Positions 1 through 64,000 of a stretch of 64,000 nucleotides of DNA are shown here, piece after piece. The translations under genes were made by a program, and so were the position numbers. This DNA is from a virus. The stretch lies in IMG/VR virus record IMGVR_UViG_3300037247_000924, one strand, 5' to 3'. A model generated the notes under the pieces. It had not been told where the DNA came from. It made no database searches and worked only from the letters and a program-made list of their open reading frames with translations. Position 1 is the stretch's first letter. Each line of letters starts with the position of its first letter.

Positions 1-137
1 CAATTACTTTACGGTTATCAGTCCACTTCTCAGGTAAGCCAATAACGGTACCCATGGCTGCACGGGTATCCTTACCCATAAGACCATCCTCGTCACCTGC
101 GTTACGGTTCCGCTTATTTAGTTCCTTCTGTATAAAC

Positions 138-557
138 TCAATCTTTTTTTTCATGGGGTGCCTTGCCTAAGTTCTTCTTACTGTTAATGTAATACATGAC
201 TTGCTTCCAGATGTCAATTCCTGTGATCTCCGAAATGTTCTCATAAATGCTTTTTATCTCCGTCATGCATATAAATCCGGTGATTATACTAATGAATGGA
301 ATCTGATCTGGAAAGATGTATTTCTGAGCCACATGAGCAACGATAACTCCAAGGGTGTAAAGTATGATTTTCGATACCGTATTTCCAATCTTTTTTGAAT
401 GAAACTTCTCTCCTTTCCTCACACTGTTCCATGCTCCTGTAAAAAAGTCAATAATAATAAAAAACAGCAATACAAAAATAAGCTCCTTAACTGGAGATAA
501 AAACACACCAATCCAAGCCAATACACTAAAAAAATCCATACTTCTCATCTTATTCAT
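138..557 (-). CDS. Phage holin (holin_4_1-like)
   Basis: 139 aa with several TM segments; motifs IIIDFFTG and EIKSIYENI resemble Bacteroidota phage holins; lies at the end of the virion module. Confidence 0.7.
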   Translation of the reverse strand: MNKMRSMDFFSVLAWIGVFLSPVKELIFVLLFFIIIDFFTGAWNSVRKGEKFHSKKIGNTVSKIILYTLGVIVAHVAQKYIFPDQIPFISIITGFICMTEIKSIYENISEITGIDIWKQVMYYINSKKNLGKAPHEKKD

Positions 558-575
558 CTATCTTAGTTTCTACGC

Positions 576-818
576 TCATAATTCTTCTACCGGGAACCAA
601 TCTTCTGTTAATTTTATAACAGAAACCTTCTCCGATTTAGTTAAAATACTTTCAATCTTTTCGGTAACTCTAAAAACCAATCTCTTGTCCCCTGGGTGAA
701 TAGTCTCTGTACACCACCTATTAAGTATGGCACCGTTTTTAAGCAAGTAATCTACTGCCCTCTTATTAAGAGAATTAAACTGGCTCTTGCTAACTATTAT
801 GCCTCTTACAATGCCCAT
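576..818 (-). CDS. Hypothetical protein
   Basis: 80-aa ORF in the tightly packed - strand operon. Confidence 0.5.
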   Translation of the reverse strand: MGIVRGIIVSKSQFNSLNKRAVDYLLKNGAILNRWCTETIHPGDKRLVFRVTEKIESILTKSEKVSVIKLTEDWFPVEEL

Positions 819-1612
819 TTTGTGGATAAATAATCTTCTACCTGGATCATTTCAGAACCCGAAAGAAGTCTGTTATAAATTGCAATCTCAGCAACATCAC
901 CCTTTAAGTGGATAGTATCAATAGTTGAAGCCCCAATATGTAAAGCGCCTACTGGATCAGCAACCACTGGAGCGTTTAACTCATCTGAACTACCCATTAA
1001 TACACCACCCACATATAAATTAGAGTCATCCCCTGCTGCACCCTGCTCATAAGTTACTCTGGTAATGTCTGCCGTTTGCGTGACTATCGCTTCATCAGAA
1101 GTTCGGTTTACTATTACTGAATTTCCTAAAGAACCTTTGTGGATAAGGTGAGCTAATTGATTTGATCTAGGTACACCACTTCTATCATCATAAACCAGAT
1201 CAAAACCTATAACACCACTACTTATAGTTCCTGTAGAGCATAGCATATAGAAATCATCAGGATTAGCATCCGTAGTTCTCCAGACATAAAAGAGGGTATA
1301 GTCACAACCATTGTTTAAGAATTGCCAATCATTAGCAACTCCGGCAGTCATAAAGTGATCAGTACCATCAAACCGAATTACCGGCTTTCCGTTTATTTGA
1401 TTAGTCACTAAGGTAGGCTGATCTAATCCAACTGCCTGAACCATGTTTTTACCAGCACTTCCAAAGTCCTGAACAGAAGAAACATCATTCCCCGGAGCCG
1501 TTACACCTACATCAGCACGTATCCACCAATATAGATTAGATAAATCAGATGGTAGAAAGCCAACTAGGTCCGACAAAACAACCCTTCTATTTATAATTGG
1601 ATTAGGACTCAT
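806..1612 (-). CDS. Virion protein with LamG/concanavalin A-like lectin fold
   Basis: WWIRADVGV...QPTLVTNQINGKPVIRFDG and C-terminal GDVAEIAIYNRLLS...EDYLSTKW pattern typical of phage LamG-like domains. Confidence 0.6.
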   Translation of the reverse strand: MSPNPIINRRVVLSDLVGFLPSDLSNLYWWIRADVGVTAPGNDVSSVQDFGSAGKNMVQAVGLDQPTLVTNQINGKPVIRFDGTDHFMTAGVANDWQFLNNGCDYTLFYVWRTTDANPDDFYMLCSTGTISSGVIGFDLVYDDRSGVPRSNQLAHLIHKGSLGNSVIVNRTSDEAIVTQTADITRVTYEQGAAGDDSNLYVGGVLMGSSDELNAPVVADPVGALHIGASTIDTIHLKGDVAEIAIYNRLLSGSEMIQVEDYLSTKWAL

Positions 1613-1634
1613 TATATAAAATGCGGATTTGGCA

Positions 1635-2546
1635 TTAGTCTTGTAATACTCCTATTGTTACTTGTAAGTCTAAAGAGGTCCATGTAGGAGTCGTCCCCCT
1701 GGCCACTAAAGCATAAAAGATATCAGCTGTTGCTGAACTGACTGGCAACGCCATTGTGTCATCTGTATAAACTTTATTCAAAGCTGAAGAGTGCCAATTA
1801 CCTGCAAGTAAAGGAATAACTCCTATACAATTAGCTGCATCCGCATCTGATATACTCCAGGCTGCATTATCAGTAGGTGCCGTAAATGTAGCCGAGAACA
1901 ACCAAAGCTCCATCGCCACTGCTGGCGTTGCTATGTCTTTATCGGAAATTACAATGCTTTTTAGCACTCCTGTTCCTCCGATAATCCTTAGGGCATTTAC
2001 AAAAGAATTAGGAGCAGTTGTTACTCCAATATAATCCCCTGTAGCATACGCTCCAGCGACAGTCATTACAACAGGATCTGAAGTAACCCCCGTAATTCCT
2101 CCTATAGCTCCCATAAAATTCTCTCCTGCCGGTAATCCTGCATTAGTAGCTATGGTAACTAATAAAGCAGCATCCTCTAATCCTGTACCTATATTCAATG
2201 ATGTATCTCCTGCAGCAGCACTATTTGCGTAAAGCGAAACTGCTAGTTTATCAGTGTCGTCTAATTGAGGAGCTACTCCAGCAAAATCAATAGAGAGATT
2301 TGCGCCATTATCGTCAATACTTAGGACTCCAGTGGAATCACTAGCAATTGTAACTAAAAGCGCTCCGGCCTCTACGCCTCCACCCACAGATAGATCGGCA
2401 CCTGCTATTGTTACGTTTACGTCCAGTGCGTTTCCACTGACACCGACTACGTCTCCAGTACTATTTACGATTTGGCTTTTTTGCTGACCGTTTTGTATTT
2501 GAACTAGTATGTCCTGAAGTCTTGTTTGTGTGTTTTGATATGGCAT
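1635..2546 (-). CDS. Putative virion structural protein
   Basis: A/G/T/D-rich beta-strand composition; internal repeat GGGVEAGALLVTIA / GTGLEDAALLVTIA; structural context. Confidence 0.5.
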   Translation of the reverse strand: MPYQNTQTRLQDILVQIQNGQQKSQIVNSTGDVVGVSGNALDVNVTIAGADLSVGGGVEAGALLVTIASDSTGVLSIDDNGANLSIDFAGVAPQLDDTDKLAVSLYANSAAAGDTSLNIGTGLEDAALLVTIATNAGLPAGENFMGAIGGITGVTSDPVVMTVAGAYATGDYIGVTTAPNSFVNALRIIGGTGVLKSIVISDKDIATPAVAMELWLFSATFTAPTDNAAWSISDADAANCIGVIPLLAGNWHSSALNKVYTDDTMALPVSSATADIFYALVARGTTPTWTSLDLQVTIGVLQD

Positions 2547-2581
2547 TGTCTTTTGTTTTTAAAATTATGATGTGTATTACC

Positions 2582-3937
2582 TTATATACCTGATTTCGCA
2601 AATTTTAAGTTAATCCCATATACGTCTAGGACGCTAGTAGCTGCGGCGTTCACGGCAAGCAAGATCATGTGCTTCGCCACTGTTGTATTCAGCTCGTCGG
2701 GTGTATCCACTGTGTGATTTGTTACTCGAATATTCGCACTCGTTGTCAGTGAAAGGGTTCCTGTTATTGCAGGCGTAGCTTGTGTTGGTACTGCAGCACT
2801 AGCATCCGTAAAGTTAACAGTGATAAGCGTAGCGGCAAAAGAGTTTAATGCTGCAGTTCCTATTTTATAAATTACGTCGAAGCTGTTAAGTTGCAACCCA
2901 CGATCAGCCGTAGTTCTAATAGCTTGAGATATATCAAAGACGATATTGGGTGCATCTGCAGCGGCTGTTTTGCTAGAATAAATATCTCCTGCAGTTCCCG
3001 AGGTTGTTGCTGTAAAGGTTCCGGCTGAAGTAAAGACTATCCTATCTATCCCCATAAACTGCTCGTAGTCAGTTTGTGAAGTATTAAATATAGCAGGAGT
3101 GATTCCCCTTGTCGTATCTGTACCTGTACTGAATTCACCCGCTGTAGCAAGCTCGATCAAACCTTCGAATGTAGCAGAGGCTTGAAAATTACCGGTAGCC
3201 AGATTGGAAGCAACTATAGCTGTTGAAGCAGACTTAGCCACTGCTTCTGCGTCCGTGGCTGTTTCTATGATTCCCGCCACAGTCTCTGATGAGGTTACGG
3301 TATTTGCGTTCGTTATGGACCAATTAGCACTCGTATCACCTGGGGTATTAGTCAAGGCCTCTAGGACATCACCTATCTGTACTGTAACAGATCCGGAATC
3401 CAAAGTTCCAGCAGCAGTAACATTAAATCTATCTCCATCAGTGATCGCCTCACCGCCATAAGTAGTAGGGAATGCACTGGTAGCAACTGGACTATAAGCC
3501 TCTAAAATCTTCGCTGTGGTAGTAATGACATAATTCTGAGTAGCCGCGTCTTGTGCAGCAGCAGGATCCACCACATTATTAATACTGTTGGTTCCCATAT
3601 CCAGGTCACCTGTCATGGTACCGGCACCAGCTAAATCTAACCTTAAAGCATCAGCAGTATCTACATAAAGTTTTGTAGCTGCATGAAGATTAATAGTAGG
3701 GGCTCCTGATAACACAAGGTCACCTGTCATGGTATCTCCGGCTATGTCAAGCTTTTGATTCTGCAGATTAGTAATATCACCATCATTGGAGGTAATCTGA
3801 GTCTGTAGTGAAGTGTCTATGCCACTTACTATTTGGGTTCTCGTAGCTTGATATGTTATCCCTCCTTGAACAACAGGATATATATCCGTGTCCGCAGGGC
3901 TTGGTAAAACTGGTAATGCACTTATTGCTGTTGCCAT
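2582..3937 (-). CDS. Tail fibre-like protein
   Basis: N-terminal AISALPVL...DIYPVVQGG; repeated GDTMTGDL and AATKLYVD motifs; GIIETAT / GLIELAT fibre repeats. Confidence 0.6.
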   Translation of the reverse strand: MATAISALPVLPSPADTDIYPVVQGGITYQATRTQIVSGIDTSLQTQITSNDGDITNLQNQKLDIAGDTMTGDLVLSGAPTINLHAATKLYVDTADALRLDLAGAGTMTGDLDMGTNSINNVVDPAAAQDAATQNYVITTTAKILEAYSPVATSAFPTTYGGEAITDGDRFNVTAAGTLDSGSVTVQIGDVLEALTNTPGDTSANWSITNANTVTSSETVAGIIETATDAEAVAKSASTAIVASNLATGNFQASATFEGLIELATAGEFSTGTDTTRGITPAIFNTSQTDYEQFMGIDRIVFTSAGTFTATTSGTAGDIYSSKTAAADAPNIVFDISQAIRTTADRGLQLNSFDVIYKIGTAALNSFAATLITVNFTDASAAVPTQATPAITGTLSLTTSANIRVTNHTVDTPDELNTTVAKHMILLAVNAAATSVLDVYGINLKFAKSGI

Positions 3938-3946
3938 AATGTTATT

Positions 3947-4699
3947 TTATCTTCCTACACTTATTACTATCTTATCCGCGTTACTTTCGACAGTAAGCTC
4001 TGTAGTGAGGTTATCACCGTTTTCTAAAAGTAAATCCGCTTCTAGTTCTGCCGCTGCTACAGGATCAATATATGTCCAGTTTTTAGCAGCAAACTGTACT
4101 CCTGTTAATTCTTTTATGTGATCATATATATTATCCGCACTATCAGAAGTAAAGCAGTTATCATCGTCTGTCCTAGCATCAACCCCACCAGTCATGTCAG
4201 TTACGCTGGTAATCGCCATATCTCCTGTAGTAATAGCTAATATTTCATTATCCCTGTTTGGCTTTGATCCACTTCCTGCTGTTGCATCAACAGTAACTAC
4301 TGCTAGTAAATTAGAAGCTGTATAGTTGGGGGTAGATATAAAACCCGTGTCTGCCGTGGCTCCTGTAGCGGTTACAATAGCAGCTGCTGTAGTGGACAGG
4401 TCTGTATCAAAGGATACCGCTGCTGCCGTGATAGGGACCCCGTTAACAGTGATCCAGATGGTTCCAGTGGTACCGGTAAGGGTGAAGTTACCAGAAGCCA
4501 ATGTTTCTGCAATAGGGGGCTCGTAACATTTCAATATATTAATGTAAGCTACTATTAACTCCATCTTATTTATCTCGGCTTTACAAGGCACTATACCGTT
4601 TGCATACTTCAACGAGAGTTCATCCGCTAAAGTAGCAGCACAACAGACCACCTTGCGATTTCTAATAACTACATCGTTCCTTGTTAGTAAAGCCATCAA
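3947..4699 (-). CDS. Putative virion structural protein
   Basis: 250 aa, T/A-rich core, CC motif near the N-terminus; structural operon. Confidence 0.45.
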   Translation of the reverse strand: MMALLTRNDVVIRNRKVVCCAATLADELSLKYANGIVPCKAEINKMELIVAYINILKCYEPPIAETLASGNFTLTGTTGTIWITVNGVPITAAAVSFDTDLSTTAAAIVTATGATADTGFISTPNYTASNLLAVVTVDATAGSGSKPNRDNEILAITTGDMAITSVTDMTGGVDARTDDDNCFTSDSADNIYDHIKELTGVQFAAKNWTYIDPVAAAELEADLLLENGDNLTTELTVESNADKIVISVGR

Positions 4700-5217
4700 C
4701 CTACGATAATCATCCGATAATTTCCGGACGTATTTACAATTATTTTTAAAGCATTGTCATTAGGATCAATAAACACCCTCTCCACTAAACCTGATTGGCT
4801 AGCATCAACACACGGAGTAGTGAATATTCCACCATTTAAAGACTGTCGATACCAGATAGTGTACTTAAAATCATATGGGCCAGAAGAATCCTGCCCATTA
4901 CCGTTCAGATAGAACACATTCTTTAATAATCCACCTACTGTCTGATTCAGGCCAGCTGCTGGCGATAACTCGGTTTGAGTAAGGATAGTAGCCGTATGTG
5001 GATTAGAGCTCGATATCGCCGCCCCGTTTATCTGTGGTGGCACAAACTCTGTATTGTATACAATCTTCTCTGCCTGATAGATCTCTTGGCCTCCATCAGC
5101 ACCGGTAGCGCCTGTTGCACCGGTAGCACCCGCAACACCAGGTTCTCCCGCTGGACCCTGAGGCCCCCGAAGACCCGACTTGGGTAATTGGATTGAAGTG
5201 TTTTTACATCCTGACAT
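4696..5217 (-). CDS. Collagen-like (Gly-X-Y) virion protein
   Basis: GLRGPQGPAGEPGVAGATGATGATGADG. Confidence 0.65.
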   Translation of the reverse strand: MSGCKNTSIQLPKSGLRGPQGPAGEPGVAGATGATGATGADGGQEIYQAEKIVYNTEFVPPQINGAAISSSNPHTATILTQTELSPAAGLNQTVGGLLKNVFYLNGNGQDSSGPYDFKYTIWYRQSLNGGIFTTPCVDASQSGLVERVFIDPNDNALKIIVNTSGNYRMIIVG

Positions 5218-5723
5218 TATCCTTCTATAATAATCCTGTAGGATCCACCACTACCTAAAGCAAAGGTAAGATCAATATTATTTAAACTATTTACTGTCAC
5301 TCCTGTTACTCGGGGAGATGTCCCCTCTGTAGCAGAAATAAATACTACGTTTGGTGGTGAAGTAACTGTATCCCGGTACCACACCTGGTAATTAAAGTCC
5401 ATTGCCGATGCTGTTTGTGCTGCTAGATTCAAGTTTGCATCATATACAGTCCTTAACATTCCTGCAGTCGTTAGTTCCGCAGCAGTTACTACACCTAGAA
5501 ATGAGGTAGCCGTACCACTGATAGAAAAGTCCTTTACGAACTTTGTTACCGTAGTAGGGCCATTACTACCGTTAGTTCCGGCAGTTCCGGCAGTTCCAGT
5601 GGCGCCTGTCGCACCCGTAGGCCCAACTGGACCGGGCACACCCTGAGGGCCTGCTGGATAAACGAGAATATCATCATTACAAAGGCAAACTGAAGAGCTG
5701 CCGCACGAGTTACATGAAGCCAT
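5217..5723 (-). CDS. Collagen-like (Gly-X-Y) virion protein, paralog of 4696..5217
   Basis: GPQGVPGPVGPTGATGATGTAGTAGTNGSNG; C-terminal DFNYQVWYR...YRIIIEG matches DFKYTIWYR...YRMIIVG of the neighbour. Confidence 0.65.
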   Translation of the reverse strand: MASCNSCGSSSVCLCNDDILVYPAGPQGVPGPVGPTGATGATGTAGTAGTNGSNGPTTVTKFVKDFSISGTATSFLGVVTAAELTTAGMLRTVYDANLNLAAQTASAMDFNYQVWYRDTVTSPPNVVFISATEGTSPRVTGVTVNSLNNIDLTFALGSGGSYRIIIEG

Positions 5724-5744
5724 AATATATAGTTTTTAAGTTTT

Positions 5745-6980
5745 TCATAAACAACTACTACAAAAATTTTCCGAACAAAGGATGTCCAAGGTTTCATTAA
5801 TATTGTTTGCCCGAGTATTCTGCCCGGACTGTGCTGCATGCTGTAATGCTTCTAGCATAGTAAACGCAAATAAAGCTCTTTCTACTGCCACATTGTCACA
5901 GGCACAATCTTTTTCCGGGATCTCGGCTATGATATTATGAATACAACAAACCTTTCCACAAAAGATCAGGAATTCCCTTATTACCTCAAAGGATCCATCG
6001 TTTCCACCCCCGTTTCCATAAACAACATATCGTATGGTATATATTCCACTAGGGAATTCCGTAGCAGTAGCGTAGCTTAAATCATCCGTATCTACTGAGA
6101 ATGTCGTTCCGTCCACATTTGGAAGCGTGGGGAATACTCCAATCACATTAGACTTTACTGAAACCGTACCGCTACCAGTGCTTGTAAGGTCAATAGCTGT
6201 ACCAGCTGTAGCGTTAACAGAAGAGGTGGCCAATGATATAGTGCTTCCGGAAACTACTATTACGTAATACAGCCTATCCTCAGAGAGTCCGCCCGGTAAT
6301 GTAGCTGGACTGTTCTCAGATACTAATATTACTTGGTCCCTAACGCTGAGTCCATGGGCAGGGATCGTGATTGTATCGTTTGTAGTACTTACTATAGATG
6401 TACCGTCCGCTTCGAACGTTAGAGGCGTATAGGTAACCCCAGGGACCTCGTATTCTATAAAAGCACCAGTTACATCGACTACTGCCACATCGCTCCATAC
6501 GCCTTGCTGAATGTTCTCAAAGGTGAATGTAGTGGTTGCTGCGCCATCAGCTATGTTCGTTACGTTACCGGTTTGTGTATTGGTGATCGTTACTATATCA
6601 GATACTCTAGCTGCCGTGAAAGGGCTTCCGGTAACCGCGTTCAAGGCTGTAGTTGTATTTGTAGCTATAGTAACTGCCGTAGCTCCGGTTGCCGCTGTTA
6701 TTTCTATTCCGGTACTACTGGCCACTGCAGGGTCTGTTCCTGCGCTGTTAATATTATACCATACGTAGTAGTCTGTCTGTGGAGTAGAGAATAGGAAGTA
6801 CTGATCATTCAGGTTCCCGCCTACATCTGCTACAGTAGTCAGTCGCATGATCTCAGGAACATTGGTAGTCCTGTAGCCCGTAGAATTCGTGCTGGAATTA
6901 AAAATTCCACTCTCATCAGACACACATAAATGTGTGCATGTGTTGTTCGAGACTAAATTAACATCGGGTGCAAATGGCAT
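5745..6980 (-). CDS. Virion protein with small beta-barrel (FCCH-like) insert and Cys-rich C-terminus
   Basis: TITIPAHGL...LYYVIVVSGSTISLA motif shared with 7058..7786; CGKVCC, CACD, CSENFCSSC. Confidence 0.45.
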   Translation of the reverse strand: MPFAPDVNLVSNNTCTHLCVSDESGIFNSSTNSTGYRTTNVPEIMRLTTVADVGGNLNDQYFLFSTPQTDYYVWYNINSAGTDPAVASSTGIEITAATGATAVTIATNTTTALNAVTGSPFTAARVSDIVTITNTQTGNVTNIADGAATTTFTFENIQQGVWSDVAVVDVTGAFIEYEVPGVTYTPLTFEADGTSIVSTTNDTITIPAHGLSVRDQVILVSENSPATLPGGLSEDRLYYVIVVSGSTISLATSSVNATAGTAIDLTSTGSGTVSVKSNVIGVFPTLPNVDGTTFSVDTDDLSYATATEFPSGIYTIRYVVYGNGGGNDGSFEVIREFLIFCGKVCCIHNIIAEIPEKDCACDNVAVERALFAFTMLEALQHAAQSGQNTRANNINETLDILCSENFCSSCL

Positions 6981-6991
6981 GTTCCTATATT

Positions 6992-7036
6992 AAAAAGGGC
7001 GGAAATTCGAAGTCCGTGACCTCCAACTTCCGCCTT
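6992..7036 (-). terminator. Intrinsic terminator
   Basis: AAGGCGGAAGTTGGAGGTC-ACG-GACTTCGAATTTCCGCCC followed by TTTTT on the - strand. Confidence 0.75.
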
Positions 7037-7057
7037 CCTGTTAGTATTTTATTCTAC

Positions 7058-7786
7058 CTATGCAGAGGTCACTGATAGATCATATTCCAAGAAGAAATTA
7101 ACTTCTCCTGCTGTTACTATCTCTCCATTATCCTCAATGCTTAGTGCTAGATATGTAGCGGACCCTGACTGAATAGCGTCATCTACTGTAGCATAGTCTG
7201 GAGCAATAATATCATCATGAGTGAATACTCCTGAATCCCAGGCATTCTCTCCATTAGAAATCGTTGACGTGGCAGCTGTCTCATCAATTATGCTTGTTGA
7301 CTGAGCAACTGTTCTTGCAGCGTTTACCGTAACGAGCTCAACTCCAATTGCCGCACCGTCATCTACAGCACCATCATATCCTGTTGCTTCCAGGTGAGAT
7401 GTGAACGTGGTTACTACATCATAGCGGAAATCTGTCACTACAGCACCATCGGGAACCGCCTGAAGAAGTTGTCTTTCGATACATCCAATGTATCCTCTTA
7501 CAACACCACTTTGGTCACCATTCAGCGCTACTGACGCTCCAGCAGCAAAAGCCAGTGCATAAGTAGTAAAGAGTTCAATTGTTGAGGCATCAACTACGTG
7601 TACGTAATAAGGAGTCGTGGAAGTCAGACCAGTATCAAGTGATCCGGCAGCTGTTGGAATTACTCCAAATGCATCCCCTTCACTTAAACCGTGGTTAGCG
7701 ATTGTGATCCTATCGTTTACAGAATCAATTGCTGTAGCAGCCCATGATACATTCTGAACTCTGAAATTAGCTTTTATAGTTGCCAT
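7058..7786 (-). CDS. Virion structural protein (FCCH-like beta domain)
   Basis: RITIANHGL...PYYVHVVDASTIEL motif; structural context. Confidence 0.45.
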   Translation of the reverse strand: MATIKANFRVQNVSWAATAIDSVNDRITIANHGLSEGDAFGVIPTAAGSLDTGLTSTTPYYVHVVDASTIELFTTYALAFAAGASVALNGDQSGVVRGYIGCIERQLLQAVPDGAVVTDFRYDVVTTFTSHLEATGYDGAVDDGAAIGVELVTVNAARTVAQSTSIIDETAATSTISNGENAWDSGVFTHDDIIAPDYATVDDAIQSGSATYLALSIEDNGEIVTAGEVNFFLEYDLSVTSA

Positions 7787-7806
7787 CGTCTTTTGTTATT
7801 TAAAAT

Positions 7807-9039
7807 TTATACTGTTGCAGCAGTAAAAGCCCCTGGCAATGAAGCCATCCAAGGATTTAACTGGCCTAAAATATCTCCCGCCTGTGAAGCTCCGTCTGGA
7901 AGAGCAATCATCAATTGGTTGTGTGAAGGCTTGGTTCCGGAGATAACATGGTCATCTGAAGCGTCTGCCCATGCAACCTGAATCACATCGTAATTCTGTC
8001 CTACAGTAGCATCAGCCCTTAATATTGGGGCAGTATCTCCTACACGGTCAATGATACCATCATAACCCTGAGCGAACCATTCCTTTTCAGCAATCTGCTC
8101 ATAAGTTCCGCTTCCCAGAAGGGCCTCACGGAAAAGGTTTGTAGTAGTTGCACCGAATCCACTTAATGTCATGTCCCAGGACACTTGATTATACTCTAAA
8201 TATCCTGTTCTGAATTCTAAAGCATCGCCGGTCAACTGAACACCGAAAGCAGCAGCGGCAGCCAAGGCAGCAGTAATATACTCACCTGTTGCAGCAGCGG
8301 CACTAGCACCCTGATAGTTTTCATCCAATGTAATTGTATTTCCAGAAAAAGCGGTCACCTTGTAAACAGGATCCGTAAGAGCAGTTCCACCTATACGGAT
8401 ATAAGTATTAACAGCAATGTTGGTTTCGGTAGAGTTTGCGGTAACGATCTTTGAACCGTTAGTAACAATCAATGTTCCTACAAGTGCAGCGCCAGCGTTG
8501 TCACAAAGACGTTCAGCTAGCATGTCAACTCCAGAAGAGTCGCCTACTTGTCGAGCAAAACTTCCCGCTATTTCTTCCTCTGTAGCCGCAGCATCAGAAG
8601 GAAAGTAAAACGCTTGAGTGTTCGCTTGCTGTGAAAATACTGTTTTCTCATGCTTGAAAGTCAGCCTTAGGGTATAATCATTTGAGTTAATGTTGTCAAT
8701 TGACCCTGTAGCGCCATCAAAGCCAAAGTAGTATCTCTGAGTCTGAGGAGCTGAATAACTTGATCCGCTATACTTAAGGACGCTTCTACCATCAATTACG
8801 AGAGACCTTACCAACTCAGAAGATGATGCCGTAGCACCGCTTCTTTGAATTACCCTTATAAACTTACTATCTGTGTAAGTTGATCCCGGCGCAAGAACAG
8901 CATCGTTCTCATCTAGCACAACAATTTCACCGTCCGCTAGGTAGGTAGTTGCTACTCGGTCTGATACCTGTAGACTTGCGGTTCTCGCAATGTCGTTTCC
9001 GATCAGTAGGTTAATTGTGTTTTTTGCTGTTGCGTCCAT
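7807..9039 (-). CDS. Putative auxiliary capsid/structural protein
   Basis: 410 aa; position downstream of MCP as in crAss-like head modules; inserted beta domain (GTLIVTNGSKIVT...TITLDENYQG). Confidence 0.45.
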   Translation of the reverse strand: MDATAKNTINLLIGNDIARTASLQVSDRVATTYLADGEIVVLDENDAVLAPGSTYTDSKFIRVIQRSGATASSSELVRSLVIDGRSVLKYSGSSYSAPQTQRYYFGFDGATGSIDNINSNDYTLRLTFKHEKTVFSQQANTQAFYFPSDAAATEEEIAGSFARQVGDSSGVDMLAERLCDNAGAALVGTLIVTNGSKIVTANSTETNIAVNTYIRIGGTALTDPVYKVTAFSGNTITLDENYQGASAAAATGEYITAALAAAAAFGVQLTGDALEFRTGYLEYNQVSWDMTLSGFGATTTNLFREALLGSGTYEQIAEKEWFAQGYDGIIDRVGDTAPILRADATVGQNYDVIQVAWADASDDHVISGTKPSHNQLMIALPDGASQAGDILGQLNPWMASLPGAFTAATV

Positions 9040-9059
9040 GGTATAGGGTTGTTAATTGT

Positions 9060-9320
9060 TTATTCTTTGCTCTTAATTGCGTTTTTGATCTTAGAGATCA
9101 TTTGTTGCTTAAATACTATTATCTGATACATATTCGCCTCATTCTCCGTACCGTTTCCTTGCCTGGCCAATGAGAATATCATTTCCATATTTTCTAAATC
9201 CTTTTCAACGAAACCAAGGCCAGCATCAGACTGGGTATTAACCTCTGTTTTAGATACCTTTTTCTCTTGACCGTTAGCGGTTTGTGTTACTTCTTTTTTT
9301 ACTTCTGCGTCTGTAGACAT
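9060..9320 (-). CDS. Hypothetical protein
   Basis: 86-aa ORF, same strand, normal spacing. Confidence 0.5.
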   Translation of the reverse strand: MSTDAEVKKEVTQTANGQEKKVSKTEVNTQSDAGLGFVEKDLENMEMIFSLARQGNGTENEANMYQIIVFKQQMISKIKNAIKSKE

Positions 9321-9398
9321 TCTATTTTGTTTTTTAGATTCCCTGCAAAGTTACGAAGCATCTTAAAGCAAACTTCATATTTTTTTCAATTCTTTTCA

Positions 9399-11198
9399 TT
9401 ATGATAACATGGTCCAGTTAAACACTATGGTTCCGTCTGCTGTAATAGTATCAGCAGCAGCCCATGTATCTGCTAGATTTAAGTATACCGTTTTAGTATC
9501 TCCAGTAGCATTTAAAGCAATACCGGTATGAATACCTGCATTAGGGAGAACCGGCCCTAAGACTAAAGCAGTTCCACTACAATCCGCTACTGTAGATCCA
9601 TCAGTATAGTCTTCTGATGTGGCACCTTCTGCTCCTAGAGTAGCATTAGCTCCAGTTGCTTCAACAGAACCTAATCCTAATTCTGGCTGATCTGCTGAGT
9701 TACCTCCTGGGCATGTAATTGCTACAGAGTGATAAGTAGCGCTAAAAATATGTGCTCCAGCAGGAAATGTGTAAACAAGTGCTCCAGATGCTTCTGCACC
9801 GGCTCCTGTTATAGCAGGTATTACAAATGAGGCTAGAGTAAGTTCGGTAGTATAATTTCTACCATCACTATGTTCTACTGCGGTTACCGTTGCTGCTCCT
9901 ACTGTTCCTGAATTTAATGAACTTTCATAGGCGCCATCAGTGCTTATTGCAGTTACACTATTAGCAGAGATATTTAAAGCAGCTCCAATGGTAAGGGAAC
10001 TACCATCAATGTCTACTATTGCAGTGGCAGTTTGAACTCCTGAACCATCGATCTTTAAAATATTCGCAGATTCCGTCATTCCTGCTCCACCTCCCGTAAA
10101 TACAACAAGGTCTCCTGTTGTTTGGTTGGTTGCTGTTACTGCAAGAACTCCTGTAGTTCCCACATAAGCGCCGGTACTAACAATATTTACTGCCGCACCT
10201 AGTGTTGAGGCTCCTGCTTGAATATTAAGTACTCCACCGGTAGCGGTAGCATTTGCTCCACCACCTGTTAATTCTGCTACGAATCCGTCTGTTAATCCTG
10301 TTCCGGAAGCTCTAAATAACCCTGTAGAGGTTGTTGCTGCATTAGCAACTAAACTTAGAAGTTCGCCAGTAGTAGTCATTACTCCAGCTGTAGTAAGTAG
10401 CGCTCCCGTTCCTGTGGTAAGGGCTGCCATATCTACACTAAGACCTATTGAGGAAGTAGTGGCTCCTGCCATTACAACCGAAATACCTGTTGCAGCTCCA
10501 GTAGTAACGTCTGGAATAGTGATACTTAAACCTGTTGGGGTAGAAGTAGCATCACCTGCACTAATAAGTTCTAATATTTCTCCGTCATGTGTTATTGTAT
10601 TGGCATTAATCCTCGCCATTGCCCCTGTAGTTATAGACGTGGAGGCAATATCTACTAAGGCGTCTGCGGTAGTAATTGTATTATTAGTAACAGATAGAGA
10701 GGAAGCATTATCTGCGTCCGTTACCGTTATTGATCCGTCTGCTACAATAAAGTCCGTAGCTCCCTGAAGGTCGAATGTCTCTACACCGGCAGCCGAAGAA
10801 GAAACTTGAAATACTTGTCTTATTGTTCCCTGGTCCATAATAGAGAACTGGAACTCAGAGTTTTCTGATCCTGCTGTTACATCAGTAGCAACAACGTCCA
10901 TTCTGGCATATTCCGTAGAAGCTCCAGAATCATTATTAAAGTACCAAGTCATTCTAGCAGTGTCCCCATCTGCTCTTGTAGCAAGATTAGAGGTCAGTCT
11001 TATCATCTCCGTAGGAGAAGCGTTAGAGCTCTTGATTGGAAGAGCTGCTCCTGTAGCAGGGCCAATAATACCGTTTCCGAGAGTAAGATTCTCTATCTGA
11101 AGATCATTAAGATCACCTAGGCGTACAAAGTTGTTACGGTCTACGCCCGGCTTATTGACCTCGGTACCTCTTTTGGTTGTCGCTTTTACAGTTGGCAT
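9399..11198 (-). CDS. Fibre/beta-helix-like virion protein
   Basis: 599 aa, very T/A/G-rich, with about 26-aa quasi-repeats (ATTSTGLF, ATATGGVL, LTTGTGAL). Confidence 0.55.
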   Translation of the reverse strand: MPTVKATTKRGTEVNKPGVDRNNFVRLGDLNDLQIENLTLGNGIIGPATGAALPIKSSNASPTEMIRLTSNLATRADGDTARMTWYFNNDSGASTEYARMDVVATDVTAGSENSEFQFSIMDQGTIRQVFQVSSSAAGVETFDLQGATDFIVADGSITVTDADNASSLSVTNNTITTADALVDIASTSITTGAMARINANTITHDGEILELISAGDATSTPTGLSITIPDVTTGAATGISVVMAGATTSSIGLSVDMAALTTGTGALLTTAGVMTTTGELLSLVANAATTSTGLFRASGTGLTDGFVAELTGGGANATATGGVLNIQAGASTLGAAVNIVSTGAYVGTTGVLAVTATNQTTGDLVVFTGGGAGMTESANILKIDGSGVQTATAIVDIDGSSLTIGAALNISANSVTAISTDGAYESSLNSGTVGAATVTAVEHSDGRNYTTELTLASFVIPAITGAGAEASGALVYTFPAGAHIFSATYHSVAITCPGGNSADQPELGLGSVEATGANATLGAEGATSEDYTDGSTVADCSGTALVLGPVLPNAGIHTGIALNATGDTKTVYLNLADTWAAADTITADGTIVFNWTMLS

Positions 11199-11202
11199 AA
11201 TT

Positions 11203-11907
11203 TTATTCTACTTCCGCAAGTTCTACCTTGCTGGTTGGATATCTATTTGACTCAATGGTCTGCAATATATTTGTTACCGTCATTGCAACTATTTCACGGT
11301 GAGTATGGGGCGCTAATTCACAATCTACGTCTGTAGTCTGAACCTGATATTTAGTTCCTAACCGAATAACTTGTGGTTCTTTTAAATACCTTAGAGAGTA
11401 ACTGGTTATCGCATAAGTCCCATCAGTAATAAGTTCGTAAACATCTCCCTCGTAATCCAGTCGGATCGCCTCACCATCATAAGGCTTATTAAAAGGATCG
11501 TCTATAATTTTATTATACCTATCATGAGTGACAGGAGTAATAGGTATCCCTTTAGAAGCAGTATTACCATTACAGTCCGTAAATGAAATTACAGCCTCTT
11601 CCTGCATGGAGTGTCGGTAGTCTGTTGGTAAGTCCACAAAAACCCCGTTAGTCTTGTTGTTTGTAGTATTAGTAAAGGCAGCGGATGTGTAGTTCTTGGT
11701 AATTTCACGCAAATCATCACGTCTCTTTTGATTCTCCTCTAAACCAGTCTCCTTAACATTATTACCATAAGCGCGTTGCTCGATGAACTCACCCTGCTCA
11801 TTATTCAGAAACACATCAATCTCCTCGGGATCAAGGTTAGCTGTAGAAAAGCTATCAACTTTATCAACTCCTATCTTTACTTCCGTATGCATTTGTGCAA
11901 CAGTCAT
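11203..11907 (-). CDS. crAss-like tail ring/head-tail connector protein
   Basis: LDPEEIDVFLNNEQ...GLEENQKRRDDL and C-terminal CELAPHTHREIV resemble crAss-like ring proteins (recalled, not searched). Confidence 0.6.
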   Translation of the reverse strand: MTVAQMHTEVKIGVDKVDSFSTANLDPEEIDVFLNNEQGEFIEQRAYGNNVKETGLEENQKRRDDLREITKNYTSAAFTNTTNNKTNGVFVDLPTDYRHSMQEEAVISFTDCNGNTASKGIPITPVTHDRYNKIIDDPFNKPYDGEAIRLDYEGDVYELITDGTYAITSYSLRYLKEPQVIRLGTKYQVQTTDVDCELAPHTHREIVAMTVTNILQTIESNRYPTSKVELAEVE

Positions 11908-12866
11908 TATCTATTCGCTTCTACTTGTGACTTTAAAGTGATATAAACGTCTTGATTATTAATGTCCTTCAAATAATCAATAGTCGTTTCAAGTGTCGTT
12001 CCTAGCAAGTCACCTCCTTGTAGGAGATACTTTGTTCTCTCCTGTCGGATAACCCTTGCCTCTATACAGTCGTCTATAAACAATAGGATTTTATAATCCT
12101 CGTTATCGATAACCTCTAAAAACTTTTCTGGCTGCTCATCAACGATAGTTCCTACAGCAGCCTCGATATAGCTGATTGAGCTGTTTTCTGATATTTTAGT
12201 TTGGCTATTGTTTAATCTATTATAGACTCGCAAGTATCCTCGCATAGTAGCTTGGTGCATAGCTCTGAACTTAGCAAACGCCTGGCCTTTAGCCGAAATA
12301 GTTCTGTTGACTTCACTAGCTTCTTCCTCTTCAGAGCTTATAACATAGTGCGCAAACGCATTCGTTCTCAGTTCTTCCCGTGAACCGGCAACTCGTTGAT
12401 GCGCTAACAATACGTGATATTCAAGCTCCTGTCGTGGGTCGCTTAGGTATAGTGTCTTTCCGCCCTTAGGAATCTCAACTCTAAATGTTGACCAGAAATC
12501 CAGGTTATACTTAGATAGTGTCCCCTGGGGCATTACAGCGCTTCTTCCAGGCAAGTTCAATAGGGCCTCCAAACGAGCCTCTAGCTTAGGAGTAAGTCCA
12601 GTAATCAATTCCCGTGTACCTCTCCTGTTTTGTGGTGTTAGATACTCAGCAGTATTGGTATAACGGTCATGTCCGTCATGTCCAACTTCTAACCAATCAC
12701 TTGTATTGACCTGTCGAATAGTAACTTTATCAGGCAAGTCGTTCCATGGCTCTTCTACCACAGTAGCTGCAGGAGCATCCAAAACTTTAGTTTCAGTACT
12801 AGACTCAGTGCTAAGCTCCTTCATTGGAGCTGGATTTTTCGGTGGATTCTTCTTTCCCTTTGGCAT
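11907..12866 (-). CDS. Conserved crAss-like virion-module protein
   Basis: Directly downstream of MCP; LYLSDPRQELEYHVLLAH motif as in crAss-like head-module genes. Confidence 0.5.
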   Translation of the reverse strand: MPKGKKNPPKNPAPMKELSTESSTETKVLDAPAATVVEEPWNDLPDKVTIRQVNTSDWLEVGHDGHDRYTNTAEYLTPQNRRGTRELITGLTPKLEARLEALLNLPGRSAVMPQGTLSKYNLDFWSTFRVEIPKGGKTLYLSDPRQELEYHVLLAHQRVAGSREELRTNAFAHYVISSEEEEASEVNRTISAKGQAFAKFRAMHQATMRGYLRVYNRLNNSQTKISENSSISYIEAAVGTIVDEQPEKFLEVIDNEDYKILLFIDDCIEARVIRQERTKYLLQGGDLLGTTLETTIDYLKDINNQDVYITLKSQVEANR

Positions 12867-12904
12867 TATCTATCGTTTTTCTGTTAAGTAGCTGATTTTA
12901 AGCT

Positions 12905-14359
12905 CTATATGGTACTTGAATAAATTAATTCCGCACATGAAAGTGGGTTTGCAACTAGCAAGCCTTGCTTAGCTAAAGCGTGAATCTCGTACCCATCTAC
13001 TGAACTAGCAGAAGCAGTCTTGAAGGACGTGTGATGTCCCATTGGGCTACAAGAACCTGGGATATGCCACATCTTCTCCTTTTCACCTTTAGGATACAGT
13101 CGTCTAATGTTTTTCTTACCGTCTGTAGTACCAAAGTTAAGGATCGTGTAACGGTAGTTCTCAGTGAATCCGCCATCAGGATGAGGAATTCTGTTAGTAA
13201 CTTGGTTGTCGTACTCAGGCATGTGAAGCAAAGTGAACTTAACTCCTTGTGGTCCCCAGTACTCTCTGAATTGACCCTCGAAGCGTAGGTTTTGTCCTGA
13301 TCCACCAACTCTATGAGCGTCAATAGGCTGGAACCTTGCAACTTGGTTTTCAAGAGCTCTGTGGAGCTGTACGAATCCTCTCTCTCCTGTCAACGCAACA
13401 AAGTGTCGCTGATCTTCAGGCAAGATATGGATAGAAAGATTAAGCAGTACATCTTCCAAGTAATCAATCGTAAAGGTTGAGTAATTGAATCTGTGTGATG
13501 GAGCAATTTGCTCATGCAGTCCTGCACCTTCCTTGATAATTCGGCCTGAATCATCCTTCATAAGGTATTGACCACCTGATGTTTTGTTTGAGGTGCTATA
13601 AAGAAGTGCGCGAGACTTTTCTCTCTGCCACTGTGCCATAAACACCCAGTCCATATACTGCATCCAAATCTTCGTGCTCTTATTAGTGCGAGGGTCAAGC
13701 ATCTCAACCACCATTGGTGCGCGGTTAAGCATGTTGGCAGGAATTTCATTCTCCTTTCGGATAGTATTGAAAGTATTCCTGAACTTGAACGGTGAAGTGA
13801 AGCTCGTTTGTCCGCCACCTTTTGACAGGGTGTTGGAAACCGGTGAGTACTCTTTTGAGAACTGGCTTCCTGAAGTAAGAAGCGTAGGAGCCATAAACTT
13901 GTCAGGGTTACCCGTCATTAACTCAACCTTATATACCCAGTTTGTTCCATCAGACTCAGGATCGCTTACTACACGAACAGCGAAGTCTCTGTCGTCCGGG
14001 ATTAGTTTGTCTCTTTTGGAAAACAATTGTTCTGCAAAAGTGATTTTAAAAACAGTGTTATTTACACCTGGCCGAGCTGAATCAGTAGCAGTATAAGAAA
14101 CAACAGGGATGGCTTTCTCATCATCACCTTTTAGGCTCCAAACAAAGTCTCTGTCATCCGGAGCTTCTTCCTCTGCACCCATAAAAGAGAAGAATGCATC
14201 CATTCCGATATAGTCATATATCCCGAAAGCCCTCGACATAACTGAAGATGCTAAATAGGGCTGCTCTTGAAATATTGTTCCAAGATTGTTTTCGTCAGTT
14301 AATCCTGACCAGCTTTTCGCTTGATATACTTGTAATGTGTTGACCTTTTGAGATGCCAT
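12905..14359 (-). CDS. Major capsid protein (crAss-like)
   Basis: 484 aa; FSKEYSPVS...SPF.FRN.F.TIRK, EGAGLHEQI and TGERG motifs; portal-scaffold-MCP synteny. Confidence 0.85.
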   Translation of the reverse strand: MASQKVNTLQVYQAKSWSGLTDENNLGTIFQEQPYLASSVMSRAFGIYDYIGMDAFFSFMGAEEEAPDDRDFVWSLKGDDEKAIPVVSYTATDSARPGVNNTVFKITFAEQLFSKRDKLIPDDRDFAVRVVSDPESDGTNWVYKVELMTGNPDKFMAPTLLTSGSQFSKEYSPVSNTLSKGGGQTSFTSPFKFRNTFNTIRKENEIPANMLNRAPMVVEMLDPRTNKSTKIWMQYMDWVFMAQWQREKSRALLYSTSNKTSGGQYLMKDDSGRIIKEGAGLHEQIAPSHRFNYSTFTIDYLEDVLLNLSIHILPEDQRHFVALTGERGFVQLHRALENQVARFQPIDAHRVGGSGQNLRFEGQFREYWGPQGVKFTLLHMPEYDNQVTNRIPHPDGGFTENYRYTILNFGTTDGKKNIRRLYPKGEKEKMWHIPGSCSPMGHHTSFKTASASSVDGYEIHALAKQGLLVANPLSCAELIYSSTI

Positions 14360-14377
14360 AATGAGCTTATTTGATTA

Positions 14378-15775
14378 TTAGAATATTTGGTTGGCGAGTG
14401 CTTTTTTCATCACATCCGTATCAACCGCTTTCTCTTCTTTTTCCTTTGCGGGTTTACCTAGTTTACTTTTAATTTTTTTGGTGGCTTTATTGATTGCAGC
14501 CTTATTCAGCTTTGCATAATCACCTTTTAATATCAATGCTGTGTATGCAGAGACGAGATCGTGTTCTGGGTTTTGCTCCCTGTATCTTGCGTATGCATTT
14601 TTTCCCTCTCTATCAAACTTGGTGATACCGTTAAACAGTACGTTTCGATCTCCGTCAGTTAATTTAATCCCGGGGATAATTTCAGCAGTATTTTTTAAAG
14701 TCTTTTTTAGTCCAGCAATCTGCTCGATACGATCATCGCTTCTTTGCTTCAACTCATCAGCCTTTTGAGTAACCAGTTGGTCGCGCTCAGTTTTTTCTAG
14801 CTTGATTAGTTTAGATAATCTATTCTTAGCCTTCTTGCCTAAAGCGTCCTCATCCTCGGAATTAACGCTTTCATTAATGTCGGCAGCTTTTTCGGACTCA
14901 TCCCATCCAAGCCTAGTATTGTAGTCTGAGATAATGCGCTTTTGAAGCTCTTCATTACCTTCCAGATTCTCTGTAGAAATCTTTTCGTAGTTCTGAATAG
15001 TAGATTCGTGCTGGATCAATGCATCTAGTGGAGTTCCTTCCTTATAAGAGTTAATAAGGTATTTAGCAGTCTCTGGAAGTTCATCAATCCACGCCTGCTT
15101 CCTTGCTTCAATTTCAGTTTCTACTAATTCATGAAGCCCGTCACTTGTATTACTGAAGTCTTCCGGTACTTCTCCTATAGACCCGCCAGCATGAAGTAGG
15201 TCAGCGATAGTCTTGTAAGCAGATTCTGCCTCTCCGCTCTCTTCTTCCTGTTCCTCATCTTCAATTTCTAATTCCCCAGCTTCGGTAAAAGAGGTCTTTT
15301 CAGGGTCTATGTCCTCTTCTGTTAGTTTTTTTAATGCCTCTGGCGTAGCTCCGTCTAACTGCTCCTTGGTAAATCCTTTTTCGATCAGTTCTGTTCTCTG
15401 CTCGTCGGTAGGGATGAAGTCTTCATCAGCATCTTCGATCTTTAGCTCTCCGTCTTCAAAAGAAACCTTGTCAGGTGACAGGTCTTCTTCAGTTAATTTC
15501 TTTAAGGCTTCAGGAGTAGCCTCTTTAAGTTGGTCCTCAGTAAATCCTTTATCAATAAGTTCAGTTCTCTGCTCATCAGTGGGTTCAAAATCCTCCTCAA
15601 TTGCTGTCTCTTCTAAAGGAATACCGCTAACAGTTTTTACGGGTGGTAGGGTCTCGACTTCTTTTTCCTTACTCTCAGGGTCAAGTAAACTGATATCTAA
15701 ACCAGCTGTCATGTCATCAAACAGGCCTTCTCCGATAATTGGTGCGGTTACTTCCTCTTTTATTACTTCTGGCAT
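14378..15775 (-). CDS. Acidic scaffold-like protein
   Basis: E/D-rich N-terminal half, coiled-coil C-terminal half; located between portal and MCP. Confidence 0.55.
   Translation of the reverse strand: MPEVIKEEVTAPIIGEGLFDDMTAGLDISLLDPESKEKEVETLPPVKTVSGIPLEETAIEEDFEPTDEQRTELIDKGFTEDQLKEATPEALKKLTEEDLSPDKVSFEDGELKIEDADEDFIPTDEQRTELIEKGFTKEQLDGATPEALKKLTEEDIDPEKTSFTEAGELEIEDEEQEEESGEAESAYKTIADLLHAGGSIGEVPEDFSNTSDGLHELVETEIEARKQAWIDELPETAKYLINSYKEGTPLDALIQHESTIQNYEKISTENLEGNEELQKRIISDYNTRLGWDESEKAADINESVNSEDEDALGKKAKNRLSKLIKLEKTERDQLVTQKADELKQRSDDRIEQIAGLKKTLKNTAEIIPGIKLTDGDRNVLFNGITKFDREGKNAYARYREQNPEHDLVSAYTALILKGDYAKLNKAAINKATKKIKSKLGKPAKEKEEKAVDTDVMKKALANQIF
15259..15600 (-). repeat. Intragenic tandem duplication, 2 x 171 bp (57 aa)
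   Basis: DFEPTDEQRTELIDKGFTEDQLKEATPEALKKLTEED vs DFIPTDEQRTELIEKGFTKEQLDGATPEALKKLTEED; GTAAATCCTT recurs at 15369 and 15540. Confidence 0.9.
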
Positions 15776-15806
15776 AAATAAGCTATTGCGTTAGATTATT
15801 ATGACA

Positions 15807-15814
15807 CAAAAGTA
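15807..15814 (-). promoter_or_regulatory. Bacteroidota -7 promoter element (TACTTTTG) upstream of scaffold/MCP
   Basis: Matches TAnnTTTG about 30 nt upstream of the ATG at 15775. Confidence 0.65.
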
Positions 15815-15927
15815 AAAGGAAAGTAAGTGCGAGATTCGCGGAAGGTTCTACGTTACAGTAGAATTTAAAAGAATCTACCAGAGGTAAAGCAGTAATTATT
15901 TAATGGTGGTGTTTTGGGTATGGGCGA

Positions 15928-16074
15928 CTAACTAGCCAGGTCCTTCCAAATAGTAGACTCAGAAACACAAAGTTTATCTGCCCACTTCCTTACAGTCTTA
16001 GAGGTGTCTGTAGATTTTTCGACAGCCCGCTTTACGCGTCTTCTCCGCTTCTCAATTAAAGATAGATCGCGCAT
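15928..16074 (-). CDS. Small HTH DNA-binding protein (48 aa, absent from ORF track)
   Basis: MRDLSLIEKRRRRVKRAVEKSTDTSKTVRKWADKLCVSESTIWKDLAS; ATG 2 nt after the portal stop; HTH signature ADKLCVSESTIWKDL. Confidence 0.7.
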   Translation of the reverse strand: MRDLSLIEKRRRRVKRAVEKSTDTSKTVRKWADKLCVSESTIWKDLAS

Positions 16075-16075
16075 T

Positions 16076-18469
16076 CTACTCACCGGTCTTCTTTTTAGTT
16101 TCAGCCTTCTTCTTCACGTCCTTCTCCTTAATATCTAGCTCCCGGTCTTTTAACTTAACGTCAGAATCCTGCTTCTCTCTCTGTAGTCGTAGCTTCTCCT
16201 CTTCCTGAGACTTCTTATTGGTCTCTTTTTCTTTATCTAAGGCGATCTTCTCCTTTGACTCCGCTAACTTACCTTCCTTCTCGATGATATCAGGAATCCC
16301 GTTCCTGTTCTTGTCGGCGGTCTTCAGCTTGTTATCAGCATTAATATTAGCTACCAGTATATCTTTCTCCCGGTCCTTAGCTTTATCCTTACTCTCAAGA
16401 CCGAGTTTCTTGTCCTCCTGGGCTCTAGTAGCCTCTCCTTCCGCTGCTTGAGCCTGTATCGTAGCCTGAGCTTGTTGGTTTTGTTCCTCGGCACGTTTTG
16501 CTTCAGACTGCTTAAGTTTGTTGGTAATGTCGGCAATAGATTTATTTCCGAAAAGAGTAGCAGCATCAGAGAACGCAACCTTATCGTTTTGTAGCGCTAT
16601 ATTGAAATGCTGCTTAAGTGAGCGCAGGGCCTCTTGATCCTCTGATGCATCCGTAACGAATACACCAAACTCAGAGTTAATAAACTCATTCCCGTCTAGC
16701 TCGAAATAAATCGAAGCCATGTCATCATTAACATAGCGGAACTTCTTTGATTGGTCCACATAGGCATCCTTGGCAACCTCCATCAGTGTTTCCAGAACCC
16801 TTTGCTTGGTCCAGTTATGAATCTGAAACCACTTTTCTGTTATTAAAGAAGACTGGTCTATGGTTTTCTCTACATTACCAACGGCCTCTCTTGCTGAGAT
16901 AGCTCCTTTTCTTTGTTGAGTAACACCTGAAAGTGCGTCTAGCTTTTCCTCTACATATACTAGTAAGCTGATATGTCCAGCAATAGCCTGTCCGGTCTCT
17001 AAATCCAAGACTTTGTTATGATCGGTTATATTACCCGCAAGCTTGCCTGTAGACTGCCCCTTCACTCCTTCCTCAAAAGAATTTACAAATGCAAATTTTA
17101 AAGTAGATGCATAGTACATCCATTTCTCCATGGACATTTCACTGGTAGGGATTAGAGAAATATCAATTAAGGCTATCTTTCCTAAGTTGGCTGCAATTAA
17201 GAGCTCGGTACGGTACCAAAGCGTTATATGAAGGTATATCCAGGGTACTAGCCTGTCCATAAGAGAGACGGACTTAGAGTTATTGGCATTATATATAGTA
17301 CCCACATACCCACTCCTGCAGTACGAAATGTTATCCATGCGCCGGAACTGATTTTTACGTGGGCGCATATTAATGTATATATCTTCAGCGATTAAGGTTC
17401 CCTCCCAGTATTCGTTTATCCAAAACCAATCTATGCTCTCACCTATGCTTTTATCCGCTCTAGCCTCTTCACTCACCAACTCTTCCTGCTCGTCACCATT
17501 TTCATCTATAGAAGTAAGGAATCCTACTCTCTTTCTTGACTTCCAAATAACCCTGGCCACCCGAACATTACCCTCTGAATCCAGATACCCCCATTCACCC
17601 ATTCTATGACTTATGTCATCTTCAGTGCCAATAAACTCTTTTTGCGGTAATTGGTTAAACGCTGCATTTCCAAAAGGTACCCTATCCTCTCCCAGCTCTT
17701 CTAGCTCATCGATCTCTGTTTGTGATAGGTCCTCATAAAAGTCGTCAATAATTTTACCAACAGGCATGTACTGAACGTCAACAATCAGGTCTGCATCGTC
17801 AATCAGGTCAGAATTTGGATCCAATAAAAAGTATACGTCTAAAGGATTGACTCTTCTAGCAACAGGCTCGTTTGAGATCATATCAACCCTGTAAATTTCT
17901 TCTCCTGCCAACAGAACATCTTCCCACGCCTTAGCGAACACCTGATCCATCTTTTGGTCCTGGTATAGGTATTTGAGTGTTTTTGAGGCTATAGACTCTC
18001 TCATGTCCTCGTATGAGTAGGTCATGTACTTCTCTATCTCCTCTATATCTTTGAACTGGCCCTCTCCATCGAGCATCTGTAGCACTAAATCTCTTTGCGT
18101 ATCCTCCCTGGAACTATGAATTTCATCACCGGAGCCACGCATAATAAATTCGGTACCCCTTCTAGCCTCTTCGCCAAACAGTAGATTAAAAATAGGTGAG
18201 GTTACGTCTCTGTATTGTGGTGAGGCCGGGAATGACATTCCTTCGATGCTAATGGACTGAAGCTCAGTATCCATGTCATTTTTATCGAAGTGGCCATTGT
18301 AGAGTTTGTAGTTCCTTAGCTTGTCTTTAGCATTTGATCTGCGGTTTGTTTCATTTAGCCCGAGGAGTTTAAGGCCGCCGTCTACATTTTGCTTGCGCCA
18401 TTCAGTATTCTTTGCTCCAATCGTCTTTTTTTGACGTGGCATTGACGATATGAAAGTGGATACGCTCAT
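16076..18469 (-). CDS. Portal protein (crAss-like)
   Basis: 797 aa directly downstream of TerL; NYKLYNG, RRVNPLDV, SGVTQQRKG motifs; charged coiled-coil tail. Confidence 0.85.
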   Translation of the reverse strand: MSVSTFISSMPRQKKTIGAKNTEWRKQNVDGGLKLLGLNETNRRSNAKDKLRNYKLYNGHFDKNDMDTELQSISIEGMSFPASPQYRDVTSPIFNLLFGEEARRGTEFIMRGSGDEIHSSREDTQRDLVLQMLDGEGQFKDIEEIEKYMTYSYEDMRESIASKTLKYLYQDQKMDQVFAKAWEDVLLAGEEIYRVDMISNEPVARRVNPLDVYFLLDPNSDLIDDADLIVDVQYMPVGKIIDDFYEDLSQTEIDELEELGEDRVPFGNAAFNQLPQKEFIGTEDDISHRMGEWGYLDSEGNVRVARVIWKSRKRVGFLTSIDENGDEQEELVSEEARADKSIGESIDWFWINEYWEGTLIAEDIYINMRPRKNQFRRMDNISYCRSGYVGTIYNANNSKSVSLMDRLVPWIYLHITLWYRTELLIAANLGKIALIDISLIPTSEMSMEKWMYYASTLKFAFVNSFEEGVKGQSTGKLAGNITDHNKVLDLETGQAIAGHISLLVYVEEKLDALSGVTQQRKGAISAREAVGNVEKTIDQSSLITEKWFQIHNWTKQRVLETLMEVAKDAYVDQSKKFRYVNDDMASIYFELDGNEFINSEFGVFVTDASEDQEALRSLKQHFNIALQNDKVAFSDAATLFGNKSIADITNKLKQSEAKRAEEQNQQAQATIQAQAAEGEATRAQEDKKLGLESKDKAKDREKDILVANINADNKLKTADKNRNGIPDIIEKEGKLAESKEKIALDKEKETNKKSQEEEKLRLQREKQDSDVKLKDRELDIKEKDVKKKAETKKKTGE

Positions 18470-21400
18470 TTACTGGAACCAGTCTGGTTGTGGACGTTGT
18501 TCTTTCTTTCCAAACGGATCGGACTTAAAAAACGGATCGTCCAGTACTGTTCTTACGTTTTCTTGCTTGATCACTCTCTGTTTCCTTATCTGTGCTAAGT
18601 AATACATTAAAACGAGAAATGACATTACCCTGTCATAGTTCCCATCTTCAGTGTACGCGATCAATTCTTTCAAAAACGGAATTGACCTAATTTTCTGCAA
18701 ATTTAACAATAATTCATCATCTTCTCGTTTTTCTATCAACCAAGTTTTCACCATTTCTTCACCAAACTCCTTTAACCCAGTAGTCATGTGTATTCCTTTT
18801 TTTCTACTTACCTTAGAATCATCAATAACATCTTGGATGATCTCAACAGGTTGATCTAACAATAAATACGTGCAGTTCTGGGAGTCGAAATAGTCAAATA
18901 ATCCCTTCCTTTCATTTTCATAAAGAATCTGGCAATTATAATACAGGAGTAGTTTACGTACATTCTCGTAGTAAATTTTAGAAGTCTCTGGCCTGCCAGA
19001 ATACTCGGCAACAATCTTATGATTCACTCTATCATAGACGAAAGTAGATCCCAGTGATCCGGTACTGGACTTATCATGATCGTATGGATCCGCGCTGGCC
19101 GCGTACATTCCTCTTGGTGGCCTGCCAGACTCATCATGATACGGATGGTTGAAAATAACTATACACCCAGTAGCGTCCTGCCCAGCTCTCATTGGGAAAT
19201 CGATAATTGGTACCAGGTCCGTATTCTCCTTCCAGACAATATCGCCTAAATTATCCGTAACTAAGTCTCCAATAAAATCTGCATTCCTAATCCTCTCGTT
19301 CGATTCCAAATACCCCAGGTGTTGTTTTAGCTCAGCAACGGCAAAGATCATTCCCTCTGTTCGCAAGACAGCCTCGGAAGGACTGAATGGCTTTTCTGCC
19401 ACGTATCGAACCACTGCATTCCGATCCTTAGCATTATCAGCTATCAGCTTACGCTCCTTCATTTCACGCTCTATTGCAGCCTCGATATTAGAGTTCCCAT
19501 TCTCATCATAGTAGCCCTCCATATTTAGGTATTCAGGTCCGAAGTATCCACACTCCGTATCTCCTTTCCCGTCATCCCAGATGTTAGGAGTATGGTGGAT
19601 ATTATAGGCTTTGGGGTAATAGAACAGTTCTTCTAGTCCATCAAAGTTGCTTCCTTCAGTTCCGCCTGTATTATGGGTAATAATTCCATTGGCAATATAT
19701 GTGCTTGTCGTACCGGCTGTTAAATTATAAATATCCCTCATTCCAATCTCCTCAACACTAATTACTCTCTCTAATCTCAGCCCATGCACATTAGCAGATA
19801 TCCCCTCTTTCTTATCTCTATACATCTCCTTAAATGTATTTAGTCTTCTTTGTTTTTCTGCTGGAAATAATTTAATATTCTTCACGAATGCTAAAACGCT
19901 TCTTTTGTCAGCAATTTCAAATCTAAAATGGTCGTTTTTGTCTTTAGGATTTTTTTCACTCTTTTTTATCCTCTGAATAGCTCCATGAACACCTATTCTC
20001 TGAAGTAAAAATCTTATTTCATCTAATAAGGTAAAGGACATAGAGGTTATGCTTATCCTACCTCTTTTCTTTTCAACATATCCATCCGTGTCGAAAAGAC
20101 CACCCAGTAATTCACAAATACTTTTTTTTGAGTAAGAATGGATATTCCTAGGAAGAGTTTTTGATAGTTTAGTTTGACCATATATTCCTACCGCTCTTAA
20201 TTTAGGGCAGATTCCTCTAATTCGTGTCTCTCTGTAAATCTTGCCTGTTTTTGTTATGTACTGCTTCTCAATAACGGTGTCGTAATTGGAATCAATAGCA
20301 GTGTTTATCTCGCCTTCACAATTAGAAAGGATGGGGGTCTTATTAATCCCATAGCTACCATCTCCAATTAACCATCCCAAAAGCCTCGCATCAGGTAATT
20401 CCTTACGCCTGGATATGGGCACAACATCAATCACTGCTATTTGATCACTAGCCTTAATATTCTTAGCCTCAACAAACTCTGTTTTTTTTATGAATGGTCT
20501 ACGAATATTACCTTTTGGTTTTCTAGGCTGAGAACCATGCCAGAGTTTACTCCATAATATTGGATGATCTTCACTGCACTCCAGCACTCTTCCGGTATGG
20601 GTGGTTATTCGATAGCAAAGCTTTTTAGCTGGCGGGTTCCAGTGAGTTACTTCCTCTTTTGATATCCTGCCTTCTTCTTTATTATACCCCAATATTCCCT
20701 GCCGCGGCTTAAGGTCTTCTATTTTCACTAAGTCTCCTCTATTATTCCAGACCTTTGTTCCAGCACAAACACATCCGAATGCAACTTGTAATCCGAACGT
20801 AATTGGACCCTGCTCCATCGAACTTCTAGTAATTCCCCAGGCCGTTAATAGTTTCGGGAAAAGACCAGCCTCCTCGAACAGAATCAGTTTCCCACGTTTT
20901 CCTCTCGATCTATTTGGGTTATCTTTTAGGGAGACTCCTATAATTTCAGACTTATAGCCCTTCTCTATACTTTGGCCATCTTCTAGCTCTGTAAAACTAG
21001 CCTTTCTGCGCATCTCCTTGTTAGTAGAGCTTCTTTTTGTCCAGGCGGTATGTTCGTTTATAAAATCTATATTATCCCACGCCTTTGTCAATAATCCATC
21101 TGAGGTTAGGTGCTCTTTCTCAAATGCCATAGCATAAGACTTGGATCCTCGAATAAGAAAATAATTACGACACAGCATATTGGCTCCTTTGTACGAAAAT
21201 CCGCGCCCACGCGCCTTAAGAACCACTCCATGCTTCCCATTTTTTTCAGCATCTTCTAGGTAATTAAAATACTTATAATCCCCGTCCCATACTTTAGGGA
21301 ACAACATAGGCCTATCGCCCTGGACCCTTTCATCTTCCTTTATATCCTCTATTGCTTCTACAACAGGGATCTGGCAATAATTCAAATAAAAGTAGTAGTA

Positions 21401-21574
21401 TCCAGATATCTTATCAAATCCCAAATCATAGCCTTCTATAGATCTTCTTTTCTCCTCTTCCCAAAACTTCATATACCCACTGGAGGGTAAATCATTAAAG
21501 GGATGTTTAGTATAGACTCCATGCTCCTCGAAATGAGCAGCAGCCGGTCTAAATTCTTGTACCCTTTCTAGCAT
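18470..21574 (-). CDS. terL: Terminase large subunit containing an intein
   Basis: Walker A LKARGRGFSY, Walker B LILFEEAG, AFG|intein|TGG, nuclease domain SADPYDHD and NYDRVMS. Confidence 0.93.
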   Translation of the reverse strand: MLERVQEFRPAAAHFEEHGVYTKHPFNDLPSSGYMKFWEEEKRRSIEGYDLGFDKISGYYYFYLNYCQIPVVEAIEDIKEDERVQGDRPMLFPKVWDGDYKYFNYLEDAEKNGKHGVVLKARGRGFSYKGANMLCRNYFLIRGSKSYAMAFEKEHLTSDGLLTKAWDNIDFINEHTAWTKRSSTNKEMRRKASFTELEDGQSIEKGYKSEIIGVSLKDNPNRSRGKRGKLILFEEAGLFPKLLTAWGITRSSMEQGPITFGLQVAFGCVCAGTKVWNNRGDLVKIEDLKPRQGILGYNKEEGRISKEEVTHWNPPAKKLCYRITTHTGRVLECSEDHPILWSKLWHGSQPRKPKGNIRRPFIKKTEFVEAKNIKASDQIAVIDVVPISRRKELPDARLLGWLIGDGSYGINKTPILSNCEGEINTAIDSNYDTVIEKQYITKTGKIYRETRIRGICPKLRAVGIYGQTKLSKTLPRNIHSYSKKSICELLGGLFDTDGYVEKKRGRISITSMSFTLLDEIRFLLQRIGVHGAIQRIKKSEKNPKDKNDHFRFEIADKRSVLAFVKNIKLFPAEKQRRLNTFKEMYRDKKEGISANVHGLRLERVISVEEIGMRDIYNLTAGTTSTYIANGIITHNTGGTEGSNFDGLEELFYYPKAYNIHHTPNIWDDGKGDTECGYFGPEYLNMEGYYDENGNSNIEAAIEREMKERKLIADNAKDRNAVVRYVAEKPFSPSEAVLRTEGMIFAVAELKQHLGYLESNERIRNADFIGDLVTDNLGDIVWKENTDLVPIIDFPMRAGQDATGCIVIFNHPYHDESGRPPRGMYAASADPYDHDKSSTGSLGSTFVYDRVNHKIVAEYSGRPETSKIYYENVRKLLLYYNCQILYENERKGLFDYFDSQNCTYLLLDQPVEIIQDVIDDSKVSRKKGIHMTTGLKEFGEEMVKTWLIEKREDDELLLNLQKIRSIPFLKELIAYTEDGNYDRVMSFLVLMYYLAQIRKQRVIKQENVRTVLDDPFFKSDPFGKKEQRPQPDWFQ
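19670..20773 (-). mobile_element. Intein with LAGLIDADG homing endonuclease (368 aa)
   Basis: Starts CVCAGTKV, ends YIANGIITHN followed by T; blocks LLGWLIGDGS and LLGGLFDTDG. Confidence 0.92.
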
Positions 21575-21580
21575 AGTACT

Positions 21581-22108
21581 TTAGCTTTCAAATGCCCCGG
21601 CGCTTCCTCCGCCACGAATTCTGGTGTCACTCTGTAGTTCTTTTTTTACCTTCTCATGTAGGCTCTCAAGACTATCCATAATACCACTTGCGTCCTTTAG
21701 TCCTGATGTGACCTCTTTTAGCTTATATAAGGGCTTGCCGTTATCGGGATCATAGTTGACATTACTAAAGTAGTCAGTTGTAGCCTCAAGAGCCTCAATA
21801 GCGCTTTCCAGGAACCTCAACGCTGGGGTTGACTGCAGTATCCTGTACTTTTCTACTCCTGCCCTTAAAACAACACTAATCTGCCGTATGTCGAAATCTT
21901 TCCTTAACGTATCCTCTCGCTCTTCAATAAGATAGGATTGATATACGGAAGAATAGTCACACAGAAAATAGATGTATGATAAGTATTTAATAGCAAGTTC
22001 CTTTTTTGGAGAGGTATCATGTTTCCAAATGGCGGCAAATTCCGGTATTGAAAGTGCTGCAGGATTTATTGTGAGTTCCTTGTTACTGTCTAAGCTTAAT
22101 AGATTCAT
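21581..22108 (-). CDS. Conserved crAss-like protein upstream of TerL (possible TerS)
   Basis: F..IW..D.S..KE.A...L.YIYF..DY.S.Y motif and position. Confidence 0.5.
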   Translation of the reverse strand: MNLLSLDSNKELTINPAALSIPEFAAIWKHDTSPKKELAIKYLSYIYFLCDYSSVYQSYLIEEREDTLRKDFDIRQISVVLRAGVEKYRILQSTPALRFLESAIEALEATTDYFSNVNYDPDNGKPLYKLKEVTSGLKDASGIMDSLESLHEKVKKELQSDTRIRGGGSAGAFES

Positions 22109-22296
22109 GTACTGCTGATTACTTGGGGAGCATCGGGGACCCCGGTTATGGTCGAGCTTTCCTCTGAATAGGTAATGTCAAAACTGGGTTCATCTTCGCC
22201 TATATAAGATATTAGATAGCGTATCCTTGACTCAAGAATCCTTACTGTAGTGTAAAATTCCTCTTTTGTTACGTATTCGGTTTTTTTCTTGGTCAT
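22105..22296 (-). CDS. Hypothetical protein
   Basis: 63 aa; stop overlaps the next start codon. Confidence 0.45.
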   Translation of the reverse strand: MTKKKTEYVTKEEFYTTVRILESRIRYLISYIGEDEPSFDITYSEESSTITGVPDAPQVISST

Positions 22297-22297
22297 A

Positions 22298-22501
22298 CTA
22301 CTTCCATCTCTTTAATTCACAAATCACTTTAGGGGCCCTAGTTTTCATTGGTATCGGGCAATTACACTCCTTACAGATATTATACCAGTTAGAAGGGCAT
22401 GGAGCACACATGACAGCCCTTGATTTCGCCATCTGCTCTACCTTGGGATTCTTCCAAATTACGTTCTTCCAGCCGTCGTAGATGTCTTGTAACTTACCCA
22501 T
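22298..22501 (-). CDS. Small Cys-rich (Zn-binding) protein
   Basis: R..MC..CP.....CKECNC...KTR....C...RW. Confidence 0.6.
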   Translation of the reverse strand: MGKLQDIYDGWKNVIWKNPKVEQMAKSRAVMCAPCPSNWYNICKECNCPIPMKTRAPKVICELKRWK

Positions 22502-22578
22502 TTAACGACAATATAGAAATTGTGTTACTGTAAAATTAGGAATAGTGCGGGGGTAAACCTAAGAAAATACGGATTAAG

Positions 22579-22653
22579 TGGTTGCCCAACGTGGATTCGA
22601 ACCACGATTCACTCCTTCAAAGGGAGGTGTCCTGCCAGTTAGACGAAAGGGCA
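22579..22653 (-). tRNA. tRNA-Gln(UUG)
   Basis: Cloverleaf; loop CT-TTG-AA; encoded CCA. Confidence 0.92.
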
Positions 22654-22659
22654 ATATTG

Positions 22660-22733
22660 CTGCGAGTCTGAGACTCGAACTCAGGATCTTCTGCTTAACA
22701 GGCAGCTGCTGTAACCAACTCAGCTAACTCGCA
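22660..22733 (-). tRNA. tRNA-Asn(GUU)
   Basis: Cloverleaf; loop CT-GTT-AA. Confidence 0.92.
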
Positions 22734-22738
22734 TTTTG

Positions 22739-22808
22739 CACAGGAAGCAGGAGTTGAACCCACAAGTCACGAGTTTGGAATCCGCTTAGTACACCAATAC
22801 GTTCCTGC
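22739..22808 (-). tRNA. tRNA-Trp(CCA), short D arm
   Basis: Acceptor GCAGGAA/TTCCTGT; loop TT-CCA-AA; T-loop TTCAACT; weak anticodon stem. Confidence 0.75.
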
Positions 22809-22814
22809 GTATAG

Positions 22815-22888
22815 CGGTACGGGCTGGACTCGAACCAGCGGCCAGCAGATCTTCAATCTACCACTCTACGCAACTGAGTTACCGTACC
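22815..22888 (-). tRNA. tRNA-Phe(GAA)
   Basis: Cloverleaf; loop TT-GAA-GA. Confidence 0.9.
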
Positions 22889-22894
22889 TTATTG

Positions 22895-22968
22895 AGACCA
22901 GAACAGGGTTCGAACCTGCGTAAAGGGTTTTGCAGACCCCCACCTATAACCATCTCAGACATCTGGCC
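22895..22968 (-). tRNA. tRNA-Cys(GCA)
   Basis: Cloverleaf; loop CT-GCA-AA; U73. Confidence 0.92.
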
Positions 22969-22973
22969 TTGTG

Positions 22974-23047
22974 CGGTACCGATGGGATTTGAACCCACGA
23001 TCTCCTCCGTGACAGGGAGGCAACATACACCAACATGATGCGGCACC
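22974..23047 (-). tRNA. tRNA-Asp(GUC)
   Basis: Cloverleaf; CCTCC CT-GTC-AC GGAGG; G73. Confidence 0.9.
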
Positions 23048-23051
23048 ATAT

Positions 23052-23081
23052 AAAAAAAGCCCTTCGCTATTAACAAAGGGC
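23052..23081 (-). terminator. Attenuator terminator C (upstream of Asp-Cys-Phe-Trp-Asn-Gln)
   Basis: GCCCTTTG-TTAATAG-CGAAGGGC-TTTTTTT, ending 4 nt before tRNA-Asp. Confidence 0.88.
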
Positions 23082-23107
23082 CTCGACTATTCTTTAAAGT
23101 TAGCGCA

Positions 23108-23173
23108 TTAGCCCCCTGTATCTTGATTAAAATCAAAATCACAGTTAAACCAATTTTGCTGTACTCTTCTCAT
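23108..23173 (-). CDS. Leader peptide C, MRRVQQNWFNCDFDFNQDTGG
   Basis: ATG AGA AGA GTA CAG CAA AAT TGG TTT AAC TGT GAT TTT GAT TTT AAT CAA GAT ACA GGG GGC TAA; codons 5-18 use only the six amino acids of the downstream tRNAs. Confidence 0.9.
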   Translation of the reverse strand: MRRVQQNWFNCDFDFNQDTGG

Positions 23174-23183
23174 AATTTCTTAG

Positions 23184-23256
23184 TATCCCAGACCAGATTC
23201 GAACTGGCGACTTTACCTTGAAAGGGTAACGGCTTGACCAACTTGCCCACAGGGAC
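23184..23256 (-). tRNA. tRNA-Glu(UUC)
   Basis: Cloverleaf; TTACC CT-TTC-AA GGTAA. Confidence 0.9.
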
Positions 23257-23293
23257 AAGTCTCCTCAGCTTCAATATCTACCGTTGCTTTCAT
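23213..23293 (-). CDS. Putative leaderless peptide MKATVDIEAEET... reading into tRNA-Glu
   Basis: ATG 4 nt after TATATTTG; GAA GCT GAG GAG just before the tRNA 5' end; stop inside the anticodon arm. Confidence 0.45.
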   Translation of the reverse strand: MKATVDIEAEETCPCGQVGQAVTLSR

Positions 23294-23297
23294 CTTG

Positions 23298-23305
23298 CAA
23301 ATATA
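23298..23305 (-). promoter_or_regulatory. -7 promoter element TATATTTG (tRNA-Glu and operon C)
   Basis: Exact TAnnTTTG match. Confidence 0.75.
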
Positions 23306-23325
23306 CAATTCTTTTTTTAATAACG

Positions 23326-23399
23326 TGATTCCGGTGAGAGTCGAACTCACAACCCTCTGCTTAGAAGGCAGATGCTCTATCCAGTTGAGCTACGGAACC
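23326..23399 (-). tRNA. tRNA-Arg(UCU)
   Basis: TCTGC CT-TCT-AA GCAGA. Confidence 0.92.
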
Positions 23400-23402
23400 A
23401 TG

Positions 23403-23475
23403 TTCCCCTGGTGGGCCTCGAACCCACTACTTTCCCGTTAAAAGCGGGAAGCCCGTCCACATGAGCTTCAGAGGA
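23403..23475 (-). tRNA. tRNA-Lys(UUU)
   Basis: TCCCG CT-TTT-AA CGGGA. Confidence 0.9.
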
Positions 23476-23537
23476 ATATATAGGAATACCAGGACGTTAT
23501 CTACGCCTGATCACCTGTTTATATTTCCTCTTACTTC

Positions 23538-24215
23538 TCATGCTAATGTTTTTGTTCTTATGTAATCAATTCCTCCATAAACGTTTTGTACTAATTCGGT
23601 TGAGCACACATATAGAGTTCCTGTTCCATACGGGAGCTTTCCAATTCCTTTTCTCTGAGTATCCCTTCTTATTTTATTCTTTGAGCATAACAGTGTCCAT
23701 TTTTTGTTTTTAAGCTTCGGAAACTCTTTGATCCATCGTCTCCTTATTTGGTATTCCGACAACCCGTTTTCTCCATAATAACATACCCGTATTTTGCATG
23801 ATTTATTTTTTACATTCTCATCAACCCACTCCCCCACCACCTTAATCATCGGCAAGTCTGAGTTGGCGAAAGAAAATATATTCCTACCCTTGGAGCCCTC
23901 ACCCCAATAAAGAGCGCATATCAACCTAAAAGGCTCATCTGTTTTTGCCCTCTCAAAACCATTCTTTCTGTAGCCTAATCTTCTCTCTTGTGCTTTTGTT
24001 TTATTGATTCTAGACTGCACTAGGAGCTTATCTATACCTGCATTTAAGCGGTTATTTTCTAAAGTTCGCTTATGATCTTCTGTTAACTTTACATCCCGAA
24101 CCCATAAACTAACCGAGCTTTTTGACACTCTAAGTTTTTTAGCGATCTTAAACAGGCTTAATCCCAATCCACGAAGCCGCCTAGCCTCTTTTTGCTCATT
24201 TTCTTTTTTCTTCAT
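23538..24215 (-). CDS. HTH plus LAGLIDADG-like putative homing endonuclease inside the tRNA array
   Basis: N-terminal HTH (GLSLFKIAKKLRVSKSSVSLWVR); ALYWGEGSK, FANSD and YGTGTL motifs; between tRNA-Val and tRNA-Lys. Confidence 0.6.
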   Translation of the reverse strand: MKKKENEQKEARRLRGLGLSLFKIAKKLRVSKSSVSLWVRDVKLTEDHKRTLENNRLNAGIDKLLVQSRINKTKAQERRLGYRKNGFERAKTDEPFRLICALYWGEGSKGRNIFSFANSDLPMIKVVGEWVDENVKNKSCKIRVCYYGENGLSEYQIRRRWIKEFPKLKNKKWTLLCSKNKIRRDTQRKGIGKLPYGTGTLYVCSTELVQNVYGGIDYIRTKTLA

Positions 24216-24244
24216 CCGAACCTCTGTCTTATTAATATATAAGA

Positions 24245-24252
24245 CAAAGATA
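24245..24252 (-). promoter_or_regulatory. -7 promoter element TATCTTTG for the endonuclease-like gene
   Basis: TAnnTTTG immediately 3' of tRNA-Val. Confidence 0.6.
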
Positions 24253-24263
24253 CTAATTATTAT

Positions 24264-24340
24264 TGGTACTTGCTAAGAGATTCGAACTCCTGACCCTCTC
24301 GGTGTAAACGAGACGCTCTTAACCGCTGAGCTAAGCAAGC
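24264..24340 (-). tRNA. tRNA-Val(UAC)
   Basis: TCTCG TT-TAC-AC CGAGA; encoded CCA. Confidence 0.93.
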
Positions 24341-24346
24341 ATGTAG

Positions 24347-24422
24347 TGGATCTGAACGGACTTGAACCGATAACCTTCTGAGTGCAAAACAGACGCTCTA
24401 GCCAAATTGGAGCTACAAACCC
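24347..24422 (-). tRNA. tRNA-Ala(UGC)
   Basis: Loop TT-TGC-AC; G3:U70 identity pair. Confidence 0.92.
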
Positions 24423-24426
24423 ATTT

Positions 24427-24514
24427 TAATCATGCCTCCCTGTGGAGTATCTGCACAGGACTATGCCCGCTCACCACCCCGATGGATTTCACATTCTTCA
24501 GGGAGACATGATTA
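24427..24514 (-). ncRNA. Structured RNA of unknown function between tRNA-Ile2 and tRNA-Ala
   Basis: 16-bp closing stem TAATCATGTCTCCCTG / CAGGGAGGCATGATTA enclosing two small hairpins. Confidence 0.5.
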
Positions 24515-24520
24515 TCATAG

Positions 24521-24594
24521 TTGACCCTAAAGGAATTGAACCTTTAACCTTCCGGTTATGAGCCGGGCGCTCTGACCAATTGAGCTAAGGGTCA
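24521..24594 (-). tRNA. tRNA-Ile2(CAU), lysidine-type (elongator Met not excluded)
   Basis: CCCGG CT-CAT-AA CCGGA; acceptor TGACCCT resembles Ile2. Confidence 0.75.
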
Positions 24595-24597
24595 CTG

Positions 24598-24671
24598 AGC
24601 GAATAGTCGGGATCGAACCGACTCTATTTCTGCTTGGAAGGCAGACGCACCACCGTTTATGCGTTACTCGC
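24598..24671 (-). tRNA. tRNA-Gly(UCC)
   Basis: TCTGC CT-TCC-AA GCAGA; U73. Confidence 0.92.
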
Positions 24672-24677
24672 TTATTG

Positions 24678-24750
24678 TTGGCAAAATTGGATTTGAACCA
24701 ATGACCCCCGCCTTATCAGGACGGTGCTCTCACCGCTGAGCTATTCGCCA
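24678..24750 (-). tRNA. tRNA-Ile(GAU)
   Basis: CCGTC CT-GAT-AA GGCGG. Confidence 0.92.
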
Positions 24751-24755
24751 ATATG

Positions 24756-24829
24756 TAGCGGGACACGGATTCGAACCGTGGACCTGTAGGTTATGAGCCT
24801 ACCGAGCTGACCAACTGCTCCATCCCGCT
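24756..24829 (-). tRNA. tRNA-Met(CAU), initiator-like
   Basis: AGCGGGATGGAGCAG 5' end resembles fMet; loop CT-CAT-AA; 1:72 is paired (A-U). Confidence 0.85.
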
Positions 24830-24837
24830 ATATATTG

Positions 24838-24911
24838 AGCCGCATACAGGATTCGAACCTGTGACCGGTTGATTACAAATCAACAGCTCTGACCATCTGA
24901 GCTAACGCGGC
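24838..24911 (-). tRNA. tRNA-Thr(UGU)
   Basis: GTTGA TT-TGT-AA TCAAC. Confidence 0.92.
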
Positions 24912-24914
24912 ATT

Positions 24915-24946
24915 AAAAAACCCCAAGCAATTTCTCACTTGGGGTT
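24915..24946 (-). terminator. Attenuator terminator B (upstream of the Thr...Val/Lys/Arg block)
   Basis: CCCCAAG-TGAGAAATTG-CTTGGGG-TTTTTT, ending 3 nt before tRNA-Thr. Confidence 0.88.
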
Positions 24947-24967
24947 CCAGTATCGTAAATTGCTTCG

Positions 24968-25054
24968 TTAGGTTATACATACACCGGTGCCCCCTTGTGA
25001 CTTAATCACCGTGGCAGCCATTCTCGCTATCGTATTTCTCCTTATTGAAGTCAT
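24968..25054 (-). CDS. Leader peptide B, MTSIRRNTIARMAATVIKSQGGTGVCIT
   Basis: 28 codons, 23 of which encode T/M/I/G/A/V/K/R; Arg codons are all AGR; Ile is ATA x3 and ATT x1. Confidence 0.85.
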   Translation of the reverse strand: MTSIRRNTIARMAATVIKSQGGTGVCIT

Positions 25055-25073
25055 TTTGTTTTTATTAACAGTA

Positions 25074-25081
25074 CAAACGTA
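25074..25081 (-). promoter_or_regulatory. -7 promoter element TACGTTTG (operon B)
   Basis: TAnnTTTG followed by an A-rich 5' UTR and the leader ATG. Confidence 0.75.
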
Positions 25082-25114
25082 CAACCCTTGGATTTAATAT
25101 CCTAATTTATTTTG

Positions 25115-25187
25115 GGTGACACCGGGACTCGAACCCTGTTCTCCAGATTCACAGTCTGGCACTTTACGCATATAAGCTAGTGACACC
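25115..25187 (-). tRNA. tRNA-His(GUG)
   Basis: CCAGA CT-GTG-AA TCTGG; C73; acceptor/T-stem register ambiguous by 1 nt. Confidence 0.88.
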
Positions 25188-25193
25188 ATATAG

Positions 25194-25265
25194 TACCCCC
25201 GGCACGATTCGAACGCGCATTCCCTGGTCCGAAGCCAGGAGCTCTATCCGTTGAACTACGGAGGC
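25194..25265 (-). tRNA. tRNA-Arg(UCG)
   Basis: CCTGG CT-TCG-GA CCAGG. Confidence 0.9.
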
Positions 25266-25270
25266 ATTTG

Positions 25271-25355
25271 TACCGAGAGCGGGCCTCGAACCCGCAAGAT
25301 CGCAATGACCGTCAGGGCTTAAACCTGATGCGTTTACCTATTTCACCACCTCGGC
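25271..25355 (-). tRNA. tRNA-Leu(UAA)
   Basis: TCAGG TT-TAA-GC CCTGA; long variable arm. Confidence 0.92.
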
Positions 25356-25359
25356 ATAG

Positions 25360-25434
25360 TACCGGTGAAGGGAATCGAACCCCCAGAACTCCTGATCCTA
25401 AGTCAGGCGACTTTACCATTTTGCCCACACCGGC
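25360..25434 (-). tRNA. tRNA-Leu(UAG), short variable region
   Basis: CCTGA CT-TAG-GA TCAGG; variable region about 6 nt; 75 nt total. Confidence 0.85.
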
Positions 25435-25439
25435 ATTCG

Positions 25440-25509
25440 TGGGGTACCAGGATTCGAACCTTGGCGGTTAGGGGTTACAACCCTTCCGGCACAACCTACG
25501 CTGCACCCC
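25440..25509 (-). tRNA. Atypical tRNA-Tyr(GUA), 70 nt
   Basis: Acceptor GGGGTGC/GTACCCC; loop TT-GTA-AC; T-loop TTCGAAT; reduced D arm; no long variable arm. Confidence 0.6.
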
Positions 25510-25515
25510 ATCTAG

Positions 25516-25597
25516 CGGAAAACAGAGGCCACGATCCCCAATCCTTTCAGATCCACCTCTTTAGCAAAGAGAGCCTACCCAGGTAGGTTTATCTTCC
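25516..25597 (-). tRNA. tRNA-Ser(GCU)
   Basis: TCTCT TT-GCT-AA AGAGG; long variable arm; G73; non-canonical T-loop ATCGTGG. Confidence 0.85.
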
Positions 25598-25602
25598 GTA
25601 TG

Positions 25603-25691
25603 CGGAAAGCGGAGGACCCGACCCCCAGACAACTTAATGCCTTCTAGTTTTCAAGACTAGCCGCAGCTCCATTGCCACTGCTTCACCTTCC
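25603..25691 (-). tRNA. tRNA-Ser(UGA)
   Basis: CTAGT CT-TGA-AA ACTAG; long variable arm; G73; non-canonical T-loop. Confidence 0.85.
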
Positions 25692-25696
25692 GTTTG

Positions 25697-25769
25697 TCTG
25701 AGTGGAGAGACTTGAACTCCCGTCCTGAGCATCCCAAATGCCCCGCGCTACCAACTGTGCCACACCCAG
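25697..25769 (-). tRNA. tRNA-Pro(UGG)
   Basis: GGGCA TT-TGG-GA TGCTC; C1:G72. Confidence 0.92.
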
Positions 25770-25781
25770 ATATTATTCCAC

Positions 25782-25813
25782 AAAAAAAGCCCCGGAGGTT
25801 ATCCGAGGCTTTT
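25782..25813 (-). terminator. Attenuator terminator A (upstream of the Pro...His block)
   Basis: GCCTCGGA-TAACC-TCCGGGGC-TTTTTTT, ending 12 nt before tRNA-Pro. Confidence 0.9.
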
Positions 25814-25832
25814 CCTATATATGTCGTGAATC

Positions 25833-25901
25833 TTACATAGGCGTATCCCCCGGACTTGCGTTCGGCAGCGAATAGCGACTATGTAAGAGTTGTTGAATCA
25901 C
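25833..25901 (-). CDS. Leader peptide A, (M)IQQLLHSRYSLPNASPGDTPM
   Basis: GTG ATT CAA CAA CTC TTA CAT AGT CGC TAT TCG CTG CCG AAC GCA AGT CCG GGG GAT ACG CCT ATG TAA; GTG 4 nt after the -7 box (leaderless). Confidence 0.85.
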   Translation of the reverse strand: MIQQLLHSRYSLPNASPGDTPM

Positions 25902-25905
25902 GATG

Positions 25906-25913
25906 CAAATATA
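25906..25913 (-). promoter_or_regulatory. -7 promoter element TATATTTG (operon A)
   Basis: Exact TAnnTTTG match. Confidence 0.78.
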
Positions 25914-25927
25914 CTACTCTTTTTCGA

Positions 25928-26251
25928 TTATTTTAAAAACGCCTCTCTTTTTATTTTATCATAATCTACTCCCTTACAAATTTGTTTAGTCAAAAACCTA
26001 CAATAATCCGGATTAACTTTTTGTCTGTATCCAAGTAAATGCATAGAATTAGCTTTTCCCTTTAGTTTATGAGATTTAACCTTATAAAAAATCCCCCAAT
26101 AATCTTTTATTCTCTTTTTAAGCTTTCTGGATATTCTAGGATTCTCTCTAAGACAGTGTTTTGTTTTAGGTTCCGTAAAATGTTTTTCTAACTCTTCATA
26201 TAGAATAGCCTTCATTCTTCTTTGCCTAGCTCCTGTCTGGATTAATTGCAC
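25928..26251 (-). CDS. Hypothetical basic protein
   Basis: 107-aa ORF; start uncertain. Confidence 0.45.
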   Translation of the reverse strand: MQLIQTGARQRRMKAILYEELEKHFTEPKTKHCLRENPRISRKLKKRIKDYWGIFYKVKSHKLKGKANSMHLLGYRQKVNPDYCRFLTKQICKGVDYDKIKREAFLK

Positions 26252-26379
26252 AACTCGTACAGTCTTTACCTGAATGATGATCTACTGGACAGGGCCTATC
26301 TGTCAAGAGATCGCATTGCCTCTTACCGTCTTCCCAATAATAATGAAACATCCCTGATAATTCGGTTTCTGGCATCTTC

Positions 26380-26745
26380 TTAAAGTGTTTCAAAATAGAA
26401 TTTTACTTTAACTCCTGTTTCTTTGATAAGTCCGTAATCTTTTGCCATTCGATATGCACTTGAATCCCTCTGGAGCCGTTCACATTGTTTCTGAAGCTCT
26501 TCCCTGAATTTCTCAATGGTAAAAGTGTCCTTCCACCTATTGCATCTAGGGCAGCTAGGATTTGAGTTTTCTAAAGTATCAGCACCCTTTTTTAACTTAT
26601 ACTTTTCACATTCCTCTAGTGTCATGTTGTGCCAATGAGCTTCGATATGGTCTACATGCCAACCCTTCTGTAATTCACAACCACAGTAGGCGCACTTACC
26701 TCCGTACTTATCAAATATAAACTTTCTATCGCTTGCTTTACTCAT
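26380..26745 (-). CDS. HNH endonuclease
   Basis: CAYCG...WHVDHI...NPSCPRCNRWK. Confidence 0.88.
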   Translation of the reverse strand: MSKASDRKFIFDKYGGKCAYCGCELQKGWHVDHIEAHWHNMTLEECEKYKLKKGADTLENSNPSCPRCNRWKDTFTIEKFREELQKQCERLQRDSSAYRMAKDYGLIKETGVKVKFYFETL

Positions 26746-26790
26746 CCTCTAAGGTTGCTTTTTTGAGCGTATTATCCATATCTAACTCTT

Positions 26791-26994
26791 CTAATTTCTC
26801 TTTTTGATCGAATGATCATTGGCTAAAAGTCGTTTATATGCTTCTATACCCGCCTCTGTAAGTTCGTATTTCCCTTTAACCTCCCTGAACCATTCCGCAT
26901 TTATATTTGAACCAGAACCAATAAGAATACACTTAGTAGGCTTTCCTTTATCCCACCAACTAGCGTTCTTGAGTTTTTTAATATCGTAGTTCAT
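26791..26994 (-). CDS. Hypothetical protein
   Basis: 67-aa ORF. Confidence 0.4.
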   Translation of the reverse strand: MNYDIKKLKNASWWDKGKPTKCILIGSGSNINAEWFREVKGKYELTEAGIEAYKRLLANDHSIKKRN

Positions 26995-27069
26995 TATATT
27001 CTAATTACTAATTTGATAATTATTAGTAATGGTTAGTAATACGCCACAACCGTCATTAGTTTATACTCA

Positions 27070-27549
27070 CTATTTACCATGCTCCTCATCATGGCACTTC
27101 TCACAAAGAGTTATCATATCCTTTCCTTTCGCTTCCCATATATAACTATTCTTTCGATACTTAAGATGGTGAACATGCAGCATACTGTCTTTATCACCAC
27201 ACCTCCTGCAAGTAAATTTGTCTCTCTCTAGTATCTGTAGCCTTCTCCGCTGCCAATTCGGGTGCCTGTACTGCTCTTTCCATGTTAAGGGCTCCGCTAC
27301 AGGTATAAATCTAACCTTTTTGTTTTTAAACTTACTTCTTTTCTTTCTACACGGCTTCCCGGTTAAATGTTTATTCCTTAGGTCCAAAAACTCCTGCATA
27401 GCGTTCTCGGTATACTCCTTTCCGATCAATTGCTTTTTCCATCCTTTAGGAGTAAACTTAAAAACGCCTAACGCCCTGAATTGAGCATTAGACCATCCGC
27501 CATGACGACTCTTTGCGGCATCCATAATATCCTGGGTCATCACTACCAT
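27070..27549 (-). CDS. HNH endonuclease with extra N-terminal domain
   Basis: WQRRRLQILERDKFTCRRCG...LHVHH...TLCEKCHDEEH; N-terminal GGWSNAQ...PKGWKK. Confidence 0.85.
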   Translation of the reverse strand: MVVMTQDIMDAAKSRHGGWSNAQFRALGVFKFTPKGWKKQLIGKEYTENAMQEFLDLRNKHLTGKPCRKKRSKFKNKKVRFIPVAEPLTWKEQYRHPNWQRRRLQILERDKFTCRRCGDKDSMLHVHHLKYRKNSYIWEAKGKDMITLCEKCHDEEHGK

Positions 27550-27796
27550 ACCAACTCTTTCTCTGAAATCCCTTATTCAGCAGTTTAAAACCTGTTTAGT
27601 TCTACTATAATCTAATCATTTACTCCTAATCCTCTGTACGATTAGTGGAATAGGTCGTCGAATTTTCAGCTTAACCGTCCTCAGTTGTCGAGGTATTCCC
27701 AGGAAGGTTCCCACCTTTCCCTTCTTCAATCTTAGATAACCCTTTTGTTTCTACCTTCTTGCGGTACTTCGGTTGGGTTGTAAGAACCGATATTAG

Positions 27797-27875
27797 TGGA
27801 GAGTGAAGGACTCGAACCTCCGACCTGCTGTCTTAACCGTGCGCACCGCTGCTCTACCAACTGAGCTAACTCCCC
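27797..27875 (-). tRNA. tRNA-Ala-like RNA with 13-nt anticodon loop
   Basis: Acceptor GGGGAGT/ACTCTCC-A (G3:U70), canonical D and T arms, anticodon arm GCGGT-GCGCACGGTTAAG-ACAGC. Confidence 0.7.
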
Positions 27876-28075
27876 ATATGATAACCTGTTAATCCCTTAC
27901 AGAAGGATTAAAGTACAAAGGGTCGGCATAACTTTCAGCCTCCTTCCACCCTCGCGTGTACCTCTCCTATCAACTGCTGTAAAACTTATCTCAATACTGC
28001 TTTTTAAGAGCATCTATTAATATATTGAATCAAAGAGCAGGTTATCAATATTTAAAGAACAATGAGAAAGTATCG

Positions 28076-28126
28076 GACAAAAAGAATCCCGATGCAAACT
28101 AGAGCCAGCACATCGGGAAATTCTTT
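28076..28126. terminator. Long hairpin, bidirectional terminator-like
   Basis: AAAGAATCCCGATG...CATCGGGAAATTCTTT flanked by A and T tracts. Confidence 0.65.
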
Positions 28127-28246
28127 CACGGTATCAGGGGTATCCCTTCTACGTTATAATGTCATTCGAGAATTAGCTGGCTTAATAGTTATTTTCTCTG
28201 ACTACAAAGTAAAGCATTATATATTTAACATACAAGGGTAAATTAC

Positions 28247-28272
28247 AAAACCCCCTGAATAATCAGAGGGCT
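28247..28272 (-). terminator. Intrinsic terminator
   Basis: GCCCTCTGA-TTAT-TCAGGGGGT-TTTG. Confidence 0.7.
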
Positions 28273-28338
28273 TGCACAAATTTAACATTAGAGCTACTTC
28301 TTGCAGCACCCATCTACGGGTAATCAAATATACTGAAT

Positions 28339-28701
28339 TTAAAGCGGATCCAGCGGGTCACCAAAGATCTTTATACACTTTTCTGCCTCAGTCTTCTCTT
28401 CTGCTTGATCTGCTAGTTGATCTTTAAACATCTCCCTAGTGATTTGTTTCCGATCAGCCCAGGCTACTCTCCTACGCTGAGACAAGCAGAAGCTACCAAA
28501 TCCAGGAATCCACACAAGCCTCTTTTCTATAGCCATTTGACTAGCAGTAAAGTTGAGTGTCTTCCTAATTATGGACCGAACCACAGTCACGGAGAGCCCC
28601 TGTTCTGCGGCGATCTTACTCACAATCTTTTCAAGTCCTGGTTCAAAAGGTTCAGGTCGGGACCTTGTTACAGGGAAGTGATTGACTACAAGCTTAGCCA
28701 T
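28339..28701 (-). CDS. HU/IHF-like DNA-binding protein
   Basis: IVSKIAAEQGLS...VWIPGFGSFCL, HU family pattern. Confidence 0.75.
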   Translation of the reverse strand: MAKLVVNHFPVTRSRPEPFEPGLEKIVSKIAAEQGLSVTVVRSIIRKTLNFTASQMAIEKRLVWIPGFGSFCLSQRRRVAWADRKQITREMFKDQLADQAEEKTEAEKCIKIFGDPLDPL

Positions 28702-28706
28702 AGAAT

Positions 28707-29063
28707 CTACTTCAAAACAAGACGGTAATTGATCTCTAGAGGTTTTTTGGACGGGTATAACTTAACCAGGTCCGGACTGATTACTTTACCTTTTATCAGC
28801 CCCTTTTTCCTCAATGCGGTAATAGTCACATTTACCGCCCCCTCAGTCATTTTAAGCGCATCTGCGATTTTCACCCTCAGTCCTTTTGAGAAGAGCTTTT
28901 CACTAAGCTCCTTTTCGTCGTACTTGTCTTTATTGAGGTAGTGAACTAGCAGTATAGAAGACAGCACCTTTATCTCTTTGGGCCGTAGGGGCTTGACAAG
29001 GTGGAGTATCTTGAATAGATTCTCGAAGTAGTCCTCTGGCTTGGTTTTGACTAGGAAGTCCAT
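28707..29063 (-). CDS. Winged-helix DNA-binding protein
   Basis: IADALKMTEGAVNVTITALRKKGLI. Confidence 0.7.
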   Translation of the reverse strand: MDFLVKTKPEDYFENLFKILHLVKPLRPKEIKVLSSILLVHYLNKDKYDEKELSEKLFSKGLRVKIADALKMTEGAVNVTITALRKKGLIKGKVISPDLVKLYPSKKPLEINYRLVLK

Positions 29064-30152
29064 TATTTAATAACTAAAGTGCCAACAGGAACGGCTTTAA
29101 ACTTACAATGAGTGATTTCTGTAAAGCTGTAATTCTTATCTCTATGCCTGGATACAATATGCTCAGCTTGTCGTATATCATTTACAAATCCAATAGGTCT
29201 ATTGAATCCCACGGATTTACCGGCTATCGTCTCTATCCAAACCTCTTCAATCAAGAAAGTCTTCTTTTTGCGCTTTGGCCAATTGGCGATCAAGTAGCCT
29301 ATAAAGCCGCCCAGAAGAAAAAATGTAATTATTTCTGTCATATCTTAGTTTAATACCATTTCTCTTTAAATTCAGCTGCAATCATCTCATTCACATTACC
29401 CCCTGCATATTTAGCAGTTTTCTCGTTATGGATCATGTAGCAACCGCTTGCCATAGGGTTCATTATATTCATCTTAAAGCTGGCGCAATAAATTGGATTT
29501 TCCTGCCTAATCAGAAACTCCTCTTTAGTCAGAACCATCAAGTCCTCTTTTAGCTTTCCGCACATAAAGGTATACTCCTCATACTTCTTGGTAATCTCAA
29601 GAAGCTTCTCTTCTGTTACGCAATCTTTCAGGTCAGAGTGGTCCTGTATAGCGAATATGGTTTTTAGGTACTCATCACCTATTCGTTCCCGATCAGCACT
29701 AAGCTTAGCCCTCTCATATCCACGGTAATGCTTAGTATCCTCCTGTTCTTGCTCAAGCCTTAGGATTGGGGTATCTTCCTCAAATGATACAAATTTGTTG
29801 TTTACAATCCAGTTCTTGTCGTCTATCCTAGTGATATTACTTTTAGTATCTGAAGAAGATGAGTTGAAGAAAAGGCCTGATTTTCCTATTAAGAGACCTA
29901 GTACTACGTATAGAAGGAGTGTTGCTAATATTTCTATCATGTTATTTCTGATTTCTGGGGCTTAACCTTATATTTCCATTCAAGCATTGTTTCAATTCCA
30001 AAGAACCGCAGAAGTCTACGCCACCACACCATTCTGAGATTTAATACTACAAGATATTCACCATTCAACAAGTCTCCTTTTTTGAAGAAGCCCTCTTTAA
30101 ATACTAGCGTAAATGATTCATTCCCAGTACCAGCTACAGTTTCTGTAGCCAT
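29063..30152 (-). other. Three hypothetical ORFs (29063..29341, 29350..29940, 29937..30152)
   Basis: Abutting or overlapping ORFs; the first two have N-terminal hydrophobic anchors. Confidence 0.5.
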
Positions 30153-30347
30153 CTACTTCTTATAGGTCTTACTAGCCTGTTTTAAAGCGGAGGCATACTT
30201 AGTACGTGGATGTGTCACTATGTAATCAGCTAAGTGTTGAAGCCAAGGTGTCTTCTTCTTAACTGCAGTCTTTTTAGCAACCACTTTCTTTACAACCTTT
30301 TTCCGGCTGTTGAATGATCTCTTTTTACTGAATCCTTTAATTGGCAT
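30153..30347 (-). CDS. Small very basic histone H1/HMG-like DNA-binding protein
   Basis: KKVVKKVVAKKTAVKKK plus PWLQHLADYIVTHPRTKYASALKQASKTYKK. Confidence 0.55.
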   Translation of the reverse strand: MPIKGFSKKRSFNSRKKVVKKVVAKKTAVKKKTPWLQHLADYIVTHPRTKYASALKQASKTYKK

Positions 30348-30368
30348 CTTCTTTAAGTTTTAAACTAA

Positions 30369-31585
30369 TTAGTTAATATTTAATACTTCAGTATCATTGA
30401 CATATTCCAATTCGTCAACATACATATAATTTTGCCCATCCCCTTTAATCAACCAGGAATCCTTTATCTTTCCCTCTGCCGTGAATGACATCTCTCCTTC
30501 TCTTATTATCGAATCCTGAATATCAGACTTCAATTCTGAGTGCTTCAATCTTAGGGATTGAATAGCTAAAGTAGTTCTTTGTTCAAAGAAATCCCAATCC
30601 AGCTCTTTCTTTTTACAGCCATGGTTGATTCTCTCCACTAGAATCATCAGGGAATCGCGCTCAGCTAGCGTCCTGTCGCGGAAGTTACGTAAGTCAGCTA
30701 TAACATCCCGGTCCCGCATTATCTGGCCCTTAAGCTCTGTTAGCTCGTCTGGGGTAATTATTGGCTCTTCTATACAGTTCTCTGAATTGGGTCCTTCAGG
30801 AATCCTGATCTTTCCAACCTCCTTAGTTGTCTTCTCGTCAAATTCAAGGGCTGCCCTCTTTACCCCCCTACTAAACGCTTGGCATAGATCCCACTGATCT
30901 GCCGCACTGTAAGGGTTGCCGTTATACTCTCTACGCTTGCTTCCATGCAGATAACCTTGCTCCTCTGCTTCGCCTACAGTTTCTTTTATCTCAATTTCTG
31001 GTTCTTTGACTGCTTCTAGCTTCATTAGTTTATATTTAATTAATGATTATTAGTTCTAATTTAATTCTTTCACAAACTCTACTTTGCCGCTTTTAAACTT
31101 CTTGGACGGCTCACCTATTGGATTAATACTGGCATAGATCCCGTCAAACTCCTTTATAAAGAAGCGGTGATTGTCAATGGTTACTATATCGTGCCTCTTG
31201 ATCGCATGCGGGTCCTCAGGCTTAAGCATGTACCTGGTTGATGGTACCAGTCCACTAGTAGTGGTTGTTACTGTGAGGTGGGCGTCCATGTCCTATCTTC
31301 AAAGATTAGATACTTGTATGACTTCTCGAAACCCCCTTGATCGTGAGGTACTGGCGTCTCCCACTTCTCATGACTATCCCTAGCGTCGTTTATAGTGATG
31401 AAGACTTCTAGGTGCTCCTTGAGTATATATAGAGACTTATTGTTAATCTTAGCGTTAATCCTAGAATTGTCGGACTCTATAGCAAGAAGATAAGCTACAT
31501 ATCCCCGTTCCCCGGTAATGATTGAATATTTACCTGCTGCGCTTTCTAAAAACCCAACGAGCTCTTCTGGTGTGTCTAGTGTCAT
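30369..31585 (-). other. Hypothetical ORFs (30369..31025, 31056..31289, 31268..31585)
   Basis: Co-oriented ORFs with no recognisable motifs. Confidence 0.5.
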
Positions 31586-31887
31586 TTCTTAAATTTTTGA
31601 GTCGTTAATATCTGGTGCAGCATTCTGGAAAATAATTCCACAAATTTCTCGTCCCTAGACAGCTTGTCATATCCTGCCTTTTTTATGATAAAATGCGTCA
31701 TTTCATGAAGATAGGTGACCTCTATCTTCTGCTTTGATAACACCTTGCCTTCACACTTATTTGTTAGTAATATTTCATTATCCTGATAAATAGCTAACCC
31801 ATATGCATTTTCTTTATCGCACTTCTCGTTATCCCAAATAACCTTAATGGTCTCTCCGAATAATTGGAATTCTTCAGGTATTCTCAT
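31582..31887 (-). CDS. Zn metallopeptidase-like protein (HExxH)
   Basis: YLHEMTH motif; MRIPEEFQLFGETIKV typical of small phage zincins. Confidence 0.7.
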   Translation of the reverse strand: MRIPEEFQLFGETIKVIWDNEKCDKENAYGLAIYQDNEILLTNKCEGKVLSKQKIEVTYLHEMTHFIIKKAGYDKLSRDEKFVELFSRMLHQILTTQKFKK

Positions 31888-32048
31888 ACTTTCTTTTTAA
31901 AATCCTCAGGCGGATACTTATCTGTATCGATAACCTTATGGCCACCAATAATGTCTGGTACTATCGCCTGTGGGCGGATAAGAGCCGTTACGTCCGATGG
32001 ATGTAGGCTAGCTAACCTTGCAAATTCTGCTAATGATACTTGAGTCAT
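31884..32048 (-). CDS. Small Xis/HTH-like DNA-binding protein (54 aa, absent from ORF track)
   Basis: MTQVSLAEFARLASLHPSDVTALIRPQAIVPDIIGGHKVIDTDKYPPEDFKKKV; paralog of 34971..35204; TGA overlaps the next ATG. Confidence 0.75.
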   Translation of the reverse strand: MTQVSLAEFARLASLHPSDVTALIRPQAIVPDIIGGHKVIDTDKYPPEDFKKKV

Positions 32049-32066
32049 AGTTTCTTATTACGGCAA

Positions 32067-32125
32067 CAAAAATATACCTTTTGAAAGATTTATGCAAGTT
32101 ATTTTCGAAATAATTATTACTTTTG
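32067..32125. promoter_or_regulatory. Divergent -7 promoter pair
   Basis: TATTTTTG on - (32067..32074) and TACTTTTG on + (32118..32125) at the strand switch. Confidence 0.65.
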
Positions 32126-32687
32126 TCCCAAACCTATTAGTTTTAAACTAAAAATGAACAAGCCTAAAGTCGTATATATCTGCTTACTGGATGAACTTCC
32201 TAAACGCACAACCTGGAGTAATCATGTAGTAGAGTACCGACTATCGTATTATAGGGGGCTCCTTGGATCATTCGAAGTACATTGCAATTAACATGACTCA
32301 CCAGATGTTCTGTACAAAGTGTCGCACCTTTACTTCTCACAAAGAGATAGTAAACTTCCTGATATGTATGCCCTGTCACCCAGAGAAGATCTCCCTGAGC
32401 TCAAAAGAGAAGCCCTCTAGGGTGAAAAGGGCAAGACAATTTTTAGCACAGCTATTCTAATGGCAATAAGCTTAAATATACACAAGAACCCTGAATTTAG
32501 AGAGTTGGTGATAATACTGATCCTATTTGCATTGATTGTGCTGGGGGTTGAAAACTGTTGATATGAGTAAGAAGCTAACAGCCAGACAATTCGCAGTAAA
32601 AGCCATCCATGTAGACAGGCTTAACCTTCGCAACCCCTCTATCTTAGCTAAGTTGCTAAAGGAGTATCATGAACAAGAACTGGAACT

Positions 32688-34091
32688 ATGACAAATAAAG
32701 AGATAATAGAAAAAGCCCTCCAGAAGGCGCTAAACAACGGTTGGGCCGGTTATAGTATCGGGGGTAGGGATACGGTTATTAACGCAGGGGCGGTTGTTGC
32801 GAACGATAAGATAGAAGTCTCCGTGGTGTATACCTTCCCTGGGGATTCGAGTAATTACGTAGACATCATCCCGGCAGCTCTGTTAATCTTCAACCATTCG
32901 TTTTCTGAGGCCTTCCATGGAGAGTTATTTGAAGTGCCTCTACTAAATGGGATTCAAGGAGATATTAGCGATACCCCTGAGATTATAGTAAACGTTACTG
33001 ATCCCGAGGGTAGACATATTACGCATGTACAGCCAAACTATATAGCTCAGCATGAGCAAGATCCGCTTATGAAGGATGCCCCGCATTGGCATCGAACTAA
33101 TGGTCACATTAACTTATCCGGGAATTATAAGCGGGATAATGTACATATCAGGTTTAATCAAAGCGCCTGGAGATTCCACCTGCAACAAATGGTTATGGAG
33201 AAGGATCCAATTAAATACTTAGCACAGTTCGTATGAAAACACCAAGAAAGATTAAGAAGTGCTCAGCACTCAAGACAGGGATATTAGTAATGGACCTAAA
33301 ATCCGTTCCTAAATACATGGACTTAGCCCAGTTGAATTACCTTATTCACCTTACAGGTATCGCTATCTGGGATAGCTCCCTTGGTGGAGAAGCGCCAAAA
33401 CTGATCGGAAGGAAGTATAAGCGATTCAAGATAGTGGATACGAGTAAGGATAATCCTAATTTTATAGAAGTATGAGTAAGCCGCAGGCACTTGTAAACAA
33501 AAAGACCGTAGAGACTATTCTCCGTGGCCTGATAATACAGAACCCCACAACTATGCTTGCCTGGACCGTAAATAAGAAGATACGTGAAGGAGCAGCTAGC
33601 TTGGGGATAATTATTGAAGAGTAATCTTAAAAATCATGAATAAAAGTAAAGAAACAGCATTCATTACCCCTTATAAAGTAAGAGGTGTTCTCCGAGAGGT
33701 ATTTAAAACGCCAGATGACGGCCAGCCACACATCTTTACCGAGGGAAAAAGACGTGATCTGCCGGATAATCGGGATTTTGAAATCAGCATAGAGCCTAGT
33801 TCCCTGGATTTTATTAGGAGCAAGAGAGTGCCGGAAGCTGTACTGGATGCGGCAAGAATTCATCTAAAGGGCACTGATCCAAGGATTCTGAAGACCTTAA
33901 CTACCAACGCTGAGGATCCTTCGGAGATAGATCAGGATATCAAAGATCAATTTCCTTACTTGAATGAGGTGATTAAAGGGTATATATCCCCAAAGGGTGA
34001 TCCTAACCTTATTTTGGGGCATCAGGTGGCCAATGGACTACAGAAGGCTAAGAGAGAAGGCGCTATGTGGGAGAGGAATAGAAAAAAATAA
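32688..34091 (+). other. Hypothetical ORFs (32688..33236, 33233..33475, 33636..34091)
   Basis: Co-oriented ORFs with plausible starts. Confidence 0.5.
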
Positions 34092-34142
34092 AATTCCTAA
34101 AAAATTTTGACTCGATATTTATAAGCGTCTGAACCACCCCTT

Positions 34143-34189
34143 AGACCCACCCCCGCTCTGATTGGATTGGGGTAAGCGGGGGTGGGTCT
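34143..34189. repeat. Perfect 15-bp GC-rich inverted repeat
   Basis: AGACCCACCCCCGCT-(17 nt)-AGCGGGGGTGGGTCT. Confidence 0.9.
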
Positions 34190-34357
34190 TTCTGATTCCT
34201 CCCTTAGATATTCTCTCTGTAATTGCATTTTGGATCCAGGTAAGCCGATTTAAGGCCGTTTAACTCTATTGCAGTACATTACCTTGCTCTGCGCCTAGAT
34301 CATCTCGCTATTACGCCCTGCTGCGCCTGTGGTGGGAAAACTGATAGTAGGATGATG

Positions 34358-34666
34358 CTATCCTAATCTCTCTGGGTCGGGGATAAAGTTATAGTCTGGG
34401 AACTTGTCAGGGTTGCTGCATCTGCGTTGTATAGTCCTATCTGATACATTCATCACCTCACCAGCTACACGTGAACTATAAAACCTTCGGCCTAGTACCT
34501 GATAGTATCCCTTATACTTTGGGTGTCTCTTGCCTAACTTGGCCATACGCATTAGACGCTTCGTGTCCTTACTAGCCTTTGTACCGGTTGCGTGGTGGTC
34601 CTTGCCTGATGGAGCTTTGCGACCATTCCAAGTTGGTAGCGAAGTTATTTTCCTTGTTACCATCAA
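34358..34666 (-). CDS. NUMOD3/NUMOD1-type DNA-binding protein without a nuclease domain
   Basis: ASKDTKRLMRMAKLGK (NUMOD3-like); GRRFYSSRVAGEVMNVSDRTIQRRC...FPDY (intron-endonuclease C-terminal HTH-like). Confidence 0.55.
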   Translation of the reverse strand: MMVTRKITSLPTWNGRKAPSGKDHHATGTKASKDTKRLMRMAKLGKRHPKYKGYYQVLGRRFYSSRVAGEVMNVSDRTIQRRCSNPDKFPDYNFIPDPERLG

Positions 34667-34970
34667 TATGCCTCACCTACCCCACCGCATAAACCTGGAT
34701 CTGTTGCGAATAGTGCTTGTACTGCCTGTAGTGTGGTGTAAATAGGGTGAAATAGGTGTGAATGTGGTCTACCAGATGGGGAAATGGTGTTTTTAGGTCC
34801 AACGCGGAGCGGGAGAACGCGCGGAGCACCTGTGTTGGGCTATGTAGTGAATAAGTACCAAAAGCCCGAAATTAGATAAAAAGCCCGAAATCGCATTTTT
34901 TTACCGTCATTCTTATGTTGATGGCTACCAGATGGAGAGGGTTTCGTGTTAAGTATCATTAGAAAGATAG

Positions 34971-35204
34971 TTGCCAATAAACTTGCAAGAGTCAGAAATA
35001 TTGCCTATACTTGCACTATCATTAACAACAAACCAGATGAACACAGACAATTTAATATCACTAGCAGACTTCGCTAGGGAGTCAGGACTACGGCCCGACG
35101 AAGTAACAAGATTAACTACGCCGCAGAAGATCAAGACAGTAATAGTAGGTAATCGAAAGTTTATTGATAAAAGTATTTATCCACCAAAAAGCTTTAAGAA
35201 GTAG
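34971..35204 (+). CDS. Small Xis/HTH-like DNA-binding protein (likely start at ATG 35037)
   Basis: LISLADFARESGLRPDEVTRL...VGNRKFIDKSIYPPKSFKK; first gene of the + strand small-ORF region. Confidence 0.7.
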   Translation: MPINLQESEILPILALSLTTNQMNTDNLISLADFARESGLRPDEVTRLTTPQKIKTVIVGNRKFIDKSIYPPKSFKK

Positions 35205-35242
35205 TATAAACCAGAGTCGAAAGGCTTAAAACAACCAAAATT

Positions 35243-38200
35243 ATGATGAACAAAACAACCGAAACACTCACAAATGAGAAGTTTCAAGAGATTTACACAA
35301 ATGAGAAGTTCCGCAACCAAGTAGCCCATGCACATGGATGCTGCGATTCAAACGGGGTGTTTAAGTACAAGCAGACTTGCTCATTTCCTGTTACGTACAT
35401 TAACGTTTCCGATGCCCAGATCGAAGAGGCAACCAAGGAGCGAGAGAGAGCAACCAAGGAGGCGTACAAGAAATATAAAAATGTCCTTTTGTTTGTTGGT
35501 ATGGGCATGACATACACCAAGGAGGAGTACAATGATGATATTTTAAATCACAGGATCAGAACAGAGTTCAGGACTAATGATGATAAAGTCGTTTTTGTTG
35601 AGTTTGGAACGATGAGAGACTACGAAACTATACACTGCGATTTTTCTATTGATAGAACTACCCAGAATCGCCTGAATGATAGTCATGATAGACAAAGTGA
35701 GTTCTATAATTACAAAGGATTGGAACGAAACAACGGTTTAGGCAAGTACACGAAGGTAAACATCCTGAACCTGATAAACAAAACCTTCAACTGTTCATTT
35801 ACTGAGTTAGTTGTTGATAATTATAATATCAGCTGCAACGGGGTGATATGTGAAAGTCCAACTAAATAATACGAACCAATTAACAACTAAGAAAATGACA
35901 ACTAAAACACAAGAAATTAAAAACAGATTAGAATATCTAAGAGCAGAGCTACGAGCTGAGCGAATCAGTACGTGCGAATTGACTGAACTGCAATCACTGA
36001 AAGAATACATTGATCCTGGTGATGTGGAACTACTAGAGGCAGCAGGAGTACCAGAATTTGAAGAAGACAGCACAGGACACGGCAATAAGCTGATAGCTGA
36101 GTTTATGGGTTATAAGCCTGCTCAATGTAATAACGGGTATGCATGGGATTGTGGAGAAACAAAGCCTAGCAAGGATCATCTATTACCTATTCAGGGGAGG
36201 CTAATTACAGGAGAGTGTAGTTATTTGAAATTTGCAACGTCCTGGGATTGGCTTATGCCAGTAGTGGAGAAGATTAATAACGACTTTCACAAAGTTAGTA
36301 TTGTGGGTGATGAGGAGTCTGATTATTGTGAAATTCTTGCTTATAATAAGAATAGCGAGTTAGATGATCGTATTTGTGAGTATGGAATTAGCTTACTAGA
36401 GGCTACTTACAAGGCTGTGATCGTATTCATTAAATGGCACAATAATCAACAAGCGTAAATCTTGTCTCTGACAGGCTGTAAGATCGCATATTTGAATCAG
36501 GCAGCGAAAAAGAAAGTTTTAAATTGAAACCAGGCTTAATTAGCCAAAAAACCAAGGAAAATGAAAGATCAAATAATTAAAACAGCAAACAAGGTGGCAA
36601 AGGCCAGCTTTATGGACTATCCAGAGTATGATGCAGATAACCCTATTGACAATCTAGCTGATGCGCTTACTGTACTAGTGGCAGAGTCGGGAGAAGAGGA
36701 TCTTGGATCAGCTGAACTGTATGACTTCTTGAAAGGAGTAATTAGCGAAGTGCCAGGAGGAGGAGGAGTGCTTCCTGATCATCCCTCTACCCTACTAGAG
36801 AACGGTAAGATCAATCAGTCCATGTATACGTTCATTATTGATTACATTGAAGCAATGACAGATAAAGGGAAGCTATCGATTCATGAAACAGCCTTGATGG
36901 ATAGTGCGAAAGGTATTATTGATTCTATTAAACGAGCTGAAGAATAGTATTTTGGTTGGAGGAAGTGGTTTTCCTCTGGACACCTTCAGGTGTGCGTGAT
37001 GCAGGGGATCGGATCTCTACTGAAGGACTTTAGTAAAAAGATTTAGCAGACAATGGGACTAATCTATGGTGTCGAACATAAAGGAGGTGTACACGGCAGT
37101 AGATTTAAGCCTCAGGGCTTGGAGTACTAAGGCAGCGAGATAAGCCAGTACGAGTGAGCTGTGATAGTGGGACGAGGTGGTAAATATTAATCAGTACAGA
37201 GAGAAAGTTATGAAGCATTTAAAAGTAGATAGGATAGCGTTCATTAACGGCTGTAAGGAAGTTATATTCCGATACGGAGGTATTGCAACTGGTAAATGTA
37301 AAATAACTGGATGGAATCTCTTTTTTATTGATCTTCCAAATAACAAGCTGATATTGAAAATTGAGCCTGAAGAGGATCAGGATGTAGTATTTAGTGTGTT
37401 TGGCAGGTATGATACGCCTACAGCTATCGGAAACCCATGCTCAGGTAAAAGGAACTTTCACCAAATCGCAGATAATGAGTGTTGGGAGGTCCAGGATACT
37501 ATTGATCATTTTGAAGACTTTATTAAAGAATCAATAACAAAAGCAAACAACAACTAAACCGACTATGATGAAAAAGAAAATCCTCAGAAATCTGTATCTG
37601 ATTAAACAATGTGCAGAACAGACAGGTTTTAAAGGCACTTTATCTTTGACTTATGGAGGTGTTACTGTTCCTGAATGGGATGAAATCATTGAATCAATAA
37701 CTGAATACCCACGATACAAGCACAATGTTACGGTTGCGGAGGGGGTTGAGGTTGTATTATTACTAAACTGAAATAAAATGACTGATACGGAATTTGATAT
37801 AGCATGTAAAGAACGAGAAGCTGAGGAACGGCAATCTTGCATAGAGCATCTTGAACAATTAACTGATTTGATTTCTGATCCGAGTGCATCTACGGCTTTT
37901 GAAAGGGGTAAAAAGAAGATCGAAGAAGAAATACAGGCAGATGATTTGTGTGATATCGAAGGGTGTTTAATGACGATCATTGATTTACTGGAGGAAGAAT
38001 GAGTGAATCAGTATATAAAGATTACTGGAAGATCACCTATACTAATGTGCTCACTGGATTAAGGGAAGTATATATGAATGTGGCTTATGACTATCCAGAA
38101 GAGGCGAAAGCTGAGATTAAACTTTTGATTAGGGATACTAAGAAATGGAAGAAATTGGGATTTAATTTATCCGATATGATAGATAACGATGTATCCATTC

Positions 38201-39788
38201 CAACGTCGATGTGCGGTAGTCACTGGAGAGTTAAAAAAGGGAAACTCAGAACAGATACGCCAACATATAGAGCCTATCTAGAGTCAGTCAAGAAATTAAA
38301 TAAACTTAATCAAGAATCAAAACAAACGGTAAAAGATATAAATGCCTTACTCGGTAGTGGTGAAAGCGCAAGCGACTAGCCTTCTACCTTAATTTTAAAA
38401 CCAGAAAGATGAATAGAAAAAAGAAAGAGGCCACTATTAAGCGAATACTGGAGTGGGTAGAATCAGATGTAACTGAGAGTATAGAAGCATCGAAAGAGAT
38501 CTCAGGTAACGAGGATGATATTGAACAGTATAAACAGTTCAAGGATGATATTGAAGAGATTGAGCCTGTAATCAAGGCAGCACCGGAGCTTCTAAAAGCA
38601 CTACAGAATATTGTCAGGGACATAAAAATAGGATGCAGGGGAGAGTCAAAGGAAATAAGAGATCAGGTAGAACACGGACTGAAAAGAAATGGAGTTTATA
38701 GTGCAATCAAAAAAGCAACCAATCAATAACAACTTATCCTCCTCTCCCTGCTGTATGGGACGAGCGCGAAAAACCAAATAATGGGGACAACAGAACAGAA
38801 GCCAATAACCTTTAAGGAGGCCTGCTCAGAACTAGGGCTTACAAGAGAAGATGTCTTGATAATCTTCTATTTGACTGGTAAGTTTAATTACGGTACTATT
38901 AAACGAATTGCCAAATCACTTAATGAAGGATATAGTCCAGATTGGGAAAGAGTTAAAGTATAGGTATGGAAGTTATGGGTACACAATGGATCATAATGTA
39001 AAGACTAACCAAATTGAAATTACAACTACGCGATGATATTCACGGAATGCACAAATACTGAATGCAACGAGCCTATAGCGCTTCCTTGGGAACCATCAGA
39101 CGGTGGTTCATACTACAGACATGCTTGCGGAGAGTGCGGGGAAGTATCTTTTATTGAATGTACAACTATGCCAGGAGAAACGCTATCAGAAGAGGAGTTT
39201 TGGAAGATGCACCCAGAGGCTAAAAAACAAGAAGCATGAAAGACAGGCACACATATACCCATACAGAGGGTAGGTATGATGGAGCGAAGTTTATTTACAG
39301 AACAGGATTGGGATTATCGAGAATAACCAATGATCCAGATGATGAGCCTAGGAATCTCGCACCTATCACAGATATCAACAAAGGCGATTGGATAGACCAG
39401 GGTTATTATAGTATGGGACAACTAGCTATGGACGTAATGGCAAAATCTTAAAATAATGACAGAAGAAAAGCGAGAACAAATACTAATGATCGGAACCTTT
39501 ATGAAGGTTCAGGTCCGCACCAACACAGACGGAACAGTTAGTTATAGGCCCGACAAGTACTGGGAGTCTCTTATGGGCGTATGGGAGGCAATAGAAGACC
39601 GGCTATTCGTAACAAGTATACAGTACAGCCAAAAGTATTACAGGGCAGAGATTCACGAACACCCACAATTACCAAACACCATCGGAGCGTTTACTCCAAT
39701 ACTAGGGCAGTCTAAGGATTCAAGGAGAGAAGCGGTCTTTAGCGCAGTGGTCTCCTTTATTGAATGGTATCACAATAATCAGAAATAA
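35243..39788 (+). other. Cluster of short early-type hypothetical ORFs
   Basis: Dense co-oriented ORFs of 60-210 aa with A-rich starts; 35850..36458 and 39456..39788 share a WxxLMxVxExI...AV..FIxWxxNNQ domain. Confidence 0.6.
38781..38963 (+). pseudogene. Truncated paralog of the DGR target proteins, no VR
   Basis: ITFKEACSELGL...IAKSLNEGYSPDWE vs KTFEDACSIKGI...VLNEGWQPDWK; ends before the VR-encoded region. Confidence 0.55.
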
Positions 39789-40305
39789 TAACATGGCATA
39801 TAACCCATCAGACTTTCAAACACCAATTCCAGTAGTGGAGTACATGGTTTCAATGATTCCAGGAGAAGCTACAACTATACTGGAGCCATCCCCAGGAGAC
39901 GGGAATATAGTGTCTAAGCTAGATAGTAAATACATGGTAACGGCTCCAAAAGACTTCTTCTTACTCGATAAACGAGAGTTTGACTGCGTGGTAATGAATC
40001 CTCCCTTTAGTTCTAAGTTCGGGATTATGGAAAATGCTCCGACTGCAGTCAACGCTAAGGGGATGCGACTGGGGTATTACTTCCTTACTGAGTGTATGAA
40101 GATGAGTAATAATGTAATTGCGCTCATGCCCTGGTTTACGATATCAGACTCAGACGTTAGGTTACGTAACATCATGGGACACGGCCTAAAATCATTAACA
40201 GCTCTTCCAAGAAAGACCTTCCAATATGCACGAATCCAGACCTGTGTATTCGAATTAGAAAAAGGATATCAGGGTCCTACCGAATTTAAAATGTTTCAGT
40301 TTTAA
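39760..40305 (+). CDS. DNA amino-methyltransferase (N6-adenine type)
   Basis: DFQTP, ILEPSPGDGNI (motif I), VVMNPPF (motif IV). Confidence 0.85.
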   Translation: MNGITIIRNNNMAYNPSDFQTPIPVVEYMVSMIPGEATTILEPSPGDGNIVSKLDSKYMVTAPKDFFLLDKREFDCVVMNPPFSSKFGIMENAPTAVNAKGMRLGYYFLTECMKMSNNVIALMPWFTISDSDVRLRNIMGHGLKSLTALPRKTFQYARIQTCVFELEKGYQGPTEFKMFQF

Positions 40306-40338
40306 CTAGAAGATGCTTGGACTTAACGAAAATAGCAG

Positions 40339-40458
40339 TATGTTTGCAGCGAGATTATCAACTTTTGACGGTGTTAATCGATCAAGTATTACACAAGTTC
40401 TTTCTTCTGAACTTTACAAGGATGCCCGGTACACCGTCAAGTTGAGCCGGGTTTTCTT
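40339..40458 (+). promoter_or_regulatory. Promoter plus attenuator-like leader
   Basis: TATGTTTG; 5' segment CAACTTTTGACGGTGT complementary to the loop ACACCGTCAAGTTG of hairpin GCCCGGT/GCCGGGT-TTTCTT. Confidence 0.6.
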
Positions 40459-40816
40459 GTTAAATCTCATTATACTAAGCCCAACTCCGTTAGCAGAACC
40501 GGACAACTGCATTGCCTGTAACAGGGATGTGTCTCTTGTTACCTGGTTTAACAGTTCTGGGGTCGTGGGGTGGTACCACGTTAGAGTTTCGAGGCACAAG
40601 AAAAACAGTCAAGTGATGGAACGGACTAAAGCACTATCCCCCATCAGCCTCGGATACCTCTATACTGGTGCTCCCAAAAGTAAGTTTCTAAAGGTCAAAA
40701 TAAGTGGTTTTCTCGAAACAGTTAAGCACTTATTCTGCCTAGAACATATACAGGGATTAACCGCAAAGTAAGTTATGATATTAACTACGGATATAATTGA
40801 AAGTAATTACTGAATT

Positions 40817-41581
40817 ATGGGAGAAGCATTTAACAGAAAGATCCTTAAAAAGGTATCAAGAGACAGATCACAGACGTTAAGCCTGATGGAAAGGTCCGGA
40901 TACTATCCGCTTATCCTGGTTGAAGAAGAGCCTGATGGATCATTTTCTGGGTATCACTTCGTAGCTAGTACCTTAATTAGAAAGGAATGGAAAGGTAAGT
41001 GGTATACGATTCACCTGGTCAGAAGACATACTGTTCAAGCGGATAGTTGGGAGGAAGCAGAGAAGAGCGGACGGGTCCATTTATGTAGAATGATGATGCT
41101 TGAAGCACACCGTATTCAAGTTCTTTATATAATCACAGGAGAAAGGGAGGACCTGGACCCCTGCCAGCTATCAGAAGAGGACAGGGTAAGGGAAATGTTA
41201 AACCTCTAAACCAAAGCCATGAAAGAAAAGACAATTAAGATCAAAGTACCATCTAAGCCTTCGGTATATAACGGTAAAAAGTGTGCAATACCAATGAGAG
41301 ATGAGCTGGACGAAGCAATGGCCGGGATGACAGATGAACAAAAGCTAAAAGCATGGGAGGAGACAAAGCCTAAATATACTGCAGGTATTGACCCCTATCA
41401 GAAAGAGGGTTTGAAGTGGTGGCAAGCAGTACTGGAGTTCCTGGGGATCAAGAAATATAATAGAGGATCGTGTGGTGCAGTACTGTTCTATGGATCAGAT
41501 GGGTCAATTAAAACGATTAAGGAAGTAAGAGATGGCAGGGTAGTGGAGAGAGTTATAGCTTTTAAAGACAAGAAATCATGA
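40817..41581 (+). other. Two hypothetical ORFs (40817..41209, 41219..41581)
   Basis: ORFs with plausible starts. Confidence 0.5.
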
Positions 41582-41912
41582 GTAAGAAATCCAAAATCAT
41601 GTTTATAGCATGTGTGCTGGTACCGAATTTAGCCTTAATTATTCATTGCGTACTGTGGATATTATCTATTAATTCTACTATAAAATAAGTATCATGAACA
41701 AACAAGAAAACGCCATAAGGCAAAGCCAACAAGCCTCTAAGGTCTGGAGAAACGGAGGCAAGGAGAGAGCTGAAGAGAGAACAGTAAAACTAATGGTTGA
41801 AGAGTACTGGAAGCTAGAAATGGACAAGTGACGCCACTACCTATCTCGTAGTGAATGGAGAGCCCTTTACTACACTACTGAGTGAAAGTGAATTTAATGA
41901 ACAATTTCAGAA

Positions 41913-42200
41913 ATGACCGGAGACATAACAGGAGAGCTAGCAGTAATCGAGGATACTAAATTAGTAGGGAGGCACAAGAAGATTCATAAGCGCCGGTGCG
42001 TGGTCTATTCTGGTAAGGGTCCTATGGCTATTGACTTTACTTATGATGAAGTAGAACTACTGGATGAGTATGAAGTAGGGGATAGGGTTTCTATCTTCTG
42101 TATATTAGAGGGTCGAGAATATACTAAGCCTGGAGGTGAGAAGCAGTACTTCCTGTCATTAAGGGGTGTTGGTATAGATCGGGTAGAGAAAGATAAATAA
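41913..42200 (+). CDS. DUF3127-like OB-fold ssDNA-binding protein
   Basis: IDFTYDEVELLDEYEVGDRVSIFCILEGREY...QYFLSL pattern of Bacteroidota DUF3127. Confidence 0.7.
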   Translation: MTGDITGELAVIEDTKLVGRHKKIHKRRCVVYSGKGPMAIDFTYDEVELLDEYEVGDRVSIFCILEGREYTKPGGEKQYFLSLRGVGIDRVEKDK

Positions 42201-42207
42201 AAAAGCC

Positions 42208-42402
42208 TTGGTAGTAACGGGGATTAGTTCTATATTGTCGAACAATGGCACGCAAGGCGGAGTTAACAGAAAGAATAGGAGTACGATTCGCTATGGGGAT
42301 AAGAAGATTCTTGAAGCTGCCGCCCAAAAGAATAACTGTAGCCTAAGTGATTATATACGACTAGAGATGCTTGAAGCAGTCAAAGAACAAAAGAAAGTTT
42401 AA
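42208..42402 (+). CDS. Ribbon-helix-helix DNA-binding protein
   Basis: STIRYGDKKILEAAAQKNNCSLSDYIR. Confidence 0.55.
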   Translation: MVVTGISSILSNNGTQGGVNRKNRSTIRYGDKKILEAAAQKNNCSLSDYIRLEMLEAVKEQKKV

Positions 42403-43144
42403 ACCTATATATTTTTCATCATGCCCTTTACAAAATCGTAAAATCAGATGAGCATAACACTGAACTTTAAGTCAAAGACGGGTCTTTGTATGGCCGCACA
42501 GCCAGGGAAAGCGTTTATTATTAATGTTAACAAAGATGGTAAGGAATTAAGCCGTACTCAGATAGGGAAGGAATATTCAGATACTTGTCCCTACTGTAAT
42601 GAATTATGGAGTGAACATTAAATCGTGCCGGTAACGGTTCTTAACTTATAAGTGAAGAAAATTATGGAAGATTTTGAAACAATATTAGATGATGCCAAAT
42701 GGGAAATTCTTAAAGAAGAAGGAATAACCAAAGAGGACTTGGAGCTTGTTGATTTGGATATTGAATTTTCTCCTGTGATTCCATACAAAGGAGCAAGCCC
42801 TTGCGAAGTTACAGAAACGATGGGAGAGAAATATATTGTGCATGGAGTGATTAATGGATCACAAACCGTTGGTGTGGAAATGCTCACGATAATGCGATAC
42901 AGGTTTTTGATTAATCGCCCTCGAATAAACCTAAACATATTTTAGCGACAAGTTAACCTATAAGTAAACTATCATGGAACTACCAACTAAAGATGCTAAA
43001 GAATATTGGGAGGCAGCACAACCTAAATTAGAAACTAACGGGAAGAGAATTGGCGAGGTGATCGTACTTAGCGACAACCCTGTGCTTAATAATAAATTTA
43101 TTCCGGCTTGGTCAAGGACTAGCAGAAGCAATTAAATCAGAGAA

Positions 43145-43618
43145 ATGATGAAATATAAACAAAATCAAGCCTGGGGTTGTGGCCTGTACGCAGTAGCGAA
43201 TTCCTGTAATTTAGACAATTTTATTACTCCGGAGAGACTTGAAGTAAGCAAAGAGCATGGTAATACTATAGGTCAATTATCTAAATGGCTACAGGAAGAT
43301 GGAATCGAGATGTACATAGAGGTTCTTTACTATAATCATCTGGGAAAGAAATTACCTAGATCAGCCTTTAAGTATCGACCAACAGGAGAAAATGTTCTTG
43401 CGATACCAATATTAATTAACTGCAGGTTTTCCGAAGAAGGGAAAAATCACTTAATCGGAGGCAAAATCAGTAAAGATGGTACACTGTATCTGTACGACAG
43501 CCTGAAAGAAGATATAATTGAAACAACTTTATCGAAAGTGAATGGAATGTACCATCATGTGTATGGGCTTTTTATATTAGCTGGTGTTGATGATGGCCAT
43601 TACGCATTTATTGAATAG
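43145..43618 (+). CDS. Papain-like cysteine peptidase (Josephin/C39-like)
   Basis: Q...GCGLYAVAN, HLIG, YLYDSL, giving a putative C-H-D triad. Confidence 0.55.
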   Translation: MMKYKQNQAWGCGLYAVANSCNLDNFITPERLEVSKEHGNTIGQLSKWLQEDGIEMYIEVLYYNHLGKKLPRSAFKYRPTGENVLAIPILINCRFSEEGKNHLIGGKISKDGTLYLYDSLKEDIIETTLSKVNGMYHHVYGLFILAGVDDGHYAFIE

Positions 43619-44745
43619 CAGAACCATGCCCGGACACAGAAAATCTAATTATGATCGCCTGAAGCCTTACGTAAGAACCTGTGGTTTTCGTAACTGTAAT
43701 AACGAAGTGATACACACCTACTGTAAACCTATTTGTATGAAACTAGAACGTTCTGCCAAGGCACAGGATAAAATAAGAGCCGAGAAGGCTGCAATGATAT
43801 ATTGATTATGGGAAAACATCAAGAAGACGGATATGAGTTTCATGAGCTAGACTCAACCGAGCTAGACAAGCTTATGAAGGATCGCTACCAATCACATTTC
43901 GAGAGATCATTAGAACAACTGGCCGGTTATCTTATTCATTATCCTGATAAAATAAAAGATTTTAAAGATGAACCAGGACTTGAAGAAGTCTACGATAAAC
44001 TTAAAGATGTAGACTGGGAATCGGCTTGTCATGCTCATTATGATTCAGAAAATAAATGTTTAGTAATAACCTTCCCTAGTATTGCGGAAATAAAAATTGA
44101 CTAATGGTAAAAGATAAATATTTAGGAGACGGAGTATATGCTTCATTTGATGGCTATCAGATATGGTTAGCCGTTAGTGATCATACAAACAAAGTAATTG
44201 CGCTAGAGCCTGAAGTCTTGAATGCTCTTGTTAATTATGCAAAAGAACTAAAATCGTGAACCAATGGAAATAGAACCACTTGACACAGAATTAAGCCCTG
44301 AGATAAAGAAACATATAGAGCTAGAGAAATGGGCTGAAAAAATGCGCTCAACAGTACTAGGAATTCCGGCAAAATATTTTAATGAGAAATAAAAGCACTA
44401 ATTTCGTTGGGCGATTGTCTACTTTCCTTGTCGTTTGTTGTAGTCGCCCACTCCCATTGAAGCAATTTAGGTTCGCCTTTATTGTTTCTTTGGGATTTTT
44501 GATTACCTTTATCCCGACAGCGGTTCTATATTCTCAAACCGTAATAAAACAACAAAACGACTAATTGTACCAAAATTGAGATTAGTAAGTACGGGGCGGG
44601 TAAGAGCGCCATTCAACGGGAACATCCGAGCAACGATCAACTTCTATCGACTCGGCAGGGGCTTCATTCGATTCCTGATAATCCGACTAGAGCTAAAAGG
44701 GTAGCTTTAGGACGTACCAAGATAAGCCTGTCGTTAACTAAAGGC

Positions 44746-45147
44746 TTGTTTAATTCTCCTTACTTAGGGATGAATATTAGGGAAGAACTATCTATGAAGT
44801 TTGAAAATCCAGAAAGAATAACAGAAGCCAATATTCAGGCTGAATTTTACCATCAGTGTAGACTGAAGGGTGTAGAGTGTTACTTAGAGTATAAGCATGA
44901 ACAGTCAAGGTTCGATGCAATAATTATAAAGAATAATGATGTGGTGCTCATTGTAGAGTTCAAGAGCTACAAAACGGATAAGAAAGGAAAAACCAAAACC
45001 AAGCAACTTGATAAATATAGGCAATACGGTATTCCAGTATTACTAATAACACGAATGAATCAAATAGAACAGGTTATCGCCTCTCTTTCTTTTAAAATAG
45101 GCGTAGCACCAATGCGTAGCTGTGCTCAATTAACACTAAGCTCATGA
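44746..45147 (+). CDS. PD-(D/E)xK nuclease
   Basis: TEANIQ...RFDAII...IVEFKS. Confidence 0.7.
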   Translation: MFNSPYLGMNIREELSMKFENPERITEANIQAEFYHQCRLKGVECYLEYKHEQSRFDAIIIKNNDVVLIVEFKSYKTDKKGKTKTKQLDKYRQYGIPVLLITRMNQIEQVIASLSFKIGVAPMRSCAQLTLSS

Positions 45148-46490
45148 AAGAAGTAACACTACCAACTAAGCTCAGGGAAATAGCCAATAGTATTGCTAAA
45201 TCTGGCGGTGAAAGCTATCTGGTTGGTGGCGCAGTCATTGATATCCTTCAAGACAGAGAGCTAAAGGACTGGGATATTGAAGTATATAAGCTCAGCTTAG
45301 AACAGTTACAGAGTATCTTATCAACCCATGGTAAGCCAAGCCTGGTAGGTAAATCTTTTGGCGTTATTAAGATACGCATCGATGAAATAGAGTATGATTT
45401 TAGTATCCCGAGAAAAGAAAACCGATCAGGAGTAGGGCATAAAGACTTTAATATTGAGCTGGTACCGTTTATTTCCCATAAAGAAGCTGCAGAAAGGCGC
45501 GACCTTACCATTAATTCGATGTTCTATAATCTTCTTGATGGTACATTTAAGGACCCATACAATGGGATGGCTGATCTTGAAGCCGGCGTACTCCGTCACG
45601 TATCAGATAAGTTTACCGAGGACCCACTAAGAGTACTTAGGATTATGCAGCTACTCCCAAGAAAAGGTAATAGAGTGGACGCAAAGACTATTGAGCTATG
45701 TAGATCATTATCTCCAGAGTTTCCTTCACTGGTCAAGGAAAGAGTTTTTGAGGAGTGGAATAAGCTTATGAGATCACCAAAGCCTTCACGTGGACTATAC
45801 TTTCTTGAGAAATGTGACTGGATTAAATGGTTTCCTGATCTTGATGCATTGCGTGAAACGGGTCAGAACCCTGAGCATCACCCAGAGGGGAGTGTGTGGA
45901 CACATACCTTAATGGTGGTTAATAATGCGGCTCAGTTAAGAAAAGATGTTCCAGAAGAGTGGCAACTGGCTTATATGTACGGGACACTATTGCATGACGT
46001 AGGTAAGCCATCCACGACACTGGAGGATTTTACAGCATATGGCCATGAAGATGTAGGAGAGGCTATTGCAGTTGAGTTTATGAGGAGGCTCACAGATGAC
46101 AAGGATTTAATAGAGAAGGTGGCTAGTATCGTTGGTAATCACATGCGCCCCTGGAATCTGACTTCTGGCGGCGGAAAGAAATCAGCGTGGAAGCGGTTAC
46201 ATAATGACATTCCACTGAACATTATAGGCATGGTTTCAAAAGCTGATGGATCAGCAAGTAGGGGCCGGTCTTTAGGTGACTATCACAAGCCAAGCGAGAA
46301 GTGTTTTGAAGTATTCGAAGAGTTAGGAGCGATTGAAGATAAGATACCGCCAGTTCTTATGGGCAGGGACCTAATAGAGGCTGGAATAGAACCAGGACCA
46401 CAATTTAAGGAAATACTTGATCAAGCCTACAATATACAGATTGAGGAGGATATTATAGATAAAGAACTATTATTAAAAAGGGTACTATGA
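45144..46490 (+). CDS. cca: CCA-adding tRNA nucleotidyltransferase with HD domain
   Basis: YLVGGAVID...KDWDIE, RRDLTINSM, EDPLRVLR, ERVFEEW, HHPEGSVWTH, LLHDVGK. Confidence 0.93.
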   Translation: MKEVTLPTKLREIANSIAKSGGESYLVGGAVIDILQDRELKDWDIEVYKLSLEQLQSILSTHGKPSLVGKSFGVIKIRIDEIEYDFSIPRKENRSGVGHKDFNIELVPFISHKEAAERRDLTINSMFYNLLDGTFKDPYNGMADLEAGVLRHVSDKFTEDPLRVLRIMQLLPRKGNRVDAKTIELCRSLSPEFPSLVKERVFEEWNKLMRSPKPSRGLYFLEKCDWIKWFPDLDALRETGQNPEHHPEGSVWTHTLMVVNNAAQLRKDVPEEWQLAYMYGTLLHDVGKPSTTLEDFTAYGHEDVGEAIAVEFMRRLTDDKDLIEKVASIVGNHMRPWNLTSGGGKKSAWKRLHNDIPLNIIGMVSKADGSASRGRSLGDYHKPSEKCFEVFEELGAIEDKIPPVLMGRDLIEAGIEPGPQFKEILDQAYNIQIEEDIIDKELLLKRVL

Positions 46491-47578
46491 AAGGAATGGA
46501 TATAAATTACTTAGACGACAATAAATTAGTATTATTCGAAGCAGTCAGTGGGTCCAGAGCCTACGGTACCGCTACAGAGACCTCGGATACCGATACCCGT
46601 GGGGTATTCATTCTGCCACAGGATAATATACTGGGTATGCACTACACCGAACAGGTGAATAATACATCGAACGATACTATATTCTATGAGGCTAGGCGAT
46701 TCCTGCAGCTCCTCAGTAAGAATAATCCCAATATTATGGAGCTTCTGTTTATGCCCAAAGATAGTGTGCTTAGGTCCCACCCTATTTATAATCTATTATT
46801 GGAGCACAGAGAGGAGTTCATTACTAAGCAGTGTGCTAAGACTTTTGGAGGGTATGCAATAGCTCAAATCAAGAAGGCTAGGGGGATGAATAAGAAGATT
46901 GTGAATCCTATAGCCAAAGAGAGAAAGACACCATTAGATTTTTGTTATATGATAATGGAGGATGGGTACTCAGTCATGCCACTAAATGATTGGCTAAAAA
47001 CAACAGGTTTTGATCAGATGAATTGCGGACTAGCCAATATACCGCACATGAGAGATATGTATTCTATATTCCATGATGATTCAAATCCTAGTTCATTCAG
47101 GGGTATTGTCTCTGAGGATGACGGTAATGAACTACGCCTAAGCTCTATTCCGGAGGGACGTACCTGCTTTGGCTCTATGAACTACAATAAAGACGGCTAC
47201 TCAAAGTACTGTAAGGATTATAAACTGTATTGGGACTGGGTAGAGAAGCGTAATCCTGCAAGATACAATGATACCGTAGAGCATGGCAAGGGGTATGATG
47301 GGAAGAACCTAGGGCATTGTCACCGGTTACTAGATATGGCCATTGAAATTGGTAGTGGTCAGGGAGTTAATGTTCGTAGGCCCAACAGGGAGGAGTTACT
47401 AAGTATCCGAAGGGGTGAGTATGATTATGACGAGCTGATCAAGGACGCAGAAGAGAAGCTAAAGAAACTGAATACTGTATTTGATAATTGTAACCTACCA
47501 AAAGATGTAGACAGCGACATGGTAGATAAGCTACTAATAGAGATGCGACACGAATTTCACCTTAACCACGGACAATGA
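46487..47578 (+). CDS. Pol-beta-like nucleotidyltransferase (RlaP/Nuc-transf family)
   Basis: SGSRAYG...SDTDTRGVF, NNPNIMELLF, YDGKNLGHCHRLL. Confidence 0.85.
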   Translation: MKGMDINYLDDNKLVLFEAVSGSRAYGTATETSDTDTRGVFILPQDNILGMHYTEQVNNTSNDTIFYEARRFLQLLSKNNPNIMELLFMPKDSVLRSHPIYNLLLEHREEFITKQCAKTFGGYAIAQIKKARGMNKKIVNPIAKERKTPLDFCYMIMEDGYSVMPLNDWLKTTGFDQMNCGLANIPHMRDMYSIFHDDSNPSSFRGIVSEDDGNELRLSSIPEGRTCFGSMNYNKDGYSKYCKDYKLYWDWVEKRNPARYNDTVEHGKGYDGKNLGHCHRLLDMAIEIGSGQGVNVRRPNREELLSIRRGEYDYDELIKDAEEKLKKLNTVFDNCNLPKDVDSDMVDKLLIEMRHEFHLNHGQ

Positions 47579-48312
47579 AAGACGCAATAGGAGACAGAAT
47601 GAAGGCGAATTACGAGAACAGAACTCGTATTTATTTACCAAGAAGAAGCTTTACCATCATCCGAATAGATGGTAAAGCATTTCATACCTACACAAGAGGC
47701 ATGGAAACTCCATTTGATGATGGACTTATAGAAGACATGGACCTTACGGCGGCCTATCTGTGCCAGAATATAATGGGTGCTAAGTTTGCCTTTGTTCAAT
47801 CAGATGAGATATCTATATTACTTACAGATTTTGAGGAAATAGGGACCCAGAGCTGGTTCGACAGTAATATCCAAAAGATGTGTAGCGTATCAGCCTCACA
47901 GGCAACAGTTGGTTTTAATTCGGCAAGATTAAAACGAACAGGAGAAGCAGATATGAAATGGGCCGAGTTTGATAGTCGCGTATTCCAGATACCTCAAAAA
48001 GCAGAGGTTGAGAATTACTTCATCTGGAGACAGCAGGACACTACCCGGAATTCAATATCATCGGTAGCGCAGTCTCTATACAGCCATAAGGAGCTGAATG
48101 GAGTAAAAACAGATCAGCAGCAAGAAATGATATTTCAAAAAGGCATTAACTGGAATGATTACCCAGCCAAATACAAGAGGGGGCGAATGATTGAAAGACA
48201 GACCTATGAAAAGGCTCCTGAAGTAATGAGATCAAGATGGGTAAGTATTGAGGTGCCTGTATTTACTCAAGAAAGGGAGTTTCTGGCTGAACGAATACCT
48301 AATAATCAATAG
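47575..48312 (+). CDS. thg1: tRNA(His) guanylyltransferase Thg1-like protein
   Basis: IRIDGKAFH, FVQSDEIS, FDSRVF, YFIWRQQDTTRNS. Confidence 0.92.
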   Translation: MKDAIGDRMKANYENRTRIYLPRRSFTIIRIDGKAFHTYTRGMETPFDDGLIEDMDLTAAYLCQNIMGAKFAFVQSDEISILLTDFEEIGTQSWFDSNIQKMCSVSASQATVGFNSARLKRTGEADMKWAEFDSRVFQIPQKAEVENYFIWRQQDTTRNSISSVAQSLYSHKELNGVKTDQQQEMIFQKGINWNDYPAKYKRGRMIERQTYEKAPEVMRSRWVSIEVPVFTQEREFLAERIPNNQ

Positions 48313-48441
48313 AATGAAACTACTCAGCCCAAATAACGAAGTACCTACCGAGTGGATACAGTTTTATGTTGTCATGTATAACTTGATGGCGGCTAAGCAT
48401 AAGAGATTAACAGAGAAACGATTTAAACCGACAAAGAAATC

Positions 48442-50979
48442 ATGAATCCCGGAAAATTATCAACTAGCTTCTCTATCAAGATGTCTGAGGAGTATTTTCC
48501 CACAGGCTTTCAGAAGGGTGATAAAATACAGATAGGTGGGTATAAAGGTACACTTACAGTATTAGAGGTGAAAGATACTAATGAGATCGAGGTTGGATAT
48601 CCAACTATATGGTGGAGAATTAAATATTACGTGTCAATTAAGTGGAGTAAACTACAAATAGCAATATCATGGATAAAGGAAAAGTTAAAAAGGAATTAAG
48701 CCCTGCTGAGAGGGAGTTCTTTGAAGAGTATGGTGCAGGAATGAATGATGCACAGATAAGGTTTGTCTGTATGGGTTTTGCAGCAGTTGAAAAGATGAAG
48801 AATCCGGACCGAACCCTACTGGATAAGGTTTTAGAACAAGTCGAGGATATGCCGCTAAATAATGACGGCAAAACGTTTGAATGGAAGCTGCAAGGAAAAG
48901 GTAAAAGCGAAACCGTATCCCTGATAGACGAGCTAAAGCCTCTACAGGAAGAAAACAATAAGCTGATGAATAAATTCCAAAAAGAGGAACTAGAGAAATA
49001 CTACATTCCTGAAATATCAGAGTTCCATGTGGGATTTGAGTACGAATGGTCAGAAGACGGTAGCAAGATATGGATAGAGGAAACAGCTGATCAAGACGAT
49101 GTTCTTTTAGCATATTCTAGTTATGAGCATAATGATGAGTACAATGAAGAATATAGAGTAAAGTATCTGGACAGGGAGGATATTAAGAGCGAGGGTTGGA
49201 TATGGGAAGACTCCTTACTAGGCCTAAAGTCTCCCCAGAACTATAGCTTTGGAGATTATTGGATGATCTGTAATTATGATAAAACAGTAAAGATTAAGAA
49301 AAGAGGAGGTGAAACCTTGTTCTGTGGAACAATCAAAAATAAATCAAAATTTAAAGGGATACTGCAACAAGTAGGTATCCTGCAAAGATGAACGGAAGCA
49401 CTAAGCGCCAAGCCAGCCGGGTCGTTCAAAAAGCTCGTCAAGGAAGTGGCAGTACCGGTTTGCTGGAGTCGAGGGTACTTTCCAAATACTAGAAATATGA
49501 CAGACCTAAGAATAGAGGTATACCCAGTCATTAACACTAACCTGCCAGAGGCTACTAAGCTAATGAATAGAAAAAGTGATCAATTTGAATCAAGAGTGGT
49601 GGAGATTATTGTCGGGGATCGGGAAAGCCTGGTGATCGTAGAATTAAAAGGATCCTACCCTTTCATTACCGAACAATGGGAAAAAGTAATTAATGCAACA
49701 AATTAGAAAATTATGAGCAAACCAGAAATGAAAACCTATGAGATTCCGGGTAAGTACGGAATAAACGATATTAAATCATTATGCGCATGGTGGGGTGGAT
49801 GGGGCCAAGGCGATATGCATGGCGATAGTGATGTAAATGGTGACCATCGCTTTATGAGCTTCCAATTCGGGGAAGATATTGATCAAACGGACCAGAAGGC
49901 TATTGACGCTGAGATTAAGAGAAGAGAGCAGCAGAACATTGAGTATATAGAGGACCTTAAGGAGCTCGGTGCTTATGGAACTGAATATATTACTTCCTTT
50001 ACATTAGCTCATAATCCGTTGCTTGATGATCCGAAACGCGTAAAACCAGATACAAAATCATATCGCTATACAATACTAGACCTCAGTAAGGTTCCGGAAA
50101 AGAAACCGCTCGTATTTAAAGAGTATGAGGTATGGATGGGTAATTGTGGTAGTATGGGGCAAGGAGATCATGGCCCAACCGAACCAAGAATGCTTGGAAA
50201 AGTCAAAGCTACATCATTCAATATAGCTTGTGTGATTTATGAGCATCAAAGTGCCATTGATCATTTAAACCTCAGAATGAACCGTGGAGATACTCATATA
50301 GAGGACATCCATTTCGGGGGCTGGTGCTATACACCCAAAGATAATAGGAATTCCTGGACAGGTAAGTATTACGAATCAGAGCAAGAGGCTCTTAAATCAT
50401 TCAAATAAAAATATGACAGATCAAGAAATACTAAGATCAGCTTTAGAGAAGGCTGCAGAAAATGGAAGTGAGATAGCGAAAGGTTATGTCGAACGAATAA
50501 CCGCCCCTGGTACCCAAGACTGGAATTCAGAATTTGTATGTAGGGCCGCTTGCCTAACAAAAGACTTCGCAATTGCTTTTTGGGGAGAGGATCCTGTAGG
50601 TCTACGTACGTATGAGATATCCGATCCTATAGTAGAAGGGGAACCAGTAACCTTTGTTGGTACCTACGTCTTGGAGGATAATCCAGTTCAATACCTTGAG
50701 CAGTTTTTGAAGAGGGACTAATCTATGATACAAATAAATAAGAAAACCTGGACGAATCCATTCCAAGAAGGCGGTATCCCATTTACCGAAACACGGATAA
50801 GGGCATCAATGACTCATAAAGGAAAGGAGTTTTTTGAAGATTATGTACTCCTGAGCACTAGTGACGTTACAGAGCCGCAAGCTATTGAGTTTCTTAAAAC
50901 AAAATTAAGGGAAAGTGTCAGGAGTTATAATATTCATGCTGCAGCTCATCGTACAGATCAAATACTTTCTGCCAATTAG
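48442..50979 (+). other. Cluster of hypothetical ORFs
   Basis: 48442..48699, 48669..49391, 49713..50408, 50413..50721, 50725..50979; converges with the - strand block at about 50950. Confidence 0.55.
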
Positions 50980-51421
50980 GGCTCTTCTCCAACAGCTTCT
51001 CTCGGGGTAGGTTATGCCACTGAAAATGTTCCTGGGGTGTTTTAAGTACAATATTCTTATCGTATAACCGATAGCCAGGATATGCCGCCTTGGTCAACAA
51101 ATGACTGAACATGCTCACATTCATCTCCTCACCCAAATCTACGCCTGAAACAAACGATACGTGTGGCCGTGTTTCCCAAATTGACTGAAATAGGACCAGC
51201 TCCCCTGTCGGTTTACGTGGTTTCTGCTTTATAGGAGAGCGTTTAAGCTGCTTTCTAGGCCTTTGTGCCCAGTTTATGCTTTTCTTTGGTTTTCGAGCTT
51301 CTAGGCGCTCCGTATTACATGTAGCGCAGTATTTATTAGGTAATATCTTCTTGACGATAGGCTGCTCGGAAGTTCCTGCGGGGCATTCAGTGCAGAATCC
51401 TAGTTTATATTGGAGACTCAC
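50918..51421 (-). CDS. NinG/HNH-like recombination endonuclease
   Basis: CxxC...CxxC N-terminus; FSHLLTK...NIVLKT..EHFQWHN. Confidence 0.6.
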   Translation of the reverse strand: MSLQYKLGFCTECPAGTSEQPIVKKILPNKYCATCNTERLEARKPKKSINWAQRPRKQLKRSPIKQKPRKPTGELVLFQSIWETRPHVSFVSGVDLGEEMNVSMFSHLLTKAAYPGYRLYDKNIVLKTPQEHFQWHNLPREKLLEKSPNWQKVFDLYDELQHEYYNS

Positions 51422-51984
51422 GTTTGATATATCTCAATTCGTCCCTCACCTTCATAGCACCAGATCTTAGTTATGCGTCCATCCCAAATATGAGAATCAT
51501 CCCTACACAAAGAATCTAAAATTCCTTTTTCTATGTTATCCTTATCTGGCTTCTGTTTATGTGGACAACCAGCATTTAGTTTTTTCTTCTTCTTTGACCA
51601 ACTCCTAGCCATGGGAATATAACACACCATCCACCAAAAGGCTTCAGGCATAGTGAAATTTGCTCCCTTCGCAATAGATACCAGCTGATCTTTATAAACC
51701 CAATACCTTAGCACTTCCGGCCTTTTCTTCCAAGCATCACTCTTAACCATTCTTACCTTCCCTATGGGTGTGACCGGAAACGTTATCAAAAGCTTATGTG
51801 ATTGTAAATCAGGTAGCGTTAAGTACTCCATTGGAAATGAGGGATCATGAGCCTGTACAAACTCGGGCTTGGTTTTGAATGGTATCATGGTCGCGCTTTT
51901 CTTCTTTTTACCCTTGGGCTCCCAAGAACCATCCTCCTGCTCTACTAGCCCCATTCCCCTCATTTCTTCCTTAGTGACTCCCAT
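51418..51984 (-). CDS. rusA: RusA-like Holliday junction resolvase
   Basis: PHKQKPDKDNIEKGILDSL...DDSHIWDGRITKIW. Confidence 0.85.
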   Translation of the reverse strand: MGVTKEEMRGMGLVEQEDGSWEPKGKKKKSATMIPFKTKPEFVQAHDPSFPMEYLTLPDLQSHKLLITFPVTPIGKVRMVKSDAWKKRPEVLRYWVYKDQLVSIAKGANFTMPEAFWWMVCYIPMARSWSKKKKKLNAGCPHKQKPDKDNIEKGILDSLCRDDSHIWDGRITKIWCYEGEGRIEIYQT

Positions 51985-51998
51985 ATTTTTACTTTATT

Positions 51999-53813
51999 TC
52001 ACTCCCAGATGTTTTCGCTACTGAATTTACCCCGGTTCTTGTTTATACGGTGTCGGGTTTGAAGGGTTCTTAATGTTTTGGGCCAAACACCGAGAATCTT
52101 TGCAGAGCGTTGTTGATTGTGGCCGATGTTGAGAACAAGTAGTATTCTATCCCTTTCAGCTGCTAGTAGGCTGTCTGAGCCGTTGTATTGGTATCTTTCG
52201 TAGATTGTCATTATTTTTTATACCTGATTAAGTGGTGCGATTTTGCACACGGTGGAGACAACTTTTTTAGTCTGTTGGTGAGGGGGCGTTTCTAATTGAA
52301 TCGAAGTCTGGTGTCCAGATACCATTCGTTTCTTTCATTTTACACTCTCTAGCACATATATCCCTTTGCTCCTTGCACTTAGATTCAATAAGAGCTTCGA
52401 GTTCAGTGGTCATTTCTCTCACCCTTTTTCCATGATTAGCCACTATTACGTTGGCATATTTTACAACAAACATTGATGTTAATGTTATCTCTTTACTCAT
52501 TATCCTTCTGTGTTAGTGTTAGGTGGCTCTGGGAGGGGTTGCCATTTTGTAACATTCTGTCCCATATGCCCGATTCTAGCCCAAGATAAATCAGAACTTA
52601 CCGGATTGATACGCTCAAGCCAACCGAATGTTACCAATCCCTTATCTTGAATATAGATAATTACTTTCTTTCCAGCTTCCGGCAATCGCTCCTCTACACT
52701 TATCCACTTGCCTTGCTCTTTGGCGTAGGATTCAGCGAAACCAATCATGTTGGCGTAAGTAAACATTGTCTCGCCCTGAAGTATTGCTGCTGTGTCACTG
52801 TATTCTTTAAGGTGCTTCTCTACTCTCTTCATATCTCTCTATGTTATCCCCTTGAATTAACTTAATCCTTTCAGATATTCTTTATCTACACAATTCTCGC
52901 ATTTACATTTTCCTTCTTCCTTTGCCTCACCCTGTTTGCTGGAGAGGATTTTATACATTCCTTTAAGGTAACCCGTGTACAGGCTTCGCCAATCATAATC
53001 CATATTGTCTTTCATGAATAAATTAGCAAAATCCCTCGATTCTTGTTTTATATCTTCATCACTCGGCAGCTCTCTAGTTTTAGTACCAGATAAGAATATA
53101 CCATAATTAACGCCGCGCACAAACGCTCTCCTTTGACGCGCTGATGTAGTATAGAACTTTTCAGCCTCTTCTTGTATTTTGTCAGGTGTCGACAGCTCTC
53201 TCTCTGCTATGGGAGGGGAGGCGTGCTTATGATAATCCTCAGCAAACTTAATCATCAAATCACCACGTATGGCATCTATTGATTTTTTCCATTTCTCATC
53301 TTTTCTTTTTTCTCGGTAAAATTCTTTTGCTTCCATGCCTGTCTAATTAAGTGGGGTTAGTCTTTCTTGTTAGTACTATTCGTTACCAATCCTAGAAGCC
53401 AAAAAAGTCCAAAAAGACCCCAGTTTACAGGTATACCACACCATAATGGAATAGTAACATTATACCACAACCAATCAGTATGTATGGTTAATTTCAATAC
53501 TGCCAATACTATGAATATCGCACACATTAAAATAGTGAGTTTTATTGTTCTGTTTAACGTAATATCTCCGCTTCCTTTCATCGTTCTTTTGGTTTAATTA
53601 TTAATATTAACTTTTGATTAATGTAGCTGATATTGAAAGCATGGTTTCCCCTTCTCGTAATGGGCATTTATCTGGTACATGAATTTCTGTCAATCCATAA
53701 GAACAATAAATCTCACGAATATTACAACCATTCGCAGTACTGAACGGACAACTAGCCTTAGGTTTTTGATCTTCCTTATGTGAATGTTTTACAGATATTT
53801 TATGAGGGCTCAT
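51999..53813 (-). other. Cluster of short hypothetical ORFs
   Basis: Includes an HTH-like ORF (51999..52211), a WISVEERLP/DUF551-like ORF (52500..52832) and a membrane protein (53357..53581). Confidence 0.55.
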
Positions 53814-53846
53814 CGTTCTTGTTGTTTAACTGTTAGGGGAGTGGGG

Positions 53847-54317
53847 TTAACGAGACCTAAACCATTTCACCTCAACAAAATGCCCAGGCAATACGCTAGT
53901 TCCTATTCTATTTATAGCCAAATCCCCAAAAGGGAATAATACACTTCCTACATTGTTTGACGAAGATCCACCCTCAAAATTTATCTTCTTTCCCATTACA
54001 AAGTAAGTTCCGACCTTCGCAGCCAATGGGCCAAACCAAGGAGCCGAACCCCTTTCCGGTAGAATTAAGATTCCGTTATTATGCTGAATCATTTTCTCTA
54101 TCCAGATCTCTTTTTCAGAGAAAGGAGGATTACACCAGACAAATCCAAACCAAGGTTCTTTTAGCCCGTTTTGATTGCGACCATCCCAATAATTAACCTC
54201 TCCTATTTGAGTATGCTCACCAGCACAAGGATCTAAATCGAACGGCCCTAATGCATCAACCATGTAACCAGGAGTTTTTAATATGTCGTTCTTCTTCATC
54301 ACGTCGTTTTTATACAC
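53847..54317 (-). CDS. Phage DNA N6-adenine methyltransferase (Dam-like)
   Basis: TPGYMVDALGPFDLDPC...VWCNPPFS. Confidence 0.85.
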   Translation of the reverse strand: MYKNDVMKKNDILKTPGYMVDALGPFDLDPCAGEHTQIGEVNYWDGRNQNGLKEPWFGFVWCNPPFSEKEIWIEKMIQHNNGILILPERGSAPWFGPLAAKVGTYFVMGKKINFEGGSSSNNVGSVLFPFGDLAINRIGTSVLPGHFVEVKWFRSR

Positions 54318-55956
54318 GTCTTAAATGAGGTCGGAGCAGGCGACGTGTTAGCCTTGTTGAACAGAACCGCTAAGTATCTGACTCCGGTATAAAGATAAGT
54401 ATTTTATATTGATTAATCAATCCTTCTTGTATTACCCCAATACTAGGGGAGGTTAGTTAAAAATCTCCACATTCCGAATCATCACAACATCCACCATAGA
54501 TAGATTCATGTTTTAGTATCGGCTTACCACAGCAACCACATTTCAATCCTGATGGTCTGCGTATTCGTTGATTTGGTACTATTTTAGTATCACGTAACAA
54601 GAGTTGGGATTGCTTTTCAAGAGCCGAAAGTAATTTCTTTCGTATCGCTCCCCAATTCGTATCAGCACCATTTCGCTTGGCTATCTGATAACAAGATGTT
54701 AGTAGATCATTAGATTCTCGTAACGTGTCAAATATTTCTTTTGCATTCATCCTTTCTTGTATTACCCCAAAATGGGAGTTAGTTAAACCTAGTTCTATTC
54801 GGTTGCTTTTTTGATGGCTTTATGATTCGCCTCAATACACCTGCTTATTCCCGCAATACATGAAGCGTTTAATGACTTCTCGTTTGTAATTAACTCCTCA
54901 ATTTCTGCGAATACAGCTAATGAAATCAGATTAGCATCATGACTTTCCGGTGCTGCTGCAATCAGTTTAGCGTTGGCTTTAGCCTCTTCTGCATCCTCGC
55001 TGGGCTCTCCATTTTCTTTGTGGTGCAATTCAATATCGCAGACTATATTTTCATCTGTCCCTTTTCTATACCTGCTGTACTTGATGGAACCTTTCCTTTG
55101 GCTCTAATCTTAGCTTCACGGTTTGTAACATACCTTCCTGTTTTTCTTAATCTATTCATTGAACTTGACATAATTGTTGTTTTTATTATTGATTAGTTAT
55201 TGTTTACCCCATCAAATACACCAAAATCAGCATTAGCAGGGTGGTTAGTAGCTCTTGTTTGTTGTAGTAGAATTTCATGGTTATTGATTTCCGATTAAAT
55301 TATCTACAGGCCGGTGCTTGTCCATGCAGAGCAAGTGGAGCTCTAGCCACTCTATACTGATCTCCAGAGCAATAAAGGTTCTCTTTTCGCTGTGGAACAC
55401 CTGGTAGTAGTGGCCCTTCACATTCGGACTGTTCTGGAACTTGATACTTACTCGGTCCCGATCTTTTACCAGGGGTTCAACGAAATAGCCGTCACGGTAT
55501 CTCCATCCATGGTCTTCCAGATACTTTGTAGTGAGCTGAGTGCCGTCTTTTAATCTGTTAGCTACGAACTTGCGCGCTAGCTCATATATCAGTTTTTTCA
55601 ATTTCTTCATTTGGATTAATTTGATAATTGTACCCCCAGGGCTTCTTGCCCCAAAGGCTTTTTAAATACTTCTTTACCCAGGCCATTGCATCCTTCTTGG
55701 TCTTTCGGTGCTCCACCGGCACCGTGTAGGTTGCTGGCATTCTCTTGTAATGAACGCATCGTATTTCTGTTACCCTAATAGCCAATGCTTTTTTCTTGGT
55801 TTATAATCGTCTGATCCCACCACTTCCTCCTGAGCCATTTCTGCCTCCCTGTCAAGATCCATGATCTCCACCAATGCTATATCTTTCGATACTATAGCCT
55901 GGACCCCACAGGGAAGCGTTATTTTTATATGGTTATTCATTGTAACTTATTGATTA

Positions 55957-56682
55957 TCAAAAAGGAAGATCATTCTTCTCAGTATCAGGCACTTGCGTAG
56001 ATTCTTCTGGCTTATCTTCCTGCTTCACAATCTGATCACTCACATCAAAGTTTTTCGCTTTAATAGACTCCCCAAGAGTACTCGACTCCTCAACAGCTTT
56101 TTTAAGAGGATCCTCTTTATCTAAAGATTGGGCTGCGCCTGCAAACATTCCATCCTTACTCATTCGAGCAAAAGCCTCAATGAACTTAGGTGCAATAATC
56201 TGAGTTATCTTCTCTGTCCACATCCTATTAAGACGGTCATAGTTTTTATCATCACCTTCACCATCAATTAGCTTGGAGAACTCATCATATTTCCACTTCC
56301 AGCTCAGAGCCGACCCCTCATCTATAGATACAAATACACTGGGGTATCCTCCACTCTCCTTGCTTACGACCACCTGTATTTGAACCTTCCCAGGAAACTT
56401 TACTGTCATCAGACAATTTAATATCGCCCGACTCATAGAGTTAAATGGAATTTCAAACTGGTACTTATTATCACCATCCTTCAGGTGCATGATGTATGTT
56501 TGAATTATTTTTCCCCTGTGCTCAAACTCATCGAAGGTGAATTTAGAAATGTATCCACTCAGATAATCTCCCGTAGTTACCTTTCCATTGTCTTTATAGT
56601 GAAATACCGGTGTTTCACCTTGCTTTGTTCCTTTTAGAGAGACGAATATTGGTAAGTCTCTTTCTTTTGTTCCATGTCCCAT
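55957..56682 (-). CDS. Putative ssDNA-binding protein
   Basis: OB-like beta-rich N-terminus; acidic tail ending DLPF. Confidence 0.5.
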   Translation of the reverse strand: MGHGTKERDLPIFVSLKGTKQGETPVFHYKDNGKVTTGDYLSGYISKFTFDEFEHRGKIIQTYIMHLKDGDNKYQFEIPFNSMSRAILNCLMTVKFPGKVQIQVVVSKESGGYPSVFVSIDEGSALSWKWKYDEFSKLIDGEGDDKNYDRLNRMWTEKITQIIAPKFIEAFARMSKDGMFAGAAQSLDKEDPLKKAVEESSTLGESIKAKNFDVSDQIVKQEDKPEESTQVPDTEKNDLPF

Positions 56683-56732
56683 AATAATTGATTGTTTAGT
56701 TGTTGATTATTGATTAATATATTTAATTTTTA

Positions 56733-57359
56733 TTATCTCATACCTGAAATTGTGAATATCGAATCCCCTGTACTGAAACCCGTTTGTATCTCCTCTATCT
56801 TATCCCAGTCGTAGTTATACTCATCGAGCAGGTCTTTGGATTTATTCAAAAAGTCAAGGCCTTCTTTTGCTTTTGCCACTTTTCGCTCAATATCATCTAC
56901 CTGCGACTGTACAGCCTGGGCTAAAATATTGTCTCCTTCACCCTTCTTGTTAATCCGCTTCTTAACCTGCTCCAGCTTTCCAACCTCTTTATTGGCCATT
57001 CGAATAGACTTCTCTGTAGCCCTAATATTCTCTCGCATTGTATCCCTGAATATTTTAATCAGATCAACCTTATTTGGATTATCCACTTTCTGTGCGATCT
57101 CCAGAAATATAGACCCTACCATCTCCCTGAACTTAGATAGAAACGGTATTTCTCGGCTTCTCTCTCCAGTGGCATCAAATCGCTCCCTCTTCTCAGGGTT
57201 GGTTAGTAATGTATATGCTTCCATCATTTCTTTAAATTTCTCCTCGTCTCCACCATTGTCCGGGTGTAGATCCTTTGCCAAGAGGCGCATGCGCTTAGTA
57301 ATATCAAATTTTGTGAAGTCTTTCCCGACTCCCATTATTTTGTATGGATCCCAGGTCAT
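56733..57359 (-). CDS. J-domain (DnaJ-like) protein
   Basis: DPYKIMGV...LAKDLHPD...FKEMMEAYTLL...RERFD. Confidence 0.85.
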   Translation of the reverse strand: MTWDPYKIMGVGKDFTKFDITKRMRLLAKDLHPDNGGDEEKFKEMMEAYTLLTNPEKRERFDATGERSREIPFLSKFREMVGSIFLEIAQKVDNPNKVDLIKIFRDTMRENIRATEKSIRMANKEVGKLEQVKKRINKKGEGDNILAQAVQSQVDDIERKVAKAKEGLDFLNKSKDLLDEYNYDWDKIEEIQTGFSTGDSIFTISGMR

Positions 57360-57659
57360 CTAACTAAATTCAAAATATTCATTTTCCTTGATGATTGTAG
57401 TGGTAAACGGAAACTTTTCCTTAGGAACCTTTTGAATTGTTTCCATTAGAACCGTTGCACCTGTAAAAACTACATGATTCATATCCCCTATAGATATCTG
57501 AAGATAAAGACATTTACCATTACCATCAGTATATTTTGAATCTTTAATTCGATAGTCATTAACCACTACCTCCCTATTCAATATTCGATCAATCTTTATC
57601 TTATCGCCAATCAAACCCTTTATAGAAGGCTTTATACCTAAGTCACTAAACTTGTCCAT
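57360..57659 (-). CDS. DGR accessory protein (non-Avd, Bacteroidota type)
   Basis: 99 aa overlapping the RT stop; F..LGIKP...GDKIKI..ILN.E..V.D...FTG...L family that I recall downstream of Bacteroidota DGR RTs. Confidence 0.6.
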   Translation of the reverse strand: MDKFSDLGIKPSIKGLIGDKIKIDRILNREVVVNDYRIKDSKYTDGNGKCLYLQISIGDMNHVVFTGATVLMETIQKVPKEKFPFTTTIIKENEYFEFS

Positions 57660-58605
57660 GTAACAATTTCTTTAATAAATGTTTGCTATCACAGTGTACG
57701 GCCCATCCAAAATAAGAAGCGATAGACGCCCTATTTCTTCTCTTCGCCAACATTCTGGCAAAATTCTGTTTAATGCTTTTCCTTAGTCCAACATGGGTAT
57801 GGTAAAAACAATATCCTACAAAATCAATACCTCTCGATGCAACCGGGAATACTTGATAATTCCCTTTCACTGTTAATTTTAGTTCGACATCCAAATATTC
57901 CCTTATTTCGCTCAATAATCCATGTAAATAAGTCTTTGACCCTGATAATATTACAAGATCATCCGTGTATCGAAAATAATACCTCACTCCCTTAACTTCC
58001 TTCAACCAATGATCAAAATACGTTAGATAGAAATTAGCAAAATATTGACTCAAATAATTACCAATAGGTAGGCCATTTGTACTATCAATAATTTCATCAA
58101 GCAACCAGAGAAGATCTCTATCCTTAATCTTTCTTCGAAGCAAAACTTTCAATATCTCATGATCTACGCTTGGATAGAACTTTTTCACATCCAATTTTAG
58201 ACAATATTTTGTTTCAGGAATATCTTTCAAGGCGCTCTTAACACCATAAGCTGCTGCATGGATCCCTCGATCTTTTATGCAGCTGTAGGTATCGGCAGTA
58301 AATACAGATAAAAATATAGGCTCTAAAATATTCATTATTGCATGGTGTACTATTCTATCAGGAAAATAAGGCAAGCTATATACTTTTCGCTCTTTAGGTT
58401 CATGAATTATAAAAGTCTTATACTCCGAAGTTTTGTAAGTTTTAGTTTTAAGAATCTCATGCAATAATGTAATATTCGATTCCCTATTCTTGTTATGCAT
58501 CTGTACGCCATATTGAGAAGCCTTACCCTTCTGTGCCTTTTTATCAGCCAGTTGCAAGTTCTCAATATTGCATATTTTCTCGTACAGATTATTTAATCGT
58601 TTCAT
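57646..58605 (-). CDS. DGR reverse transcriptase
   Basis: PKER, DRIVHHA, LDVKKFYPSV, GLPIGNYLSQ (DGR-type SQ), RYTDD. Confidence 0.95.
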   Translation of the reverse strand: MKRLNNLYEKICNIENLQLADKKAQKGKASQYGVQMHNKNRESNITLLHEILKTKTYKTSEYKTFIIHEPKERKVYSLPYFPDRIVHHAIMNILEPIFLSVFTADTYSCIKDRGIHAAAYGVKSALKDIPETKYCLKLDVKKFYPSVDHEILKVLLRRKIKDRDLLWLLDEIIDSTNGLPIGNYLSQYFANFYLTYFDHWLKEVKGVRYYFRYTDDLVILSGSKTYLHGLLSEIREYLDVELKLTVKGNYQVFPVASRGIDFVGYCFYHTHVGLRKSIKQNFARMLAKRRNRASIASYFGWAVHCDSKHLLKKLLHGQV

Positions 58606-58709
58606 AAGCCTTTGCTTTGAAGGTCATTTTCTCAAAGTGATACCAATACCCTTTAAATTAAAAACGTGATTTTTTGCTATGTGAGCAAGGTCTGTGCTGC
58701 ATAATAATA

Positions 58710-58790
58710 TTTGCATAGATGGGAACTGACGTTCGTATTCGTGTTCGTGTAATCGTAGTTCGTGTTAGAAAACTCGAAGCCTGAAGGAAC
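58710..58790 (-). ncRNA. DGR template repeat (TR) with IMH*
   Basis: AAC-rich; differs from the three VRs only at TR adenines across the 64-70 nt core. Confidence 0.95.
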
Positions 58791-58820
58791 TACAGCACTC
58801 ACAACACACAACCTGGTTAA

Positions 58821-59201
58821 TTATTTCAACATTAAATAATACTCTTTATAAAGCTTCTTAAATTGCTTTCCCGCATATTTCGCAATTTCGCTAGACTTAT
58901 AGCAAAAGCGGGAACCGACGCTCGCATACGTGTCCGCGCAATCGTAGCCCGTGTCAGAAAACCCGAAGCCCGAAGGAACCTTATCGCTAGCCTTTATGTC
59001 GAACCAAGGATAGTATTTATACTCATTCCAATCGTTCCAGTTTGGCTCCCAGCCATCATTTAACGACTCAGCTATAATTACCAGTTGATAATGAGCCAAT
59101 AACGCCTTTTGATGCTTTTCTGGCATAGCTGAAAAATCAGGCAATGCAGCATCAATACCAAGTGCTTTACACGCACCTTTAAATGTTTTGATCTTATTCA
59201 T
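58821..59201 (-). CDS. DGR target protein 1
   Basis: C-terminal VR; paralog of targets 2 and 3. Confidence 0.9.
   Translation of the reverse strand: MNKIKTFKGACKALGIDAALPDFSAMPEKHQKALLAHYQLVIIAESLNDGWEPNWNDWNEYKYYPWFDIKASDKVPSGFGFSDTGYDCADTYASVGSRFCYKSSEIAKYAGKQFKKLYKEYYLMLK
58910..58979 (-). repeat. Variable repeat VR1
   Basis: 70 nt aligned to TR 58721..58790; 12 mismatches, all at TR adenines. Confidence 0.95.
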
Positions 59202-59206
59202 GTTAT

Positions 59207-59674
59207 TTATTTTGTAATAGTTAGGTAATCCTTGTAAATATCTTCGAACTGCTTACCGGCATACTCGGCCAACTCCCGTGTTTTGAAGCAAAGGCGGGAA
59301 CCGACGCTCGTAATCGTGTACGTGCAAACGTAGTCCGAGTGAGAAAACCCGAAGCCCGACTTAAATTTAAACCAAGAATAATACTTGTACTCACTACTGT
59401 TTTTCCAATCAGGTTGCCATCCTTCGTTAAGCACTTCTATTATGGTCTTCAGTTTTTTGTAAGCAGCCTCATCCTCTGTATCATAATCGGACAATATACT
59501 GCTTACCGAAATTCCCTTTATTGAACAGGCATCTTCAAAGGTTTTTACTCTCTCTGTTATATCCTCGATAAGCTCCTGCTTACCAAATAGATTTTCAAGT
59601 AATTTTCTTCCCTTAGTATTAGCGCTTTTATAAGCCTTAATAGCATTCTCTTTTGTAATTTCTAGTGTCTTCAT
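59207..59674 (-). CDS. DGR target protein 2
   Basis: C-terminal VR. Confidence 0.9.
   Translation of the reverse strand: MKTLEITKENAIKAYKSANTKGRKLLENLFGKQELIEDITERVKTFEDACSIKGISVSSILSDYDTEDEAAYKKLKTIIEVLNEGWQPDWKNSSEYKYYSWFKFKSGFGFSHSDYVCTYTITSVGSRLCFKTRELAEYAGKQFEDIYKDYLTITK
59296..59359 (-). repeat. Variable repeat VR2
   Basis: 64 nt; 11 mismatches to TR, all at TR adenines. Confidence 0.95.
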
Positions 59675-59684
59675 AACTATTGAA

Positions 59685-60155
59685 TTATTTGATTAAATAT
59701 TCCTTGTAAATCTCCTCAAATTGTTTACCAGCGTACTCTGCTAGTTCTTCGCTTTTAAAACAAAGGCGGGAACCGACGATCGTACTCGCGCGCGTGTAAC
59801 CGTAGCCCGTGAAAGAAAACCCGAAGCCTGATTTCACCTGAAACCATGGATACCATTTTCTCTCATTACTATTCTCCCAATCGGGCTCCCAACCACCATT
59901 CAGTGCTCTAATAATTATAATTAGCTTCTGATACGCCTCGACAGATTTCCTATCTTCTGAAGTTAATCCGCTTTCGTAATCACTCTTTTTCAGATCAAGC
60001 AACGAACAGGCATCCTTAACTGTTTTTACGGATTCCATTACATTTTTAACAAAAGCTTGCTTCCCAAATAGATTTTCGAGAAGAACTTTTTCAGGCTTGC
60101 TTCCTTTATTATACGCTGCCAAGGCGTTTTCTTTGCTAATTTCTAGTGTTTCCAT
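59685..60155 (-). CDS. DGR target protein 3
   Basis: C-terminal VR. Confidence 0.9.
   Translation of the reverse strand: METLEISKENALAAYNKGSKPEKVLLENLFGKQAFVKNVMESVKTVKDACSLLDLKKSDYESGLTSEDRKSVEAYQKLIIIIRALNGGWEPDWENSNERKWYPWFQVKSGFGFSFTGYGYTRASTIVGSRLCFKSEELAEYAGKQFEEIYKEYLIK
59768..59831 (-). repeat. Variable repeat VR3
   Basis: 64 nt; 12 mismatches to TR, all at TR adenines. Confidence 0.95.
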
Positions 60156-60194
60156 TATCTATAGTTTTAAAATACATGATTAATTCTATTGTTT

Positions 60195-60434
60195 TCATGC
60201 TGCTTTATTTTTAAATTTAGTATCGTCGTAAAAATCACTGATATCAATCTTCTTAATTGCTTTCATATCAGAGGTGAAATACACCTCTGGGTGCGTCTGA
60301 CAGTAATCTATTACTATTTCCCTCCAGACCTCCTGATTAGCTTCTGATACAAATTCAGCAATCATGTAGGTACCGAAGTCCAGGTTATTCAGATACTTGA
60401 TCACTTGCTCTACTGTTGGTGGTGGTTTATTCAT
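60195..60434 (-). CDS. Hypothetical protein
   Basis: 79-aa ORF between the sulfotransferase-like gene and the DGR targets. Confidence 0.5.
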   Translation of the reverse strand: MNKPPPTVEQVIKYLNNLDFGTYMIAEFVSEANQEVWREIVIDYCQTHPEVYFTSDMKAIKKIDISDFYDDTKFKNKAA

Positions 60435-60435
60435 T

Positions 60436-61086
60436 TTAAAAATATTTGTTTATAAACCAATTTGCCTCTCCATTGAAGTATCCCCGGTCCTTAAATGGAA
60501 TATCCTCAAAGGATTTATACTTATAGGTTCTGTGCTCATTAATTTTATTTTCCATGATATTATTAGTAATAGCAACATCATATATCCCAAAACTATGTAG
60601 TATACCTAGTAGATATTGTGGATCACCTACCATCTTATCGAAATCTATCACCTCTCCACCCGACTGAATGAACTCATCGAATATCATTAAAGACTTCCTA
60701 AGCTTTCCATAGTAGTGATCTTTTAGCTGGCCATTAAATAACTCATACCAACTCAGGAATGTATGCCTGGGATTCCTGAGTATTATAGCCTTACGCTTAA
60801 CGTTCAGGATATGCATACCACAGCGAAGTCTCGCATTAACCTCTCCGTAGTAGTCGCCACGACTATCTAAGTCCTCCTGAACCCTATTTAAGTCGTAGTG
60901 AACTGGGGTGTAGTGAGTTTTTGACTTAAGAGCATCCTTCCATGCCTTTTTAGATTCCTCGCTATCAGTAAGCCCTTCATGCCCTACAGTCCACCTGTTT
61001 GATCGATTCATTACTGATGACAGGAACTTTGTTCCGGATCCACCTAAAGCTGTTATAAGAAAGTTTTCGTTCATAATTTTAATCAA
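60436..61086 (-). CDS. Sulfotransferase-like P-loop protein
   Basis: FLITALGGSGTKFL (5'-PSB-like loop); IILRNPRHTFLSW (3'-PB-like). Confidence 0.55.
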   Translation of the reverse strand: MIKIMNENFLITALGGSGTKFLSSVMNRSNRWTVGHEGLTDSEESKKAWKDALKSKTHYTPVHYDLNRVQEDLDSRGDYYGEVNARLRCGMHILNVKRKAIILRNPRHTFLSWYELFNGQLKDHYYGKLRKSLMIFDEFIQSGGEVIDFDKMVGDPQYLLGILHSFGIYDVAITNNIMENKINEHRTYKYKSFEDIPFKDRGYFNGEANWFINKYF

Positions 61087-62894
61087 AAAGGCATATCTGT
61101 CTCTGTCTTTTGCCTGGGATTCATATTATCGAACACGATGTATCCAGCGTTATTAGTTAACATTTCAAATAATATCGGGTGATCCATGTGTGTGGGCCTG
61201 CCTCCGGTTTCAGTCTCTTTAACCTTTCGTATATGGACCTCCATAATCCTGTACTTCTCACTATCCTGTACTTTACGATGCAGGGTTATGAAGTCATCAG
61301 CTCTGTTAGAGAACTTGCCTCCGCCTTCTGTATCAGCTTTCTGTGGAGCTGCTGGATTACCATCATGATCCTTCTGGCGTAGTGCATAAGTCACAGCATG
61401 GCAACTTAGCCATATTCCACAGTACTTCTTGGAAAACTGCCTAAATTCGTTTGTAGCCTTGTAGTGGTAATCATGAGTGGACTGCCGATTAAACTCACCC
61501 ATATCAACGTCTAATGAGTTGTATGGGTCGATAAAAAAGCCCTGATACTCCGACTCTTCACATAACTTCTCTCCTATAACTAGTAGTTGCTTGTAGGTGT
61601 AAATCTCGTAATTATTCAGAATGGTGAAGTGTTTTTTTATGAACTTCTTAGCCTCTGCCAGCTCCTCGGGTTTCATCTCCTGTACCTTCTTTACTGCGAA
61701 GAACTCCAGAAGCTTTACATACACGAAGCCTACCCGGTTCTCTGCCGCGTATATGATCCACCGCCAGTTGTGTAGTTTTGCTGACATTATAGCAAGAAAC
61801 CAGATGAAAACCGATTTACCTACATTATCATGTCCGTTACAGATTATGAAGTTATTGAGTTTGAATACAAAATGTTTGTCCAGTTCCTCGAATCCAGTCT
61901 TTAATCCCATTTCAAGGTCTCCTGACCTGACCTTCTCCACGTAGCCTTCTAATTCCTCGTCTGAGGCTATAGGGTTTTCGGGGACCTCTACCTCCTTTGG
62001 AGTAGGAGCTGATGTCGGTGATACCGATGGCAGGGGTGAACGATTCATTCCTCCTTCTGATCCGAATCCCAATCCTTTTAGTTTCTTAGCTGTGAGTTTC
62101 AGGTCCCCATCACACTCCAGTATGGCGAATACATTGGCTGGCTTGTATGCTTTCAGTGATTCAAAGGCCGTGGAAGTGGAAAACACGGTGAACCAATTCT
62201 TACTACGAGTGTAGTCAGCACTCCACAAAGAATCTGTGTCTCCAGGTCGTTTTAAGAGCACCTTATCGCCGTTATCCTTCTTAATGACCCATCCATACCC
62301 CTGTAACAGTTTAAGCACGTCTCCGCGCTCGTTATAGGCCTCAAAACAGTTTTCTGAGTAATGCACCTTCTCCTCAACTTCGTTAAAGCTCATTGCTTGG
62401 CTGATTAAGTGGTTTCTCTCGTCAGCTGTTAGTGTAGGTATTTCGCTTAGGTCCCTATCAAGCTCATATCCAGGAGTGGGTGCTATGGCGATATATCCAC
62501 CTTCTCCTCTAGTCTCAATGATTGCCTCACCAGTTTCCTTGCTCTTGGCCAGCTTCTTATTGCCGGCTATATTGGGTGCTCGGTAAATCAGGTGGTATCC
62601 GCCGTTCTTGGTTTTTTGCGCTACTAACCTATCGCCTATTTCCATATCAATAGTCTCCATGTACCGCTCCATAATACTTCCGGACGGATCGTGTTTAACA
62701 TCAATATCAATTACCTCCAGGTTGCCGTTCACTTTGCCACACACTAGGCCGACACCTTTGGCGGCGTAGAAGTTGTTGCCAGGCTCAATAACCTCGCTCA
62801 TATTCTCCTTCCAGGAACCCAATGGTACCTTACTTGCCCCGATAGGAATGACGCTCAGGCCCATTTGATAATATTTTAGTGCTGCTTCTTTCAA
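61083..62894 (-). CDS. Bifunctional primase-polymerase (Prim-Pol) fused to a DnaB/RecA-type helicase
   Basis: GLSVIPI, VIDIDVKH, TKNGGYH, IETRGEGGY; GHDNVGKS (Walker A), FFIDPYN, RKVKETETGG. Confidence 0.85.
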   Translation of the reverse strand: MKEAALKYYQMGLSVIPIGASKVPLGSWKENMSEVIEPGNNFYAAKGVGLVCGKVNGNLEVIDIDVKHDPSGSIMERYMETIDMEIGDRLVAQKTKNGGYHLIYRAPNIAGNKKLAKSKETGEAIIETRGEGGYIAIAPTPGYELDRDLSEIPTLTADERNHLISQAMSFNEVEEKVHYSENCFEAYNERGDVLKLLQGYGWVIKKDNGDKVLLKRPGDTDSLWSADYTRSKNWFTVFSTSTAFESLKAYKPANVFAILECDGDLKLTAKKLKGLGFGSEGGMNRSPLPSVSPTSAPTPKEVEVPENPIASDEELEGYVEKVRSGDLEMGLKTGFEELDKHFVFKLNNFIICNGHDNVGKSVFIWFLAIMSAKLHNWRWIIYAAENRVGFVYVKLLEFFAVKKVQEMKPEELAEAKKFIKKHFTILNNYEIYTYKQLLVIGEKLCEESEYQGFFIDPYNSLDVDMGEFNRQSTHDYHYKATNEFRQFSKKYCGIWLSCHAVTYALRQKDHDGNPAAPQKADTEGGGKFSNRADDFITLHRKVQDSEKYRIMEVHIRKVKETETGGRPTHMDHPILFEMLTNNAGYIVFDNMNPRQKTETDMPF

Positions 62895-63586
62895 TCTTTT
62901 TTAACTACATATCGCTCCATAATCTCTGCCCTTGTAATAAAAGCCGGAGTCGCATATTCGAAATTCTTCTCCCTATGTTTTGGATCCTTGTATAATTTCC
63001 GCACTGCTTCGCGCATTTCGTTTCCGTTATAAACCTTTAGTCGCGCCTTGAATTGCGGTTTTGATTTATCGTCCCCGCGAAACTTCCGGCCACTTATTTC
63101 ATTAAACATTTCAATGAACGCTTTGTACTTATCCTCAAAAGACAATTGGTTTTTACTTTCCTTAGCTGTGCCGCCTGCCGACGAGTTTTGCGAGTCGACC
63201 ATACTACTATTATCTTTATCTTCTTCTTTATCTTCTATGCTTGAGGTAACCTTAAGCTTACCTTGAGCTGACCTTAAGCCACCCTTGCGTCCTCCCTCTA
63301 TCTGGGATTTGCGTTTTTTACTAAGGTCTTTAAGTTGTTCGTTCAAAAAGCTAATTTCGATAAAATTATTTTTGTCAACTTTCATTAAGCCTCTTTCAAC
63401 TAATAATTCGTATTCATGGGGCCTAAACCTTACGTCAAGCTTACCTTTAGGTAACCTACACCCAGCCTTCCAATATAGGGCGCAAATATTAATAAAGATG
63501 CCCTGTAACTCTAATGCCTCAACTACAATATCCCCACTCAACCATTCTGTGGCTACAAACTTGAAAAATGGAAGTTCTTTTGACAT
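62891..63586 (-). CDS. Phage replication initiator (O-like)
   Basis: N-terminal LPFFKF...EWLSG...QGIFINICALYW; C-terminal KARLK...YATPAFITR..IMERY. Confidence 0.7.
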   Translation of the reverse strand: MSKELPFFKFVATEWLSGDIVVEALELQGIFINICALYWKAGCRLPKGKLDVRFRPHEYELLVERGLMKVDKNNFIEISFLNEQLKDLSKKRKSQIEGGRKGGLRSAQGKLKVTSSIEDKEEDKDNSSMVDSQNSSAGGTAKESKNQLSFEDKYKAFIEMFNEISGRKFRGDDKSKPQFKARLKVYNGNEMREAVRKLYKDPKHREKNFEYATPAFITRAEIMERYVVKKD

Positions 63587-63620
63587 TTTACCTCGTTGTA
63601 AATCTCTTGCTCAAAAAAAA

Positions 63621-63800
63621 TCAGATCAGTATTCCGTGTTGTTTTAGTAATGTAATATCCTCGGGCTCCCAATTATCGTTTTTAATCCTAGAGTCTAAGG
63701 TGGGCCTGGTCATGTTCAGTCTGGGTGCCAGCCAGGATTTCATTATTCCTCTTCTTATGATCCCAACTTTTACCTTTTCGCTAGTAGTGAACTCTGCCAT
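63621..63800 (-). CDS. Cro-like HTH regulator (59 aa, absent from ORF track)
   Basis: MAEFTTSEKVKVGIIRRGIMKSWLAPRLNMTRPTLDSRIKNDNWEPEDITLLKQHGILI; directly upstream of the initiator gene. Confidence 0.65.
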   Translation of the reverse strand: MAEFTTSEKVKVGIIRRGIMKSWLAPRLNMTRPTLDSRIKNDNWEPEDITLLKQHGILI

Positions 63801-64000
63801 GGTTAATATTTGTAAAGCATTTTCCGCTAAAAAAACCGGTCAATTCCGGGATCTTGTTATTCAACGGTGTAAAACTATGTACAATAAAATGATATTCCTA
63901 GAAAAACTTTTCAGATTAAATCTAAAACCAGTACATACCAGATAGGGATTAATCTTCTAATTGCCTGAAATTAGAGTCTCCTCCTGCTTTACTCTTGTTT

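Follow-up and report, generated by a model that had tools for sequence, protein, structure and literature searches.

The minus-strand tRNA array of the crAss-like phage represented by IMG/VR record IMGVR_UViG_3300037247_000924 raises the question of why three of its tRNA blocks should each be preceded by a short ORF and a terminator-like hairpin. The array occupies positions 22579-25913 of the analyzed window, i.e., the whole stretch of 64,000 nt, and its features are collected in the table below. Among sequencing runs, this DNA occurs solely in the metagenome from which it came. In all three units the order is the same: a short ORF with start and stop codons in frame, a leader hairpin, a hairpin followed by a U-tract and then the tRNA block, at the places given in the initial annotation. 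The gap of only 3-12 nt between the end of the terminator and the tRNA block, again in all three units, is too small to hold a promoter, and hence the tRNA blocks must rely on read-through. We consider it probable, at roughly three chances in four, that the units are ribosome-mediated (leader-peptide) transcription attenuators set in series along one tRNA array, a trp/ilv-type control applied to tRNA genes that would feed back on decoding capacity.

Table. Features of the three predicted attenuator units and their flanking elements, in transcriptional order.
Feature	Position	Strand	Description
Promoter-like motif, Pro unit	25906..25913	-	TATATTTG, Bacteroidota -7-type; 4 nt upstream of leader GTG; assigned by position
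Pro leader ORF	25833..25901	-	VIQQLLHSRYSLPNASPGDTPM; GTG start; 22 codons + stop
Pro control run	25889..25863	-	LLHSRYSLP, codons 5-13
Pro region 2	25848..25855	-	GUCCGGGG; pairs with CCUCGGAU of terminator 5' arm (predicted antiterminator)
Pro predicted intrinsic terminator	25782..25813	-	12-bp stem, 5-nt loop, U7; core -17.3 kcal/mol; tRNA-Pro starts 12 nt past U-tract
Pro block	25114..25769	-	tRNA-Pro(UGG), Ser(UGA), candidates Ser(GCU) and Tyr(GUA), Leu(UAG), Leu(UAA), Arg(UCG), His(GUG)
Candidate tRNA-Ser(GCU)	25593..25515	-	ARAGORN, relaxed settings only
Candidate tRNA-Tyr(GUA)	25510..25439	-	ARAGORN, relaxed settings only
Promoter-like motif, Thr unit	25074..25081	-	TACGTTTG; 19 nt upstream of leader ATG; assigned by position
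Thr leader ORF	24968..25054	-	MTSIRRNTIARMAATVIKSQGGTGVCIT; ATG start; 28 codons + stop
Thr densest control run	25033..25001	-	TIARMAATVIK, codons 8-18
Thr region 2	24991..25000	-	UCAC..GGGG; pairs with CCCC..GUGA of terminator 5' arm
Thr predicted intrinsic terminator	24915..24946	-	12-bp stem, 4-nt loop, U6; tRNA-Thr starts 3 nt past U-tract
Thr block	24264..24911	-	tRNA-Thr(UGU), CAU tRNA, Ile(GAU), Gly(UCC), CAU tRNA, 97-nt hairpin element, Ala(UGC), Val(UAC)
tRNA-Lys(UUU) and tRNA-Arg(UCU)	23325..23475	-	225-aa ORF (24215..23538) between this pair and Thr block
Promoter-like motif before tRNA-Glu	23305..23298	-	TATATTTG; assigned by position
tRNA-Glu(UUC)	23256..23183	-	sole tRNA without an attenuator in front
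Asp leader ORF	23108..23173	-	MRRVQQNWFNCDFDFNQDTGG; 21 codons + stop; begins 10 nt past tRNA-Glu
Asp control run	23161..23120	-	QQNWFNCDFDFNQD, codons 5-18
Asp region 2	23110..23119	-	ACAGGGGGCU; pairs with GGCCCUUUGU of terminator 5' arm
Asp predicted intrinsic terminator	about 23048..23084	-	13-bp stem, 3-nt loop, U-tract; tRNA-Asp starts 4 nt past U-tract
Asp block	22579..23047	-	tRNA-Asp(GUC), Cys(GCA), Phe(GAA), candidate Trp(CCA), Asn(GUU), Gln(UUG)
Candidate tRNA-Trp(CCA)	22808..22738	-	ARAGORN, relaxed threshold; aligns to tRNA-Trp of relative L037

Inspection of the leader codons bears out the earlier proposal that they match the cargo behind them, with each leader covering every amino acid of its own block. 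The match is most striking in the Asp leader, where 14 consecutive codons are drawn from the set {D,C,F,W,N,Q} (analytic p about 1.5e-9); this is the longest run for its set in all six frames of the window, the next being 8, and the ORF ranks first among the 845 short ORFs of 15-45 codons found there. The Thr leader also ranks first among the 845, with 22 of its 27 residues falling in {T,M,I,G,A,V,K,R} (p about 3e-5), and holds codons for the more distant tRNA-Lys (AAG) and tRNA-Arg (AGG, AGA, AGA) as well; as it has three ATA codons, one of the two CAU tRNAs in its block is probably Ile2. The Pro leader is the weakest statistical case of the three: its run of nine cargo codons has a p of about 2.5e-3, and over the entire ORF 12 of 21 residues belong to the cargo set (p 0.1), with all six cargo amino acids of the block being represented. 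Additionally, a cross table of the three leaders against the three blocks gives 0.70, 0.57 and 0.81 on the diagonal and 0.10-0.30 off it. The control codons of the Pro and Thr leaders are mostly G/C-ending codons that are rare in the phage ORFs, and sensitive classical leaders likewise use rare control codons. Among the tRNA calls on which the comparison draws, tRNA-Trp, tRNA-Tyr and tRNA-Ser(GCU) were missed at default thresholds, all three being recovered by ARAGORN only at relaxed settings; the Trp candidate is backed by a relative with the same Trp-Asn-Gln order, and the Ser(GCU) candidate has no Rfam tRNA match.

The folding analysis extends the likeness to the level of RNA structure. The leader-plus-terminator regions fold far more stably than shuffled sequences (z -5.2, -5.6 and -3.5 in the three units), and in each unit the untranslated fold comprises a 1:2 hairpin and a 3:4 terminator, with terminator cores of -16.4 to -17.3 kcal/mol. 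The complementarity previously pointed out between the G-rich 3' segments of the leaders and the 5' arms of their terminators is present in all three units. When co-transcriptional folding was modeled with a ribosome masked over the control codons and its A-site position varied, these segments formed predicted antiterminators of -15.8 (Asp), -21.4 (Pro) and -22.2 (Thr) kcal/mol that sequester the terminator 5' arm, whose energy and pairing were both matched in 17, 0 and 2 of 500 spacer shuffles, respectively. As the masked ribosome advances, the antiterminator is gone from about codon 15 (Asp), 13 (Pro) and 16 (Thr). Among the points that count against the attenuator reading are the equilibrium folds, which favor the terminator at every ribosome position, and the GTG of the Pro leader, which sits at the presumed transcript start. 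On these models the switch could operate only through kinetics, as the trp leader does. Overall, the earlier assignment to the trp/ilv-type stalling layout agrees in all three units with every expectation that can be computed from sequence.

These features suggest the following scheme. RNA polymerase would transcribe the short leader ORF, and a ribosome trailing behind it would read codons needing exactly the tRNAs encoded beyond the next terminator. If these are read fast, the ribosome would move on to cover the ORF's G-rich 3' end, the terminator would form and transcription would stop 3-12 nt before the first tRNA. If any one of the codons is slow, in effect an OR logic, the ribosome would stall on the run with the 5' half of the leader hairpin inside it, whereupon the freed G-rich segment could pair with the terminator 5' arm and let the polymerase enter the tRNA block. 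With no ribosome on the leader, both the leader hairpin and the terminator would form and transcription would again stop. As the tRNA produced would relieve the stall, each unit would regulate, by negative feedback, the capacity to decode its own set of codons. For the scheme to hold, ribosomes must translate the leader ORFs, the polymerase transcribing the array must stop at the hairpins, and a shortage of tRNA must be what triggers read-through naturally. On this view, the phage probably withholds the tRNAs of a block until ribosomes lack them, which could serve as on-demand resupply against host defenses.

The promoters postulated by the initial annotation fare less uniformly. Promoter-like motifs do lie upstream at plausible positions; however, the promoter motif TANNTTTG shows no enrichment in the 64-kb window, with 44 occurrences against 60 expected, and the promoters are therefore plausible by position only. 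In phi14:2, also a crAss-like phage, a virion RNA polymerase that uses no known signals transcribes the early genes, and the host RNAP is responsible for the middle and late ones (10.1101/2020.03.07.982082).

Comparable layouts, with other leaders matched to other cargo, were detected in IMG/VR phages of three or four unrelated lineages and in an Acidobacteriota tRNA array. In one of these, L023:3288-3413:-, 15 consecutive cargo codons (FQDHFDFCDHFDDQQ, p about 2e-10) stand ahead of an array whose tRNAs are limited to those for Gln, Phe, Asp, His and Cys. In L032 a first leader, MVYTTEQTAEGTIS, precedes Thr, Gly, Ala, Glu and Gln tRNAs, and a second includes all 10 of the amino acids served by its block of 12 tRNAs. 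The leaders of L012, L014 and L034 are homologous to each other, with a conserved structural 3' part and a control part that has diverged yet remains cargo-rich, core Phe codons being present only where the array has tRNA-Phe (L014). In the Acidobacteriota MAG (L240), both of the two leaders are followed by a terminator and agree in composition with the block behind them; in one, 22 consecutive cargo codons take in all 11 amino acids. Further, the predicted antiterminators of L023, L032, L012 and L014 likewise collapse just past the control run. In a permutation test over 283 array sites, 4 scored at least 5, as against 0.17 expected. Phage phiCbK has a similar layout with a weaker leader-cargo match, and most of the sampled phage arrays are without such a leader. 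Close relatives of the present phage (60-74% protein identity) lack the array, and the one relative that bears it is a truncated contig. Hence, the suggestion that leader codons should co-vary with tRNA content holds as a design rule that recurs across lineages with unrelated leaders and different cargo, rather than within the phage's own lineage.

This recurrence bears on the alternative explanations. The terminators might be ordinary leaky insulators between tRNA sub-operons, with the ORFs adjoining them by chance, given that short ORFs are abundant in the window, that the Pro leader taken by itself is modestly significant and that the phiCbK annotation places terminators, without comment, between tRNA groups. 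Nevertheless, the joint probability of three matches at three right places is far below 1e-10, the antiterminator pairings exceed those of shuffled sequences and the coincidence recurs in unrelated genomes, so that this explanation is strongly disfavored and very improbable. Least probable of all is the notion that the small peptides are themselves functional, e.g., as micro-proteins acting on the translation apparatus, with function dictating their composition. Leader peptides with trans functions are known, e.g., peTrpL (PMC7298713), but nothing specific favors such a role here. Instead, what is conserved among L012, L014 and L034 is the composition, together with the RNA-structural 3' part, and not the peptide sequence of the control part, and the leaders of different lineages have no sequence in common.

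A reading that retains the attenuators and alters only their signal is that they sense amino-acid starvation or a general slowdown of translation through the level of charged tRNA, with the cargo following the stress state of the host and no self-feedback. The classical trp, his and ilv leaders do sense aminoacyl-tRNA, a stalled ribosome is blind to whether a tRNA is missing or uncharged, and the folded structures fit either signal. However, extra tRNA cannot relieve amino-acid starvation, so that block-specific matching would then have no selective reason, and yet leader and cargo correspond exactly in each of the lineages detected, even to the Phe codons of L014; we regard this reading as unlikely. 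Sensing could also be independent of the ribosome, with the codon run acting as specifier triplets that pair with the anticodons of the cargo and stabilize one fold, in the manner of the T-box riboswitches of Firmicutes, in which the state of a specific tRNA likewise switches a terminator and antiterminator upstream of translation-related genes. The codons are complementary to the anticodons by definition, and the first codon pass of the Asp leader (Q N W F C D) reverses the tRNA gene order. However, a T-box needs no ribosome, as it recognizes a single codon-like specifier by direct RNA-RNA pairing and also senses the tRNA 3' end, whereas the proposed reader in the phage units is the translating ribosome. 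The phage region has no Stem I, no T-box sequence and no visible element able to read a tRNA 3' end, an Rfam search (E up to 1) finds neither a T-box nor a known leader family in it, every run keeps to a single frame bounded by its own start and stop codons, and the point at which the antiterminator is lost follows a ribosome-sized mask. Hence, T-box-like sensing appears improbable.

The preferred reading, tRNA-sensing attenuation by a translating ribosome, finds its closest counterparts in the enterobacterial ilvGMEDA (Ile/Val/Leu), thr (Thr/Ile), trp, his, leu and pheA leaders. As predicted for the phage units, these leaders are small translated ORFs in which control codons follow one another, and their RNA can form a 1:2 hairpin, a 2:3 antiterminator or a 3:4 intrinsic terminator, a stall at any control codon giving read-through; one leader can sense several amino acids, and the run includes rare codons. 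A literature search found no published description of leader-peptide attenuation controlling tRNA genes, and to that extent the novelty initially claimed for the arrangement stands. A close precedent for control of a translation component serving the sensed codon is pheST of E. coli, with its pheM leader; however, it governs the synthetase protein for one amino acid (phenylalanyl-tRNA synthetase), whereas the phage units would govern sets of tRNAs themselves. Where the enterobacterial cargo consists of biosynthetic enzymes and the loop closes on the amino-acid pool, the phage cargo consists of tRNA genes, and the loop would therefore close on the tRNA pool. The phage units further differ from the enterobacterial leaders in lying in a phage genome with Bacteroidota-type signals, in having no similarity to any Rfam leader family, and in their breadth, with six to eight amino acids to be sensed per leader and three units in series.

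The three leader units, designated Pro, Thr and Asp after the first tRNA of the respective blocks, share a common layout. In each, a leader ORF with an in-frame start and stop is positioned immediately upstream of the tRNA genes it would regulate, and is followed by a leader hairpin and then by a GC-rich hairpin (12-13 bp stem) with a U-tract which ends 3-12 nt before the first tRNA. The threefold succession of leader ORF, terminator and tRNA block on the minus strand, as described in the initial annotation, was thus located for all three units. As these gaps leave no space for a promoter, the blocks would be expressed by read-through only. The weakest point regarding the ORFs, and the most doubtful, is the GTG start of the Pro leader, which is placed at the presumed start of the transcript. 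Promoters had also been proposed for the units, and promoter-like motifs do occur at fitting positions; however, the window shows no enrichment of TANNTTTG (44 occurrences versus 60 expected), and hence they are plausible as promoters by position only. Further, no terminator was found after the Pro block or after tRNA-Arg(UCU), so that upstream transcripts would run into the next attenuator, placing the units in series.

Leader units, predicted antiterminators and tRNA candidates of the window, and comparable leaders from other contigs
Feature	Position	Strand	Details
Pro leader (A)	25901..25833	-	GTG start; 22 codons; peptide VIQQLLHSRYSLPNASPGDTPM; U-tract-to-tRNA gap 12 nt
Thr leader (B)	25054..24968	-	28 codons; peptide MTSIRRNTIARMAATVIKSQGGTGVCIT; U-tract-to-tRNA gap 3 nt
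Asp leader (C)	23173..23108	-	21 codons; peptide MRRVQQNWFNCDFDFNQDTGG; U-tract-to-tRNA gap 4 nt
Pro-unit promoter-like motif	4 nt upstream of start		TATATTTG; by position
Thr-unit promoter-like motif	19 nt upstream of start		TACGTTTG; by position
Asp-unit promoter-like motif	41 nt before tRNA-Glu		TATATTTG; leader begins 10 nt past tRNA-Glu
Asp antiterminator (predicted)			ACAGGGGGCU with GGCCCUUUGU; -15.8 kcal/mol
Pro antiterminator (predicted)			GUCCGGGG with CCUCGGAU; -21.4 kcal/mol
Thr antiterminator (predicted)			UCAC..GGGG with CCCC..GUGA; -22.2 kcal/mol
Candidate tRNA-Trp(CCA)	22808..22738	-	relaxed ARAGORN; 2-bp D stem; 5 nt fewer than L037
Candidate tRNA-Tyr(GUA)	25510..25439	-	relaxed ARAGORN; short variable arm, unlike bacterial type II form
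Candidate tRNA-Ser(GCU)	25593..25515	-	relaxed ARAGORN; without canonical T loop
L023 leader	L023:3288-3413	-	FQDHFDFCDHFDDQQ; run of 15, p ~2e-10; terminator, then only Gln, Phe, Asp, His, Cys tRNAs
L032 first leader	L032:753-797	-	MVYTTEQTAEGTIS + terminator; before Thr, Gly, Ala, Glu, Gln
L032 second leader	L032:4547-4612	-	MTRWNNIPKCVRHFDMKGSIL + hairpin/U-tract; before Trp, Lys, Arg, Lys, Ile, Val, Met, Arg, Phe, Asn, Asp, Cys
Huge-phage family leader	L012:5896-6027	+	
Huge-phage family leader	L014:3448-3573	+	
Huge-phage family leader	L034:2223-2357	-	
L240 unit 1			MTIKTKSMMRRRVNR.. + terminator; before Asn, Met, Ile, Val, Ile, Lys x2, Arg x4
L240 unit 2			PHTDCFPTPATFTWQGAGEGTF; run of 22, 11/11 amino acids; + terminator; before Glu, Gln x2, Asp, Trp, Gly x2, Cys, Thr x3, His, Ala, Phe, Pro

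Analysis of the leader codons upholds the claim that each leader matches its own cargo, i.e., the tRNAs of the block behind it. Codons 5-18 of the Asp leader are all drawn from Q, N, W, F, C and D, exactly the amino acids carried by the six tRNAs behind it; none of the six reading frames of the window (64 kb) has a longer stretch from this set than these 14 codons (the runner-up is 8; analytic p ~1.5e-9), and the leader ranks 1 for its set among 845 ORFs of 15-45 codons. In the Thr leader 22 of the 27 residues belong to {T,M,I,G,A,V,K,R} (p 3e-5, rank 1/845), with a run of 11 codons from the block set (p ~8e-4), and its K and R codons are read by tRNA-Lys(UUU) and tRNA-Arg(UCU). By codon statistics the Pro leader is the weak case of the three, with its run LLHSRYSLP (9) at p ~2.5e-3 and the whole ORF at 12/21 (p 0.1). 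Every amino acid of each block is present in its leader, and a leader-by-block table gives 0.70, 0.57 and 0.81 on the diagonal versus 0.10-0.30 off it. The Arg codons likewise track the isoacceptor, with CGC in the Pro leader (Arg-UCG) and AGG, AGA and AGA in the Thr leader (near Arg-UCU), an agreement which, given the phage codon usage, is not significant alone. Additionally, in the Pro and Thr leaders the control codons, i.e., those for cargo amino acids, are mostly G/C-ending codons which are rare in the phage's own genes (relative usage: CTC 0.06, CGC 0.09, TCG 0.06, CCG 0.14, ACG 0.13, GCG 0.12). Rare codons are common to sensitive classical leaders, and the needs of RNA pairing could be another contributor to their use here.

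A potential fourth leader, MRSKRKYKQVIRRR (~23541..23497, minus strand), lies before the Lys/Arg genes and comprises 14 codons, with K or R at 8 of 13 residues and AGR at 4 of 5 Arg codons; it overlaps the stop of a 225-aa ORF and ends 21 nt before tRNA-Lys. On account of its lack of a significant hairpin (z -1.6) it was not counted. An ORF reading into tRNA-Glu also shows no structure (z 0.2). As a separate observation, on its first pass through the control codons (23120-23161) the Asp leader reads Q, N, W, F, C, D and so runs exactly counter to the order of its tRNA genes (Asp, Cys, Phe, Trp, Asn, Gln; 22579-23047), a reversal that is absent from the Pro and Thr leaders.

The untranslated fold of every unit has, besides the terminator, a 1:2 hairpin formed between the control codons and the G-rich 3' segment of the ORF (region 2), and the z-scores of the leader-plus-terminator folds are -5.2, -5.6 and -3.5 for Pro, Thr and Asp, respectively. 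A switch operating at thermodynamic equilibrium can be rejected, as the terminator is favored for any placement of the ribosome; hence, the switch must be kinetic, and only a co-transcriptional model works. The trp attenuator switch is itself known to work kinetically. Co-transcriptional folding was therefore modeled on the transcript before synthesis of the terminator 3' arm, with the ORF masked to 12 nt beyond the A-site codon. These folds agree with the initial annotation in that the G-rich leader end is predicted to pair with the terminator 5' arm in all three units, at -15.8 to -22.2 kcal/mol with terminator cores of -16.4 to -17.3 kcal/mol, and dinucleotide shuffles of the spacer rarely equal them in energy and pairing (17/500 Asp, 0/500 Pro, 2/500 Thr). 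The predicted antiterminator persists as long as the A site occupies control codons and disappears where each run ends, from approximately codon 15 (Asp), 13 (Pro) and 16 (Thr); with the ribosome at the stop codon, the terminator arm is free in the masked fold. The modeled geometry is that of the trp-type regions 1, 2, 3 and 4.

The relationship of these units to known tRNA-responsive and amino-acid-responsive leaders was considered on the basis of both sequence and logic. T-box riboswitches use an untranslated specifier, whereas here the codon runs are within predicted translated frames; further, the region has no Stem I with specifier loop and no T-box sequence, and the Rfam T-box model found no match at E up to 1 in 22000-28500. 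The Rfam amino-acid operon leader families (Thr, Leu, Trp, His) likewise gave no match at E up to 1 across the same interval, which places the units outside those sequence families, with any likeness being one of mechanism only. The best-supported reading is ribosome-mediated attenuation, in which each leader would register slow decoding of any one of the codons that its cargo serves (OR logic). Slow decoding of any such codon would result in more of those tRNAs, which in turn would remove the signal. We infer that the leaders are translated and that termination is by the polymerase reading the array. The stall of the ribosome is the same for a missing and an uncharged tRNA, and only the block-specific matching argues for tRNA supply as the selected variable. 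Demand late in infection, decay of host tRNAs or anticodon nucleases could each be the natural trigger. In the crAss-like phage phi14:2, the virion polymerase produces the early RNAs and the host RNAP the middle and late RNAs (10.1101/2020.03.07.982082).

The tRNA array is upstream of, and on the same minus strand as, a crAss-like head and packaging module with the Crass_capsid major head protein, portal and TerL. ARAGORN and Rfam recover 21 tRNAs at 22579-25769, and three further ones emerge in the leftover tRNA-sized gaps only at relaxed ARAGORN thresholds; with these candidates, the array of 24 tRNAs would serve all 20 amino acids. The Trp call is backed by a related contig, L037, in which the Trp-Asn-Gln order is identical and the tRNA-Trp aligns to 22808..22738. 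The Ser(GCU) candidate has no Rfam tRNA match. The gene for tRNA-Glu is outside any attenuator, directly behind a promoter-like motif, and none of the three leaders contains a Glu residue. The 225-aa ORF (23538-24215, minus strand), with no PHROG match and only a faint HTH match, has been inserted after tRNA-Val and separates Lys(UUU)/Arg(UCU) from the Thr block, whose leader still carries Lys and Arg codons. At the other end, 22501-22579 (minus strand), 3' of tRNA-Gln, contains no terminator-like hairpin and no TANNTTTG motif, and the genes downstream code for 67-aa and 175-aa proteins, TerL, portal and capsid. Hence, read-through of the Asp attenuator may enter the structural module.

A scan of IMG/VR contigs for leaders and terminators before tRNA blocks, of the kind suggested at the outset for related phages, shows that the device recurs in unrelated lineages and is absent from most of the sampled arrays. 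Searches of IMG/VR for Asp-Cys tRNA neighbors and for a generic three-tRNA pattern yielded ~150 loci with arrays, which were screened by a script validated on the window; a gap-based scan replaced a strict terminator finder, which missed many sites. This screen recovered the matching layout with unrelated leaders. The second leader of L032 contains 10/10 of the amino acids of its block. In the three leaders of a huge-phage family, 65-75% of residues are Ala, Gly, Val, Cys, Asp or Glu, and the arrays behind them carry exactly those tRNAs; their alignment shows a structural 3' part and terminator conserved with compensatory changes, and a control part which has diverged in sequence while keeping its composition. 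Phe codons are seen in the core of L014 only, and the L014 array has a tRNA-Phe. Masked folds of L023, L032, L012 and L014 predict that the terminator 5' arm is sequestered on the control run and freed just after it. The L023 contig, a 42-kb IMG/VR 'provirus', has ~24 tRNAs, almost all of them repeated Asp, His, Gln, Phe and Cys genes. The record of the Caulobacter phage phiCbK (JX100813) annotates terminators directly before tRNA blocks, and the leader-cargo match is weaker there, with units at 49540-49769 and 51341-51502: gp083 (45 aa), with S, L, P or K at 25/44 residues, precedes Pro, Pro, Lys, Lys, Leu x3 and Ser x2, and an ORF with QFVRQIQVVRNI precedes Phe, Val, Ile, Ile, Val, Gln and Gln. 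In a permutation test over 283 array sites, 4 score at least 5 versus 0.17 expected. Most of the sampled arrays are without such a leader, which indicates that the device is recurrent but not common. A 455-kb phage has Tyr/Leu/Pro arrays behind terminators with no convincing leader. A phiCbK-like IMG/VR contig (L177) is matched by ~97-98% identical phage, including the whole tRNA region, in the 2023 RNA-seq runs X2-X5, where it is present as assembled contigs of 11-19 kb that show neither ends nor levels.

A sample of 120 bacterial/archaeal loci additionally yielded L240, a locus on a 702-kb contig of an Acidobacteriota MAG with a 26-tRNA array containing two units. On either side of this array are a Ro60/TROVE gene and a fragment of an RtcB-like RNA ligase (1-930, 5032-5757), i.e., an RNA-repair neighborhood. 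Taken with the occurrences in unrelated phages, this bacterial case beside Ro60/RtcB points to a use that is convergent or widely spread. On a 27-kb archaeon-binned contig (L243), a 33-codon ORF (4510-4611, minus strand), at which the strict finder saw no terminator, has 22/32 residues in the set of the following tRNAs (His, Ala, Ala, Gln, Tyr, Asp, Gly, Thr, Cys, Glu, Pro).

Phage tRNA arrays are usually seen as constitutive codon-usage patches or as spares against tRNA-cleaving defenses. In a full-text search that covered few subscription journals, no account of tRNA genes under leader-peptide attenuation emerged for either phages or bacteria. The type of mechanism is textbook; what is new, as far as can be told, is its cargo, its self-referential logic and its occurrence in a phage. 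If the attenuation reading is correct, a cargo-codon attenuator would sense decoding capacity directly and correct itself, a means by which a phage or mobile tRNA island makes its tRNA set only while ribosomes wait and stops once supplied. It would extend the textbook mechanism to a new gene class in which the regulated RNA product acts on the sensor itself. Its sequence signature would predict which tRNAs share one regulatory unit, and the hypothesis of resupply against anticodon nucleases would become directly testable. Being short and modular, and reading codon-specific translation speed from several inputs, such sensors could also serve as tools. A more ambitious proposition, and an improbable one, is that the device is a general response of mobile arrays to tRNA damage or shortage rather than a quirk of one phage, with the three serial attenuators forming a codon-resolved homeostat of a complete private set (24 tRNAs, 20 amino acids), with read-through feeding the late module and tying virion gene transcription to decoding capacity, and with bacterial versions, beside RNA-repair genes as in L240, providing a back-up supply once anticodon nucleases or stress have depleted the tRNAs of the cell.

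The phage collection returned only tRNA-level matches and no close relative, and the source run, a marine sediment metagenome, is the only run with this DNA; a search of RNA runs found none with this phage. Searches for relatives with TerL as the query, metagenome and viral scans for an array-bearing relative, and homology searches with the upstream 107-aa ORF found nothing. IMG/VR relatives recovered through the adjacent 175-aa protein had no arrays, and relatives at 70-74% capsid identity have ordinary genes at the expected array site; the array is thus lacking in relatives at 60-74% protein identity. The only relative with an array is L037 (72-92% relative, JGI sample 3300009514), which is 72% identical in the 175-aa protein; its contig ends inside tRNA-Phe, and a partner contig begins in TerL.

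A few further elements of the region are of note. A 97-nt element (24423-24519, minus strand) forms a very stable hairpin (-38.9 kcal/mol, z -4.7) that fills a tRNA-sized slot between tRNA-Ala and a CAU tRNA, and has no Rfam or ARAGORN match. A tRNA-like gene outside the array (27796-27875, minus strand) scores 49.9 bits with the Rfam tRNA model and is without a normal anticodon in ARAGORN. Finally, TerL (18470-21574, minus strand) is 1034 aa long, with a PHROG match limited to residues 580-997 and relatives of 635-674 aa, and contains an intein with a LAGLIDADG endonuclease domain according to precomputed Pfam matches.

Follow-up and report, generated by a model that had tools for sequence, protein, structure and literature searches.

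The window analysed here, a 64-kb stretch of phage DNA, carries on its minus strand an array of 24 tRNAs (25769..22579, called with ARAGORN and Rfam) that contains three units, each made of a leader ORF and a terminator. The array runs in the order unit A, unit B, a gene for a protein of 225 amino acids, tRNA-Lys, tRNA-Arg(UCU), a TATATTTG box, tRNA-Glu and unit C. All 20 amino acids are covered only if a Tyr-like and a Trp-like gene are counted. Ser-GCU, Tyr-GUA and Trp-CCA stay below threshold by default; ARAGORN calls them at an 85% threshold, and their anticodon loops are proper ones. Unit C and its surroundings consist of the following features.

23298..23305, minus strand: promoter-like box TATATTTG, matching the Bacteroidota -7 consensus TAnnTTTG (pattern match only)
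23183..23256, minus strand: tRNA-Glu(UUC), found by ARAGORN and Rfam, upstream of leader C and behind no terminator
23105..23173, minus strand: leader ORF C, MRRVQQNWFNCDFDFNQDTGG plus TAA, 21 codons and then the TAA at 23107..23105
23120..23161, minus strand: sensor run, 14 codons (leader C codons 5-18) for Q, N, W, F, C and D only
23056..23084, minus strand: intrinsic terminator hairpin C, 13 pairs and a 3-nt loop, the 5' arm (23082..23073) being region 3
23052..23058, minus strand: U-tract of 7 T, ending about 5 nt before tRNA-Asp
22973..23047, minus strand: tRNA-Asp(GUC), ARAGORN and Rfam
22894..22968, minus strand: tRNA-Cys(GCA), ARAGORN and Rfam
22814..22888, minus strand: tRNA-Phe(GAA), ARAGORN and Rfam
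22738..22808, minus strand: tRNA-Trp(CCA)-like gene, non-canonical, ARAGORN at the 85% threshold only, weak Rfam match
22659..22733, minus strand: tRNA-Asn(GUU), ARAGORN and Rfam
22579..22653, minus strand: tRNA-Gln(UUG), last of block C, ARAGORN and Rfam

The preliminary description of this DNA had named six tRNA genes downstream of leader C. Asp, Cys, Phe, Asn and Gln are supported by both ARAGORN and Rfam, and the Trp gene only below threshold. Its best Rfam match, of 20.6 bits, is to the related tRNA-Sec model, its D stem has 3 bp and its anticodon stem contains an A.C mismatch.

Leader C starts 10 nt after tRNA-Glu; unit C is reached via this tRNA rather than directly from a promoter. The octamer of the TATATTTG box is also found 5' of leader A (25906..25913), and TACGTTTG lies 5' of leader B (25074..25081). 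From the sequence, the box at 23298..23305 is likely the promoter from which tRNA-Glu and leader C are transcribed. The TAnnTTTG pattern shows no enrichment in the window (44 matches vs 60 expected), and the promoter calls are consensus matches only. Glu codons are missing from leaders A, B and C. Between terminator C and tRNA-Asp, a distance of about 5 nt, there is neither a promoter consensus nor room for a promoter. Since the terminator is followed by no promoter, the six tRNAs of block C can be transcribed only by read-through. At the other end of the block, no terminator-like hairpin was seen on the minus strand at 22502-22578, between tRNA-Gln and the same-strand genes for a 67-aa protein, a 175-aa protein, the terminase and the portal, so that read-through of attenuator C could extend into the packaging module.

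We compared unit C with what a ribosome-mediated attenuator demands: a short ORF with a usable start, a cluster of regulatory codons within it, a terminator between leader and cargo, an antiterminator that depends on ribosome position, and a 1:2 hairpin that gives termination without translation. Leader C begins at the ATG at 23173, and an in-frame TAA three codons 5' of this ATG defines the limits of the ORF exactly. As far as sequence features go, the start is usable; translation is inferred. The region 5' of the leader is A-rich and lacks a Shine-Dalgarno motif, as do most genes of the phage, in which a motif of this kind precedes only 5 of 45 long ORFs and upstream regions are A-rich. The terminator stands between leader and cargo as a 13-bp hairpin followed by 7 U (23084..23052).

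The preliminary description had placed the leader at 23173..23108, with codons 5-18 consisting of Q, N, F and D three times each together with one W and one C. Both the sequence and the coordinates are correct, and the run is found at 23161..23120 in the order Q Q N W F N C D F D F N Q D. None of these 14 consecutive codons falls outside the six amino acids of the cargo, codons 5-12 already suffice for all six amino acids, and every sensor codon is readable by some tRNA of block C. Measured against the phage's own amino-acid usage, in which the set has a frequency of 0.217, the probability of such a run is 5e-10 per position. Across the six frames of the window, no other Q/N/W/F/C/D run equals it, the runner-up being 8 codons long. 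Two further arguments from codon choice were discarded. NNU wobble codons are preferred in the run (9/10), though not significantly vs the phage usage of about 63%. ATA cannot be regarded as a rare codon, as it makes up 37% of the Ile codons in long ORFs of the phage, and the ATA in leader B is therefore not rare.

The RNA of unit C can fold in mutually exclusive ways, in which two further segments of the leader take part.

23147..23154, minus strand: region 1, AUUGGUUU, which in the ribosome-free fold pairs with GGGCUAAU (23114..23107)
23110..23119, minus strand: region 2, ACAGGGGGCU, the 5' strand of the antiterminator, formed by the Thr-Gly-Gly codons

It had been suggested that 8 bp could form between CAGGGGGC (23118..23111) and the terminator 5' arm GCCCTTTG (23081..23074), in competition with CGAAGGGC (23066..23059). 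The pairing exists and is longer than suggested, comprising 10 bp between ACAGGGGGCU (23119..23110) and GGCCCUUUGU (23082..23073) and an inner stem. Computed folding gives -15.8 kcal/mol for this antiterminator and -16.7 for the terminator. To model the ribosome, all RNA was hidden up to a point 14 nt beyond the A-site codon's first base, and only the RNA made before the terminator's 3' arm exists was folded. Under these conditions, the antiterminator is intact with A-site codons 2-14, falls to -11.1 at codon 15 and to -6.0 at codon 16, and is gone from codon 17 through the stop. Stalls at codons 5-14, which span all six amino acids, leave it formed. This agrees with the earlier proposal that a ribosome stalled in codons 5-14 frees region 2 and that one at the stop covers it. 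Codons 15-18 are not sensors in this simple model because a ribosome stalled there would mask the antiterminator. For codons 2-4 (AGA AGA GTA), the decoding tRNAs are those of block B, and stalls there would consequently induce block C as well.

Without a ribosome, the minimum free energy fold of the whole leader (-38.8 kcal/mol) pairs region 1 (23154..23147) with region 2 (23114..23107), and the terminator is formed. The 1:2 hairpin and the position-dependent antiterminator are thus both present in silico, the latter in silico only. The antiterminator energy is only modestly better than that of mononucleotide shuffles of the part upstream, 43 of 2000 shuffles matching it (p about 0.02). As modelled, the folds of unit C follow the classical 1:2, 2:3 and 3:4 logic of an attenuator.

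The other two units of the array share this layout.

25779..25901, minus strand: sister unit A, leader MIQQLLHSRYSLPNASPGDTPM and terminator, ahead of block A
24917..25054, minus strand: sister unit B, leader MTSIRRNTIARMAATVIKSQGGTGVCIT and terminator, ahead of block B

Block A consists of Pro, Ser(UGA), Ser(GCU)-like, Tyr-like, Leu, Leu, Arg(UCG) and His, and block B of Thr, Met, Ile, Gly, Met, a 97-nt gap bearing a hairpin, Ala and Val; Lys and Arg(UCU) of block B sit beyond the inserted 225-aa gene. In both units, the antiterminator survives a stall within the matched run and is lost toward the stop. The antiterminator energy was matched by 2 of 2000 shuffles for unit A and by 5 of 2000 for unit B. 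Leaders A, B and C each end in a G-run that pairs with a C-run of the terminator 5' arm.

Some other elements of the array region were noted. The 97-nt gap between tRNA-Met and tRNA-Ala (24423-24519, minus strand) contains a hairpin, ATCATGTCTCCCTG ... CAGGGAGGCATGAT, of about 14 bp around ~45 nt; no tRNA was called in it even at a 75% ARAGORN threshold, and there was no Rfam match. The 225-aa gene (23538-24215, minus strand) has no Pfam match and has a 38%-identical homologue in a region of scattered tRNAs of a 259-kb IMG/VR phage (L016, 10001-10660). It fits a mobile, homing-endonuclease-like insertion among the tRNA genes, which split Lys and Arg(UCU) from block B. An isolated tRNA-like gene is located 2 kb upstream of the array (27796-27875, minus strand); Rfam scores it as a tRNA with 49.9 bits, and ARAGORN reports it as 'tRNA-???' with an oversized anticodon loop.

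The design recurs in other phages. A search for a pattern of three adjacent tRNAs yielded about 120 IMG/VR loci. In a simple scan, we recorded the longest run of block amino acids within 220 nt 5' of each tRNA block; p<=1e-3 was reached in 5 of 287 blocks, compared with 0 on the reverse complement and 0.5 with permuted amino-acid sets. A strict scan demanded a terminator <=60 nt from the first tRNA and a short ORF ending nearby, and assigned a binomial p. Here, p<=0.01 was obtained for 9 of 27 terminator-plus-ORF units vs 0.86 with permuted sets. Units B and C of the phage studied are among these nine, and the remaining seven come from other phages. In all nine, the terminator 5' arm is paired upstream with the A site in the early or middle part of the leader and freed near the stop, and the spacing from stop to terminator is 21-28 nt. 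Examples of leaders from the IMG/VR scan, with the tRNAs that they precede, are:

AAAEFAAAAFEAF (...FEHEFFAAERAAAEFAAAAFEAF...), preceding Glu-Ala-Phe-Ala
MTYVMNTNNTNPNNNP..., preceding Asn-Asn-Pro-Pro-Pro-Thr-Tyr
...SKQIEDIKISDYREDI..., preceding Lys-Tyr-Asp-Glu-Ile-Ser-Gln-Arg
...TTTVRTRVNGRG..., preceding Gly-Thr-Arg-Arg-Ala-Val
...TNTVNINVITITNCVNNTT..., preceding Asn-Asn-Val-Val-Cys-Cys-Thr-Thr

The coupling of leader and cargo is illustrated by two homologous attenuators, L054 (86-400) and L076 (reverse strand, oriented 1088-1418), which have the same TTGACA promoter, ORF start, ORF end GGGGTATGTCTTGA and terminator. The middle codons read SIIGWPS in L054, where the cargo is Trp-Pro-Gly-Ser-Met-Ile, and PIYWYPI in L076, where it is Trp-Ile-Tyr-Pro; the middle of the leader differs in step with the tRNAs. 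A jumbo phage of 424 kb (L115, IMGVR_UViG_3300037455_000543) has at least three codon-matched leader-terminator units in a 13-kb stretch, at 4030-4970, 9120-9620 and 12000-12880. The leader NTNNTNPNNNP has the cargo Asn Asn Pro Pro Pro Thr Tyr, AAAEFAAAAFEAF the cargo Glu Ala Phe Ala, and a leader rich in D, K and G the cargo Asp Asp Lys Gly Lys. In a cultured phage, Caulobacter phage phiCbK (L163, JX100813), the design is reproduced in part. At 4340-4710, an ORF containing QFVRQIQVVRNI and ending in MSKTYRQFVRQIQVVRNIRAGRSRMADEGFRD is followed by an annotated rho-independent terminator and the tRNAs Phe-Val-Ile-Ile-Val-Gln-Gln. The annotated 45-aa gp083 of the same phage, rich in S, L, P and K, and a terminator precede Pro Pro Lys Lys Leu Leu Leu Ser Ser.

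The phage itself is crAss-like, its portal protein being 33% identical to portals of crAss-like phages. The 1034-aa ORF adjoining the portal gene (18470-21574, minus strand) is probably the large terminase and carries an intein (Pfam Intein_splicing and LAGLIDADG_3). The scarce Shine-Dalgarno motifs, the A-rich upstream regions and the TAnnTTTG boxes fit a Bacteroidota host. The sole sequencing run containing the DNA is a marine sediment metagenome, probably the source sample, and no RNA run containing the sequence was found among the sequencing runs searched. Portal homologues of 77-52% identity, inspected with 10-kb flanks, have no tRNA array, nor do homologues of the array-adjacent 175-aa gene in IMG/VR and JGI metagenomes, and a complete 95-kb relative has zero tRNA genes. 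From these comparisons, the array is inferred to be a recent acquisition by the phage. As the relatives lack it, leader C has no support from conservation or covariation. The back-translated leader C peptide had no IMG/VR match, the Asp-Cys-Phe anticodon-loop order pattern gave 5 matches, all noise without tRNAs, and blastn against GenBank phages returned generic tRNA matches only.

We propose that the six-tRNA block is the cargo of a ribosome-mediated leader-peptide transcription attenuator, unit C, a reading that we hold with considerable confidence. It rests on sequence anatomy, on statistics, on mutually exclusive folds that depend on ribosome position, and on recurrence. Translation of the leader, its coupling to transcription, the choice between termination and read-through, and the trigger, for which loss of host tRNAs (through breakdown or defence nucleases), a mismatch in codon usage and the charging state of the host all come into question, are inferred, there being no expression or ribosome data. 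It is also not established which polymerase transcribes the array, that of the host or a crAss-type one, and whether it obeys hairpin terminators. On balance, unit C is a real and very probably functional leader-peptide attenuator with tRNA cargo.

According to this proposal, the transcript would begin at the promoter 5' of tRNA-Glu and enter the 21-codon leader C, which would be translated by a ribosome close behind the RNA polymerase. When charged Gln, Asn, Trp, Phe, Cys and Asp tRNAs are plentiful, the ribosome would reach the stop and cover region 2 (ACAGGGGGCU), the hairpin would form and transcription would stop before tRNA-Asp. If any of the six charged tRNAs is scarce, the ribosome would stall in codons 5-14 and region 2 would pair with the terminator 5' arm. 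Once this antiterminator has formed, the polymerase would read through into exactly the six tRNAs whose codons were tested. If leader C is not translated at all, region 1 would sequester region 2, making termination the default. The net effect would be a phage tRNA supply on demand that is self-limiting, as the product relieves the limitation. That attenuators respond to tRNA gene dosage is known from a pheR mutant, in which one tRNA-Phe gene is missing and pheA is de-repressed 6- to 7-fold (PMC3082878).

The nature of the signal can also be viewed differently. A stalled ribosome is blind to the difference between a missing and an uncharged tRNA, and classical attenuators answer starvation. 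The same switch could therefore respond to amino-acid starvation or to a general slowing of translation, tying tRNA transcription to the charging or growth state of the host instead of making up for lost tRNAs. Against this, extra tRNA would bring no relief from amino-acid starvation, and the one-for-one match of cargo and sensor can be understood only if the stall is relieved by the product. The Arg codons are moreover split by isoacceptor, with CGC in leader A, whose block holds Arg-UCG, and AGG, AGA and AGA in leader B, whose block holds Arg-UCU. Leader A also has AGT and TCG, which fit Ser-GCU and Ser-UGA. Matching at the isoacceptor level is suggestive only: across the units, block tRNAs can read 11 of 12 Leu/Ser/Arg codons vs 8.9 expected, too few to decide the matter. 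We consider it unlikely that starvation or slowed translation is the signal.

It is also conceivable that the leader is translated and acts after transcription, with ribosome position governing how the polycistronic tRNA precursor is processed or how stable it is (via RNase access), or with the peptide itself working in trans. RNase P/Z sites flank the leader, which follows tRNA-Glu and whose terminator precedes tRNA-Asp at the short distances given above, and trans-acting leader peptides have a precedent in peTrpL (PMC7298713). The combination of a hairpin, a 7-U tract and a position-dependent antiterminator is, on the other hand, exactly what termination control needs, and the peptides are conserved neither between units nor between phages, only their composition tracking the cargo. 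We regard a post-transcriptional role as very unlikely. That terminator C merely ends the tRNA-Glu unit, with an untranslated or irrelevant ORF whose codon match is a coincidence or a relic, is hardly credible: direct evidence for translation of leader C is lacking, its antiterminator only modestly surpasses shuffles and the promoter is assigned by consensus match alone, but the run is too improbable per position and unique in the window, the design is common to three units and recurs in unrelated phages with controls included, and six tRNA genes needed for the 20-amino-acid set would be left promoterless.

Taken as a leader-peptide attenuator, unit C resembles the trpL, hisL, pheL and leuL leaders of enterobacteria, which combine a short translated ORF and its regulatory codons with 1:2, 2:3 and 3:4 structures and a U-tract. 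In these leaders of amino-acid operons, a stall on hungry codons leads to read-through, and a ribosome at the stop leads to termination. Unit C shares the short ORF with regulatory codons and the three alternative structures. It differs from amino-acid operon leaders in that its cargo is tRNA genes rather than biosynthetic enzymes and that six amino acids are sensed together, and from the enterobacterial ones in being phage-borne, with a Bacteroidota-type promoter and no Shine-Dalgarno motif. Nor is there sequence homology to a curated leader family: no Rfam leader family, those for Trp, His, Leu and Thr included, had a match at E<=1 within 22000..28500.

Leaders that respond to several amino acids are familiar, the ilvGMEDA leader mixing Ile, Val and Leu codons and the thr leader Thr and Ile codons, in each case for two or three amino acids that are metabolically linked. 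Unit C is similar in placing codons for several amino acids in one leader, so that shortage of any induces. In contrast to these leaders, there is no metabolic logic behind Q, N, W, F, C and D; only the downstream tRNAs define the set. The pheM-pheST system and T-box RNAs, which control aminoacyl-tRNA synthetase genes, like unit C regulate a component of the charged-tRNA supply by that supply itself. However, pheM-pheST controls a synthetase and not a tRNA, and T-box RNAs need no ribosome, binding uncharged tRNA themselves. A permissive cmscan with Rfam gave no match to a T-box riboswitch, and unit C does not qualify as one. A possible precedent among tRNA genes, a Phe-rich leader and attenuator ahead of E. 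coli pheU and pheV, was rejected, as MG1655 shows a plain promoter directly upstream and neither leader nor terminator. A full-text literature search did not find leader-peptide attenuation of tRNA genes described, in phages or in bacteria. In its proposed form, unit C joins the classical logic of attenuation to a cargo that is new and to a sensor of extreme multivalency.

To our knowledge, the control of phage tRNA gene expression is essentially unknown. Their purpose has been under debate for 50 years; they have been proposed to serve codon compensation, to replace a host pool that decays or to allow escape from tRNA-cutting defence (PMC10264068, PMC11464382). We suggest, tentatively and as a possibility that we do not favor over its negation, that phage tRNA arrays act as decoding sensors, with a test peptide spelled in its own codons gating each block, so that depletion or cutting of host tRNAs, for example by anticodon-nuclease defence or breakdown of host RNA, would be perceived through the codons that have slowed and answered with exactly the matching tRNAs. 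Such arrays may then form a widespread, convergent circuit for counter-defence and homeostasis in many unrelated phages.

If the attenuator reading is true, the phage gauges decoding capacity codon by codon and delivers tRNAs on demand, and leader-peptide attenuation is extended to RNA genes as cargo and to an extreme multivalent form. It would offer a compact, programmable sensor for the supply of specific tRNAs. It would also provide a rule for annotation, in which the leader predicts the cargo; in this array, the rule supports three tRNA genes missed by standard tools. Finally, the competing hypotheses for phage tRNAs would become testable through which perturbation opens the switch.

Follow-up and report, generated by a model that had tools for sequence, protein, structure and literature searches.

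A putative leader-peptide attenuator in front of a tRNA gene block in a crAss-like phage

Introduction

Leader-peptide attenuators that respond to more than one amino acid are known from enterobacteria, where thrL carries Thr and Ile codons and ilvL, of the ilvGMEDA operon, carries Ile, Leu and Val codons. The pheM leader of the Escherichia coli pheST operon, which codes for phenylalanyl-tRNA synthetase, also acts by leader-peptide attenuation and uses Phe codons only. T-boxes (RF00230), in turn, bind uncharged tRNA directly, by way of a specifier codon and the T-box sequence, and do not need a ribosome.

Here, we analyse a region, termed unit B, that precedes the second block of tRNA genes in the array of a crAss-like phage (IMG/VR record IMGVR_UViG_3300037247_000924; the window is the whole stretch of 64,000 nucleotides that was analysed). 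Unit B is probably a ribosome-mediated leader-peptide transcription attenuator of the trpL/hisL/thrL/ilvL kind that gates this block, one of three in the array. As in thrL and ilvL, a short ORF with codons for several amino acids is followed just downstream by a terminator, an antiterminator shares a strand with that terminator, and read-through is predicted when a ribosome stalls within the codon run, termination when it reaches the stop codon. Unlike thrL and ilvL, unit B is borne by a virus and would control tRNAs rather than biosynthetic enzymes, so that the adaptor itself would be replenished and the signal may be the amount of tRNA rather than amino-acid supply; moreover, leader B samples eight to nine tRNAs, mostly once or twice each, whereas thrL and ilvL repeat one or two codons. 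A search of positions 22000..28500 with cmscan, at E values up to 1, gave no match to the Rfam families Thr_leader, Leu_leader, His_leader, Trp_leader or Phe_leader; unit B therefore resembles the leader attenuators in its working and not by membership of a sequence family. With pheM it would share the use of attenuation for a component of the translation apparatus instead of amino-acid synthesis, but its cargo is tRNA genes and its codon set is mixed, in contrast to a synthetase gene and Phe codons only. The likeness to T-boxes lies in a terminator/antiterminator decision that would report the state of the tRNA pool and control translation-related genes; in unit B, however, an ORF carries the codons, and no T-box match was found.

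The purpose of phage tRNA genes has long been debated, the two main proposals being codon compensation and escape from tRNA-targeting defence (PMC10264068). The feedback logic considered here is known for amino-acid and synthetase genes; a full-text literature search returned no account of leader-peptide attenuation of tRNA genes, and on that search tRNA genes as the cargo are new.

Results

The window belongs to a crAss-like phage, as its capsid, ring and portal neighbours with matches to the Crass_capsid and CrAss_Ring families indicate; the large terminase of the phage contains an intein, and the sole sequencing run that contains the phage is a DNA metagenome from marine sediment. Only three of 35 phage genes have a Shine-Dalgarno sequence, and the regions upstream of the genes are A-rich. 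These starts, together with boxes of the Bacteroidota type (TAnnTTTG), lead us to place the phage in a host that is presumably a member of the Bacteroidota.

The tRNA genes form an array on the minus strand (22579..25769) that was delimited with ARAGORN, a relaxed tRNA run and inspection by eye. ARAGORN counted 21 tRNAs, the relaxed run added Tyr(GUA) at 25439..25510, and Ser(GCU) and Trp(CCA) were recognized by eye in the gaps 25511..25601 and 22734..22813. The 24-25 tRNAs of the array read all 61 sense codons, provided that one non-initiator CAU tRNA is Ile2; by eye, initiator features are absent from both CAU tRNAs. The proximal part of the gated block (24264..24911, minus strand; ARAGORN and Rfam) has the order Thr(UGU), a CAU tRNA (Met or Ile2), Ile(GAU), Gly(UCC), Met(CAU), a structured RNA of 97 nt, Ala(UGC) and Val(UAC); tRNA-Thr starts at 24911, and the CAU tRNA that may be Met or Ile2 lies at 24755..24829. 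A gene for a protein of 225 residues follows tRNA-Val (see below), and beyond it are the distal tRNAs Lys(UUU) and Arg(UCU) (23325..23475, minus strand).

We sorted the 61 sense codons into three classes, at the level of isoacceptors, by the array block whose tRNA reads each of them: class A with 24 codons (Pro, Ser, Tyr, Leu, Arg-CGN and His), class B with 26 (Thr, Ile, Met, Gly, Ala, Val, Lys, Arg-AGR and Glu) and class C with 11 (Asp, Cys, Phe, Trp, Asn and Gln).

The spacer from tRNA-His to tRNA-Thr measures 202 nt on the minus strand and holds a single ORF of at least 15 codons. The spacer was also considered as a decayed tRNA, a candidate that was rejected, no tRNA-like match being found at relaxed thresholds. 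The ORF, leader B (24968..25054, minus strand), runs from an ATG at 25054 to a TAA at 24970..24968 and has 28 codons; the sequence upstream of its ATG is A-rich and lacks a Shine-Dalgarno sequence, as it does in 32 of 35 real phage genes. By class, its codons divide into 23 of class B, two of class A and three of class C, so that an earlier, sequence-only reading, which had counted 23 of 28 residues as matching the block, is borne out at the isoacceptor level. Codons 8-18 (25001..25033, minus strand) form an unbroken class B run, Thr Ile Ala Arg Met Ala Ala Thr Val Ile Lys. The codons singled out in that reading were all found in leader B, namely ATA three times (codons 4, 9 and 27), ATT once, AGG/AGA/AGA and AAG; its description of ATA as rare was mistaken for this phage, in which ATA makes up 37% of the Ile codons. 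The AAG codon and the AGG, AGA and AGA codons correspond to the distal tRNAs Lys(UUU) and Arg(UCU), and since no predicted terminator separates these two genes from tRNA-Val, the Lys and Arg-AGR codons of leader B are consistent with a single unit. In all, leader B samples nine of the ten tRNAs that lie between terminators B and C; the exception is tRNA-Glu, which has no codon in leader B and has a TATATTTG box of its own.

With the phage's own gene composition (42 long ORFs) as background, in which class B accounts for 53% of codons, the match of 23 of 28 codons has a binomial p of 1.4e-3 when class B includes Glu; p is 9.2e-5 when Glu is left out, and 6.6e-4 for the match to only the seven tRNAs that precede the 225-aa gene. 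Dinucleotide shuffling of the spacer gave an own-class run of at least 11 codons 152 times in 20000 (p ~0.008), and a run of 11 occurs in four of 936 short ORFs in the window. Taken alone, the codon match of leader B is thus moderately significant and is modest evidence; of the three leaders, B makes the weakest case, since 53% of the codons of real genes belong to class B in any event. Codon statistics of only this strength (p ~1e-3 to 8e-3) would also fit a plain, partly leaky intrinsic terminator that ends the block from Pro to His, with an untranslated ORF, a chance codon match, and expression of block B by constitutive read-through or from transcription starting far upstream, an explanation that we regard as unlikely. 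In its favour, the hairpin in front of block B is the first stop signal after block A, as no terminator is predicted after tRNA-His, and a promoter for leader B is unproven.

As to that promoter, a possible Bacteroidota-type -7 box, TACGTTTG (TAnnTTTG), was found by pattern match at 25074..25081 on the minus strand, and would imply a transcript start about 12-14 nt upstream of the leader B ATG. TAnnTTTG is not enriched in the window, with 44 sites against about 60 expected, and the call of TACGTTTG at 25081..25074 is therefore unproven. The exact form TATATTTG precedes leader A and tRNA-Glu and clusters in 23.3-28.4 kb; the box of unit B is a variant of it. Transcription may also arrive at leader B from block A by read-through, given the lack of a predicted terminator after tRNA-His.

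Twenty nucleotides after the end of leader B is an intrinsic terminator (24915..24948, minus strand) with a 14-bp stem, a GAAA loop, a U6 tract and a predicted energy of -19.0 kcal/mol; its 5' arm spans 24948..24935, its 3' arm 24930..24917 and the U6 tract 24920..24915. Between the U-tract and tRNA-Thr there are just 3 nt (24914..24912), too few for a promoter, so that block B would be transcribed only via read-through of terminator B. Such a promoterless gap would be a poor design for constitutive expression and speaks against a merely leaky terminator.

Upstream of the terminator, three regions on the minus strand can enter alternative pairings. Region 2 (24976..25000), which spans leader codons 19-27, provides the 5' strand of a candidate antiterminator, UCAC-AA-GGGG-GCA-CCGGUGU-A-UGUA; region 3 (24935..24957) provides the 3' strand, the last 14 nt of which (24948..24935) are the 5' arm of the terminator; and region 1 (25001..25019) pairs locally with the start of region 2 in a hairpin of -11.7 kcal/mol. 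The 2:3 helix (25000..24976 with 24957..24935) is centred on GGGG/CCCC and CCGG/CUGG, is extended by UCAC/GUGA and GUGU-A-UGUA/UACG-AUAC, and has a predicted energy of -21.4 kcal/mol compared with -19.0 kcal/mol for the terminator. The antiterminator GGGG-GCA-CCGG with CUGG-AA-CCCC that had been proposed from the letters alone was placed correctly to within 1 nt and is the core of this longer helix of -21.4 kcal/mol; the alternative fold of comparable energy that had been named as a check on the proposal is thus present, at -21.4 against -19.0 kcal/mol. When the upstream part was shuffled 3000 times, four of the products equalled the antiterminator both in stability and in engagement with the terminator arm (z = -3.6). 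A leaky terminator would leave this alternative helix unexplained.

The effect of a ribosome on this choice was modelled by folding the RNA as it would be before synthesis of the 3' arm, with the putative start and the terminator loop as its ends, and masking the ribosome footprint codon by codon with three footprint sizes. With the A site at codons 2 to 16-18, and for all three footprints, the CCCC core of the terminator is sequestered with P ~1.0; with the A site past codons 16-18, the footprint lies over region 2 and sequestration falls to about 0.5. The end of the codon run, at codon 18, coincides with this loss of antiterminator protection, a coincidence that would have no explanation if the hairpin were no more than a leaky stop. 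A ribosome at the stop codon covers, in the model, codons 23-28 and about 12 nt downstream, and leaves the terminator free. In the absence of a ribosome the truncated RNA folds into the antiterminator (-27.9 kcal/mol) in preference to the 1:2 hairpin (-11.7). The 1:2 hairpin could, as modelled, be an anti-antiterminator or a pause hairpin in the untranslated leader; as 1:2 (-11.7) is weaker than 2:3 (-21.4), the untranslated state may read through instead of terminating. The Gly codons of the leader are part of region 2; a ribosome stalled on them would favour termination, and tRNA-Gly may for this reason escape sensing.

The array contains two sibling units, A (25782..25913) in front of tRNA-Pro and C (23052..23173) in front of tRNA-Asp. 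In leader A, a run of nine codons samples all eight of its own tRNAs (16 of 20000 shuffles); in leader C, 14 consecutive codons stand for exactly Asp, Cys, Phe, Trp, Asn and Gln (none of 20000 shuffles), compared with a run of eight codons in the second-best short ORF of the window. A 3x3 table of leader by codon class gives a chi-square of 43.1 (p 1e-8). In the ribosome model the antiterminator is kept to codons 12-14 in unit A, where the codon run ends at 13, and to codons 14-16 in unit C, where it ends at 18. Units A and C are like B in the order of their parts, namely ORF, G-rich mimic of the terminator 3' arm, terminator and tRNA block, and in the logic that ties codons to cargo; in all three, a G5 motif that mimics the 3' arm lies near the end of the ORF. 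They differ in that each has a separate codon class, that sequence homology between the units is undetectable, and that the cargo of unit B alone is interrupted, by a protein gene and by the 97-nt structured RNA. Nor does a leaky terminator account for the recurrence of this design, with different codon sets, at A and C (joint p ~1e-8). Thus, codon statistics, terminator, antiterminator, geometry, start context and sibling units all agree in silico with the attenuator first suggested by the sequence-only reading.

Discussion

What is observed is an ORF with a codon bias, a terminator, an alternative helix and, in silico, their geometry; beyond these, we infer that leader B is translated, that the hairpin terminates the host RNA polymerase and that ribosome stalling leads to read-through. 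According to the model, when charged tRNAs are plentiful the ribosome trailing the polymerase would reach the stop codon and cover region 2 (codons 19-27); the terminator, formed by regions 3 and 4, could then fold, and transcription would halt 3 nt before tRNA-Thr. If a tRNA read in codons 8-18 were limiting (Thr, Ile-ATA, Ile-ATT, Ala, Arg-AGR, Met, Val or Lys), the ribosome would stall and leave region 2 free to pair with region 3 as the antiterminator, which would sequester the 5' arm of the terminator and let the polymerase read through into Thr, CAU, Ile, Gly, Met, Ala and Val. With no terminator in between, read-through probably extends to the 225-aa gene, Lys and Arg(UCU). The net effect would be that the speed of decoding feeds back on the supply of tRNA, and units A and C would do likewise for the two remaining codon classes. 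The model assumes that transcription and translation are coupled in the presumed Bacteroidota host, and it predicts more read-through at 24920..24915 when decoding of Thr, Ile, Ala or Val slows.

Less probable still than a leaky terminator is an element that acts as RNA alone, either a hairpin for processing or stability or a switch that senses something other than the ribosome, such as T-box-like tRNA binding or a protein antiterminator. Long tRNA precursors do need processing signals, the 202-nt spacer folds better than its shuffles (z -3.1), and the same block contains a second highly structured RNA, that of 97 nt. No Rfam family, T-box included, was matched at E values up to 1, however, and such an element gives no reason for the open frame, the A-rich start and the match between codons and tRNAs in three units. 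A T-box or other known RNA family as the identity of the spacer was accordingly rejected, the cmscan search of 22000..28500 at E values up to 1 having given tRNA-type matches only. That leader B is a functional micro-protein of 28 residues with its own terminator, incidentally placed before tRNAs, is very improbable: phages encode many tiny proteins, and the ORF is open and has a plausible start, but the peptide lacks homologues, a hydrophobic helix and any other obvious feature, the three peptides of the array share only a composition that tracks their own downstream tRNAs, and the ORF shares sequence with both strands of the regulatory helices.

Relatives of the array were sought in several ways. 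Searches of GenBank phages with the whole array, by megablast and blastn, returned isolated single-tRNA matches only; the array was absent from eight IMG/VR loci and 39 loci in JGI metagenomes found by synteny, through the neighbouring 175-aa gene and TerL, and from Logan contigs of the nearest TerL relatives (at most 69% identity); and exact tRNA words searched in IMG/VR gave no match. One complete relative of 95 kb has zero tRNAs, and one fragment has Met and Thr tRNAs only and no terminator. As a negative control, we took 72 unrelated viral loci (273 tRNAs), drawn at random among loci with an identical tRNA-Thr anticodon arm. Among them a terminator stands before a tRNA in 12 cases, at none of which was a matching ORF found (p 0.045-0.77); the codon statistic thus shows no inflation, and the design is not found everywhere. 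In phiCbK, a cultured phage, tRNA blocks come directly after annotated terminators. One annotated phiCbK protein, gp083 (45 aa), precedes an annotated terminator (both around 49540..49769 of the phiCbK record) followed by Pro/Pro/Lys/Lys/Leu x3/Ser x2, and 23 of its 45 residues are P, K, L or S (p 2.8e-5); three candidate leaders were checked in this phage, and the other two are weak (p 0.075 and 0.44).

If unit B is an attenuator, the phage would gauge the speed of decoding directly and top up exactly those adaptors that are scarce. It would then be possible to read from the leader codons, with sequence only, which tRNAs belong together in a regulatory unit, and leaders of this kind would offer compact multi-codon sensors for synthetic biology. 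With unit B, the idea now takes in a crAss-like phage whose expression signals are Bacteroidota-style. More tentatively, the three attenuators could together be a modular sensor of decoding stress, in which each block is switched on independently by slow decoding of its own codons, and which, counting phiCbK-like units, would be widespread and convergent; we hold this broader proposal to be possible but doubtful. Were it to hold, phage tRNAs would be an inducible counter-measure that stays silent while host tRNAs suffice and is expressed on depletion or cleavage of host tRNAs, by anticodon nucleases or other tRNA-targeting defences, or on excess codon demand by the phage. This would be a so far undescribed way to regulate tRNA genes.

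The 225-aa gene that interrupts the cargo of unit B (23538..24215, minus strand, between tRNA-Val and tRNA-Lys) encodes an N-terminal HTH, with a weak Pfam match, and a C-terminal LAGLIDADG-like domain. It had been called endonuclease-like and taken for an insertion into an older operon. The nuclease part of this description finds middling support in fold: in the AF2 model (pLDDT 95.7), an exhaustive structural aligner gave I-DmoI as the best match (Z 7.0, rmsd 2.2 over 79 residues), followed by six further LAGLIDADG entries with Z 4.7-6.4, values below 8 being in the aligner's grey zone. LAGLIDADG homing endonucleases have an alpha-beta-beta-alpha-beta-beta-alpha core in which the LAGLIDADG helix ends in an acidic residue. 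The nuclease description finds no support in sequence families, as neither Pfam nor PHROG returned a nuclease match for the protein; a Foldseek search of the model against the PDB gave nothing at E <1e-3. The protein has 990 homologues, many of them on contigs of about 1 kb and some labelled transposase-like, and an SD-like GAGG stands in front of its ATG, which sets the gene apart from 32 of 35 phage genes. A homologue with 38% identity adjoins tRNA-Val in an unrelated viral record of 259 kb, which has 50 scattered tRNAs and in which the leader pattern was not found. It is plausible that the 225-aa gene is a mobile gene of the LAGLIDADG type that landed in the operon. A TAnnTTTG box in front of the gene, TATCTTTG (24252..24245, pattern match), suggests that the gene, tRNA-Lys and tRNA-Arg(UCU) may also be transcribed from there, independently of leader B. 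Across 40 homologues of the protein, the motif Y-W-x-E-G is invariant.

Possible leader-peptide attenuation of tRNA genes in phiCbK

In the cultured Caulobacter phage phiCbK (JX100813, 47000..53000), the tRNA blocks are directly preceded by annotated rho-independent terminators. Among the residues of gp083, annotated there as a hypothetical protein of 45 aa, 23 of the 45 are amino acids of the nine tRNAs found behind its terminator (p 2.8e-5), and this enrichment matches exactly the amino-acid set of those nine tRNAs. phiCbK is a tractable system in which to test the proposed leader-peptide attenuation of tRNA genes, where the codons of a leader would mirror the tRNAs encoded past a terminator.

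tRNA-Glu and the promoter type of the tRNA region

The only block-B tRNA that is not represented in leader B, the 28-codon frame preceding this block, is tRNA-Glu. Its region (23257..23324, minus strand) contains a TATATTTG box of its own, along with a short frame that starts at an ATG; no terminator lies in front of the tRNA. The short frame carries Glu codons and extends into the tRNA. The 64-kb window has six exact TATATTTG sites, of which five (23298..23305, 25906..25913, 26712..26719, 26902..26909 and 28325..28332) fall within 23.3-28.4 kb, the region of the tRNAs and small RNAs; this clustering suggests that a single strong promoter type would serve the region. TAnnTTTG, the Bacteroidota-type -7 promoter pattern, was not enriched as a whole pattern in the 64-kb window.

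Additional RNAs of the array

Default ARAGORN and Rfam (E up to 1) both missed three minus-strand tRNA genes. Tyr(GUA) (25439..25510) was recovered with aragorn -ps; Ser(GCU) (25511..25601) and Trp(CCA) (22734..22813) were recognized by eye. With these added, the array would cover all 61 sense codons, provided that one CAU tRNA is Ile2. A further tRNA-like gene (27796..27875, minus strand; Rfam, 49.9 bits) is given no anticodon by ARAGORN; when introns are permitted, the gene is read as a Leu(UAA) tRNA whose anticodon loop carries an 8-nt insert.

Inside block B, between tRNA-Met and tRNA-Ala, lies a highly structured RNA of 97 nt (24423..24519, minus strand) with a 16-bp closing stem and a fold of -38.9 kcal/mol (z -4.7 versus shuffles). 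This element is distinct from a tRNA and has no match in Rfam. Theta (HDV-like) ribozymes of Bacteroidota phages are reported directly 3' of tRNA-Met (PMC10879173), a site that the 97-nt RNA shares.

A LAGLIDADG-like gene and a LAGLIDADG intein

Block B also contains a 225-aa HTH plus LAGLIDADG-like gene (23538..24215, minus strand), whose family of about 225-aa proteins numbers 990 homologues, with Y-W-x-E-G invariant in 40 of them; members are often carried by ~1-kb contigs, and one, in an unrelated 259-kb viral record with 50 tRNAs (L017:6001-6660), adjoins tRNA-Val. The family is possibly a mobile gene associated with tRNA arrays, or a WhiA-like regulator. Elsewhere in the window, the large terminase (18470..21574, minus strand) contains a LAGLIDADG intein, and its extein is 62-69% identical to the nearest of the relatives that have no intein.

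Follow-up and report, generated by a model that had tools for sequence, protein, structure and literature searches.

Judged from its sequence, the 64-kb window (the whole stretch of DNA that was analysed) is phage DNA, belonging to an uncultured crAss-like marine phage. The large terminase, encoded with an intein at 18470–21574, is approximately 50% identical to those of crAss-like phages, e.g. cr115_1 and Dulem virus 42, and the locus was contained in one sequencing run, of marine-sediment DNA. The intein within the terminase gene (minus strand) carries a LAGLIDADG domain; a terminase with a LAGLIDADG intein is also present in 41%-identical relatives (L015–L019) from digester and other metagenomes, L018 and L020 being without the intein. 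The window contains a tRNA array, in which the following features are considered here:

22579–25769, minus strand: tRNA array (ARAGORN)
25114–25769, minus strand: tRNA block A, the predicted controlled cargo (ARAGORN; for part of it the Rfam tRNA model)
24968–25054, minus strand: leader B (codon run)
23108–23173, minus strand: leader C (codon run)

With ARAGORN, 21 tRNA genes were counted in the array at the default threshold and 24 at a relaxed threshold (-ps90), the three extras being Trp-CCA (22738–22808), Tyr-GUA (25439–25510) and Ser-GCU (25515–25593). The 24 tRNAs amount to one U34 tRNA per four-codon box. Each sense codon was assigned to the phage tRNA expected to read it, every four-codon box being given a single U34 tRNA; on this basis all 61 sense codons are divided 24 + 26 + 11 among the three blocks, which are bounded by terminators. 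Block A holds the tRNAs Pro-UGG, Ser-UGA, Ser-GCU, Tyr-GUA, Leu-UAG, Leu-UAA, Arg-UCG and His-GUG, two of which (Ser-GCU and Tyr-GUA) are non-canonical, with 3-bp D stems; these two were detected only by ARAGORN at the relaxed threshold and gave no match to the Rfam tRNA model. The tRNA-Trp(CCA) gene (minus strand) is non-canonical too, having a short D stem, and was missed by the Rfam tRNA model. A similar Ser gene is present in Cellulophaga phage phi4:1, where it is annotated as protein Phi4113_076.

Several other elements of the region are worth recording. Block B is split by an ORF for a 225-aa endonuclease-like protein (23538–24215, minus strand), which has its own TAnnTTTG box. The tRNA-Glu gene (23183–23256) has no terminator ahead of it, and Glu codons are missing from leaders A, B and C; a second TATATTTG box at 23293–23305 (minus strand) is followed exactly 4 nt on by an ATG, whose ORF, MKATVDIEAEET..., reads into tRNA-Glu. 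Outside the array, at 27796–27875 (minus strand), lies a tRNA-like gene with an abnormal anticodon loop, reported as tRNA-??? by ARAGORN and scoring 49.9 bits with the Rfam tRNA model.

Ahead of block A, and downstream of a gene that ends at 25928 without a terminator of its own, lies the element termed leader A, whose parts are:

25906–25913, minus strand: Bacteroidota-type −7 promoter box TATATTTG (from the sequence; position as in the F. psychrophilum TSS map)
25833–25901, minus strand: leader ORF with GTG start at the predicted +1, 22 codons and TAA stop (from the sequence)
25863–25889, minus strand: putative regulatory run, codons 5–13, L L H S R Y S L P (six-frame scan and Markov expectation)
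25879–25888, minus strand: region 1, predicted 5' arm of hairpin P1 (anti-antiterminator), covering codons 5–8 including TTA CAT (MFE fold)
25848–25854, minus strand: region 2, TCCGGGG, predicted antiterminator strand against the terminator 5' arm (constrained folds, duplex energies)
25831–25840, minus strand: predicted 3' arm of P1, containing the ATG of the final sense codon and the TAA stop (MFE fold, pairing in homologs)
25782–25809, minus strand: predicted intrinsic terminator, with stem 25809–25802/25796–25789, loop TAACC and U-tract 25788–25782

On the minus strand the TATATTTG box (25913–25906) is followed by CATC and then by GTG (25901–25899), in agreement, base for base, with the original prediction, which had placed the GTG 4 nt after the box. 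In the TSS map of Flavobacterium psychrophilum the box is found at −12 to −5 (PMC9723704), which would put +1 on the G of the GTG at 25901. The mRNA of leader A is probably leaderless with a GUG start, an assumption that we hold less firmly than the attenuator reading presented below; short 5' UTRs and leaderless mRNAs are rare in Bacteroidota (3.7–5.5%; PMC7366714, PMC9723704). Since TAnnTTTG occurs on the minus strand at about chance frequency (29 sites versus approximately 27 expected, as estimated from base composition), the box is informative through its position only. A start codon exactly 4 nt after the box was found for 3 of the 44 boxes in the window, and two of these three are in the tRNA array. 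A scan for sigma-70 and terminator consensus sequences was uninformative for a promoter of the Bacteroidota type, and the leader A terminator was not listed by it. The ORF reads V/M-IQQLLHSRYSLPNASPGDTPM-stop and ends with ATG TAA at 25838–25833.

Codons 5–13 of this ORF are indeed CTC TTA CAT AGT CGC TAT TCG CTG CCG, and the claim that they represent all 8 tRNAs of block A was confirmed, with Leu-UAG occurring twice and the others once; both Leu and both Ser isoacceptors are included. Of the uninterrupted runs of block A codons in the 64-kb window, scanned in all six frames, the one starting at 25889 alone includes all eight tRNA classes. Under a second-order Markov model 0.023 such runs are expected per 64-kb strand, and the chance of finding one in the 120 nt ahead of block A is about 4e-5. 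A weaker statistic, the number of runs of at least 9 codons for the six amino acids of block A, gives 41 occurrences in the window. Reading of CTC and CGC by Leu-UAG and Arg-UCG would require U34 superwobble, an assumption in which our confidence is again lower than in the attenuator. Codons 2–4 (Ile, Gln, Gln) belong to other blocks, yet fall within the stall window predicted below; the CAA codons at positions 3 and 4 look like a remnant of relatives whose first block holds tRNA-Gln.

The other two leaders are matched to their blocks as well. Leader C contains 14 consecutive codons for Asp, Cys, Phe, Trp, Asn and Gln ahead of exactly those six tRNAs, the next longest run of this codon set in the window being 8. 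In leader B, 22 of the 27 codons are from its own block, with Ile encoded by ATA/ATT and Arg only by AGR, versus CGN in leader A, as had been noted in the original prediction.

The repeats claimed for leader A were recovered without mismatch: TCCGGGG at 25854–25848 is identical to the terminator 3' arm at 25796–25790, and TCTTACATAG (25888–25879) forms a perfect 10-bp inverted repeat with CTATGTAAGA (25840–25831). The terminator reads GCCTCGGA, loop TAACC and TCCGGGGC plus T7, ending at 25782, with an 8-bp GC-rich stem, and tRNA-Pro starts at 25769, 12 nt past the U-tract. The predicted fold of the leader A RNA, a long hairpin followed by the terminator, has an energy of −49.8 kcal/mol (z = −5.4), and none of 200 shuffles was as stable. 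The motif GGGGG has 24 sites on the minus strand, yet is found in the 3' part of leaders A, B and C alike. An Rfam cmscan of 22000–28500 (E<=1) returned only tRNA-type matches and no amino-acid leader, T-box or sRNA family.

Exact patterns combining the leader and the tRNAs found no match in IMG/VR or the JGI metagenomes. Other searches for close relatives of the locus were unsuccessful as well: 1) a flanking 96-aa ORF had no relatives except one 45%-identical IMG/VR match without tRNAs, 2) a 175-aa neighbour had a relative of 72% identity (L011) in which the order Phe-Trp-Asn-Gln recurs, on a contig that ends within tRNA-Phe, 3) more distant crAss-like relatives had no array at the corresponding position, and 4) blastn against INPHARED gave tRNA-level matches only. 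Five homologs of leader A were nevertheless found, one in Cellulophaga phage phi4:1, three on IMG/VR contigs and one on a contig from a Flavobacteriaceae MAG; each lies ahead of a block led by tRNA-Pro:

L021:3148: first leader of phi4:1 (KT962245), ahead of Pro, Glu, Gln, His, Leu, Leu, Arg
L022:1692, minus strand: leader ahead of Pro, Gln, His, Met
L053:7525: leader followed by an inserted HNH gene (L053:7700–8222), then Pro, Gln, Met, Asn, Leu
L054:5174: leader ahead of Pro, Glu, Gln, His, Leu, Leu, Arg
L059:2044, minus strand: leader with cargo as in L054, on a contig of 78.9 kb from a MAG with the label Lacinutrix

The ORFs of these homologs have 22, 22, 23, 23 and 27 codons. The first leader of phi4:1, a phage of another genus (Lightbulbvirus), consists of TATGTTTG, 4 nt and an ATG opening 22 codons, and aligns gap-free with leader A over the first 34 nt (global alignment score z = 3.7). 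Phi4:1 has three units of leader, terminator and block, and each leader has a run that holds all tRNA classes of its own block (7 classes in 11 codons, 9 in 16 and 6 in 10). Its second leader (L021:4072–4191) corresponds to an annotated 39-aa hypothetical protein, Phi4113_075, within the tRNA array; the annotated TTG start of this protein overlaps the promoter box, so that the GTG at 4108 is the more likely start. The terminase of L054 is 30–44% identical to that of the window, which indicates that L054 is also crAss-like. In L053 the HNH gene sits between the attenuator terminator and tRNA-Pro; mobile endonuclease-like genes were thus found inside two regulated units, block B of the window and the L053 unit.

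The further members L022, L053, L054 and L059 were found with patterns built from positions common to leader A and phi4:1. As TTTG-N4-RTG and TTACAT were built into these patterns, and RTGTAR as well for all members but L022, conservation of these elements is partly by construction; the box occurs with the same 4-nt spacing in the homologs, its TTTG-N4-RTG part being among the elements required. A loose pattern matched 36 loci, and any tRNA gene was present only in the four with family-type leaders. A mis-spaced control pattern (44 N instead of 42 N) matched six loci, 0/6 with tRNAs. One match from a genome scan, L058, was rejected as random.

Comparison of the six leaders showed that their codons track the cargo. 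Codons 4–14 encode QLLHSRYSLPN in the window and QRLHLQELEQP, LRLHLELEQPL, QRLHQELEQPT, QQLHQQPILID and NNLHIQQNNLP in the homologs, and the numbers of codons out of 11 that match the leader's own block are, in the same order, 9, 11, 11, 10, 6 and 9. For the nine amino acids having a tRNA in only some of the blocks, presence in the block was tabulated against presence in the core; the resulting Fisher table for the 6 leaders (25/2/4/23) gave p = 3.7e-9, and the four distinct cargos alone gave p = 6e-5, shared ancestry not being corrected for in either value. The match to the own block was the maximum among 120 permutations, the sole tie being the swap of two blocks with identical cargo. Codons for Ser and Tyr are confined to the leader of the window, those for Glu to leaders followed by tRNA-Glu, and a set of four Asn codons to the leader with tRNA-Asn behind it. 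The exchange goes both ways: behind a leader of the NSNWSFS..DTG type, phi4:1 and L054 have a single block with Ser, Tyr, Asn, Trp and Phe; in the window, Ser and Tyr are in block A with their codons in leader A, and Gln is in block C with its codons in leader C. As read from these sequences, a tRNA that changes blocks is accompanied by its codons in the leader, as for Ser/Tyr, Gln, Asp, Glu and Asn.

Leaders whose block has no Leu or His tRNA nevertheless retain TTA CAT. The idea that TTA CAT or CAA must match the cargo was rejected, TTA CAT being held by pairing with the last codon and the stop. Leader C of the window is similar to the leaders of the NSNWSFS..DTG type in phi4:1 (at L021:5854) and in L054 (on the minus strand, with its box at 6723).

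The predicted helices are kept across the homologs. With RNAalifold, the helix between codons 5–7 (…UUACAU) and the last codon plus stop ((A/G)UGUA(A/G)) was found in all sequences, with one column of P1 fully compensatory and two showing wobble changes. In L054 the reading frame over the P1 helix is shifted, and the helix is nevertheless kept. All homologs have the terminator, whose helix contains many compensatory pairs. Region 2 (nt 48–60, Ser/Gly codons) mimics the 3' arm of each phage's own terminator: it is UCCGGGG in leader A and GGGAGG in phi4:1, and in L053 it reproduces 11 nt of that arm exactly. As the MAFFT alignment sets the terminators one column out of register, duplex energies were calculated per sequence: duplexes of region 2 with the terminator 5' arm in the 6 leaders averaged −12.4 kcal/mol for cognate and −7.3 kcal/mol for non-cognate pairs, and the cognate pairing was equalled by only 2 of 720 permutations.

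For the switch itself, the ribosome footprint (−15 to +12 nt around the A-site codon) was masked and the nascent RNA was folded up to the terminator loop. In leader A the probability of pairing between the terminator 5' arm and region 2 was 0.78 with the A site at codons 2–12, fell to 0.55 and 0.12 at codons 13 and 14, respectively, and was 0 thereafter. The antiterminator windows predicted in this way for the nascent RNA comprise A-site codons 2–13 in leader A, 1–14 in phi4:1 and 1–13 in L022, and the codon runs end at codon 13 in leader A and at codon 14 in phi4:1, i.e. at the ends of the predicted stall windows. The antiterminator structure has an energy of −21.4 kcal/mol, and 99.7% of the dinucleotide shuffles made of region 2 gave less stable structures. 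The role proposed for region 2, that of an antiterminator against CCTCGGA, is therefore also what the constrained folds predict. In full-length leader A RNA at equilibrium, the terminator has a probability of 0.99 at every ribosome position, with duplex energies of −18 kcal/mol for the terminator versus −12 kcal/mol for the antiterminator. Since the terminator wins at equilibrium, the switch would have to be kinetic, as in trp. The proposed 1:2 anti-antiterminator helix found mixed support: P1 is present in the MFE fold and kept in the homologs, but without a ribosome the MFE structure of the nascent RNA shows the antiterminator, not P1, in leader A and L022.

We consider it likely that leader A is a ribosome-mediated transcription attenuator of the trp leader-peptide type, which would gate the block of tRNA genes from Pro to His. 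This reading, based on sequence and modelled folds, is supported by i) the unique codon run, ii) the matched leaders B and C, iii) the five homologs, iv) the covariation of the helices, and v) the agreement of the run with the stall window. In such a mechanism, host RNA polymerase would start at or near the G of the GTG at 25901, and a ribosome would translate the 22-codon ORF while the polymerase nears the terminator at 25809–25782. A ribosome slowed at any of codons 5–13 would keep region 1 out of P1 and leave region 2 free to pair with the emerging terminator 5' arm (CCUCGGA), so that no terminator would form and the tRNA genes would be transcribed. With fast decoding, a ribosome at codon 14 or later, or at the stop, would cover region 2 and the terminator would form; with no ribosome loaded, P1 would sequester region 2 and the terminator would likewise form. 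The net effect would be a negative feedback in which slow decoding of its own codons leads to production of the tRNA set. The analysis shows the sequence elements, their statistical singularity, and conserved, covarying codons and helices in six homologous leaders; we infer where transcription starts, that the ORF is translated, that the helices compete kinetically and that tRNA shortage is the signal. That the natural signal is tRNA depletion rather than amino-acid starvation is put forward with less assurance than the attenuator as such.

An unlikely variant is that the ORF senses decoding with another output, i.e. Rho access, RNase cleavage or tRNA 5' processing, or that the 22-residue peptide is itself the product. 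It would accommodate an equilibrium terminator much stronger than the antiterminator, a first tRNA so close to the U-tract (12 nt) that the leader structure could affect RNase P processing, and an ORF length of 22–23 codons in five of the six homologous leaders. However, that region 2 copies the phage's own terminator 3' arm, with cognate pairs the best, is expected only if blocking of the terminator is its purpose. A functional peptide is also difficult to reconcile with a core that follows the tRNA content instead of being conserved, and with the shifted frame of L054, in which the RNA helix is kept.

Matching at the isoacceptor level (CGN in leader A versus AGR in leader B, and codons for the two Leu and the two Ser tRNAs) and the movement of leader codons together with tRNAs between blocks make it very unlikely that the attenuator reports general translation capacity or amino-acid starvation, not the supply of the downstream tRNA species. 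Such a general sensor would be consistent with the total charged pool being sensed, as host tRNAs read the same codons, and with the presence in the stall window of codons 2–4, which are those of other blocks; it would also fit the retention of TTA CAT where Leu or His tRNA is absent from the block, but this is explained by pairing with the last codon and stop. That the region is an ordinary promoter, a structured sRNA or an end-of-gene terminator, with a chance codon match and no sensing of translation, is scarcely credible: the chance-level frequency of TAnnTTTG, the stable, sRNA-like fold into hairpin plus terminator and the lack of a terminator for the gene ending at 25928 would suit it, but the run with all eight classes is unique in the window (about 4e-5 at this spot), two further matched leaders lie in the same array, codons track cargo in six homologous leaders, and the mis-spaced control pattern matched only tRNA-free loci.

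Phage tRNA arrays are usually seen as constitutive codon-usage helpers or as replacements for destroyed host tRNAs. Building on the attenuator reading of leader A, we propose, tentatively and with considerable doubt, that marine Bacteroidota phages carry a modular, inheritable sensor of decoding capacity, and that the array is an inducible counter-defence and not a constitutive codon-usage aid. Every tRNA sub-array would then have ahead of it a leader that lists the cargo codon by codon and is rewritten when tRNA genes move between blocks, so that the phage would turn on precisely the tRNAs whose codons are decoded slowly; the triggers might be loss of host tRNAs during infection or cleavage by host anticodon nucleases.

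Should leader A be an attenuator, i) classical attenuation would be extended to RNA genes, ii) the leaders would offer a direct read-out of the tRNAs perceived as limiting by the phage, and iii) the cutting of arrays into blocks by terminators would be explained. The rewriting of leader codons with tRNA moves would be a rare and clean case of co-evolution between sensor and cargo. As one member of the leader family is from a cultured phage, Cellulophaga phage phi4:1, which grows on C. baltica, the idea is bench-testable. For annotation, small "hypothetical proteins" within tRNA arrays, such as Phi4113_075, are probably leaders.

Among known systems, the T-box riboswitch (RF00230) binds uncharged tRNA directly without a ribosome and needs a specifier loop and the T-box sequence; T-boxes are found mainly in Firmicutes, where they control synthetase, transporter and biosynthesis genes. 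Leader A would resemble them in sensing tRNA supply, in switching between terminator and antiterminator, and in exerting feedback on the decoding machinery, but differs in having an ORF and no Rfam T-box match. Upstream ORFs that sense decoding include mgtL (Pro codons) and the erm and cat leaders, which act by stalling. A further example is the Ala-dependent uORF of whiB7 (PMC10274678). In these cases, as proposed for leader A, slowing of the ribosome at particular codons alters downstream RNA structure and expression; they differ in responding to one amino acid or drug and in controlling protein genes, none of them controlling tRNA genes or spelling out a tRNA set.

The closest parallels are the leader-peptide attenuators of the amino-acid operons of enterobacteria, i.e. 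trpL, hisL, leuL, pheL, thrL and ilvL. These share with leader A a short ORF with a run of regulatory codons and have, as is predicted for leader A, alternative 1:2, 2:3 and 3:4 helices that end in an intrinsic terminator, the position of the ribosome deciding between them; the ilv and thr leaders are multivalent, naming several amino acids, like leader A. A full-text literature search found no description of leader-peptide control of tRNA genes. Unlike the classical leaders, which repeat one or two codons, leader A has codons for as many as eight tRNA species, most of which it lists a single time. It is also phage-borne and, as its start codon coincides with the predicted +1 of a Bacteroidota sigma-A promoter, putatively leaderless. 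Classical attenuators control genes and enzymes of amino-acid biosynthesis, whereas the cargo of leader A consists of eight tRNA genes, and it is this cargo that is new in comparison with the known attenuators.
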